A stretch of DNA of 64,000 bases, from assembly GCA_002269645.1 (NCBI GenBank), contig NIVC01001681.1, positions 1 to 64,000 of the forward strand. The letters run 5' to 3'. The notes under the pieces were generated by a model. It saw only the letters and a program-made list of their open reading frames with translations, was not told the origin of the DNA and did not search any database. Positions 1-64,000 of the stretch are shown here, one piece after another. Position 1 is the stretch's first letter; each line of letters begins with the position of its first letter. Source of the stretch: Macrostomum lignano. Lineage: Eukaryota. The position numbers were made by a program, and so were the translations under genes.

Positions 1-3000
1 CATGTAAAATCATAGAAGCGTCATGTAAAAAATCATAGAAGCGTCATGTAAACAATCATAGAAGCGTCATGTAAAAAATCATTAGAAGCGTCATGTAAAC
101 AATCATAGAAGCGTCATGTAAAAAATCATAGAAGCGTCATGTAAACAATCATAGAAGCGTCATGTAAAAAATCATAGAAGCGTCGTGTAAACAATCATAG
201 AAGCGTCATGCAAAAAATCATAGAAGTGTCATGTAAAAAATCATGGAAGCGTCATGTAAAATCATAGAAGCGTCATGAAAAAATCATAGAAGTGTCATGT
301 AAAAAATCATAGAAGCGTCATGTAAAAAATCATAGAAGCGTCATGTAAACAATCATAGAAGCGTCATGTAAACAATCATAGAAGCGTCATGCAAAAAATC
401 ATAGAAGTGTCATGTAAAAAATCATAGAAGCGTCATGTAAAAATCATAGAAGGCATCATGAAAAAATCATAGAAGTGTCATGTAAAAAATCATAGAAGCG
501 TCATGTAAAAATCATAGAAGCGTCATGTAAAAATTCATAGAAGCGTCATGAAAAAATCATAGAGCGTCATGAAAAAATCATAGAAGCGTGCCTGCAGAAA
601 TTGTAAGAGCATTATGTAAAAATCATAGAAGCGTCATGTAAAAAATCATAGAAGCATCATGTAAAAATCATAGAAGCGTCATGTAAAAAATCATAGAAGC
701 GTCATGTAAAAAAATCATAGAAGCGTCCTGCAGAAATCGTCAGAAGCATCATGTAAAAATCATAGAAGCGTCATGTAAAAAATCGTGGAAGCGTCATGAA
801 AATATCATAGAAGCGTCATGTAAAAAATCATAGAAGCGTCATGTAAACAATCATAGAAGCGTCATGTAAAAAATCATAGAAGCGTCATGTAAACAATCAT
901 AGAAGCGTCATGTAAAAAATCATAGAAGCGTCATGTAAAAATCATAGAAGCGTCATGTAAAAATCATAGAAGTGTCATGTAAAAAATCATGGAAGCGTCA
1001 TGTAAAAATCATATAAGCGTCATGAAAAAATCATAGAAGTGTCATGTAAAAAATCATGAAAGCGTCATGTAAAAAATCATAGAAGCGTCATGTAAAAATC
1101 ATAGAAGCGTCATGTAAAAATCATAGAAGCGTCATGTAAAAATCATAGAAGCGTCATGAAAAAATGATAAAAGGGTCATGTAAAAAATCATGGAAGCGTC
1201 ATGTAAAAAATCATAGAAGCGTCATGTAAAAATCATAGTAGCGTCATGTAAAAAATCATAGAAGCGTCATGAAAAAATCATATAAGCGTCATGAAAAAAA
1301 CATAGGAGCGTCATGAAAAAATCATAGAAGCGTCATGTAAAAATCATAGAAGCGTCATGTAAAATCATAGAAGCGTCCATGCAGATATCGTAGAAGCGTC
1401 ATGAAATAATCATAGAAGCGTCATGTAAAAAGCATAGAAGCGTCATGTAAAAAATCATAGAAGCGTCATGAAAAAAATCATAGAAGCGTCATGAAAAAAA
1501 CATAGGAGCGTCATGGAAAAATCATAGAAACGTCATGTAAAAATCATAGAATCGTCATATAAAAAGCATAGAAGCGTCATGTAAACAATCATAGAAGCGT
1601 CATGTAAAAAATCATAGAAGCGTCATGCAAAAAATCATAGAAGTGTCATGTAAAAAATCATGGAAGCGTCATGTAAAAATCATAGAAGCGTCATGAAAAA
1701 ATCATAGAAGTGTCATGTAAAAAATCATGGAAGCGTCATGTAAAAATCATAGAAGCGTCATGTAAAAATCATAGAATCGTCATATAAAAAGCATAGAAGC
1801 GTCATGTAAACAATCATAGAAGCGTCATATAAAAAGCATAGAAGCGTCATATAAACAATCACAGAAGCGTCATAAAAAAATCATGGAAGCGTCATGCAAA
1901 AAATCATAGAAGTGTCATGTAAAAAATCATGGAAGCGTCATGTAAAAATCATAGAAGCGTCATGAAAAAATCATAGAAGCGTTATGTAAAAATCATAGAA
2001 ACGTCATGTAAAAATCATAGAAGCGTCATGTTAAAATCATAGAATCGTCATATAAAAAGCATAGAAGCGTCCTGCAGAAATCGTAGAAGCATTATGTAAA
2101 AATCATAGAAGCGTCATGTAAAAAATCATAGAAGCATCATGTAAAAATCATAGAAGCGTCATGTAAAAAATCATAGAAGCGTCATGTAAAACATCATAGA
2201 AGCGTCCTGCAGAAATCGTAGAAGCATCATGTAAAAATCATAGAAGCGTCATGTAAAAAATCGTGGAAGCGTCATGAAAATATCATAGAAGCGTCATATA
2301 AAAAATCATAGAAGCGTCATGAAAATATCATAGAAGCGTCATGTAAAAAATCATAGAAGTGTCATGTAAACAATCATAGAAGCGTCATGTAAAAAATCAT
2401 AGAAGCGTCATGTAAACAATCATAGAAGCGTCATGTAAAAAATCATAGAAGCGTCATGTAAACAATCATAGAAGCGTCATGTAAAAAATCATAGAAGCGT
2501 CATGTAAACAATCATAGAAGCGTCATGTAAAAAATCATAGAAGCGTCATGTAAACAATCATAGAAGCGTCATGCAAAAAATCATAGAAGTGTCATGTAAA
2601 AAATCATGGAAGCGTCATGTAAAAATCATAGAAGCGTCATGAAAAAATCATAGAAGTGTCATGTAAAAAATCATAGAAGCGTCATGTAAAAAATCATAGA
2701 AGCGTCATGTAAAAAATCATAGAAGCGTCATGTAAAACATCATAGAAGCGTCCTGCAGAAATCGTAGAAGCATCATGTAAAAATCATAGAAGCGTCATGT
2801 AAAAAATCGTGGAAGCGTCATGAAAATATCATAGAAGCGTCATGTAAAAATCATAGAAGCATCATGAAAAAATCATAGAAGCGTCATGTAAAAATCATAG
2901 AAGCGTCATGTAAAAAATCATAGAAGCGTCATGTAAAAAATCATAGAAGCGTCATGTAAAACATCATAGAAGCGTCCTGCAGAAATCGTAGAAGCATCAT

Positions 3001-6000
3001 GTAAAAATCATAGAAGCGTCATGTAAAAAATCGTGGAAGCGTCATGAAAATATCATAGAAGCGTCATGTAAAAATCATAGAAGCGTCATGAAAAAATCAT
3101 AGAAGCGTCATGTAAAAATCATAGAAACGTCATGTAAAAATCATAGAAGCGTCATGTAAAAATCATAGAATCGTCATATAAAAAGCATAGAAGCGTCCTG
3201 CAGAAATCGTAGAAGCATCATGTAAAAATCATAGAAGCGTCATGTAAAAAATCATAGAAGCATCATGTAAAAATCATAGAAGCGTCATGTAAAAAATCAT
3301 AGAAGCGTCATGTAAAACATCATAGAAGCCTCCTGCAGAAATCGTAGAAGCATCATGTAAAAATCATAGAAGCGTCATGTAAAAAATTGTGGAAGCGTCA
3401 TGAAAATATCATAGAAGCGTCATATAAAAAATCATAGAAGCGTCATGAAAATATCATAGAAGCGTCATGTAAAAAATCATAGAAGCGTCATGTAAACAAT
3501 CATAGAAGCGTCATGTAAAAAATCATAGAAGCGTCATGTAAACAATCATAGAAGCGTCATGTAAAAAATCATAGAAGCGTCATGTAAACAATCATAGAAG
3601 CGTCATGTAAAAAATCATAGAAGCGTCATGTAAACAATCATAGAAGCATCATGCAAAAAATCATAGAAGTGTCATGTAAAAAATCATGGAAGCGTCATGT
3701 AAAAATCATAGAAGCGTCATGAAAAAAATCATAGAAGTGTCATGTAAAAAATCATAGAAGCGTCATGTAAAAAATCATAGAAGCGTCATGTAAAAAATCA
3801 TAGAAGCGTCATGTAAAACATCATAGAAGCGTCCTGCAGAAATCTTAGAAGCATCATGTAAAAATCATAGAAGCGTCATGTAAAAAATCTTGGAAGCGTC
3901 ATGAAAATATCATAGAAGCGTCATGTAAAAATTCATAGAAGCGTCATGAAAATATCATAGAAGCATCGTGTAAAAAATCATAGAAGCGTCATGTAAACAA
4001 TCATAGAAGCGTCATGTAAAAAATCATAGAAGCGTCATGTAAAAAATCATAGAAGCGTCATGTAAAAAATCATAGAAGCGTCATGTAAAAATCATAGAAG
4101 CGTCCTGCAGAAATTGTAGAAGCATCATGTAAAAATCATAGAAGCGTCATGTAAAAAATCGTGGAAGCGTCATGAAAATATCATAGAAGCGTCATGTAAA
4201 AATTCATAGAAGCGTCATGAAAATATCATAGAAGCGTCGTGTAAAAAATCATAGAAGCGTCATGTAAACAATCATAGAAGCGTCATGTAAAAAATCATAG
4301 AAGCGTCATGTAAACAATCATAGAAGCGTCATGTAAAAAATCATAGAAGCGTCATGTAAACAATCATAGAAGCATCATGTAAAAAATCATAGAAGCGTCA
4401 TGTAAACAATCATAGAAGCGTCATGTAAACAATCATAGAAGCGTCATGCAAAAAATCATAGAAGTGTCATGTAAAAAATCATGGAAGCGTCATGTAAAAA
4501 TCATAGAAGCATCATGAAAAAATCATAGAAGTGTCATGTAAAAAATCATAGAAGCGTCATGTAAAAAATCATAGAAGCGTCATGTAAAAAATCATGGAAG
4601 CGTCATGAAAAAATCATAGGAGCGTCATGAAAAAATCATAGAAGCGTCCTGCAGAAATTGTAGAAGCATTATGTAAAAATCATAGAAGCGTCATGTAAAA
4701 AATCATAGAAGCATCATGTAAAAATCATGGAAGCGTCATGTAAAAATCATAGAAGCGTCATGAAAAAATCATAGAAGTGTCATGTAAAAAATCATGGAAG
4801 CGTCATGTAAAAAATCATAAAAGCGTCATGTAAAAATCATAGAATCGTCATATAAAAAGCATAGAAGCGTCATGTAAACAATCATAGAAGCGTCATATAA
4901 AAAGCATAGAAGCGTCATATAAACAATCACAGAAGCGTCATAAAAAAATCATGGAAGCGTCATGCAAAAAATCATAGAAGTGTCATGTAAAAAATCATGG
5001 AAGCGTCATGTAAAAATCATAGAAGCGTCATGAAAAAATCATAGAAGCGTCATGTAAAAATCATAGAAACGTCATGTAAAAATCATAGAAGCGTCATGTA
5101 AAAATCATAGAATCGTCATATAAGAAGCATAGAAGCGTCATGTAAACAATCATAGAAGCGTCATATAAAAAGCATAGAAGCGTCATATAAACAATCACAG
5201 AAGCGTCATGAAAAAATCATGGAAGCGTCATGCAAAAAATCATAGAAGTGTCATGTAAAAAATCATGGAAGCGTCATGTAAAAATCATAGAAGCGTCATG
5301 TAAAAATCATAGAAGCGTCATGTAAAAAGTCATGGAAGCGTCATGTAAAAATCATAGTAGCGTCACGTAAAAAATCATAGAAGCGTCATGAAAAAATCAT
5401 AGAAGCGTCATGAAAAAAACATAGGAGCGTCATGAAAAAATCATAGAAGCGTCATGTAAAAATCATAGAAGCGTCATGTAAACAATCATAGAAGCGTCCT
5501 GCAGATATCGTAGAAGCGTCATGAAATAATCATAGAAGCGTCATGTAAAAAGCATAGAAGCGTCATGTAAAAAATCATGGAAGCGTCATGTAAAAATCAT
5601 AGTAGCGTCATGTAAAAATCATAGAAGCGTCATGAAAAAATCATAGAAGCGTCATGTAAAAATCATAGAAGCGTCATGTAAAAATCATAGAAGCGTCATG
5701 TAAAAATCATAGAATCGTCATATAAAAAGCATAGAAGCGTCCTGCAGAAATCGTAGAAGCATTATGTAAAAATCATAGAAGCGTCATGTAAAAAATCATA
5801 GAAGCATCATGTAAAAATCATAGAAGCGTCATGTAAACAATCATAGAAGCGTCATGTAAAAAATCGTGGAAGCGTCCTGCAGAAATCGTAGAAGCATCAT
5901 GTAAAAATCATAGAAGCGTCATGTAAAAAATCGTGGAAGCGTCATGAAAATATCATAGAAGCGTCATGTAAAAAATCATAGAAGCGTCATGAAAATATCA

Positions 6001-6300
6001 TAAAAGCGTCATGTAAAAAATCATAGAAGCTTCATGTAAACAATCATCAAAGCGTCATGAAATAATCATAGAAGTGTCATGTAAAAAGCACAGAAGCGTC
6101 ATGTAAAAAGCATAGAAGCGTCATGTAAAAAGCATAGAAGCGTCATGTAAACAATCATAGAAGCGTCATGAAAAAATCATAGAAGCCTCATTTAAAAACT
6201 AATGAAAGCGTCATTTAAAAAATTAAGAAGCAGAATGGAAGAATAAAAGAAGTGTAATGTAAAAATCAAAAGAAGCGTCATGTCAGACATGAAAGGTGTC
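1..6300. repeat. Satellite array, 22-23-bp monomer ATCATAGAAGCGTCATGTAAAAA with variable A-tract, running off the window's left edge
   Basis: Directly visible tandem repeat. Recurrent variant monomers (CCTGCAGAAATCGTAGAAGCA, GTAAACAATC, GAAAATATC) occur in duplicated blocks. The array degenerates after about 6190. Confidence 0.97.
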
Positions 6301-6309
6301 ATGTAAAAA

Positions 6310-7340
6310 TTAAATGCAGCTATAATGCTGTGCTGGGAAGAAAAACTGAGACGTAAAGGCTCTCAGAGAATAACTGAGATTACGAGGGGGGGTTGTTTCT
6401 GGGATCTCAAAGCAAAAGTCAGAAGCTACTTCAAAGTTCATGTACTTTACTCAATTTTTTATTGCATTCTTTGTTGGCTCGCCATTGGGGGGGGGGTGCT
6501 GATAGAAGAAGAGTCATGTAAAAAATAAAAGTAGCACTATGTATACATAAAAGACAAGTCATGTTGAAGTTAAAAGATTCATTTGGGAATTGCTACGATG
6601 TCAAAGCTTGGTGGAAATCGTTATAGTGCTGTGATTCTTAAAGAAGGAATCACTAAAATGTCAAGGCTTAGGGGAGAAGAATTGCTGAGATTTCAAGGCT
6701 TTAGGTTGGGTTAAAGTTAGGTTTAGGTCAGGTGTGGGTTGAGGGTTATATTTTATCAGGTTTCAAGGTTAACAGTGGATTTTTTAGATTTCAAGGTTTA
6801 TGGGGGCCATCGCTGACATGTCAAGGCTTACGGACGGGGGGGAATAGCTGAGATGTCAAGGCTCACGGGGGTATAAATGAGATTTCAAGGCTAAAGTCAG
6901 AAGCTACATGTAGTTTATTGAAAACTTTTTATTACATTATTTGATGCCTCCTCAGGCGAGGGATCGCTGATAAAAAAAGCGTTATGTAAAAAAATAAAAG
7001 AAGCTTATCGCTATAATGCTATAGTAGTGCTATAATGACTCTTAGAGAGAATTACTGAAATTTCAATGCTTTAGGGTTAGGTTAGGGTTAGGGTTAGGGT
7101 TAGGGTTAGGGTTAGAAGGTTGACAGATATTTTTAGATTTCCAAGGCTTATTGGGGGCATTGCTGAGATGTCAAGGGGGGAAGTTGATATGTTAAAGCTG
7201 GGGGGGGGAATTACTGACATGTCAAGGCTTACAAGGTTTGACAGGAGATTTTTTAAGATTTCAAGGATGCATGTAGCTTATTAAAAAAATGTGTATAGCA
7301 TTTCTTTGGCTCCCCAACGGGGGGCGTAGATTGCTAGTTT
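6310..7340. repeat. Degenerate dispersed element with ~30-bp subrepeats (GAGATGTCAAGGCTTA-GGGG-AATTGCT); a related copy lies at ~32720-32900
   Basis: The same motifs (CAAGGCTTA..GGGGAATTGCT, GTAGCTTATT, CATTCTTTGTTGG..CAACGGGGGGC..GATTGCTAG) recur at 6400-6540, 6890-7000, 7250-7340 and 32720-32900. Confidence 0.55.
7071..7115 (+). repeat. Interstitial telomere-like tract, (TTAGGG)~7
   Basis: ttagggttaggttagggttagggttagggttagggttagggttag is seen directly. Confidence 0.85.
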
Positions 7341-9414
7341 AGGACTCAAATTAGAACATAGTGTCTTACTACTTAGGTACTAACCACTACTGTGGACTTT
7401 CTAAGAAAGTCAAGTAGAAATAAGTATTAACAATAAAATTTCTTAGGCAAGAATAATTAGAGCTAGGCCTATATCAACTTGGTAGCATTTTGCAATATAG
7501 AACAAAAATATGTCGAATAGATTTATGCCAATTGTGAGATTATAGAAACAGAAGTAGTATAAGACCTATAACAACTTGGTGGCATCTGTAGAAGTTTCAT
7601 AGTCAAGACATTTAGCTCCATTAACAACTTTGTGACAAAGGGTGGGATTTTAATAAAGCAGAAATAAGCATTACTATATATATAAATGATAGATATCTAT
7701 CTTTGATATCATCATTGAAATAGTCAGTCTCAGTAGTATATAGAATTCATATGATAGATATTTGCCATGCCCAATCACACTTTTCATAAAAGTATAGACT
7801 GGGGTATCACATATAAAACCCAAATTATTTTAGGTCTATTGTTGTCTATTTAGCCACCAATTGGTAAATTTTAAAAGATCTTTATGGCATTATAGCTATA
7901 ATGAATATTAAGCATGTTTAAAGAATGAAAATGCATGAAATATAGACCTAGGCTAGTAGAAAAGTAAGTTTTAAGAATGAGTTTAGTTCTTGAAACTCTA
8001 GAATACTGCTGACTAAAAGTTGAACTAAAACCTAGAAGACTTGCTATTGTTGATGCTATACTTACTAAAATAAGCATTTTAGTTGTCTTTTGGTCTAAGA
8101 AATTCAAGTTTTATAATACCTAGAAGCTGCTAAGTAATGGCTCTTAGATTGCACTAGGCATTAAGAATGATATATTGTTATTGCAGAAATATTGCTTTTT
8201 CTTAGACTCAATCAAATTTGATTATAGTCATGATCTGGCTCTAATAGGAATTATAGGTATTGACTTGCCAGATTGAGAAGCAATAAATGGTATGCTTAGA
8301 GATGAAAGGTGGTGGTCACTATCATTGATCCCATTATCTCTATCAAAGTCAAAGCTATTGCTCTCTTTACTATTGAAAGGGTGACTATTCTTATGCTGTA
8401 GCTTATTTGTATTTGATTCTAGGGAAGTTATATAAATAAATTTATTTAGATAACACTTCTGCTTGCAAGATAGTATATATTCTATATCAAGATTTTTGTC
8501 TATGTCAAATAGATTTTTTTAATATAATCTAGGCACTTTTTCTTTGCATTTTCATGCAACTAGAAAATGCTGGACTTCATAATTACAGGGTATCCAATCC
8601 AATCCAATCAGCAGCAACAATAACTTGATTAATGCAATGCTGTTAGAGTTGTCTTATTGTCTATCATTTGATGGGAAATATGCTATTGATTAATTGCTTG
8701 CAAGCCAAGTAATTGGGATTGGCTCAACCTAGGAAGTTTCAATGCCTAGGCTGGCCTGAACACTAATAAAATTCATTGGTGGCTAAAAGAGATTTAGTAA
8801 ATATAATATTCTATTAATTAATCTATAAATTATAAGAAATACAATCTTATAATAAAGACTTTGGACCAATGAGACTTTGAAAGATATTTTAGTATTTTTT
8901 TCATATTTTGTTTGATTCTTTTTGCTTGTATAAAAAGCCTTGTGCTTTTAAAATTCTTAGCAAGGTCTTAGGACCAGAATGCATAGAAGATCATAAAAAA
9001 GAATTATAAAAACAAAATAAAAGAAAAAAGAACACAGAATATAATACAGCAAAATTTAGGGAAATGTGTCAAAAAAGTTGCAGCTTTTTCTTTTTTCTTC
9101 AATTTGATGCCTAGGTGCAACTTATGTGCAACTTTCTACTGGCAGTAGGAACAATAGTTTATGTAAATTTCTAGTCTTTAATGTGATGTCCTAAAGATGA
9201 CTTGTGGAAGCAAAGTTAAAGGTATCCTGAAATTGTCTTGAGTTATAAGATATGGATAGTATGAACTAATAATTGATATTCCAGTTTGTCTTTTAGATCG
9301 ATGTTATTACGATATCCTCGTAGTAAGGAATGAATATAATATAATATGCCAAAATTCTATCCTGCTGCTTCTTATCCTCATCGCTGTTGCCCCTGTTCAA
9401 GCAAGCAGCCCAGC

Positions 9415-9786
9415 ATGGCCCTGTCCAAGCGACTCAACGTCCGCCTGCCCCCGGAGGTGAACCGCATTCTGCTAGTAAAAAATCTGCCATTCAGCATCAG
9501 CGCCGAGGAGATGTACGACATCTTTGGCAAGTACGGCGCGATCAGGCAGATTCGGGTTGGCAACACGCCAGAGACTCGGGGCACTGCTTTTGTTGTTTAC
9601 GAGGACATATTCGACGCTAAGAACGCGTGCGATCACCTGTCTGGCTTCAATGTGTGCAATCGCTACCTGGTTGTGCTTTATTATCAGCCAACAAAGGTGC
9701 AGAAGAAGGTCAGCGTAGAGACCAAGCGAGAGGAGATTGACAGAATCAAAGCCAAGTACGGTTTGGGCACGCCTAAGGCTCAGTGA
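9415..9786 (+). CDS. SF3B6: Splicing factor 3B subunit 6 (SF3b14/p14), RRM protein, intronless, 123 aa
   Basis: [91 protein letters not shown] is nearly identical to animal SF3B14. The true ATG is at 9415, not the ORF-track start at 9346. AATAAA at 10165. Confidence 0.96.
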
Positions 9787-10350
9787 AGCCAAGTAAATTG
9801 TCTGCGCGAACTTACTTTTGTAACTACTGCGTATATTGATGCGCTTGTAATTTTCGACCTAATCTGTATTTTGATAGTTAATTTGTGGGCTCTGTTAAAA
9901 TTTTTTTCCTGCCGAAGCTGGTTTTATGCAAAAATGAAAAAAAAGCTGTTGAAATTAAAATATAGCTGTAAATTTAAATATTCTATTAATATTTGAAATC
10001 TATGGCTAACTACTTCAAGTAGTATCAGTTTGTTTTACGTTTTATTTTATTATTATATTGTATATTATCACTTAACTGATTAGAATTCGGGTGGAGAAAT
10101 GAAGTGCTCATAAATTTATAGACGAGAATAAGCTGCTGAACAACCTAGTTATTCAGACTCAGGTAATAAATTTAGTCTTTTTTATCTTAAAAGTTTGTAT
10201 TGTTTTTCTTGCACTAGTGCCTATACTGCAGCGCAGACCCATTAGTCTGGATTAAAAAGTTGACGATGATTAATAATGAGAGAGGCGAGTTAATCCATTT
10301 AATTTATGAGATTTTGATCCAGTCTTAATCACCTGAGTTCCGTTTCGGAA

Positions 10351-11030
10351 CAGTTCTAATATATTCGGGGTGAGATTCCGGGCGGTCCTATATTCGGGGT
10401 GAGATTCCGGGCAGTCCTATATTCGGGGTGAGATTCCGGGCAGTCCTATATTCGGGGTGAGATTCCGGGCAGTCCTATATTCGGGGTGAGATTTCGGTAC
10501 AGTCCTATATTCGAGGTGAGATTTCGGTACAGTCCTATATTTGGGGTGAGATTTCGGTAGTCATATATTTGGGGTGAGATTTCGGTACAGTCCTATATTC
10601 GGAGTGAGATTCCGGGCAGTCCTATATTCAGGGTGAGATTTCAGTACAGTCCTCCTATATTCGGGGTGAGATTTCGGTAGTCATATTTGTGGTGAGATTT
10701 CGGTACAGTCCTATATTCGGGGTGAGATTCCGGGCAGTCCTATATTCGGGGTGAGATTTCGGTACAGTCCTATATTCGAGGTGAGATTTCGGTACAGTCC
10801 TATATTTGTGGTGAGATTTCGGTACAGTCCTATATTCGGGGTGAGATTCCGGGCAGTCCTATATTCGGGGTGAGATTTCGGTACAGTCCTATATTCGAGG
10901 TGAGATTTCGGTACAGTCCTATATTTGGGGTGAGATTTCGGTAGTCCTATATTTGGAGTGGGATTTAGGGCAGTCCTATATTCGGTGGAGGGAATTTCGA
11001 AGTAGTTCTGTCATATTTAGGGTGAGATTT
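10351..11030 (+). repeat. Minisatellite, 29-30-bp unit TATATTCGGGGTGAGATT(C/T)CGG(G/T)(C/A)CAGTCC, ~22 copies, between SF3B6 and RAD54
   Basis: Directly visible. Each unit contains the G|GTGAGA donor-like motif. Confidence 0.93.
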
Positions 11031-11142
11031 TATTAAATAAATTTGTCTAGCACAATGAGACTCAGCAAGCGTAGGTATTTAGGCCTTCAGGATTAGCCCG
11101 GCCTGTTTAGTGCTTAAGCCCGACCGGTTTGCACTTTTGCAG

Positions 11143-14100
11143 CGGCGAAGTCTCGCGCCCAGCCGTTCCGTTGTGGGCGGAGAGGCCGCCACACAAGTCT
11201 CCACAGGCGAGCGGCCATGCTATCGGGAGGCCGACTCTGAGAGCGAATCTGACGAGGTAAACAGACTGAAACTGCCCCTGTGCCGTCCCTACACTCTAGC
11301 TATCTAGAATTTCCCATACACTCTAGCTATCTAGAATTTCCCCTATACTGTAGCTATATAGAATTTCCCCTATTACTGTCGCCCCATAGATATAAAAAAT
11401 GAAAAGAATTGCATAGAAGTGAAATAGAAAAATCTTCTAATAAAGCCAATTAGACTATTAACTAGAAGAGTTCATTGAATTGGCCTACTTATAGTAGCAT
11501 TGTATTGTTTAATTATAATATTTGCTAAAAACCCCATCTTCTCTTGTCTATAACGTTCGACAAAAACGTTATCTTTGCATTGTGAGCTATTGGTCTGCGA
11601 GCCAGAGAACCGGGAAGTGGAACGAGATGCAATGCCAAGCTAAGATAATGGGAAAACCTAGTTATAGCGATTTTGTCCGCATCGATCTCATGGAATCCTA
11701 CTAATGGAGTAAGTAATACAGAGGTCTACGCAAGTGAGCAGAGAGAGCAGTGCTCCGGGAGGCTGGGATGAGAGAGAGAAATAAGAGAGTGAAAGCGAGT
11801 AAGAACGGTACTGGGCTGCTCCGCATGCGTCTCTGTCACGCGGCTGATAAGACTGCTCCAGTAATTAAGTCTGACTTGACTGGCTCCTTCGCTACGCGTT
11901 GACTTTCAACCTCTCGCCCGCTACCGCGTTCCGCCCCGGCGTTTTTTTAATCAGTTCTTGTCGAGAAATTGCGATCCTCCTCGTCTCTCTCTCTCCTTAC
12001 TCTGCAGAGTAAGTGAGACGTGTCGGCGCTGTGGATTTTTATTATTTCTTGAAAAAATTCAGTAGCGTTTATTAATAATTATAATTTATTCCTTATTCGC
12101 TTGGATTGGTGAGCTAGAGAGAAATCGAACGGATTGGATTAATTAACTGGGCGCTTTGGTCTCTTTGTGTTTGTCTTCAACTCAGGGCATCGGAGGTGGT
12201 ACAGTCACCGAATCAATTTTTCTGGCATAGCCAAGGTCAAGGAGATCTTGAACGAGAATTTTGATTATTAACTCTCTCTCTCTCTTCAAAGGAAGGAAGG
12301 AACATTTTTGGCATTGCTAGTGCATTTAGCGTGCTTACGGTGGAGAACACAGCACTGAATGAGGTTTTGCCATAGAGAAATTGAGTAAATAAAAATGCAC
12401 GACAATTTCCTTTACCGTCCTCCAGCTCATTTCCAAGAAAATCGAGTGTAGCGTTCCGATCCCCTCTACTTCAGCTGACCATGGCTCTCATTTAAAAGCT
12501 GAATAAACTGGCCGTGTTCACTAAAAAAACATGCCATTATGAATAATTGATCACTATATCATGAAATAGCAAGTCGGAATAATGAACCAGACTGCTATCG
12601 CTTTTATATAATGTCTGAAAAAGTGATGGTTTAAGAGTTTCTACTACAGACTCTTATCCAAGGTGTCCTTGGCCCTAGTTGCAGAGATGTGTTGCTCGGT
12701 GACGAATAAGCAGACTAGATGCAAGGATGCAAGACTAGATTATAGAATCGGGAATAATTTTTCTGTGCGACTATTCATCGATTTTTGCATTCTGTTTTCC
12801 CTCCTTGCCAGTAGGGACCTTTGATGTTAACGCTTTGTGGTCCTTTGGTATACAAGGTGTGGCCAGAAAGTAACGAGAATCAATCGTATTCGCAGGGCCT
12901 CATCCATCGCGAGTTATTTTGCCACAGGGACAGACTGTGAATTAGCAATTTTATCGTGAAGTTCCAAAAGGTTGATGCTGAGCATGCGGCGGGTTTGACA
13001 TGAACAGTGGGAGAACAAAGCCTGGCTGCTGCATCGCGACAACGCACCAGCGCACAAAGCACCTTCAGTGCAACAGTTTTTTTGACTGAAAAACGAGTCG
13101 CAAGCTGAGCCATACACCTTATTCGCCAGACACTGTCCCGTGCGATTTCTGGCTCTTCCCCAAGGTGAAGCAAGCTCTCAAAAGATCACGATTTGAAGAT
13201 CTGGAAAACATGAAGAGCAACATGAAAAGCGTCTTGCGAGGCATCTAAACGGAGGGCTTCCAGGAGTGCATCTGGAGCTGGCACCATTGAGAGCGGGGAA
13301 TACTTTTAGGGCTGCAGCTCACTTAAAATATTCATTTTTTGTGCACAACCAGATCATAGTAAAATTGTTTTTTTGTTGTTTTTTTCTGGCCACACTTTGT
13401 ATTGTTTTTGCCATCTCTATGAAATTACTAGCTAAGGTGCACTTCTTTCTACGGCAGCTCAACAAGACGCAAGACGCTCAACAAGAACTTGCATAAAACT
13501 GGCAGACTTTTTCGCCAATTTACTTTTTAAAAGGCATCTGGATATCGAAGCAAAAAACAATTATTGCCCTAGTAGCATTGACTTAAAAACAAAGCTATAA
13601 CTCAGATTGTCCTTTAAAAGACGAAAATTTGAATCTCATTTTAAATCTACGAGTATAATATACTCGTATACTCGTAATAAAGCTGACGCAAATATGACGG
13701 CACCGTGTATTTTTTGCATCTCAAAAACTACTATACCAATTGTAACTCTAACAATAAAGTTTAAAACGTTAACGTTTTGTTATTGTAGATTCTAGTGCAA
13801 GTTTACCTAACTTACTCGTATTTTGGTCTCATCCTTAAGGATATAAGTACATCAAGTAGGTAAATCAAGTTGTCGTCGTCAGGAAGGTTTCGGGCGTGAC
13901 ATGCTATCCTGTGTGAAGCAGCGCCAATGTATTAGACCTGAAACCGCATCGATTATTTGGATTTCACTTCAGTAAATTATCTCCTCCAACAGAGAAGCGC
14001 CGCTAATAAGATTAAAGCTGAAGCCGAAATCTTGAATAATCAGGGCTCCTACCTGTGGACCATAGACAAGAGTCTGGAGACTAAAAATAGACTAAATGTC

Positions 14101-17100
14101 TTCGCCAATGACAACTTAATCACTCAGGACGGTAAACTCGAAAATCATGGCGAAAAAAGTCTCGTCCTTAAGGAGTGATTAAGTTGTCCTTGGTCTCCGT
14201 GGCCGTGCTGTCTATAGAACTCTATAGCTTTGCGTTTGAGTCAAGCATTTCTATAAACAATGCTTCGCCTCGGCCAATCAACGCAGTCCTCAGTCTTGAC
14301 TATGGGCCAGATAAATCAGTCCATGGGGGTGATACCTTATACTTACTGGGTGAACACTTAAAATCTGGAATTTCCGAGTTTAGGCCATAGACAGCGGCTG
14401 CTAGCTGCTATGAAGCCAGAAACTTACTGAGATGCTCTCACACTCACTAGCTATCAGTTCTGCAGCAGCAAAACTAGCAGCTCAAACCCTAACGAGCCAT
14501 GCAGTCACTTAACGAAGAGCAGCGCAGACGCCTGGTCGTACAGTACAAAACTGAGCACCCCGGACAGAGCAACCATGCCATTGCTAAGTACTTCGCTGAG
14601 GTTGGGGTGGCACGCTCCACAGTCTACGCCATTCTGAATCGTTACGAAGAAGGCGGCGAAGAATCTGTGCTGCGCAGTGCTGGTTCAGGCTGCCACAGGA
14701 CGGAGCTCAAGGTCACGAACGCGGAAGTGAAGAACATCGTGAAGGACGCGCAACGAGGACTGTCGCAGCGGGAGATCGCGCGCAAGTTTGACATCAGCCA
14801 AGCTTATGTGGGGAAAATTCTTCAGGAAAATGGCCTGAAAGCTTATAAGAAGGAGAAAGTACCAGCGGTTACTGATCAGCAGCGAGAGAGACAGCAGGTG
14901 CGTGTTGGCAGACTGTACCGAACCATCTTGGACGGACGCGGAGGCGACTTGGATCTCGTCATCGATGATGAGTCGTACTTCCACATGTCCAGCCAAATGA
15001 TTCCTGGCAACAGCTTCTACTATGCCACTGCACGCGGCGACGCTCCTGTCGAGAAGCGCGTTTCACCTCAAAAGAAGTTCGGCGACAAGATCCTGGTGTG
15101 GCTGGCCATCAGCAGGCACGGGGCTTCGCGAGTGTACATGTGTCACTCCAAGACGATGAACAAGGAGCTGTACGCAAACGAGTGCATTCGCAAGCGGCTG
15201 GTGCCATTTCTCAATGAGCAGCACAGCGATGGAAATTACCTGTTCTGGCCAGATCTGGCCTCCTGCCATTACGCCAAGGACGTGATCGAGGTGTTCCAGC
15301 AGCTGGACATCAACTTTGTCTCGAAGGAGCAGAATCCTCCCTGCGTGCCTCACCTTCGTCCAATCGAGCACTTTTGGGGCATTTTGAAGCAGCAGGTGTA
15401 CCATCATAGTTGGCAGGCTCAGACACTTCAGCAGCTGAAGAACAGAATCAAGAAATGCCTGAGGGAGATGGACTGGTCCGTTGTACATCACATGATGGGA
15501 CAGGTCAAGTCGCAGATTCGCAGGGCGCGCGCTGATGGCTTTTAATCGGCTTATTGTTAACTCTATGATGATTCCTGTTTCTTGTTGAATACTTTCCTGT
15601 TAAAAAGTTTAGTTATCCTGTTTATAACGCCACGAAATATAAACATTTAGAGACGTCCAGATTTTAAGTGTTCACCCAGTATATCACGACTCCCTCTGTG
15701 AACTTTATAAAGTCCTTCATATCTCAAAGAGCACGTGTACTTATATTTAAGCTTAGATCGACTGCTCTGACAGTGATTAGAATTATCGCAGGCCTGGTCT
15801 AGCAGCTCCTATTTCTCTTCGCCTCTCTCCCCTCTCAATCTATCTGATGGTTTTAGGTCTTATTCAGGGTTCTCTTCCTGTTTGTGCCTTGTCATCCCGC
15901 AATCTGCAACTAATTTTTGCAACTATGGAAAGAGAGGGTAGAGACTATTGAATCCAACCAGCTTCTGTCTCATCTCTCCGTCTTCTCGACTATCTTTCAT
16001 CAGGCACGGGAGTTATAGATCCATATTTCAGAGTCCAAGACAGTAGTCGTTATATTTTACACGTATTACACAGTCGACATATAGTTTACACATATATGCA
16101 TTTACACACTTTATATTGCTAAGTATGTACGATATACAGGGTATACTGTACAAGATGCTAGTTATTAAATTCTGCACTTTTGTTTTCGATTGAAATGCAG
16201 TTGACAGGTTATCTGCAGTCCTGGGTGTCAAAACGTTGATTCGCTACATAGGAAGCTTCGTAACTGAGGAAGCTCCATAGTAGCTGAGGAAGCTCCATAG
16301 TAGCTGAGGAAGCTCCATCGTAACTGATGAAGCTCCATAGTAACCAAGGACGCTCCATCGTAGCCAAGGAATCTCCATATGCATAGTGTGTAACTGGAGA
16401 ACCTCTATAGTAGCTGAGGAAGATCTACAGCAGCTGTAGAAGATCTACAGTAGCTGGAGAAGATCTACAGTAGCTGGGTATAGCTTGAACGCTATCTATT
16501 TCACTCCATGCTGTAGATCTAGCAGTCCATTTCGTTAGTAGTCCTTGATTCGGCAAGTTGGTCACAGTCTCACCCTTGTCCAACCAGCGGCGCGCAGTTC
16601 TCACTTTAGCCTGCCTTTTTCTCTCAACCTCTTTGCGGGCTTGCATAAATGCATGAGTGTGGCTCCGGTGTCCAGTCCGCTATTCCGGGATTCTATCATA
16701 ACTATATTTTGGCTTCGCATCGTACTGCGGCTGGTTGAAGAATTTTTGACGCTAATTTTTATTGGCTCTGCCTCTTTGTTTCTTTCTCCCGGGCCTAATC
16801 CTGTCGCATCATATTTTCCCCTATTCCATAACAGGAGCCGTCGGGCAAGAGGTCTCGCAAAGCTGGCGCGGTTGCTAAGAAGAAAACTAGCGCAACAGCA
16901 GTTGACGGCCTTGAATACGCGTCGCCATTTCGTCGGCCACTGGTAGCCGCCCAGTCTCCGTCATTGTCTGGCGATTGTCTGCCCAAGAGTGAGCATGTAA
17001 GTTGCTATTCTGCTTGCCAGCCTGATTTTGAGCCTGCGTCAGTAGTATTAGTAGCAGGGGGGATGGTAGTAGTAGTAGCAGGGGGGATGGTAGTATTAGT

Positions 17101-20100
17101 AGCAGGGGGGATGGTAGTAGTAGTAGCAGGGGGGATGGTAGTAGTAGTAGCAGGGGGATGGTAGTAGTAGTAGCAGGGGGGATGGTAGTAGTAGTAGCAG
17201 GGGGGATGGTAGTAGTAGTAGCAGGGGGATGGTAGTAGTAGTAGCAATGTAGTAGTTGTAATAGTAACAGTAGTAGTAGTAGTAGTAATTGTAGTAGTAG
17301 TAGTAATATTAGTAGTAGTAGTAGTAGTAGTAATATTAGTAGTAGTAGTAGTAGTAGTAGTAGTGCTCACTGCGTATTTATGAAAATGTGAACGGCATCT
17401 AATGCACTTGTACGAGTACTTGCTTTCAAAGGCGAGTAATTCAATAGCATTCCATTAGCATTATTCTTCGACAGTATTGCTAAACTTGCAGTATTCCTAA
17501 TAACCACTGACATTTAAACAGAATAAATTACCAAAAATCATTTCAATAACTCAGACCATCTTTTGATGTCCTTCTTTAAGAGCTGAAAATTGAGAATATA
17601 AAATCCTCTCGCAATCAAATCAGATTGTATGGCATAGCTAAGCAGGATTCCAGTGCTGCTCGATTATATTTTTCACGCTTAATCGCATTATATTAGATGG
17701 ATGGCGCGAGGTTGCGTGCTATAAATACTGGCGGCTACTCGCTCCCGATGGGTCCTGCTGGTTAATCAGCTTCATTAACCGCTTGCCCGTCGCTTCAACT
17801 ATATTCAATGTTGACCGCGGCCTTAAGTAAAGCATAGATAGATTAATATATGCCACTATCTGCACACACACGCGCGCGCGAGATCAACTATGAAAGTGCC
17901 TTTAGTGCAGTCCTAACTAATTGCATGAACGACAGCTTTTTGCATATTTACAGTTAGTGCAGCTTCTACCGTATTGGCTCGTGGTAGAGTTTGGTTCGTT
18001 TGCATTTTAAACAGTTTAGGAAGCTCCATAGTAACTTAGGAAGCTCCATAGTAACTTAGAAAGCTCCATTGTAACTTAAAAAGCTCCATAGTAACTTAGG
18101 AAGCTCCATTGTAACTTAGAAAGCTCCATAGTAACTTAGGAAGCTCCATAGTAACTTAGGAAGCTCCATAGTAACTTAGAAAGCTTTATAGTAACTTAGA
18201 AAGCTCCATAGTAACTGAGGAAGCTCCATAGTAACTTAGAAAGCTCCATAGTAACCGAGGAAGCTCCATAGTAACTTAGAAAGCTCCATAGTAACTTAGA
18301 AAGCTCCATAGTAACGGAGGAAGCTCCATAGTAACTTAAAAAGCTCCATAGTAACTTAGAAAGCTCAAAAGTAACTTAGAAAGCTCCATAGTAAGTTAGA
18401 AAGCTCCATAGTAACTTAGAAAGCTCCATAGTAACTTAGAAAGCTCCATAGTAACGGAGGAAGCTCCATAGTAACTTAAAAAGCTCCATAGTAACTTAGA
18501 AAGCTCAAAAGTAACTTAGAAAGCTCCATAGTAAGTTAGAAAGCTCCATAGTAACTTAGAAAGCTCCATAGTAACTTAGAAAGCTCCATAGTAAGTTAGA
18601 AAGCTCCATAGTAACTTAGAAAGCTCCATAGTAAGTTAGAAAGCTCCATAGTAAGTTAGAAAGCTCCATAGTAACTTAGAAAGCTCCATAGTAAGTTAGA
18701 AAGCTCCATAGTAAGTTAGAAAGCTCCATAGTAAGTTAGAAAGCTCCATAGTAAGTTAGAAAGCTCCATAGTAAGTTAGAAAGCTCCATAGTAACTTAGA
18801 AAGCTCCATAGTAACTTAGAAAGCTCGATAGTAACTTAGAAAGCTCCATAGTAGCTAGGGAAGCTTCCAAGCAGTAATCATGCTTCGAAGTAGCTGTTAC
18901 ACTGAGAGGAAGCTTGGTGAAGAGAACTAATATAACGACTCACACATCTTAGAAGTGCGTCTGCATGTATGCCTCCCGTTAAAAACGAAACGTGACCAGA
19001 ATCGCTAGTGTGATTGCAAACAGCTCACTAGTGACTCTAGCGACTCTGAGGCGACTCTTGTGACTTTTTAACGACTCAAGCGACTGTAATCCAACGGATA
19101 GGTGACTGTTGAGTCACGAGCGCATCACGCGAGTTGTAGAATTGTAACACGAGTCTCGGAAAAAGTCGTCCAAGAGTCGCTGTGTTTGCGCTTGACTTTC
19201 TACTAACTCAAGTAGACTAAATAGAGTTGTTAAAAATGCGAAATGCGATTTTAATTCATTAAGTGACGCAGATGCGCTTTAGACGCAACTCGGGGATTGT
19301 ACAGCGACTCTGGCAGGCCTCAGATAGGACTCTACCGCCCTAGAGTCATTTCAGAGTCGCATTCAATAAAGCGTCTTAAATTGACTTAAATTGACTTTGG
19401 GGCAACTGGTTACCGCGAAATCTCGTTTTTAGAGTCGTTTATTAAGAGTCACTTATTTCCTTTTTTACCTGTAACGACGCAACTGACTCTTCTTGGCCTT
19501 GGTGCCGTTTTCATCAGGCCTTAAAGTGTCGGGCCGGCGGCCCACATCCTGTGCTACAGCATTAATCTGCCGCTATTCTTCCCACAGGAGGCGCTCATCA
19601 AATCGATCCTGTCGCGGCCATTCAAAGTGCCCATCCCGAACTATCAAGGCGGCTGCGGCCTCGGCCGGGCTCTGGGCATCCGGCGTCAGGCTGGTCGCGC
19701 TCCGCTGCACGATCCGCAGGCGGAAGGCGCCTTAGTTCTGTACTCGCCGCCGGAGTTAAGCGCGCACGAACAGCTGCGCGCCGATCCGGAGAAGGTGCCG
19801 GTGCACGTTGTTGTTGACCCGGTGCTAACCCGTGTGCTGCGACCGCACCAGCGCGAGGGAGTTAAATTTATGTACGATTGCGTCACCGGAGTGCAGATTC
19901 CCGGCTCATACGGCTGCATCATGGCCGACGAGATGGGCCTGGGCAAGACTCTGCAGTGCGTCACCCTGGTGTGGACGCTGCTCAAACAGAGTCCGGACTG
20001 TCGGCCCACAGTTGACAAAGCCGTGATCGTCTGTCCGAGCAGTCTGGTCCGCAATTGGGCCAATGAATTTGCCAAATGGCTCGGCCAGCGCGTCCGAACT

Positions 20101-23006
20101 CTGGCCGTTGACAACGGTGGCAAGGACGATATCGATCGGGATCTGGCAGCTTTCATGCAGTCGGTTGGTCGCCGGGTAGCTCACCCAGTTCTGATCATCT
20201 CCTACGAGACCTTCCGGCTGCACGCCGCCGTGCTGCACCGCGGCTCAGTCGGCTTAATTATCTGCGACGAAGGTCATCGGTTAAAGAATTCTGAGAATCT
20301 CACTTATCAGGTGCGTTTGATCTTAACTATGTCGGGAGTGCCAGTGTCGCTACGAGAGGGTGTCAAAGTCACTGTGCGGGTGTCAGGGTCACTAGAGATA
20401 TGTCAGGGGCACTAGAGATTAGTGTCAGGGGTACTAGAGATAATTGTCAGGGGCACTAGAGATAATTGTCAGGGGCACTAGAGATTAGTGTCAGGGGCAC
20501 TAGAGATAATTGTCAGGGGCACTAGAGATTAGTGTCAGGGGCACTAGAGATTAGTGTCAGGGGCACTAGAGATAATTGTCAGGGGCACTAGAGATTAGTG
20601 TCAGGGGCACTAGAGATAATTGTCAGGGGCACTAGAGATTAGTGTCAGGGGCACTAGAGATTAGTGTCAGGGGTACTAGAGATAATTGTCAGGGGCACTA
20701 GAGATAATTGTCAGGGGCACTAGAGATTAGTGTCAGGGGCACTAGAGATAATTGTCAGGGGCACTAGAGATTAGTGTCAGGGGCACTAGAGATAATTGTC
20801 AGGGGCACTAGAGATAATTGTCAGGGGCACTAGAGATAATTGTCAGGGGCACTAGAGATTAGTGTCAGGGGCACTAGAGATTAGTGTCAGGGGCACTAGA
20901 GATTAGTGTCAGGGGCACTAGAGATTAGTGTCAGGGGCACTAGAGATTAGTGTCAGGGGCACTAGAGATAATTGTCAGGGGCACTAGAGATAAGTGTCAG
21001 GGGCACTAGAGATAAGTGTCAGGGTCACTGAAGTGTTAATTGGGGTTCTGCTTGAAGTATGAATCCAAACTAATCTCTAATTTGCTTCATCTCTCGAATC
21101 TCGCAGGCGCTGGCCGCTATGCGCGTCGAACGTCGGATCCTGTTATCCGGCACTCCGATTCAGAACGACCTGTTGGAGTACTTCAGCCTGGTGCACTTCG
21201 TCAACCGTGGCATCCTTGGCACCGCGGCCGAATTTCGTCGCCACTACGAGGCGCCAATTTTGCGCGGCCGCGACGCCGGCGCCACCGACGCCGAGAAGGC
21301 GCGCGGAGAAGAACGACTCAAAGCTCTACTGGAAGTAGTTACTAAGTGCATTATTCGCCGGACTCAGGCTCTGTTGACTAAGTGAGTTTAATTGCACCGT
21401 TGCTTTTATTCGACTGAATTAGACTACTGTTTAGGGCGTCTGTTTAGCATTTTTCGTATAAACTTGCGCGGTTGGTTTACAAGTTTTTATTTTTATTTTT
21501 AACGATTGGAAATCGGAAGAAAGCTTTGCATTTTAAATTATTCGACTATTGTTCCCAGTGCTATGAATAACTTTGTCCAGCCTCTCTATCCGGCCCCCCT
21601 GTCCTTTTGAAACTTCACAATAGCAATCCGAGCCCGCTCAAGGTTTGTCTCGCTGCTCAGCTGTCTTTTCTAATGCCCTGTCCCAGTCTCCCTCCTCTCC
21701 TCTCCCTCCTCTCCTCTCCCTTTTCTCTCCCTCCTCTGGCTCGCCATCTGGCCATCTGGCCCTTGGGGCAAAAGTTTGCCTATCCCCCGACTGAGTGTTT
21801 ATTGATTTTATTTTTATTCACATTCGCGACTCTTTCCGGTATTACTTAGAACCGCCCTTTTCAAGGCCGCCATGTTTTTATTATTTTCATGCCTACTCTA
21901 CTATAAGTAGACGCCAGTGGACGCCTTTGGTCAATCGAGTTGTCCAAAGTCACTTCCTATTCTCAAATCGAAATCAATTTCTCAACTATTTCGCATTCGC
22001 ATCGCAACAAAACAGGTACCTGCCAGTGAAAACCGAGCTAGTCGTGAGCTGCCGCCTCACCCAGACCCAGGCCGACCTGTACACCGATTTCATTCGCCGG
22101 AAATCGGCCGACTGTCTTCAGTCGGGCAAGAGCGGCATCAGCGCCAGCGCACTGCAAGCGATTGGCACGCTGAAGAAGCTGTGCAATCATCCCAGTTTAG
22201 CTGACGAGTCTGTGCCGTTCAATCCGGAACTGTCTGGTAAATTTCGAGTACTCGACGTACTTTTAGCTACCATGAAAGCAACCACCTCGGACAAGGTGGT
22301 GCTGGTGTCCAACTACACCCAGACGCTGGACCTGTTCGAACGGCTGTGCCGGCACCGCGGCTATCTGTACGTTCGCCTCGACGGCAGCCTGTCAATCAAG
22401 AAGCGAGCCAAACTAGTCGCTCAGTTCAACAACCCAGCCTCGCCCGAGTTCGTTTTCATGCTCAGCTCCAAAGCTGGCGGCTGCGGCTTGAATCTTATCG
22501 GCGCCAATCGGCTGGTGATGTTCGACCCCGACTGGAACCCAGCCAACGATGACCAGGCCATGGCCAGGTCCTGGCGCGATGGCCAGGCCAAGGCCTGCTA
22601 TACCTATCGGTTTATCGCCACGGGCACTATTGAGGAGAAGATTTTGCAACGCCAGGCGCATAAGAAAGCGCTGAGCAGCTGCGTTGTTGACCAAGAGGAC
22701 GATGTTGAACGGCATTTCTCGATTGGCGAGCTGCGCGAGCTGTTCGGATTGAAGCAGGATACGCTGAGCGAGACGCATGACAAGTTCAAGTGCCGCCGCT
22801 GCGTTAATGGCATTCAGGTGAGCGTCTGTCTGCCTGTGTCTGTCTGTCTGTGTCTGTCTGTCTGTGTCTGTCTGTCTGTGTCTGTCTGTGTCTGTCTGTG
22901 TCTGTGTGTCTGTGTCTGTGTCTGTCTGTCTGTGTCTGTGTCTGTCTGTCTGTGTCTGTCTGTCTGTCTGCCTGTCTGTCTGTCTGTGTCTGTCTGTGTG
23001 TCTGCC

Positions 23007-23059
<53 letters not shown>

Positions 23060-23236
23060 TTCTGTATCTGTCTGTCTGTCTGTCTGTGTGTCTGTCTGTC
23101 TGTCTGTCTGTCTGTCTGCCTGTCTGTCTGTCTGTCTGTCTGTCTGTGTCTGTCTGTCTGTCTGTCTTTCTGTATCTGTCTGTCTATGTCTGTCTGCCTG
23201 TGTCTGTCTGTCTGTCTGTCTGTGTGTCTGTCTGCC

Positions 23237-23287
<51 letters not shown>

Positions 23288-23643
23288 TTTTCTGTCTGCA
23301 TGTCTGTCTGTCTGTCTGTCTGTCTGTTTTTCTGTCTGTCTGTCTGTCTGTCTGTCTCTTTCACCTTTATTTGACCCCTGTCGCGCAGGTGCGGCCGCCG
23401 CCGGACGGTGCGGACTGCAACTCAGACCTGAGCCAGTGGCACCACTGCGCGGACCGCAAGGCCGTGCCGGATCTGTGCCTGAAGGCCTGCTTCGACACCA
23501 AGTGCATCACGTTTGTCTACTGGCAGCTGAGCCATGAGGAGGCCGGCAAAGACTCCGCGCCAATTACTGACGCCGACAAACAGGTCAATGATGAAGAGCC
23601 GGCGGATGCTGAGGAAAAAAACGCCTGTCCAGATGATGAATAA
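11143..23643 (+). CDS. RAD54L: DNA repair and recombination protein RAD54-like (SNF2 helicase); join(11143..11256,16835..16996,19588..20310,21107..21381,22016..22817,23389..23643); no genomic in-frame ATG
   Basis: Exons join in frame through GT-AG introns (phases 0,0,0,2,0) for 776 codons plus stop. Recognised motifs: RRSLAPS N-terminus, [29 protein letters not shown], motif [14 protein letters not shown] box, [44 protein letters not shown], and the C-terminal Zn-binding CRRC..HC region. Confidence 0.95.
12853..13399 (+). mobile_element. Internally deleted, decayed mariner (DD34D-type) element in RAD54 intron 1
   Basis: TA-flanked imperfect TIRs CAAGGTGTGGCCAGAAAG / TTTCTGGCCACACTTTG. The + strand carries frameshifted transposase remnants [12 protein letters not shown] and [18 protein letters not shown]. 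Confidence 0.85.
14346..15679 (+). mobile_element. Full-length Tc1/mariner-superfamily DD37E transposon (1334 bp) in RAD54 intron 1
   Basis: Perfect 24-bp TIRs CTGGGTGAACACTTAAAATCTGGA at 14346-14369 and 15656-15679, with TA on both flanks and an intact transposase ORF inside. Confidence 0.95.
14499..15545 (+). CDS. DD37E transposase, 348 aa
   Basis: N-terminal HTH regions ([10 protein letters not shown]; [21 protein letters not shown]). Catalytic motifs [18 protein letters not shown] and [10 protein letters not shown], with 37 residues counted between the second D and the E. Confidence 0.93.
   Translation: MQSLNEEQRRRLVVQYKTEHPGQSNHAIAKYFAEVGVARSTVYAILNRYEEGGEESVLRSAGSGCHRTELKVTNAEVKNIVKDAQRGLSQREIARKFDISQAYVGKILQENGLKAYKKEKVPAVTDQQRERQQVRVGRLYRTILDGRGGDLDLVIDDESYFHMSSQMIPGNSFYYATARGDAPVEKRVSPQKKFGDKILVWLAISRHGASRVYMCHSKTMNKELYANECIRKRLVPFLNEQHSDGNYLFWPDLASCHYAKDVIEVFQQLDINFVSKEQNPPCVPHLRPIEHFWGILKQQVYHHSWQAQTLQQLKNRIKKCLREMDWSVVHHMMGQVKSQIRRARADGF
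16250..16480. repeat. 20-bp minisatellite GTAGCTGAGGAAGCTCCATA (same family as 18017-18870)
   Basis: Directly visible, about 10 degenerate copies. Confidence 0.85.
17040..17368. repeat. (GTA)n microsatellite with 24-bp AGTAGTAGTAGCAGGGGGGATGGT units, start of RAD54 intron 2
   Basis: Directly visible. The poly-Thr ORF 17005..17370 is its translation. Confidence 0.9.
18017..18870. repeat. 20-bp minisatellite GTAACTTAGAAAGCTCCATA, ~42 copies, RAD54 intron 2
   Basis: Directly visible. Confidence 0.95.
19030..19490. mobile_element. Degenerate foldback/MITE-like segment built of GCGACTC and GAGTCGC motifs in alternating orientation
   Basis: GACTC clusters (19030-19085, 19300-19335) are followed by GAGTC clusters (19110-19180, 19340-19450). 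No TSD identified. Confidence 0.4.
20380..21030. repeat. 22-bp minisatellite GTCAGGGGCACTAGAGAT(AATT/TAGT), ~28 copies, RAD54 intron 3
   Basis: Directly visible, with two alternating variants. Confidence 0.95.
22823..23357. repeat. (TCTG)n/(TG) microsatellite filling RAD54 intron 5
   Basis: Starts about 5 nt after the GTGAG donor and ends about 30 nt before the acceptor. Confidence 0.95.
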
Positions 23644-24280
23644 AATATTATACAACTTTTTTTGGATTAAAACTGTACGTTTGCTTAACGAATTCCAGAC
23701 CTGTTTGCCAGCGTAAACGTGTACCAGTTGCAGTTGTGTTGTCATTGACCCAGATTTTCATAGTCAATGCTTAATATTCATTAGGTACAGGTATTGCGGT
23801 TTCTAGCTTGTATTAAGAATAAATTCTAATTCACAAGATTAAGTCACACCTGCGGTGCTTCTTATAAGATTTAAAGTTCATGGGTCTCAGTTTCTACAAA
23901 AAATTGTCAGCATTTATCATATCATTGATAATACAGCATTGCCAAATCATACTTTTGCATAAACCATTGGAATATTCAATTTTCAGTCCTTCTGCAAGCA
24001 TTTTTGTTTAGTTTTAATCAATTTTTTCCGTACTTTGTTTCCTAACAAAACCGTTTCCAGCCAATTCAGAAATATCATTTATTGTAGTTATGGTTATCTA
24101 CTACTCTCACCGTTTATTATGGTGTACTGCGATTTTTATTGGAAAATAACACCTGGTATTAGCAGTATAATCTGACAGCATTATGCCCAATTAATTTGCT
24201 ATGTTGCACTTGTCTTTTCACAGAGTAGTGTAATGTGAGTATTTTTACCTTTAGAGTAGTAATTGGATTTTTGGTAAGGA

Positions 24281-25150
24281 TCTAGGTTGTGGGATTAGGA
24301 ATCTGGGCTGTGGGATTAGGAATCTAGGTTGTGGGATTAGGAATCTAGGCTGTGGGATTAGGAATCTAGGCTGTGGGATTAGGAATCTAGGCTGTGGGAT
24401 TAGGAATCTAGGCTGTGGGATTAGGAATCTAGGCTGTGGGATTAGGAATCTAGGTTGTGGGATTAGGAATCTAGATTATGGGATTAGGAATCTAGGTTGT
24501 AAGATTAGGAATCTAGGCTGTGAAACTAGGAATCTAGGTTGTGGGATTAGGAATCTAGGTTGTGGGATTAGGAATCTAGGTTGTGGGATTAGGGATCTAG
24601 GCTGTGGGATTAGGAATCTAGGCTGTCGGATTAGGAATCTAGGTTGTGGGATTAGGAATCTAAGTTGTGGGATTAGGAAACTAGGTTGTGGGATTAGGGA
24701 TCTAGATTATGGGATTAGGAATCTAGGTTGTAAGATTAGGAATCTAGGCTGTGAAACTAGGAATCTAGGTTGTGGGATTAGGAATCTAGGTTGTGGGATT
24801 AGGGATCTAGGCTGTGAAACTAGGAATCTAGGTTGTAAGATTAGGAATCTAGGCTGTGAAACTAGGAATCTAGGTTGTGGGATTAAGAATCTAGGTTGTG
24901 GGATTAGGAATCTAGGTTGTGGGATTAGGGATCTAGGCTGTGGGATTAGGAATCTAGGTTGTGGGATTAGGGATCTAGGCTGTGGGATTAGGAATCTAGG
25001 CTGTCGGATTAGGAATCTAGGTTGTGGGATTAGGAATCTAGGTTGTGGGATTAGGAATCTAGGTTGTGGGATTAGGAATCTAGGTTGTGGGATTAGGAAT
25101 CTAGGTTGTGGGATTAGGGATCTAGGCTGTGGGATTAGGAATCTAGGTTG
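24281..25150. repeat. 21-bp minisatellite GGATTAGGAATCTAGG(C/T)TGTG, ~41 copies
   Basis: Directly visible. ORF 24707..25237 (PRFLIPQ)n is its translation. Confidence 0.95.
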
Positions 25151-25491
25151 GGTTGTCGGGCTGGGGATCTGCTTAGTAGGACTGAGGCTCTTGACTATGG
25201 TTTGAGAATCTATGTAGGTTGTGGGATTAAAGATCAAGGTAATTAATCCAGACTATGGGAGTGAGAAACTAAAACCATGGAATCGGGACTCTCTACTTTG
25301 GGATATTTTCAAGATTTCGGTTCTAGGATTGGGATGTAGGATTTAGATTAAGAATCGGGGATCCGGACTTTCATAGTGATGATGCTGCAGGTTCTCACAG
25401 CCTGTCTCCCAATAATTCACCCGATGCCCAGTGGCCGGTCTCTGCTCAAGCTCCGCTCCGCCCGCAATTAACTCGAGTCCAGCGCTGCCCA

Positions 25492-26067
25492 ATGCCTGCC
25501 GAGGCCAGCGAGGAGGCCATCGCCCGTGGCGGCGCCACCCCGCTCGGCTCGTCCGCAGCACCCGGGACCGCCGTCGTGGCCGCAGCCGATAATGCGGACT
25601 TCTTCCTGGCCCTGGTGCTGTCCCTGCTGGCTATCGTGCTGTTTCTATTCGCCGCCCTGGTCATTGTCTGCTGTCTGTACAGGCGCTCCAGCAGCAGGCG
25701 CCAGAGGCGTCGAGAGGCCGGCGACGAGGATTACGATCCCTATTTGCACGACACCCTTGTGACGAAGAAACACGTGCCGGTGATATTTGCTGAAGAGCTG
25801 GACGACAACCGACTCTGGCCACCGGCGTCAGGGACGGCGGCGATGACGTCGGGCTCCTCCAGAGTGTCTGCTGACGGTGACGGCGGCGGCGGGCCGTTGG
25901 TGCTGCCGGAGGAGAAGCCGCCAGCTCGCATGCCCGACGATGCCGAATTGGACGGCAACGGCGGAGGCTTCGGCGGGCACGGAGGTGGCGGAGCCCGGCT
26001 GCCCGACCTGCCCGCCGGATTCGAGCGGCTGCGGTACGGCAACAAGCCGGCCCCGCCTCCGCCCTGA
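25492..26067 (+). CDS. Dystroglycan-like C-terminal region (juxtamembrane, TM helix, cytoplasmic tail), 191 aa from the first ATG; may be a 3' exon starting at acceptor 25390/25391
   Basis: A TM helix FFLALVLSLLAIVLFLFAALVIVCCLYRR is followed by KKHVPVIFAEELDD and PLVLPEEKPP, matching beta-dystroglycan KKGVPIIFADELDD and PLILQEEKAP. GC-rich codon usage matches the other exons. The frame is open upstream to 25327. Confidence 0.75.
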   Translation: MPAEASEEAIARGGATPLGSSAAPGTAVVAAADNADFFLALVLSLLAIVLFLFAALVIVCCLYRRSSSRRQRRREAGDEDYDPYLHDTLVTKKHVPVIFAEELDDNRLWPPASGTAAMTSGSSRVSADGDGGGGPLVLPEEKPPARMPDDAELDGNGGGFGGHGGGGARLPDLPAGFERLRYGNKPAPPPP

Positions 26068-26134
26068 CTGCCCGATTGCTGCTGTCTCCTAGTAGTGTCC
26101 GCGTGTGCTCTGGGGGTTGCTTGGGACTGCAGAT

Positions 26135-26302
26135 GGACAGGCAGACAGACAGGCAGAGACTAAGACAGACAGACAGACAGACAGGCAGGCAGACAGACAG
26201 ACAGACAGACACCAAGACAGACAGACAGGCAGGCAGACAGACAGACAGACAGACACCAAGACAGACAGACAGGCAGGCAGACAGACAGACAGACAGACAC
26301 TA

Positions 26303-26339
<37 letters not shown>

Positions 26340-26389
26340 CTAAGACAGACAGGCAGGCAGACAGACAGAAACTAAAACAGACAGGCATT

Positions 26390-26427
<38 letters not shown>

Positions 26428-26502
26428 GGCAGGCAGGCAGACACTAAGACAAACAGACAGACAGACACGGACACAGATAGGCAGACAGACAGACACACGG
26501 AC

Positions 26503-26544
<42 letters not shown>

Positions 26545-26580
26545 GGACAGACAGACATTTAGACAGACAGACAGACAGAC

Positions 26581-26612
<32 letters not shown>

Positions 26613-26627
26613 GGACAGACAGACATT

Positions 26628-26701
<74 letters not shown>

Positions 26702-26800
26702 GGCAGGCAGGCAGACACTAAGACAAACAGACAGACAGACACGGACACAGATAGGCAGACAGACAGACACACGGACACAGATAGGCAGACAGACAAACAG
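26135..26800. repeat. (GACA)n microsatellite with internal block duplications
   Basis: Directly visible. Confidence 0.95.
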
Positions 26801-28644
26801 AGGTGGTAGACAAACCAATCTCCAAAAACCAGCCGTTTGAAGATTTTGAAGAAGCTCATAGGATTTGATGCATTGGTTGCAAGCTTTTAATGATTGGCTT
26901 TGTTTACACAACCTTGACTGGAAACCTGTGCTTCAGAAAATAATCGCGCAAGCTGTTCAATGTGTAAAAGGAGCTAGAGGTGTCATTGATTCATTATTAG
27001 TTAAAGTGTACCATGGCTGCTTTAAGTATTTCTGCGGTTAGAAATGGTTGAGATGTACCCAGTGTATTATTAAGATATTGGTTGTCATTCTTACAATATT
27101 TATCTGTACTCACTATTATTAAATCCCCTATTTATTTGTAAATCTCAATTATTGCACGCAACTATTCGATTTTATGTGATAAAACAATTTTATTTGTTTA
27201 CATGCTCTCTCCTGACTGGTCTGCTGTTTCTTTCGCTTGTCTTTTATTGTTTCATTTATTCTTTGGCTAGAAATTGCATGCGTTTTCCGAGGGAATTCCG
27301 CGGTTTTTCCGCTTTTGTCCAAATCTATGGTTTGAATTGGTTGATTGAATTTGAAAGTGGTTTGAATTTTATGGCACAAAATAAACAGCATATCAGTTCG
27401 TCCTCGCAACGATGCTTTTAATAATACTCGTAATTGGCTTTTTTGTAGAAACAATCTGGCTGCACTGCTGGGACTGCTAGAAATTTCGGGCGAATCTTCT
27501 GTCTGGACTACTATAAGAATAGAAAATTGCAGTTAATGTGTCTTGTAGATTGTTAAGTTACATCTGGGTTTGTTAAAATGCTATAATCAGATCAAGCGCT
27601 TGAAGGGCACCTAGCAAATGCTTTTTAAAGTTAATATTCTAACTATGCTACTAGTAATATATTGGAAATAAATTTAAAGTTTCCCAGTTTATATGCAGTT
27701 AATTAATTTAAAACTAATCAATATAATCTCAAAGCAGTTTTTTCTATTTGATATATTGTGTCTAATGACATGATGCGTCACTGCTGAGCTGTTGTTCGCT
27801 TTGCCTGCTGCTGCTGTCGCCGCCTTTACCGCGATCGCTTTTGTTTTGCGTTTTAAAAGAAGAGAAATTTCGGCCAACCTGATGGGAACAAAACAGCCTT
27901 TTTTACTTGAGCTAATTTGCTTAGATAGGCTGTCTGAACGCCTGTCCACGGATGCACAGTGCTCACCTCAAGCTTTTTTATATATACATAAAAAAATACT
28001 GTTTATTTTCTTCACTCACGCAATATCTGGTGCTATATAATGAACATACTACTGTTGATCGACGCTTTCTAGTAAGTAGCGATCGAAGAGTTTTTCTCAC
28101 AATTTTAATTGCGCACGTGTCAATTATTAATTAAAATTTTGCAAAAAATACACTGTTAATCCGTCTTTATTTACTCTTTCGAACTACTTTTTTATTATTT
28201 ATTGCCTGTTGGTATAATTTTATTCATTTGTAATTAACAACGGAACGGAAGCATATTCGAAACTTTTTAATATTTTTCAAGTACATCGAGAAATTATAGA
28301 AAAAAGCGACGCGTGTTCGCGTCATTTTCACAGACTCAATAATATATATTTATCTGTTTTTAAATCCTGAAATGAAGTTCGATGGGAAAAACAAACAAAC
28401 AAACAAATAGGCACAGGGAAAGCTGCAGTGCGGCAACAGCGACAGCAAAAAATACAGATAAAGAGTACATCGAACACGATAGCTTGAATACCTTTTTTTA
28501 TGGTGAATCAGTAACTTCTGTTTATTGTTTGCTTTGATTTATAGCGTAGACATGGGATACAACCGAATAGAATGCACCAGCAAGAAAGGGCCTTCAAGTT
28601 GAAAGGAGCGGTACGCTGCTGGAAGAATGGCTATTAAAGAATTA

Positions 28645-28975
28645 GGATGGGTGCAGTGGGTTGGGTCAGTTGGGGTGGGTGCAGTGGGTTGGCTGAGTTG
28701 GGGTGGGTGAGTGGGTTGGCTGAGTTGGGGTGGGTGCAGTGGGTTGGGTCAATTGGGGTGGGTGCAGTGGGTTGGGTCAACTGGGGTGGGTGCAGTGGGT
28801 TGGGTCAATTGGGGTGGGTGCAGTGGGTTGGCTGAGTTGGGGTGGGTGCAGTGGGTTGGGTCAATTGGGGTGGGTGCAGTGGGTTGGCTGAGTTGGGGTG
28901 GGTGCAGTGGGTTGGGTCAATTGGGGCGGGTGCAGTGGGTTGGGTCAATTGGGGTGGGGGCAGTGGGTTGGGTGA
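28645..28975. repeat. 29-bp G-rich minisatellite GGGTGGGTGCAGTGGGTTGGGTCAATTGG
   Basis: Directly visible, with four or more GGG runs per unit. Confidence 0.92.
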
Positions 28976-29619
28976 AGTTCGGTGCATTGTTGAGCTTATG
29001 TTAATGTGATGTTGAACTGATCTCAATGCCGAAGGAATAATTATGGCTGGCATGACACAAAGTGGAGATGCTCCGCTCAGACACGCGTGCAAACATTGCA
29101 GCATCTTTATCTGTAGAAAATCTAGAAATCATAGAGACAATTTAGAATGTGGCGTATCACAGAAGTACATTGACCAGCAGCCTGTGGAATTAAGCTTAGT
29201 CTTACTTAAAAAACATAGCAAAACCTTGGCTCATCTCTCAATCTGCGCCACAAGGTACAAAGTTATAAATATTAGAAACACAGACGATTTTCACAAAACA
29301 GAGACTGGCTTTAAAAAACCGATAATGGTTTTTTTTCAAGAAACAAAAAATGACTAAATACAATAGAACCTACTGAGCTGATCGGGAGTAACAATGAATA
29401 AATAAAACAACAAATATTGAACAGTACACAAGAACTGATTTAAAAAGATGAACTAAAAAATGAAACTTTACGGCAGGGATGTACGTTTGCACAGTTCAAG
29501 GAGAGCGCGGTAGGAATGCAGCGGAGGGCAGACAAAAAGGCAGAGTAAGCATAAGATAGGCATAATATCAATATTGCCGGCTGGGCTTGAATTGTTGGGA
29601 GAATCGGTTCTAGGAAATA

Positions 29620-29890
29620 CGGAGATTCTGGCGGGCTGCTGTTTAGATGGGGGATATTATGGCGGGCTGCTGTTTAGATGGGGGGAGATTCTGGCGGGCT
29701 GCTGTTTAGATGGGGGGGGGAGATTATGACGGGCTGCTGTTTAGATGGGGGGGAGATTCTGGCGGGCTGCTGTTTAGATGGGGGGCGAGATTCTGGCGGG
29801 CTGCTGTTTAGATGGGGGGGCGAGATTCTGGCGGGCTGCTGTTTAGATGGGGGGGGAGATTATGACGGGCTGCTGTTTAGATGGGCGGAG
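29620..29890. repeat. ~31-33-bp minisatellite GATTCTGGCGGGCTGCTGTTTAGATGGGGGG, ~8 copies
   Basis: Directly visible, just downstream of the SLC17A9 stop. Confidence 0.9.
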
Positions 29891-29990
29891 ATTAAGGCGG
29901 GTGGCAGATATTTGCTTGGCCAATTCAAGCATGCACCGCAGCTGTAAACTAGAATCAGTGTGTAAAAGCCAGTAAGATACGAATCGCAAA

Positions 29991-32900
29991 TCAGATGATT
30001 CTCCTGCCCGAACCGAACAGCAGGTACACCAGCCAGCCAACAATGCACACCACAGCGGTCTGCTGGAACACAGCCGACCAGGATTTGGTCCACTCCAGCA
30101 AGAAGCCAACCAGGTAGACGCCAAGAAAGCCAGGCAGAGCGCCGGCCATATTCATAATGCCAAACACGGCGCCGCCGCAGTCTGGCGCCAGATCTGTCGG
30201 ATTTAATTGGACGCCGCTATTGTGAAAGCCGGAGAAAGCGACAGCGGCAGCCATGCAGGATAGGGAGGCCACATAGCCGCTGCAGTAGGGCATGAGCAGC
30301 AGGAAGAAGGCGCAGCCAAGCAGGGTGACGCTAACGATAATTTTGCGAGTAGCGGTCACGCTGATCCCGCGGCGAATCAACGCATCGGCTGTCAGGCCCG
30401 ACATCAGGGCGGAGGGCACGGTGACCAGCCAGGGCACCAGGTTGAACACCCACGACCTGGCCGTGGGGAATGTGTCGTGAAAATAAGTTGGCAACCAGGA
30501 CAACAGGATGTAATAGGCGTGCCCGTGAGCGTAGTGGCCAACTAGCATTGCCCAGAATGGCGGTGCGCGGAACAGCCGGGACCAGGGCACGTCGCGCATT
30601 GCGGCGATGGCTGCCGCTGGCGCTTTTGCTGACGAGCTGGGTGACGATGGCGGATGATGGAGGTGGTGGTGGTGCAGCTTCTGGGGCGACTTCTGCTTCT
30701 CGGAACTGGGCAAATCGATCAGCATGAGCTGGCGGGTGGCCAGGGCCCACACGAGGGTCAAGCAGCCTGCGGACAAGACAGAGTAGTGCGTGCGTTAGCT
30801 TTGTCAACTCAACAGTGCTGATCCCCATCCCATCAGTGCTGATCCCCATCCTAACAGTGCTGATCCCCATCCCATCAGTGCTGATCCCCATCCTAACAGT
30901 GCTGATCCCCATCCCAACAGTGCTGATCCTTATCCTAACAGTGCTGATCCCCATCCCATCAGTGCTGATCCCCATCCTAACAGTGCTGATCCCTATCCTA
31001 ACAGTGCTGATCCCTATCCTAACAGTGCTGATCCCTATCCTAACAGTGCTGATCCCTATCCTAACAGTGCTGATCCCTATCCTTACAGTGCTGATCCCCA
31101 TCCCAACAGTGCTGATCCCTATCCTAACAGTGCTGATCCCCATCCCATCAGTGCTGATCCCCATCCTAACAGTGCTGATCCCCATCCTAACAGTGCTGAT
31201 CCCCATCCCAACAGTGCTGATCCCTATCCTAACAGTGCTGATCCCCATCCCATCAGTGCTGATCCCCATCCTAACAGTGCTGATCCCCATCCCAACAGTG
31301 CTGATCCCTATCCTAACAGTGCTGATCCCCATCCCAACAGTGCTGATCCCTATCCTAACAGTGCTGATCCCCATCCCATCAGTGCTGATCCCCATCCTAA
31401 CAGTGCTGATCCCCATCCCAACAGTGCTGATCCCTATCCTAACAGTGCTGATCCCCATCCCATCAGTGCTGATCCCCATCCCATCAGTGCTGATCCCCAT
31501 CCCATCAGTGCTGATCCCCATCCTAACAGTGCTGATCCCCATCCTAACAGTGCTGATCCCCATCCTAACAGTGCTGATCTCCATCCTAACAGTGCTGATC
31601 CTCATCCTAAAAGTGCTGATCCCCATCCCAACAGTGCTGATCCCCATCCTAACAGTGCTGATCCCCATCCTAACAGTGCTGATCTCCATCCTAACAGTGC
31701 TGATCCCCATCCCAACAGTGCTGATCCCCATCTTAACAGTGCTGATCCTCACACCCACTAGTCGGTTACTCCTATTCCCATTAGTAAATTGCAGTTACAG
31801 GAATGCAGCTCTAACAAATTCTAATAAAAAATCTCTTACCACTCAAGATAAACGGGATTCGCCAGCCGTACAAATCCAGAATTATGCTGCCAAGACTTCC
31901 GCACAGTAAAGTGCTGCGGAAAGTTTATTAAAGGTGGAAGTAGTGTAATACTAATAGTAGTATGCATAGATTATGAAATGAGCACAACATGCTTATCTTG
32001 TGGGGAATGCAAAGCCGCAGTCCATTTAAAGTATTAGAGAATAAATCATGCCTTGACCTTAATAATACACTTTATCTATTACTGTCTGTAATATGAAATA
32101 TGATTAAGATCGTAATAGCCTAGTTGAACACATATCAGCGGGAAAATTGCAAATAAAATATTTCCAAAAGCAGTAAAAACACTCCCCCTAAATTATGGTA
32201 GCTATCATGACTCAATGCTAAACACATTTGGATAAAAAAGACAATGAATCACTTGCAATTATCGTGTGCAATCGATGTCAAATTTTTAACCTGGATGAAA
32301 ATCATGCCACTTTAGGAGTTCAGAATTCAAGGTCTAAACCACAGATACTAGAATAACTAGATATTCACTGGAAATTATAGTTGTTAAACACGTAGTGCCT
32401 ACTCTCTTTGTAAGGGCGAAAATGGGACAGGTCCAATCTGGACCTAGCTCAGCCAATGAGAGAGCAGTAAGGGGAGAGTTTAAAGTCAGACGGACAAAAC
32501 TCAGCTTAGGGGGCAGGCTCTATCTAGCTCAGCCAATGAGAGAGCAGTAAGGGGAGAGTTTAAAGCCAGACGGACGAAACTCAGCTTAGGGGGCAGGCTC
32601 TATCTAGCTCAGCCAATGAGAGAGCAGTAAGGGGAGAGTTTAAAGTCAGACGGACGAAACTCAGCTTAGGGGGCAGGCTCAATCTAGCTCAGCCAATGAG
32701 AGAGCAGTAAGGAGAGAGGAATTTCTTAGATGGCAAGGCTTATGGGGGAATTGCTTAGATGTAAAGGCTTACAAGGAGAATGGCTGAGGTTACTGCAAGG
32801 AGAAACTAAAAGTAGCTTATTCAAAAATTTGTATTTCATTCTTTGTTGGGTCCTCAACGGGGGGCACTGATTGCTAGTATATTCTAGTATCTGTGACCTT

Positions 32901-35608
32901 AAAGAAAAGCACATTAAAGTCAGGCAATAAAATTTACTTTTCAAGCAAACGCAGCCGCAACCAGGTAGCAAGACAAGTTAATTAATAACGAAATTTCACC
33001 GTAACCAAATAAATTAAACAATACGCTAATCTTCCTTACGTAAATAAAATGTGTCTGTTAAACTCAGCTGAAATTCGGTGCGATAAAGTACATAACTGTA
33101 ACTATGTATTGTTATTGTACTAATCTACGATCTAACAGTTCTATAAAACTAATGGGACATTAGCGTGTACTAATAATTATAAACTAAAATATATCGTGTT
33201 TACATAAAATCAGAAAAGCCAAATTAAGATATTTGTTAAATCCGGTGAATTCGATTTTGTATTTTATTGACAATATGTTAGTTAATTGTGCAATTTTTTG
33301 GAGGCCAATTTCCTGAAAAAATACACTACGTAGATAGGAAAAAATCATTTTTTTCATCGCAATCAATTATTGCATTTTGATCATCAATGAGACAGCGAAG
33401 ATTACCATTCCTTTAATTTAGCATGCACAGCACGTTACTCTATCGTATTTTATACAGCTGTGTAGGCAAGGTTTCATTTTCATATTATTTTCTGTATAAA
33501 TCATAAGCCCAAAGTTATAAATACTCGCCAGTGGCATTGGCTGAACTTTTTGTTTTGTTCCATCTTGAATAAACTATATTAATAATAATAATTGATTACA
33601 CCTGCCCCAATGGGCAGATGTGCAACCGACAGCTCAGCCGCAGCTATTGCGCGGCGCATCTGAAGGCTGCGTACGGCTGTTCAGTCCAAGGACTGGGGGG
33701 TCGCCACACACCCTCAATTACCCCAGCTAATGCTGGCACCCATTTTACAGCTGGGTGAACTGAAGCAATGCAGAGTTAAGTGTCTTGCTCAAGGACACAA
33801 CTGTTTCAGTGGTTTTGGAAATCGAACCCCCGACCTTCAAGTCATGAGTCCGACGCTCTAACCACTAGGCTACATCCCCAATATAAAAATATAAAATATA
33901 GCATAGTAACATGATGCGCAGGATAAATTAATAGAACGGTAATCTTCACTGCCCCAGGTCAAATGCAGTCATTGATTTTGGGATGAAAAAAAGATTTTTT
34001 TCGATCTCCGCTGTGTATTTTTCCAGGAAATTGGCCTCCAAAAATCACACGACCTTTGAGCTTTACGTCCTGTTATACTACAGTGGTCCTTGTGTCAGAC
34101 ATGTCCATTCTCAATGCCCATCAATTAACTGCTCCATCAATTTTACTTAAATTCAATTTAAATTCGCGCCAAAATGAGGGATTACCCACTGTTTAAACAA
34201 CAATTTAAATCATAGGAGATACATTTCCAAGCTGAACAATGTAGTTTAGGAAGTGCAAAGGTACTTTTACAGTGTTTAAAGGCGGCTTAGCAATTTTAGC
34301 TCTATATTGGCGCAAATTTAAATTGAGTTTAATTAAACAAACGCATCTATAGGTTCAGTCCCGATATGTAGTGTGGTAATCAATTATAGATAATAATTAT
34401 CACCCAGCCTAATACCGGTTTAGTTAGTCTAGATAGAACTGCCATAAATACAATATCTAGTTAAGATTAATGAATTTGAAAGCTCGTAGCGTACAAAATT
34501 ATATACTTAAAATACTTGGGTTTACTTGGCTTTTGGCCAAGATCAATCGCTCACCCAACGTGGGCTCCGGCCGCTTGAAATGCAAACGTAGTGCCGCGAT
34601 CCTTCAAGCCGACCCGGTGCGACATCAGACTGCCAACGGCCGGATTGTGAAAGCCCTGGCAAGCGCCTTGGACAACTCGGGCAGCCAAGATGGCTGTCAG
34701 CAGGGTGCGATGATTCTCAGTCAGGGCCGGCAAGAACGGGATGAACAGGGTGACGCCGGCCCAGCCGTAGGCGGCCGCCACCACGACACGCTCGCCACCC
34801 TGTCGGTGAGTAAGCAAAATTTTCTTTATTCAAAATCCTGTAGCAAAATTTTTACTCGTAACTTTTAAGGTGACGAGGCACTTTAGCATCGAAACGGGGT
34901 CATAGTTACTCGGATTGTTTACCCAATTTGTCTAATTATAGTAGCAGTTTAGATGACGAGGCACTTTAGAATCGAAATAGAGTCATAGCTACTCGGGCCG
35001 TTTACCCGATTTGTCTAATTAAAGTAGCAGTTTAGATGACGAGGCACTTTAGCATCGAAACGGAGTCATAGTTACTCGGACCGTTTACCCAATTTGTCTA
35101 ATTAAAGTAGCAGTTTAGATGACGAGGCACTTTGGCATCTAAATAGTCATAGCTATTCGGGCCGTTTACCTATCTTAAAAAATACATAATTTTCAAATTT
35201 CACCTTAGTATCAGCCAGATAGCCGCCAAGAAACTGCGTGGCCATGTAGCCCCAGAAGAAGACGCCAAGAGCGGCCCCAGTCTCCTTCTTATTCCAGGAC
35301 AGCTCCATGCTGATGGACACGGCGCACACAGGAGTCACAGTGCGGGCGATAAAAAGAGCAGCCTGGCCAGCGAACAGGCACCACATCCAGCGTAATCGTT
35401 CAGCATAGGACCACTGCATACAGCGCTCCTCCTTGCCTAGCAGGTCGACATCTGATTGCTTGTCAGCCAATGCATGTACCAATGGCATGGTAATGCCACT
35501 GTTGATGATGCTGCTGGTACTGCTACTGCTGCTGCTTTTGTCTCTAGAGCAGTCACTGGTCAGAGCAGACTGTACTGGCACAGTTGCTGCCGTTGCTTCA
35601 TTCTCCAT
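29991..35608 (-). CDS. SLC17A9: SLC17A9-like vesicular nucleotide transporter (MFS); complement(join(29991..30766,31840..31913,34555..34799,35204..35608)), 499 aa
   Basis: Four GT-AG exons join in frame (phases 0,2,1). Motifs: FFWGYMATQFLGGYLAD-GGERV, TLLCGSLGSIILDLYGW (a 74-nt exon absent from the ORF track), ILLSWLPTYFHDTFP, FSGFHNSGVQLNPTDLAP, GAVFGIMNMAGALPGFLGVYLVG. Confidence 0.9.
30814..31750. repeat. 21-bp minisatellite CAGTGCTGATCCCCATCC(T/C)AA, ~44 copies, SLC17A9 intron 3
   Basis: Directly visible. It explains ORFs 30331..31758 and 30815..31909. Confidence 0.95.
32443..32715. repeat. 80-bp tandem repeat x3.4 containing AGCCAATGAG (CCAAT box-like), SLC17A9 intron 2
   Basis: CTAGCTCAGCCAATGAG occurs at 32444, 32524, 32604 and 32684. 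Confidence 0.9.
33290..34048. mobile_element. MITE-like element with ~95-bp imperfect inverted repeats, hosting a SINE
   Basis: GAGGCCAATTTCCTGAAAAAATACAC...TTTTTTCATC (33300-33385) is mirrored by GATGAAAAAAAG...GTGTATTTTTCCAGGAAATTGGCCTC (33960-34040). Confidence 0.65.
33578..33879 (-). mobile_element. tRNA-derived SINE with a CORE/MIR-like central domain
   Basis: The minus strand reads GGGGATGTAGCCTAGTGGTTAGAGCG (A box) ... GGTTCGATTTCC (B box), then GTGTCCTTGAGCAAGACACTTAAC...CAGCTGTAAAATGGG, which resembles the MIR core, then an (ATT)n tail. Confidence 0.8.
34867..35172. repeat. 83-bp tandem repeat x3.7 (TAGATGACGAGGCACTTTAGCATCGAAAC..GCCGTTTACCC) filling SLC17A9 intron 1; a dispersed monomer lies at 36718-36775
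   Basis: GATGACGAGGCAC recurs at about 34870, 34952, 35035 and 35118, plus a related single copy at 36718. Confidence 0.88.
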
Positions 35609-37374
35609 GCAAAGCTGTTTGACTAGCCTGTAAATCATGGTTTTTTAAATTAATAGTTGAGTACCATTTTACAAGCTTAAGGTGCAAAAACAAAATTTTT
35701 ATAAGCATCAAAACCTAGGCAAATTCAAAAGTCAAATATATTTTTGTCTTAAATAAAGGAAATGATACATAATAGTAGAAGTTTTTGACTAAAGTTTCTG
35801 TTTTATAGACTTGGATCATGCAGCATTTATTGAATTATTTTGATTTCTTTATATAATAGTTCAAAATTGAATCCCACTATGCCACAAACAGAACTTTAAA
35901 CTTTTGGTTCTATTTATATAATATATTTTGGTTTTAAATATATATTTTTCTATTTGAAATTAAAAGTCAAAGTAAATTTTAAATTTAAATGAAAAAAGCT
36001 ATTAAATTGCAGTGACTTTGGACCTTGGTGGTTTAAGACTAGTTGCTAATCAAGCATAATTTAAAATAGAGAATGCTAGACTTTGAATTCTATTTTAAGT
36101 ATATAGATACAATGTTAGAAATTCCACTAGCCATGACTTGGTTTTGACCAAAGTAACTTAATTTTATAACTATATACTCAATCTTTTATGCATTTGTGCC
36201 ATGTTTTGGTTCGTTCATTTCATGTTTGTTTCTTTGAATTATTTTTCTCTTCATTTTTTCCTTGTTTATCTTCAATAATAACTCTTGGTTAAAAAAGGCT
36301 TGAATCAATTATTTAATAAGAATTTTCTATAATAGCTTATAGGCTATATTAATATATTATTATAAGGCCTAGAATATTCTTTGTTTCTTACAATATAGTT
36401 AGGACTATTTTATTCAAGACAAAAAAACATAACTTTAATTTTATAGGCCTAGCCTAGTCAGCTAGCAGTATATGCATAGCCTATGAAAATTTCAAAATAT
36501 ATAAACCAATTAAAAAGGCTTCATTCTTAAATCCAAAATAATAATTATATATTATAGTATATAATTTACTTCATAATGACCAACTCTCTTTAACTATGCC
36601 TAGCCATACATGTGCAACTGCTGGCCGACCTGGCCGATCTGGCCACCATAAATTGTGGTGGACCAGGGGTAAGTCGCAAATATTCCCAGCCTGAAGAATA
36701 CAGACATAGTACTAATTAGATGACGAGGCATTTATACCTTATAAGACAGTCATAGTTACTCCTGCCGTTTACCCAAAATTGCGTTAGGGTTTCTTTTATA
36801 GGTAAGTCGCATTTTTGGTCAAAAAGTAAGTTGCATGGCCAGTGTAAATCAGGGGGGTTGCGCATGTATGTGCCTAGCTACTTATTAATTTAATAAGAAA
36901 TTCAACAGAAGATAATATAATTGTAGTTGGAATTTAGCCAATCAAGATTTTTATTTAAAGATAATATGTTTTTATTACAGGGTGCTTGCACATTTTGAGA
37001 GAAAGTAAAATAAAGGAGACTATTTGACTGATGCCAAAATAAAGGAGATTTAATTTGGTAATTTGATAATTTGGTAAATCTGCAGGTAACAACATGGACC
37101 TAAACATATATCACTCATTTGTTACATTTAAACTTTAAACTGTTATAACCTACAGATTTTGAGCCCACTGAGTTCCAATCCCTGGAACAATAATTTTAAA
37201 TCTAAAGTCATACTCCAACAAAATCCTGTTAATAGTTAGAATAGAGGTAAATAAAAATTGGAGTAAATTTGTGGTAAATTAAGATTTGAGGTGTATTGAT
37301 CATCTTGGTTGATGTTGCCATGGAATGACAAGCAATATCTGTCTAAGGCCTATACATAGGCAAACTTTGGCCTC

Positions 37375-38275
37375 TTGCCTCTACATCTCTCATGTCCCTT
37401 GGGTCCTTTAAAACTTCTATCTCATCTTCTATCTCTTCTCTTCTCTCCTTCTCTCCTTTTATCTCTTCTCTCTTTTTCCCCTTTTCCTATACTCTTTACT
37501 CTCTTTTCTCTTATCTTGCTCATCTCCACTCTTTTTCTCTACTCTTTTCTTTCTCCTCCCTGGCCCCTCTACTATCTTATCTTTACTCTTTGCTCTCTCA
37601 TCTTTTTTCTCTCCTCTCAGCTCTTATCTTTTCTCTTATCTCTCCACTCTTCTCTTTTCTTTCTTTTTCTATCCCCTCTCTTCTCTTTTTTTATTAGAGG
37701 CAGGAGGGTTATGTGTACCCTGGCGCAATTTAAGCAACATAGGCACACAACTGGCGAGAGGCATTACTGCCCATTCTGCCAACTCCCCCGAGTAGGCATA
37801 CAAGCGCGCGGATATGTATGCAGGCACACACTCACATAGGAGTGTACAGCGGCCCTAAATTTATATTATTGTTAGGCATATACACTTCATACAGCTGCAC
37901 TACCGCTAGGCTACGGCCCTTCTCTTCTCTTTCTTTCCTCTTTCTTCTCTTAACTCTTTCCCTTATTATCTCTTCTTTTTAATATCTCCTCTTTTATCTG
38001 TTCTTTTCTTTACTCTTTTCTTTCTCCTCTCTACTCTCTTTTCTTATCTCTTCTCTTTCTTTCATCTTATCTCTCTCTTCTCTCTTTTTGTCTCTCTTAT
38101 CTCTTTTTTCCCCTTTACAGTCCTCTTATTTCTCTTTCTTTTCTCATTCCCCTCTTTTCTACCCTCTTTCTTTTTATCCTCCTGTCTCCATTTATCTTTT
38201 CTCTTCTTTCTCTTACCTTTCCTTTTTTCTTATTGTCTATTCATTCTTATTTCCACTTATCTGTCTTTGCAACTA
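37375..38275. repeat. Polypyrimidine (CT-rich) low-complexity tract interrupted by a ~220-bp insertion (37697-37920)
   Basis: Almost exclusively C/T on the + strand. The L/S/F-rich ORFs here are artefacts. Confidence 0.85.
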
Positions 38276-38436
38276 TTAGCTAGATTCTTTATCTGGCCTT
38301 TGAGGTAAAAGTCTGCCTATCCTTGCTTTGAAAGCCAGTTTGTAAGACATAGTATTCTTATGATTGTTTCATTTTATGGCCCATTTGCTGACTGCTTTGA
38401 TCATGTCATTTTTCTAGTCAATTTGCAGCCCTGAGA

Positions 38437-41247
38437 TAGGGTGTCCAGCGAGCCTATTTTTAGCATGTGCAAAACCGAAAAATGGTAAAAAAGTGGTCTC
38501 CTTTAAACGTATGTAACTTTTTAAATATTTGAGATATGACCACGTTCTTATATTCATTGAAAAGAAGGCAAACAGATGTTTTAAACGACATATAGTTTTC
38601 ATGTTTAGGACATACGATTACAAAGATACAGCCTGTCAAACATTGTGTACATTTTCGTACATTTTCAAAACTGTGCCGAATTTGCTTGAAAATATGGGAT
38701 CGGGAGGATTCGTTTTTTAGTAAATGAGTGTATAACTGCTAAGAATGCTTGCACACTGAGTGTAGGTAACTTCCTGGAGGTCATTTTAAGTGAACTTTTT
38801 TTGTTCAAAAATATGTACATGTACATGTACATGTACATGTAAAATTTAAAATGGCCATAACTTTTGAATGAAAAGAGCGGCCACCCTAATTCTTTTTGCT
38901 ACTTACTTCTAGGGACAAAATGAAACTTTTAGGCAAGACAGGATGAGTGTAACTCTTGCCGCAGTATGCTTAACAGAAATCGTCAAAATGCATGCAAATC
39001 CCCATAAGAGACATTAAAATCGGGAAATTTTCGAAGCTCAAAAGAATGGCCAGTTAGTTTCTTCGATAAAATGATAGCAAAACAGGCCAAAATCTTTGTC
39101 CTAAAGGCACATACTGATAACTTTTGCCGCACCAACGTTATTAAGCATAATTGGCACAGGTGTACATGCAAAATACACTACCGAGATAGGAAAAATGTAC
39201 ATTGAGGGGCTGTATATTCGAAAAGAAGTCATGTATGCAATTTTTCTTTAAAAAGGGATAGCAGGACTTACGATATACTATATCTCTTATGCATTTCTCA
39301 CTAATCCATCTTTTATTTGCAGATCTTCCAGATGCCAGACATGCTGCGCCTATACAGTATCTACTATGAGTGCATGACAAGCTCATGGGTGAAGCTTTCT
39401 ACAGTCGCCTCTGATCATTCCAGCTGGGCCCGAAGATTGCGCGCAGCTTCTCGAAGGCCTGCGTCGGCGCCCTCTTCTCTGAAGGGGACCAGGCAACAGC
39501 AGCAGCAAAGGTTGGCAAACTGGCGTGCTAGAAGTCGACTCTGGCTCAGTTGCAGCTGGGACCACAGCAGGAAAGACAAGTGCCTGGCCCATGTAGATGA
39601 CCCAGGGACTCTGCTTGCCAGCAGCTTCCTCGCACACCTTTGACCTCTACAGGTCCCGCACCTTTTTCACTTTTGTTACTGCCTCCACAGGTTACAAAGT
39701 GCGTCTAGTTTAGTGTCTGCAGGCAGATTAAGACATTCTGCCAAGCTAATTAAAAATATTAAAGCACTAAAGTGAAGCAGTTGAGTAGAGGCTGAACTGA
39801 CTAAAAGGGTTCTCAGCCAATTCGGCTGCTGGGAGACAACTGACTGGGGATGAAAACAGGAGCAGACGAATCGACTGTCATACTCTCATACATGTGCATG
39901 TACATACTACAGTATACAATGTAATCACGCTGTGTATTGCTCAAGATTGTTAGATTGGCTACGAGCAAGTCACAATTCACCAATCACCAACATGGTGTCC
40001 CATCTCAGCAAACTGTTGTTGCGCAGTTGGCGACTCCAGTCTCCAGCTGCCAGGCCATGTCATCCAAGCCGGTTCGTACCGCCCGCAGCTGGTGCAGATG
40101 CTACTGACGCTGCAGACACCTTAATACTGGAGAGGAAAGGCACGCACACGGGTTTTGTTGACTGCCTGCTGGCTGATTCCAGCACCCTGGACACGATGGC
40201 GACCTACATTCGTGTCAAGGACCTGAAACCCACCCTGTAATATTGTCTCATTCTTGACTGGCTTGATTGTAGTAGCTACAGTTGTAGTACTGTAGTAGAC
40301 TCATAGTACGATGAGAAGGCCAGCACAGCAGATGAAATATTTGCTGACGAGCTGCACTGACTGCAGCTGAATTTGATAGCAGACAAATTGACTGGATTAC
40401 CACGAACAGCTATCGCGCTGAAAAGTGAACACAGTGAACAAGTAAATGAATCAAATGATGCAGATAAACTGTAAATCTATATTCGATCAATTGCTGAATA
40501 TGGGCATGGTCTCTTCAAACATGAAAGTACATGATTTAGTAACATATTACTTAATACAGTATCGATTCATTACAGCTGTTAAATGGACTACAAAAATCTT
40601 TTGAATGACTCCAGCATGAAGATAGTTAAGATTAATATTGACACGAGCTACATAGATTTTTAGACAACATAGACATCCAGAATGGTACTTTGGAAGACCC
40701 GTTTTCATAGAAATAAGTCACTCATTTAAATACTACTTATAGTAGAAAGTCAAAAATCTTACTAATTATAGTATACAAGTATTACTTTGACATGGAAGTA
40801 ATATAAAATAAGGCAAATAGAAACTATACCATGAAAAAGCCAAAGAATGGTACTCCAGAAAAATTTTTTTCTTCACCTTTTTGTCCTAATCCCCAGATAT
40901 CTGCATATATAGAACAGTATATATATAGAAAAAAATATCAGATAATGTTGTAGCAACAAAAATCTACAAAATAAAACATAAAGCACTAAAATTGGTTATA
41001 AAATAAGAAAGTTACAGACATTTTACTGCACAAAACATGTTTTTTTGCCCAAAAATGGCACAGTTTTTAGTGTATTTGAGATAGGGAAAAAACACCATTT
41101 TTTTGAAACAAAAAACTCCATAACTTTTTTATTACTTGATCAATTTTCAAAAGTTTGGTGTCATTTCACTCATAACATCCAGGACTACAACATGGCATGA
41201 TTAAAAATTTGGATTTCGAAAAAAAAATTTTCTCACTGGACCCCCTA
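38437..41247. mobile_element. Decayed cut-and-paste DNA transposon (2811 bp), TAG...CTA termini, 7-bp TSD CCTGAGA
   Basis: Left end TAGGGTGTCCAGCGAG; right end CTCACTGGACCCCCTA (reverse complement TAGGGGGTCCAGTGAG). CCTGAGA lies at 38430-38436 and 41248-41254. Internal GC-rich segments with stops (39320-40240) look like eroded coding sequence. Confidence 0.75.
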
Positions 41248-42023
41248 CCTGAGAAGAACTTATGTATCTCCAACTTCACAGTTCCACATATTTGATATTG
41301 AGGCTAACCTATAGTTGATACTTTAAAGTTTATTTAATTAGTAACTAGGCCTAATCATATATACAAACAATTTTGTTGAGACTTACAAATTATTCTTATA
41401 TATAACTTTGTCTAGGAAAATAATACAAGTCAATGGAATGGAATTTTTAAAATGAATTTAAAAGGACCCTCTAAACTAATAATATATTATTATTATGTAT
41501 TGTGTGCTAAAAATCCTAAGAGCTAAAGTGGCTAAATAAAGGAGAAAGTCCAAAAATCTTCCAAATAAAAGATAGGGGGCCTATGAAAGAGATAAAAGAG
41601 GGGTTTGCCAAATAAAGGAGAATAAAGGAGATAAAGGAGATAAATGAGGGTGCGGGCACCTTGTGTTAAGCTAGCTAGCTAGAATAGGCCTAGAAATAAT
41701 TTGAAAGGATAAAAAAGATAGAAAGAAGCTAATAACAATTTTAAGAAATAAAGTTGGTTGAAAATTGAATCTTTTTAATTTTAGGAATCAAAAAAGTTTA
41801 GCAACAATAAAAACTGAGCAATAAGAAGGCAAGAAGCATATTATTAGGTCTAGACCCTAGAAGTATCAATAAAGGTTAAACTTAAAGTTCTACTTTTTGA
41901 AATACATGTTTATACCTAAAATAAAATGTAATTTAAATTTTATATTAAGTCAAGGGCATGAATCCCCCGCTTTAGTCTTTACTGGCTAAGAAAATAGGTC
42001 AAGACGTCAGGTCACGAGGTCAG

Positions 42024-43890
42024 CCATAGTTCGGAAGAGGGCATGTACGCCGGAAATTTCCGGGGTACAGTCAAGAAATTTGGCGTACATGTTGGCGTAC
42101 AAATAGTAATTTTCTAAGGCTTTTGGCGTACATGTTTAACCATGATTATTAATTTGGTGTGTAACATGCACCAAAAAACAAAAAATTCGTAACCTAGTGA
42201 AATCAATAACAGTTACAAAGTCGTTCATTATGCATTTACTGTAAAATTTCACGATTGATGCAGAACTGACTTTCGTGTTTTTTGCTTGTGGTGAAGTTGT
42301 AATTTTAACAAAAAATGCACAAATTTTACTTAAATTTTATAAATAAACTGTGTACATATAAATCTGTCACTTTTTAATAGTTCTTACTGATAAATAAAAA
42401 AGTTACTTTCCGTTTTCAACATAGACAATTTAAAATTAAATATGTTTTTATCGGGCCGTTTTGGGCGTGAGACATTTGATATTCCAGATAGATACAACTC
42501 TGGACATTCATTTAGGTTGTATCGGACTCAAATGCGCGAGTCATCCCAACCTTCGCGGCCCAGCAGTTCCTTGGATGCCCGTCAAAACGGCCACACGCGG
42601 AACGGCCACACGACAAAACGGCCACACCGTTAAAACGGCCACACGACAAAACGGCCACATAAAACAAAAAGGGTTGCAGATCGATTGCTCATAAGATCCA
42701 GCTTATGACATCAAAATGCAAAAGAAGTAAATGCATTGAGATATTGTGAAATTTATGTAGGCCGAAAAGGATCCGAAAAGGAAGCACCAGAGAAGCGAAG
42801 ACGAAATTGTATTTTATGGAGCGACCAGCAGTTATGCAAATTTTTAAAAGATGCTAAAATATTTGTGTAAGAAAGCCTCTTCCTCTTCTTCCAGTACTGT
42901 TGGAAGCTCCAGCTCAATTGTTGGTTCGTCAATGCCAACATCCAATTCTGTGCTATGCAACTTAAACAAGCTGTCTACAAGTGTCTCAGAGTCAGCCTCG
43001 AGGCCTGAAATGTAGAGAATTGGAATGTAGAAAAAAATCTGCTTTATCTCAACTTCACATGCATCGACTTACCTAAACCTTCTGGTAACAACTTCAGGTG
43101 CGTCAGATGCTGGTATCCTTATTCGCAAATGTAAGGCAGGTCGCTCCTCAGCAGCTAAGCTGGGTTCCGCTGCCGCACTGTGCTCAGCAGCTGAGCTGGG
43201 TGCTAGCAGGCAATTTGGACAAAACCATGGCATCGTCTCATTCTTCATGGCATTGTAGCGAGCTATAGAAACGGCTGCGTCTCCTGCAGTAGCAGCAGAT
43301 ATACAATAATTACCAATTACAGTTAATTCAAATAATTACAACTATAACAGCATACTATAAATAGCAACTCACCTTTCAGACACAATGCATGCTGGCGAGG
43401 TCTGACTCTAAGTAGACACTTTGGACAACTGTCGTCCATTGTTAAAAATGAAAAATGAAAAAATAAAAAATTATTACATCGTGTGGCCGTTTTGTCGTGT
43501 GGCCGTTTTGACGGTGTGGCCGTTTTGTCGTGTGGCCGTTCCGCGTGTGGCGCGTGTTACGCGGAATAGCCACACAACAAAACGGCCACACCGTTAAGCA
43601 ATGAAGCAGCAATGAACCAATGGGATGCAATTGCGGAGTCATAGGGTGCACTCCATGAAGCCTTTCGAGCTGAAAATCCTCGGTGCAAGATTCATGAGCA
43701 GCTACAGTACCAAATGTTTGGAAGTGATTTTGTTTTCGATCTCCTATAAGTAATATATTTACATAGAAGACAAATTTAATAACTGCACTGTAAACGACAA
43801 CGTCACAAAGATATATGGCGTACATCGGCGTACACAAAAAAAATTGGTAGTTTTTTTTCCGGGGTACATACAGAGTGTTCCGAACTATGG
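42024..43890. mobile_element. Non-autonomous TIR element (1867 bp) with 8-bp TSD GAGGTCAG (hAT/P-like)
   Basis: Perfect 13-bp TIRs CCATAGTTCGGAA at 42024-42036 and 43878-43890. GAGGTCAG lies at 42016-42023 and 43891-43898. Subterminal GGCGTACA motifs are repeated at both ends. Confidence 0.88.
42580..43555 (-). mobile_element. Nested foldback/Mutator-like element with AAAACGGCCACAC-array inverted repeats and a spliced PHD-finger remnant
   Basis: The array at 42582-42660 is inverted at 43478-43550. Minus-strand exons read MDDSCPKCLLRVRPRQHALCLK|G..RYNAMKNETMPWFCPNC (a PHD-like domain missing its middle) with GTGAGT/GTAAGT donors; the frame is broken downstream. Confidence 0.6.
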
Positions 43891-45144
43891 GAGGTCAGGT
43901 CTTACTTTTGTGAAAATTTGGATTTTGATTCCTAGACCTGAAGTAAGGACCTTCTCTTTCTGTTAAAATTGGTATTTGGCATACTCTCTTGCCTTGTCAT
44001 AATACTTTACCTCACATTTTTCGATCGTATCTCATTACGCTAATAATGAGGTAACTGTAAGCACAATAATACATTCCATTAAATAAATAAATACGACAGG
44101 TTCCACACACACACACACAGACATAAATGTTAAACAAATTTTTTTCTGCTTTATGCTTTATTTGGTTTGTTTTATCTAAAAAAGAAAAAAATACACTATT
44201 TTAACTGTAACTACAAGTTTAAGTCTTCAAAAATCTAAAAAGTGGTCTCTATGAAAGAATTATTGCGATAATTTAACTTGCTTATTTATAAAATTTTATC
44301 CTCAACTCTACTTAAATAGAATTATCCATTTTATGTCTTGCTTTATTGCCTTATTGAAGAATTTATTAATTATCTATATTTTAAAAAGGGAAGCATTTCA
44401 TCTCAAATTGGGTCCATTACGGGTTTAAGTTTCAGCATATTGTAGACTCTCACTTCTCAGTTGAGGAATGTCAGGATGTTATATTTTCATGAAAGTTGTA
44501 GCTTCGAACTCTTTACCCAAGTCCCACCCATATACAGATTTACTGCCCTGATGATTTTTAAATCCTTCTACGTATACTTTCTATTATAGCTTAGTTTTTA
44601 ATGAACAGCATATGTATGTGTGTATTTAAAATATTTATGACACCAAAGGAACAAAATGTTTATTTGTCTCAACAAGCTAAATCTTGTCCAACTTTTCTTT
44701 TCTGTATGCAGATGCAGTTGGGCTAGCTAGATTGCACTTAAAATAATGCGTTTGAAGCCTGTAACTAAATTCTTATCACATTTTTTTATTCATATTTTAG
44801 ATAGGAAGCCATGACCCATGAGCGAGAGTAGAAAGAATTTGCTTTATATCAGTCAGGCTGGATTATCCATGCAACTGAAAGCCCTCTTCGAGCTAAACTT
44901 ACTTAATAACTTGATCCTTCCATGGCTTTCAACCGTATTTTAAAGGACTGCTTGATAATATCACTCTGTTAAGGACTATTCAAGAGTAGTCAGGGGTAGG
45001 GCTAATATTAAATCTTGGCTGGCCCAAAAACTATGAACTTCTCTTATTGCATCGATACCCACGTTACTACTTAATAATTTTTTGGAGTAGCAAGTGGTAA
45101 ATACCTAAAAATCAAACAAAATTCATGCCGACCATAAAAAGAAG

Positions 45145-55498
<10,354 letters not shown>

Positions 55499-55670
55499 AA
55501 AGTGGAAAATTTTGGAAACTTTTCTGCGACACTCGCTAATTGCTACAGATAAAAAAATCACTTTGATTAATAAAGTACATTTTGCTTATTTTATTCAATG
55601 TAATCTATGGATCTTTGCATTTGATTTGTTCCTAAATATTGTTTAAAAAGTACTTTGTGTACATGTATAT

Positions 55671-55740
55671 CAGGTGTCGGCAACCTTTTTTACCTTAAGG
55701 GCCAGATAGAGAACCAAGTGTATGACTGCGGGCCAAGGGA
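55671..55740 (+). mobile_element. hAT-like terminal fragment (CAGGTGTCGGCAACCTTTTT..AAGGGCCAGA..GCGGGCC)
   Basis: Resembles common hAT 5' termini; no partner end was found. Confidence 0.45.
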
Positions 55741-56105
55741 GGGAAAAGAGAAAAGAGAGGTAATGGAATAAATGAGAATAGAGGAGAGATAATATAGGAA
55801 AGGAAACCGAGAGAAGAAGAGAGGAGAGAACAGGAGAGGTGAGAGGAGAGAGGAGAGAAGAAGAGATGAGAGAAAAGAGAAGAAAGAGGAAAGAACAGGA
55901 GAGAAGAGAGAGGAAAGAACAGGAGAGAAGAGAGAGGTGAGAGGAAAGAACAGGAGAGAAGAGAGAGGTGAGAGGAGAGGAGAGAAAAGAGAAGAGAAGA
56001 GGGAGGAGAGAACAGGAGAGAGGAGAGGAGAGGAGAGGAGAGGAGAGGAGAGAAAAGAGAAGAGAAGAGAGAGGAGAGAACAGGAGAGAGGAGAGGAGAA
56101 GAGAG
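55735..56105. repeat. Polypurine (GGAGA/GAAGA) low-complexity tract
   Basis: Nearly pure A/G on the + strand. Confidence 0.88.
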
Positions 56106-56149
56106 AACGTTTTGGGTGTTTTGGGTTTTGATCCTCATGGGCATGAAAC

Positions 56150-56273
56150 ACACGACAACCCCCTAAGCCAATTTTCGTGCACAAAAGCCCCAAATGAATG
56201 CGGAAACGCTCACGGAATCGAACCAGGGGTCGCGGCGCGAGAGTCAGACGCTTTTACCGTTGATCAACTGCTC
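56150..56273 (-). mobile_element. tRNA(Glu)-like SINE head
   Basis: The minus strand GAGCAGTTGATCAACGGTAAAAGCGTCTGACTCTCGCGCCGCGACCCCTGGTTCGATTCC has A/B-box-like segments and resembles tRNA-Glu(CTC), but lacks a paired acceptor stem. Confidence 0.55.
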
Positions 56274-56765
56274 ATTAATGGCCACAACCCACACCTCGCC
56301 ACCAGGCAGCCAAGCTCATGATCATTAGAAAGTTCTGAGAATGCAGAACTCAGCGCTGAAATACCCAGTTAATTGGGTTGACTTTTCATTATCTCTCTCT
56401 CTCTTCACTGTTTGCTCGCTCCACAAGTCGACAACAAACCCGGGAGCCTGCACAGGAATAATAATTGGACAATGGCCCACCGCCGCTGTCTTCCGCACGG
56501 GAGTTTCACCGAAGAGTGGAAAATATTTGCCAGTCAAATTCTGAGCAAGCGCAGGTGGCAGCGATTCGCACGCTTTGCATTCGCTGATCAATGGGATCCA
56601 GGGCGGTGGGACGGAGGCGGTTTCCATGGCAACGGATTATCATTCAATGGCACGCTCCCGTCTCTCCTCACTAGCTGTATAAAACTGAGGCCTTCCTAGC
56701 TTCTCTGTAAGCCAGCTCGTGTGTTTTTCTTCTAGATTAGAAGAAGCAGCACAACCAAGCAAAGC

Positions 56766-59746
56766 ATGTTTCACCCTGTTAGACTCTCTCTTCTGCTTCT
56801 GAGCGGCTGCTCAGTCTCTTTTTTCTTGTTCCCCGCTGCCGATGCCGCTGTGCCAAGCGGCAGTTTTGTCTACCACGCCGACGAACTGGCCGTCTTTGCC
56901 GATCCGCCGACTCGAACTCCGGCTGCCACCCGCCTGGAGTGCGGAGCCCGCTGCCTGACCGCCTCCTCTGCTGCCGATGCCAGCGACTGCGCCGCCTTCG
57001 CCTTCTCCGCAGCTGATGGAGCCTGCGGCATCGGCTATCGGCTGAATTGGACTGCCGGGAGCGGCGGATGGCTTGGACAGGTGAGCTGGAGGGACAGGTG
57101 AGCTGGAGGGACAGGTGAGCTGGAGGGACAGGTGAGCTGGAGGGACAGGTGAGCTGGAGGGACAGGTGAGCTGGAGGGACAGGTGAGCTGGAGGGACAGG
57201 TGAGCTGGAGGGACAGGTGAGCTGGAGGGACAGGTGAGCTGGAGGGACAGGTGAGCTGGAGGGACAGGTGAGCTGGAGGGACAGGTGAGCTGGAGGGACA
57301 GGTGATCTGGAGGGACAGGTGAGCTGGAGGGACAGGTGAGCTGGAGGGACAGGTGAGCTGGAGGGACAGGTGAGCTGGAGGGACAGGTGAGCTGGAGGGA
57401 CAGGTGAGCTGGAGGGACAGGTGAGCTGGAGGGACAGGTGAGCTGGAGGGACAGGTGAGCTGGAGAGACTATCAAATCTCGTATAGTTAAATGATCCCAA
57501 AATATACTTTAAATTAGGAGAATATTTCAAAACTATCGGGGATAATCTAATCTATAGAAGGGATGATATAATCAAATAGTTTATCTCTAAGCACTTTAAA
57601 TTTTCAAGACCTAATAGTCAATTAAAGAAGAAAAAAGGTGCGCTCTCAAATTATTTATCCGCCGCTCGCATCACTGCAGACGCTGTTCGTAAGGCAGACT
57701 GCAGATTCCGCCGCATCAACAACAACCGTAGCTGGCGCTGGCGCTACAACCGTCGGCGCCACAACTGTCGGCGCTACAACCGGCGCCGCAACGCCAGCAC
57801 CAACAACGGCTCCAAAGGCACCCTATTTGGCTTTCTGGGGCGGCGGCGGGCGGACTTTCGACAGCGGCCGCACGCAGTGCCAGTCGATGGGCTACGCGGA
57901 TCTGGTGTCCTACGATAACCGCATGGGCGGCTCCTCCATGCCTAACGAGTTCAACATCACTGCGGACCTGTTCAAGTCTTATACTGGTGGGTGCATCCTG
58001 ATCCCGATCCTGATCCCGATCCTGATCCCGATCCTGATCCCGATCCTGATCCCGATCCTGATCCCGATCCTGATCCCGATCCTGATCCCGATCCTGATCC
58101 CGATCCTGATCCCGATCCTGATCCCGATCCTGATCCCGATCCTGATCCCGATCCTGATCCCGATCCTGATCCCGATCCTGATCCCGATCCTGATCCCGAT
58201 CCTGATCCCGATCCTGATCCCGATCCTGATCCCGATCCTGATCCCGATCCTGATCCCGATCCTGATCCCGATCCTGATCCCGATCCTGATCCCGATCCTG
58301 ATCCCGATCCTGATCCCGATCCTGATCCCGATCCTGATCCCGATCCTGATCCCGATCCTGATCCCGATCCTGATCCCGATCCTGATCCCGATCCTGATCC
58401 CGATCCTGATCCCGATCCTGATCCCGATCCTGATCCCGATCCTGATCCCGATCCTGATCCCGATCCTGATCCCGATCCTGATCCCGATCCTGATCCCGAT
58501 CCTGATCCCGATCCTGATCCCGATCCTGATCCCGATCCTGATCCCGATCCTGATCCCGATCCTGATCCCGATCCTGATCCCGATCCTGATCCCGATCCTG
58601 ATCCCGATCCTGATCCCGATCCTGATCCCGATCCTGATCCCGATCCTGATCCCGATCCTGATCCCGATCCTGATCCCGATCCTGATCCCGATCCTGATCC
58701 CGATCCTGATCCCGATCCTGATCCCGATCCTGATCCCGATCCTGATCCCGATCCTGATCCCGATCCTGATCCCGATCCTGATCCCGATCCTGATCCCGAT
58801 CCTGATCCCGATCCTGATCCCGATCCTGATCCCGATCCTGATCCCGATCCTGATCCCGATCCTGATCCCGATCCTGATCCCGATCCTGATCCCGATCCTG
58901 ATCCCGATCCTGATCCCGATCCTGATCCCGATCCTGATCCCGATCCTGATCCCGATCCTGATCCCGATCCTGATCCCGATCCTGATCCCGATCCTGATCC
59001 CGATCCTGATCCCGATCCTGATCCCGATCCTGATCCCGATCCTGATCCCGATCCTGATCCCGATCCTGATCCCGATCCTGATCCCGATCCTGATCCCGAT
59101 CCTGATCCCGATCCTGATCCCGATCCTGATCCCGATCCTGATCCCGATCCTGATCCCGATCCTGATCCCGATCCTGATCCCGATCCTGATCCCGATCCTG
59201 ATCCCGATCCTGATCCCGATCCTGATCCCGATCCTGATCCCGATCCTGATCCCGATCCTGATCCCGATCCTGATCCCGATCCTGATCCCGATCCTGATCC
59301 CGATCCTGATCCCGATCCTGATCCCGATCCTGATCCCGATCCTGATCCCGATCCTGATCCCGATCCTGATCCCGATCCTGATCCCGATCCTGATCCCGAT
59401 CCTGATCCCGATCCTGATCCCGATCCTGATCCCGATCCTGATCCCGATCCTGATCCCGATCCTGATCCCGATCCTGATCCCGATCCTGATCCCGATCCTG
59501 ATCCCGATCCAAATACTCGAACTTTCAGACTTCTCCGTCTACCTAATCGGTGCTCGCTACAACACCAGCGACTCCAAGTACCAGTGGGTCAGCGGCGAGG
59601 GCAGCCTGACCCCCAGCCAGTACGTCTGGGCCTCGGCCGCCAACACCAGCGTGCACTGCGTCACGGTGGACAGGACCCCGCCGTACAGCATGCGATCTGT
59701 GGACTGCGCCACCCCTGTGGAGGCCGTCATCTGCGAGCTCGTCTGA
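56766..59746 (+). CDS. Secreted protein: signal peptide + PAN/apple-like domain + Thr/Ala linker + C-type-lectin-like domain; join(56766..57080,57680..57986,59529..59746), 279 aa
   Basis: Hydrophobic N-terminus ending ADA. PAN-like RLECGARC..DCAAFAF..DGAC. CTLD with RTQC, YLIGARY, YQWVSG and HCVTV..VDCATPVEAVICE. Exons join in phase 0 and phase 1. Confidence 0.8.
57075..57465 (+). repeat. 17-bp array GGACAG|GTGAGCTGGAG x23 consisting of the exon-1 donor splice site itself
   Basis: The GT recurs every 17 nt from 57081 to 57455; one variant reads GTGATC. Confidence 0.95.
57995..59509. repeat. Perfect 12-bp array (GATCCTGATCCC)~126 filling intron 2 of the lectin gene
   Basis: Directly visible. 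It is the source of the (ILIP)n, (DP)n and (DRDQ)n ORFs. Confidence 0.97.
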
Positions 59747-59820
59747 GAATGGCTGCTGCACTTGGGGGCTGAAAGAACTGAGCGTCAATACAAACTTTTA
59801 ACTTGGTCCCGCTCTCTCTA

Positions 59821-60165
59821 TGGATCCCGATTTCTGAATCCCGATTTCTAGATCCCGATTTCTGGATCCCGATTGCTGGATCCCGATTTCAAGATCCCGA
59901 TTTCTGGATCCCGATTTCTGGATCCCGATTTCTGGAACTTGATTTCTGGATCCCGATTTCTGGATCCCGATTGCTGGATCCCGATTGCTGGATCCCGATT
60001 TCTGGATCCCGATTTCTGGATCCCGATTTCCGGATCCCGATTTCTGGATCCCGATTTCTGGATCCCGATTTCTGGATCCCGATTTCTGGATCCCGATTTC
60101 TGGATTCCGATTTCTGGATCCCGATTTCTGGATCCCGATTTCGGGATCCCAATTTCCGGATCCCA
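59821..60165. repeat. 14-bp minisatellite GATCCCGATTTCTG, downstream of the lectin gene
   Basis: Directly visible; shares GATCCCGAT with the 12-mer array. Confidence 0.93.
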
Positions 60166-61307
60166 AATCTTTGATCCTTTTTCTGATCCCTGAGTTTTAA
60201 TTTACCCTGCAAACATAAAAACTGTCGCGTTTACCGATTGAACGGTTTGAGCAGAGTTGACAGTGTATTTTATTTGATCTTTGAAAACTTTCCTGCTATT
60301 AAGAAGATGAAGTTGTGAGTTAGCAACTCAAAATATAGTATATCCCAACACGCAAAACAACTGAACAATGAAAATGTGTTTGATTTGTTTTTTTATAAGA
60401 TTGCAATAAAGACAATAAACTCTGAGCCCTCTACTGAACAAGTAGTGCGGTTGGAACGCGTGACAAATTTTCTTCCATACAAGTGGAAAATTCTACTCAG
60501 AATCCCTTTGCTTTGTTTGAGGTTAGGACCGGGGGATGACACGCACGGATCCTGAACTGGTTGCTAATGAAGTCATGGAATTGTCGTCAGAGAATCCGGC
60601 TTAGGCACCAAGAATGCTCTCTCATTATCCTTGGCAACCAAAGTTAATCTCGCTCGTAGATCTGCCGGTAATCCGCACTTCCTATTTAAACTGTGTATTC
60701 GAGTTGCACACGCTAGCAGCAGATTCGCATCTCAAATTTTGCGGCAAAAATGGCGGACCCGGTCGGCAACCAAGACACAATGAAGATGGTTGAGGGAGAA
60801 GATGCAGATCCAGTGAGGTTATTCCTGTTCTAAGACAGTTGAGGTTTTTTGTTAGAATCATAAAAAAGCTTATTTGTCGCAACTCGCAATCCAGCCCACC
60901 CGCACTTGGAATCTCAAAAAATATGAAGAATGGCGGACAGAGGAAGAGAAAAAAGTCTGCTCTTGACTCTGGGCTTTTCTTGAGCTCGACTGCCACCTTG
61001 GCAACAACACGCGACAGAGTTGGGGCTTGAGATGGGACGGGCTGAAGATGATCGCAATCTTGCTGAATGGGTAAGTAAGCAGTTTACAGAGATAAGACAT
61101 AAATTTATGATCCCACTATAAATTCTTAACCCAGAGCAACAGAAACCTGTGGCGCCTCTGCTACGTTCCGCGAGTCCGGCCTCAACATTGCAGCTGTTCT
61201 GTTCGAGCTAAAAATAGGAATAATTGATTATCCCGTTGAGTCTTCTGCTAGCTACTCAACGATCTTGATCTCGGTGATGAGTCTTGCCCACCCAGTAGCT
61301 CAGGTAG

Positions 61308-61864
<557 letters not shown>

Positions 61865-62534
61865 TCGGTCTGTCTGTCTGTCTAGCTATCAGTAAATCAC
61901 TCAACCGTCTTGTTCCCAAGCGCCAAGGTCACGCCCGCTAGTCGGCATTGAATTGTTCAGATTCGAAGGCTCCTCAGACACGCGCTGCCTGCCGCCCCCG
62001 CCGGCGTCCCAGCCGCAGACAACTGCCTTCACTGTCTGCAGACACGCCCCGCGCAGAATTTGTAATGAGCCCAAGGCTATTATTTCGCTTTTTTCTTCAG
62101 CCTGCCCCTAGAAGCAGAAGCCGTGTAATTGAAAATAGAATATATTTTCACTTTTTCAGTCAATGGAGCTGGAGTTGCTGGGTCGCGGAGACCATCAATT
62201 TACTCGCTGCCCTGTAAAGCGCATGTTGTCATAATATTAGCCGGCAGCTATCAGAAGCATCGGCATATAAAGCACTGGGATTAAAGTTCTATTCTGTGCG
62301 CCTGGTTAGAGGCAAGAAAACAAAGGAGCTGAGAAGCTTGAGGATAAAAAAAGTTGGGATTCTTTCATCGCTAAACTATTATTAGAAGTGGTGACGTGAC
62401 CTCACAGCGTGGGCCCCCATGTTGATGACGAGACCCAGATTCCGGTCAGGCTTCGATTCTGACTGCAGCAAAGTGTTACACTTCGTAATTAGGGGGCTGC
62501 TTCACTGCGATCCATTATTTCTGGGAATCGGGAG

Positions 62535-63397
62535 ATTCAGGTTAGATTCAGGTTAGATTCAGGTTGGATTCAGGTTAGATTCAGATTGGATTCAGGTTAG
62601 ATTCAGGTTAGATTCAGGTAAGATTCAGGTTAGGTTCAGATTGGATTCAGGTTGGATTCAGGTTAGATTCAGGTTAGATTCAGATTGGATTCAGGTTGGA
62701 TTCAGGTTAGATTCAGATTAGATTCAGGTTAGGTTCAGATTGGATTCAGGTTGGATTCAGGTTAGATTCAGGTTAGATTCAGATTAGATTCAGGTTAGAT
62801 TCAGGTTAGATTCAGATTAGATTCAGGTTAGATTCAGGTTAGATTCAGGTTAGATTCAGGTTAGATTCAGGTTAGATTCAGATTGGATTCAGGTTGGATT
62901 CAGGTTAGATTCAGGTTGGATTCAGGTTAGATTCAGGTTAGATTCAGGTTAGATTCAGATTGGATTCAGGTTGGATTCAGGTTAGATTCAGATTAGATTC
63001 AGGTTAGGTTCAGATTGGATTCAGGTTGGATTCAGGTTAGATTCAGGTTAGATTCAGATTAGATTCAGGTTAGATTCAGGTTAGATTCAGATTAGATTCA
63101 GGTTAGATTCAGGTTAGATTCAGGTTAGATTCAGGTTGGATTCAGGTAAGATTCAGGTTGGATTCAGGTTAGATTCAGGTTAGATTCAGGTTAGGTTCAG
63201 ATTGGATTCAGGTTGGATTCAGGTTAGATTCAGGTTGGATTCAGGTTAGATTCAGGTTAGATTCAGGTTAGATTCAGATTGGATTCAGGTTGGATTCAGG
63301 TTAGATTCAGGTTGGATTCAGGTTAGGTTCAGGTTAGATTCAGGTTAGATTCAGGTTAGATTCAGGTTAGTTTCAGGTTAGATTCAGGTTAGATTCA
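62535..63397. repeat. 11-bp minisatellite GATTCAG(G/A)TT(A/G), ~78 copies
   Basis: Directly visible. Confidence 0.95.
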
Positions 63398-63599
63398 AAC
63401 TGATAGCTGATCATGTTCTCACTTGTAGTGACTTTTTATACCCCAGATACAAACTAAGAACCCGATGACCTCTTCCCTTTGTTACTGTCTAGAAAGGCAA
63501 GAACTAGAAAGAATTAGGTCACTATTAGGACGAGGCGAATGGACCTATCAATAATTGATTAGCTATAGCAAAAAAAACAATTTAAAACTCTGAGTGAGG

Positions 63600-63900
63600 C
63601 AAAGAATCTTCATTGAAGAATTATTGACAGCTCACACTGACTGAGGGGTACTATCTGCTCCCATGCTGTGTCTGATGCTAGCTTAGGTGACTGAGCAAAG
63701 CGGAAAAGTGTGGCTTCGCGTGATTGTATCCTTGTAGAAGTTACTCCTTCCCTTGTAGTCATATCCTCTCTCTCTCTCAATCTCCCTTGTTCCCGAGTCT
63801 TTGTTAGCCTCCCAGTTTTGAGCACCTCTCCCCCCGATATCCGCGATCAAAGTGACGTCACTGGGCAATTTAAGCGCCACTCCTTGCACGGGGGGGGGGT
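63600..63900 (-). mobile_element. Possible decayed non-LTR retrotransposon fragment (region C-terminal to the RT domain)
   Basis: The minus strand VTSTRIQSREATLFRFAQSPKLASDTAWEQ loosely resembles the LINE motif xT..I..RRLRLAGH..RHP.LAS..LWEP. This is visual similarity only. Confidence 0.3.
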
Positions 63901-64000
63901 TAGCGAAACTACAAATTTATAGCATTATACTGTAGCTATAGAATGCAGATTTATGACTGCAATCTGCACTCTGTCTGAATTCTGCGGCCGGTGAAGCAAA

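What the first reader, a model, noticed from the sequence alone, without database searches (positions are those of the whole stretch)
9415..11256. RAD54 has no ATG of its own: candidate spliced-leader-donated start codon in an SF3B6-RAD54 operon
Seen: the first RAD54 coding exon starts at a clean acceptor (TTTTGCAG|CGG CGA AGT CTC GCG CCC AGC = RRSLAPS, 11143) in phase 0. Adding one ATG gives MRRSLAPS, the conserved RAD54L N-terminus. I found no ATG|GT between the SF3B6 stop (9786) and 11143. The only good upstream donor there (CAG|GTAATA, 10163) has an in-frame TGA and no ATG. The next in-frame Met is about 190 residues downstream. SF3B6 lies only 1.36 kb upstream on the same strand, with AATAAA at 10165. 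Established: flatworm spliced leaders end in AUG, and in Schistosoma this AUG can act as the initiator Met. Inference: RAD54 is a downstream operon gene whose full-length translation would depend on trans-splicing, coupling a U2 snRNP gene to a core HR repair gene.
Basis: partly seen in the sequence, partly recalled or inferred. Interest (0 to 1): 0.82.

Follow-up and report, generated by a model that had tools for sequence, protein, structure and literature searches.

The report
RAD54 start codon supplied by spliced leader
In the flatworm Macrostomum lignano the DNA-repair gene RAD54 has no start codon of its own and almost certainly gets its AUG from the trans-spliced leader RNA. This is a clean example of a mechanism known in flatworms since 2006, and it is already implicit in the public annotation.

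Summary
The window is Macrostomum lignano scaffold NIVC01001681.1:1-64000. RAD54 has six exons (11143-23643, 776 codons). It begins at TTTTGCAG|CGG CGA AGT (RRSLAPS) with no ATG. An in-frame stop lies 63 nt upstream, and the first in-frame Met is codon 187.

All three genomic copies share this structure. GenBank annotates each CDS as 5'-partial starting at or 3 nt after that acceptor. A published table flags the RAD54L gene cluster TRANSSPLICED. The M. lignano leader ends in ...TTGCATG, so leader plus exon reads MRRSLAPS.

New here: in seven other bilaterians the RAD54 ATG is the last three bases of exon 1 (ATG|GT) and exon 2 starts at RRS. So 11143 is the ancestral intron-1 acceptor, and the leader has replaced an ATG-ending first exon.

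The operon idea has only indirect support. The repeat-adjusted spacing is under 1 kb. In one paralogous copy SF3B6 and RAD54 carry the same transcriptional-unit prefix. The linkage is absent in the seven other species, and functional "coupling" is speculation.

The mechanism is known (Cheng et al. 2006), so this is a new member of a known kind, of modest interest.

The parts
9415..9786 (+). SF3B6 (p14) single-exon CDS, 123 aa. The GenBank CDS in this copy is 5'-partial from 9370.
   Evidence: ORF and translation. Pfam RRM_1, E=1e-14. The paralogous copy is named 'Splicing factor 3B subunit 6' by UniRef. Annotated start at 9370.
10165..10170 (+). AATAAA, the likely SF3B6 poly(A) signal. It lies 379 nt after the stop and is conserved in all three copies.
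   Evidence: It aligns in all three copies. The function is inferred.
9787..11142 (+). Intergenic region, i.e. the outron of RAD54 (1356 nt). It holds no ATG|GT and no GT-terminated phase-0 ORF with an ATG.
10360..10985 (.). 30-bp tandem repeat, about 21 copies, each unit carrying a GTGAG donor-like motif. Copy number differs among the three gene copies, and it accounts for most of the variation in intergenic length (1356, 1299 and 1005 nt).
   Evidence: TRF. Three-copy alignment. GTRAG scan.
11080..11082 (+). In-frame TAG, 63 nt upstream of the exon. No in-frame ATG lies between it and 11143.
11135..11142 (+). TTTTGCAG, the spliced-leader trans-splice acceptor. It is homologous to the ancestral intron-1 acceptor of RAD54.
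   Evidence: Sequence. Fits the published motif [T/C]TNCAG. Identical in all three copies. Orthologue acceptors sit at the same codon boundary.
11143..11256 (+). RAD54 first genomic coding exon (codons 2-39 of the protein: RRSLAPS...SESESDE). No ATG; phase 0 at both ends.
   Evidence: Identical to the start of PAA65103.1.
16835..16996 (+). RAD54 exon 2 (contains the conserved SPFRRPL motif).
19588..20310 (+). RAD54 exon 3 ([11 protein letters not shown], helicase motif I). The first in-frame Met, codon 187, lies here.
21107..21381 (+). RAD54 exon 4.
22016..22817 (+). RAD54 exon 5.
23389..23643 (+). RAD54 last coding exon, ending at the stop TAA (23641-23643). An AATAAA at 23639 overlaps the stop.
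8287..8291 (+). The only ATG|GT (AAATG|GTATGC) in the 11.1 kb upstream of the acceptor. It is the candidate for the rival cis-spliced exon 1 and lies upstream of SF3B6.
   Evidence: Present in the paralogues too, but those flanks are 93-99% identical, so this is not informative.

Best explanation
RAD54 of Macrostomum lignano is made as a pre-mRNA whose 5' part (the outron, ending at 11142) is removed by spliced-leader (SL) trans-splicing. The 35-nt leader CGGTCTCTTACTGCGAAGACTCAATTTATTGCATG is joined to 11143. Its last three bases then become codon 1, and the mRNA reads AUG CGG CGA AGU... = MRRSLAPS, the conserved RAD54 N-terminus.

In other bilaterians the ATG is the last triplet of a cis-spliced exon 1 (ATG|GT), followed by a phase-0 intron. 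M. lignano has kept that intron's acceptor and lost the exon, and the leader (also ...AUG|GU) stands in for it.

The pre-mRNA probably starts at or upstream of SF3B6, giving a polycistronic unit resolved by trans-splicing. That step is less certain (about 0.55).

**Shown**
- The gene structure and the absence of any usable genomic ATG.
- The same structure in three copies.
- Conservation of the intron position in orthologues.

**Taken from published data**
- The leader sequence.
- The TRANSSPLICED flag.
- The annotated 5' ends.

**Inferred**
- That ribosomes start at the leader's AUG.
- That SF3B6 and RAD54 are co-transcribed.
For: **Identity**
- L003 equals window 1143-33643 of NIVC01001681.1.
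- My model equals PAA65103.1, which is marked 'partial'.

**No genomic start**
-.
- Without the leader, the first AUGs in the mRNA are out of frame (nt 75, a 7-codon ORF; nt 275, a 49-codon ORF). The first in-frame AUG would delete 186 conserved residues.

**Three copies**
- All three copies share ttttgcag|CGGCGAAGT.
- They are under purifying selection: 17 synonymous against 3 non-synonymous codon differences between the window copy and L001.

**Published data**
- The SL ends in ATG and the trans-splice motif is [T/C]TNCAG (PMC8629364).
- TBONE cuts transcripts at SL-read peaks after the leader has been trimmed off (PMC5730564).
- RAD54L cluster Mlig028462.g4/Mlig008284.g4/Mlig028462.g3 is flagged TRANSSPLICED and 'Neoblast, stringent' (PMC5816591 supplement).
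- In Macrostomum the terminal ATG of the SL is regarded as a translation start codon (PMC10468722).
- In S. mansoni more than 40 cDNAs need the SL AUG (Cheng 2006, as cited in PMC9851317).

**Orthologues**
- Clonorchis, Schistosoma spindale, Spirometra, Lingula, Haliotis, Branchiostoma and Xenopus all have ATG|GT followed by an exon that starts at RRS.

**Operon**
- In L002, SF3B6 is BOX15_Mlig028462g2 and RAD54 is BOX15_Mlig028462g3. A shared prefix means the same cluster of RNA-seq-assembled transcriptional units.
- The stop-to-acceptor distance is 1356 nt, of which 626 nt is tandem repeat. This is under the published 1-kb repeat-adjusted operon threshold.
Against: - I saw no RNA reads, so the SL-exon junction at 11143 was not observed directly. 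The TRANSSPLICED flag applies to the gene cluster and gives no coordinate.
- 5'-partial CDSs are common in this annotation and do not by themselves prove trans-splicing. SF3B6 and the downstream gene are also 5'-partial, and their starts are not at acceptors.
- A search for transcript-derived proteins covering the N-terminus found none.
- Flatworm SL acceptors are often also used for cis-splicing (PMC12582326).
- For the operon: in copy L001, SF3B6 has its own unit name (Mlig028138g1). The distance from poly(A) signal to acceptor is long for an operon (about 960 nt, or about 330 after subtracting the repeat). A promoter inside the outron cannot be excluded.
Confidence: 0.85

Rival explanations
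1. RAD54 is SL trans-spliced and uses the leader's AUG, but it is not in an operon. It would have its own promoter in the 1.36-kb region downstream of SF3B6, making it a monocistronic trans-spliced gene. This rivals only the operon part of the best explanation.
For: - About 60% of trans-spliced M. lignano genes are not assigned to operons.
- In copy L001, SF3B6 is a separate transcriptional unit (Mlig028138g1).
- SF3B6 has a conserved AATAAA about 960 nt before the acceptor.
- The SF3B6-RAD54 linkage is not conserved in 7 other species.
Against: - SF3B6 and RAD54 share the unit prefix Mlig028462 in copy L002.
- The repeat-adjusted distance is below the published operon threshold.
Confidence: 0.4
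2. A cis-spliced first exon ending in ATG still exists. It would be AAATG|GTATGC at 8287, or an exon further upstream, and would splice to 11143 with SF3B6 nested in RAD54 intron 1. In that case the start codon is genomic.
For: - This is the ancestral architecture in all 7 orthologues, with introns of 34 to 2094 nt.
- The 8287 site is present in all three copies.
- Sharing of SL acceptors between cis- and trans-splicing is common in flatworms.
Against: - No such exon appears in the RNA-seq-guided annotation of any of the three copies. All three start at the acceptor or 3 nt after it.
- The gene is flagged TRANSSPLICED.
- GTATGC departs from the GT[G/A]AG consensus.
- One ATG|GT in 11 kb is no more than chance. 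The paralogues have 8-10 per 10 kb.
- It would require a same-strand gene nested in the intron.
Confidence: 0.07
3. The leader's AUG is not used. Translation would start at a non-AUG codon or at Met187, giving an N-terminally truncated RAD54.
For: The context of the SL AUG (U at -3, C at +4) is weak by vertebrate rules. This is my own reading of the sequence.
Against: - The 186 codons before Met187 are open in all three copies.
- They are conserved across animals ([25 protein letters not shown]).
- Two out-of-frame AUGs precede Met187.
- The SL AUG is exactly in frame and exactly at the ancestral codon 1.
- Use of the SL AUG has been shown in Schistosoma.
Confidence: 0.04
4. Assembly or annotation artefact, or a decaying gene copy that has lost its start.
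For: M. lignano is a hidden polyploid with redundant scaffolds, and many of its gene models are partial.
Against: - Three independent scaffolds show the same structure.
- 17 synonymous against 3 non-synonymous differences.
- The ORF is complete and 64-68% identical to other animals' RAD54.
- The gene is expressed and neoblast-enriched.
Confidence: 0.02

Closest known systems
Flatworm SL 3'-terminal AUG used as initiator methionine (Cheng, Cohen, Ndegwa & Davis 2006, J Biol Chem 281:733; 'slORFs' in PMC9851317)
   Same: - The leader ends in AUG.
- The acceptor sits exactly at the first genomic codon.
- The AUG is in frame.
- No genomic start codon exists.
- A full-length conserved protein is made only if the SL AUG is used.
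   Different: - The species is a free-living macrostomorph, not Schistosoma.
- Translation from the SL AUG has not been tested for this gene.
- Here the ancestral state can be reconstructed: the leader replaces a pan-bilaterian ATG-terminated exon 1. Whether this has been described before I did not check; Cheng 2006, the primary paper, was not held.
SL-resolved operons of M. lignano (Wudarski et al. 2017; Ustyantsev & Berezikov 2021)
   Same: - Same-strand neighbours.
- The downstream gene is trans-spliced.
- A tandem repeat inflates the intergenic distance.
- The repeat-adjusted spacing is under 1 kb.
- The two genes share a transcriptional-unit name in one copy.
   Different: - The spacing is well above the about 100-nt mode.
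- Co-transcription was not seen directly.
- One copy annotates SF3B6 as a separate unit.
Phase-0 'start-codon introns' (Nielsen & Wernersson 2006, PMC1626468)
   Same: RAD54 orthologues have an intron directly after the ATG, and the M. lignano acceptor is at that position.
   Different: In M. lignano the donor side (the exon ending in ATG) is missing and is supplied in trans.
RAD54L / Rad54 SNF2-family recombination motor
   Same: - Domains Rad54_N, SNF2-rel_dom and Helicase_C.
- 64-68% identity to molluscan, brachiopod and amphioxus RAD54L over 88-96% of the length.
   Different: Nothing unusual in the protein itself. Only the source of codon 1 differs.

Membership tests
mRNA with SL-donated initiator AUG (flatworm type) | The organism's spliced leader ends in AUG | tested here: met
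   The window is M. lignano. The published SL is ...TTGCATG (PMC8629364; PMC10468722). No SL RNA gene lies in the window itself.
mRNA with SL-donated initiator AUG (flatworm type) | The gene is SL trans-spliced at an acceptor at the 5' edge of the ORF | tested here: met
   - The acceptor TTGCAG| fits the published motif.
- The RAD54L cluster is flagged TRANSSPLICED.
- The deposited CDSs begin at the acceptor or 3 nt after it in 3 of 3 copies.
- I did not see the junction reads themselves.
mRNA with SL-donated initiator AUG (flatworm type) | The SL AUG is in frame, and no genomic in-frame AUG is available upstream of the conserved N-terminus | tested here: met
   SL plus exon translates to MRRSLAPS. 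There is an in-frame stop 63 nt upstream (87 nt in the paralogues) with no ATG in between. No cis exon is possible in the intergenic region.
mRNA with SL-donated initiator AUG (flatworm type) | Homology requires a Met exactly at the junction | tested here: met
   Orthologues start MRRSLAPS or MRRSQAPS. Their ATG is separated from RRS by an intron at the same position.
mRNA with SL-donated initiator AUG (flatworm type) | Translation actually initiates at the SL AUG | not testable with these tools
   This needs N-terminal proteomics, initiation-site ribosome profiling or a reporter assay.
SL-resolved operon | Adjacent same-strand genes, with the downstream one trans-spliced | tested here: met
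   SF3B6 at 9415-9786 (+) and RAD54 from 11143 (+), in all three copies.
SL-resolved operon | Short intercistronic distance (published M. lignano criterion: under 1 kb after subtracting repeats) | tested here: met
   1356 nt minus the 626-nt tandem array gives 730 nt from the stop codon, or about 330 nt from the AATAAA.
SL-resolved operon | A polycistronic precursor RNA spans both genes | tested here: inconclusive
   SF3B6 and RAD54 share the unit prefix Mlig028462 (g2, g3) in copy L002, but SF3B6 has a separate unit name in L001. No reads were seen.
SL-resolved operon | No independent promoter for the downstream gene | not testable with these tools
   This needs RAMPAGE/CAGE data or reporter constructs.
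SL-resolved operon | Linkage conserved in related species (supportive, not strictly defining) | tested here: not met
   No SF3B6 within 2-10 kb of RAD54 in Clonorchis, Schistosoma spindale, Spirometra, Lingula, Haliotis, Branchiostoma or Xenopus.
RAD54 / RAD54L | Rad54_N, SNF2-related ATPase and Helicase_C domains, with high identity to RAD54L orthologues | tested here: met

The most novel reading that the evidence does not exclude
RAD54 would illustrate a general evolutionary route. Genes whose ancestral exon 1 ends exactly in ATG (start-codon introns, ATG|GT) can swap that exon for the flatworm leader (...AUG|GU) with no change to the protein. They can then lose the genomic exon and become obligately dependent on trans-splicing. 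A set of such essential genes would explain why the 3'-terminal AUG is kept in all reported flatworm leaders. In Macrostomum it would also place a core recombination gene of stem cells under SL and operon control.
Probability: 0.35. Interest if true: 0.55.

Novelty: new member of a known kind. Interest (0 to 1): 0.3.

Why it matters
**Practical value**
- The three GenBank RAD54 entries marked 'partial' are in fact complete once the leader's AUG is added.
- The UniProt models that read into the outron are wrong.
- The same fix probably applies to many M. lignano genes.
- Transgenes and knock-ins for RAD54 must keep the acceptor.

**Conceptual value**
- This locus shows both the before and after states of exon-1 replacement by a spliced leader. 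Seven of seven other bilaterians keep ATG|GT, while three of three Macrostomum copies have lost it.
- That makes the question of how genes become dependent on the SL AUG testable genome-wide.

It is not a new mechanism.

Tried and rejected
**Searches that led nowhere**
- A protein search with the N-terminal 123 residues, looking for transcript-derived proteins that might carry leader-derived sequence, returned one unrelated hit. I therefore got no read-level evidence.
- There is no SL RNA gene, Rfam family or tRNA in the window.
- The Schistosoma japonicum RAD54 locus was not on record.
- RAD54 is not mentioned in the supplements of two flatworm trans-splicing papers, so its SL status in parasites is unknown.
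- Wasik 2015 and Cheng 2006 are not held. Cheng 2006 is cited second-hand.

**Evidence I judged too weak to rely on**
- The published transcript length (2907 nt) was compared with the spliced distance from 11143 to the next acceptor-like site at 24223. The three copies give 2911, 2900 and 2909 nt. This is close but not exact, so it is suggestive only.

**Ideas rejected**
- A cis exon in the intergenic region.
- The ATGGT found in the paralogues' SF3B6 3'UTR: it is ATGGC in the window, the donor GTTAAC is poor, and it lies before the poly(A) signal.
Full report
**1. What the sequence is**

The window is the first 64 kb of Macrostomum lignano scaffold NIVC01001681.1 (assembly GCA_002269645.1, Mlig_3_7).
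- A locus fetched through the deposited protein equals window 1143-33643 base for base, and window coordinates equal scaffold coordinates.
- A tblastn lead and inspection of the splice sites give a six-exon RAD54 gene: 11143-11256, 16835-16996, 19588-20310, 21107-21381, 22016-22817 and 23389-23643. It has 776 codons.
- The translation is identical to GenBank PAA65103.1, 'BOX15_Mlig008284g1, partial'.
- It is 64-68% identical to RAD54L of molluscs, brachiopods and amphioxus.
- SF3B6 is the single-exon ORF at 9415-9786. It has a Pfam RRM_1 hit, and UniRef names the paralogous copy 'Splicing factor 3B subunit 6'.

**2.

- The first RAD54 exon begins directly after ttttgcag with CGG CGA AGT CTC GCG CCC AGC, which reads RRSLAPS. 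That heptapeptide is expected 0.0015 times by chance in the six-frame translation of the window.
- An in-frame TAG lies 63 nt upstream (11080-11082), with no in-frame ATG between it and the exon.
- The intergenic 1356 nt contain nine ATGs. None is followed by GT, and no GT of any quality ends a phase-0 ORF that contains an ATG.
- The only ATG|GT in the whole 11.1 kb upstream is at 8287, which lies upstream of SF3B6.
- In an mRNA without a leader, the first two AUGs are out of frame (7-codon and 49-codon ORFs). The first in-frame AUG is codon 187, which would remove the conserved N-terminal domain.
- One detail of the finding is wrong. CAG|GTAATA at 10163 is not the only good donor, because the 30-bp tandem array at 10360-10985 and its flank carry 21 GTGAG motifs. 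None of them follows an ATG, so the conclusion stands.

**3. Three gene copies agree**

M. lignano is a hidden polyploid.
- Two further scaffolds (L001 = NIVC01000445.1 and L002 = NIVC01003490.1) carry the same arrangement of SF3B6, RAD54, a small DAG1-like gene and an MFS gene.
- The acceptor and first exon are identical in all three copies.
- The intergenic regions are colinear. They differ mainly in the copy number of the tandem repeat, giving lengths of 1356, 1299 and 1005 nt.
- The coding sequences differ by 17 synonymous and 3 non-synonymous codons between the window copy and L001. These are therefore functional genes and not decaying copies.

**4. Published RNA evidence**

- M. lignano has one spliced leader, CGGTCTCTTACTGCGAAGACTCAATTTATTGCATG. 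The motif enriched at its acceptors is [T/C]TNCAG, and TTGCAG fits it (PMC8629364).
- The Mlig_3_7 annotation was built by trimming the leader from RNA-seq reads, mapping them, and cutting assembled transcriptional units at the resulting peaks with the TBONE pipeline. ORFs were then called with TransDecoder (PMC5730564).
- Trimming removes the ATG. A gene that depends on the leader's AUG therefore ends up as a 5'-partial CDS starting at the acceptor, which is exactly what is deposited for all three RAD54 copies.
- In the supplementary table of PMC5816591, the RAD54L cluster (Mlig028462.g4, Mlig008284.g4, Mlig028462.g3) is flagged TRANSSPLICED and classed 'Neoblast, stringent'.
- A later Macrostomum genome paper states that the terminal ATG of the leader is likely a translation start codon, and it deliberately left that ATG untrimmed (PMC10468722).
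- Leader plus exon reads AUG CGG CGA AGU = MRRSLAPS.
- A caveat applies. 5'-partial CDSs are common in this annotation: SF3B6 and the downstream gene are also partial, and their starts are not at acceptors. The argument therefore rests on the flag, the acceptor and the reading frame together, and I saw no reads myself.

**5. Comparison with orthologues (new here)**

I fetched the RAD54 loci of seven other bilaterians. In every one the ATG is the last triplet of exon 1 and is followed directly by GT. The next exon starts right after an AG with RRSLAPS or RRSQAPS.

| Species | Group | Junction after the ATG | Intron 1 length |
|---|---|---|---|
| Clonorchis sinensis | trematode | ATG\|GTAGGT | 44 nt |
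| Schistosoma spindale | trematode | ATG\|GTGAGT | 34 nt |
| Spirometra sp. | cestode | ATG\|GTAATT | 37 nt (exon missed by the annotators) |
| Lingula anatina | brachiopod | ATG\|GTAAGA | 124 nt |
| Haliotis cracherodii | mollusc | ATG\|GTAGGT | 1086 nt |
| Branchiostoma floridae | amphioxus | ATG\|GTGAGT | 2094 nt |
| Xenopus laevis | frog | ATG\|GTGAGT | 1969 nt |

- A phase-0 intron between codons 1 and 2 is therefore ancestral for bilaterian RAD54. Such introns are a known, over-represented class (PMC1626468).
- The M. lignano acceptor at 11143 is that intron's acceptor. What is missing is the ATG-ending exon.
- The leader ends in the same ...AUG|GU, so it can replace that exon without changing the protein.
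Parasitic flatworms do not lack the ATG, whereas Macrostomum does in all three copies.

**6. Operon**

For:
- The two genes are on the same strand and the downstream gene is trans-spliced.
- A conserved AATAAA lies 379 nt after the SF3B6 stop.
- The stop-to-acceptor distance minus the tandem array is 730 nt. This is under the published repeat-adjusted 1-kb operon criterion, and the same paper notes that repeats inflate operon spacers.
- In copy L002, SF3B6 is BOX15_Mlig028462g2 and RAD54 is BOX15_Mlig028462g3. A shared prefix denotes one cluster of assembled transcriptional units. The two genes share no sequence, so I infer that at least one assembled unit spanned both.

Against:
- In L001, SF3B6 has its own unit name (Mlig028138g1). 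There RAD54 instead shares its prefix with the downstream DAG1-like gene (Mlig008284g2 and g3).
- The spacer is long.
- No SF3B6 lies near RAD54 in the seven other species.

I put co-transcription at about 0.55. A functional 'coupling' of splicing and recombination has no support.

**7. What is known, and the verdict**

- All reported flatworm leaders end in AUG. [quoted passage not shown] 2006, as cited in PMC9851317 and PMC12582326).
- Operons and widespread trans-splicing of conserved, neoblast-enriched genes are described for M. lignano.
- The finding is therefore real and correctly read, but it is a further member of a known class, and its raw facts are already in public annotation.
- What adds some value is the clear ancestral-state reconstruction (exon-1 replacement) and the practical correction of the gene models.
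- Confidence that the leader supplies the start codon is 0.85. Interest is 0.3.

Noticed in passing
window 14499-15545 (+), inside RAD54 intron 1 (11257-16834): An intact 348-aa ORF with HTH_23/HTH_28 and DDE_3 domains, i.e. a Tc1/mariner-like transposase. It helps explain the 5.6-kb first intron.
   Followed up: partly
window 10360-10985; L001 and L002 intergenic regions: A 30-bp tandem array sits between SF3B6 and RAD54. Every unit carries a consensus 5' splice-site-like GG|GTGAGAT. Unit-like matches number 20, 15 and 8 in the window copy, L002 and L001. Whether an array of U1-site-like motifs in a putative intercistronic spacer has any role is unknown.
   Followed up: partly
window 23639-23644, 24215-24223 and 25429-26067: - The RAD54 stop TAA is embedded in an AATAAA.
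- A good acceptor-like site, ttttcacag|AGTAGTG, lies at 24223.
- The next gene (212 aa, weak DAG1 hit, 5'-partial in all copies) shares the transcriptional-unit prefix Mlig008284 with RAD54 in copy L001.
- The unit may therefore contain three genes.
   Followed up: partly
window 16940-16996 (end of RAD54 exon 2): The UniProt models from the older ML2 assembly (A0A1I8IDR7, A0A1I8JAC7, A0A1I8IR01) read 17-22 codons into the outron. They also skip the 18 codons [18 protein letters not shown], which implies an in-frame alternative donor (CTG|GTAGCC) 54 nt upstream of the annotated one.
   Followed up: no
window 9346-9414: SF3B6 has an in-frame upstream ATG at 9346 (146-aa ORF). GenBank starts the CDS at 9370 (5'-partial, not at an AG), and the paralogues start at -21 or at the ATG itself. 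The true 5' end of SF3B6, and whether it is itself trans-spliced, is unresolved.
   Followed up: no
L010 10056-10095 (Spirometra sp. Aus1, CM118279.1): The deposited RAD54 model (696 aa, starting MLHKCAQV...) misses the real 5' end. An ATG|GTAATT mini-exon, a 37-nt intron and an RRSLAPSQ exon are present in the genome.
   Followed up: yes
L002 about 23390-23416: The L002 RAD54 copy has a divergent C-terminus (...EEKMMMMNKML instead of ...[10 protein letters not shown]).
   Followed up: no
window 11287-11390; 1-6000; 47500-59800: - A 27-bp tandem repeat lies just after the exon-1 donor.
- The first 6 kb are A-rich, with AT skew of about 0.35.
- The region 47.5-59.8 kb is GC-rich with strongly skewed composition. 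It has long overlapping ORFs on both strands and only low-complexity Pfam hits, so it is probably satellite or low-complexity repeat.
   Followed up: no
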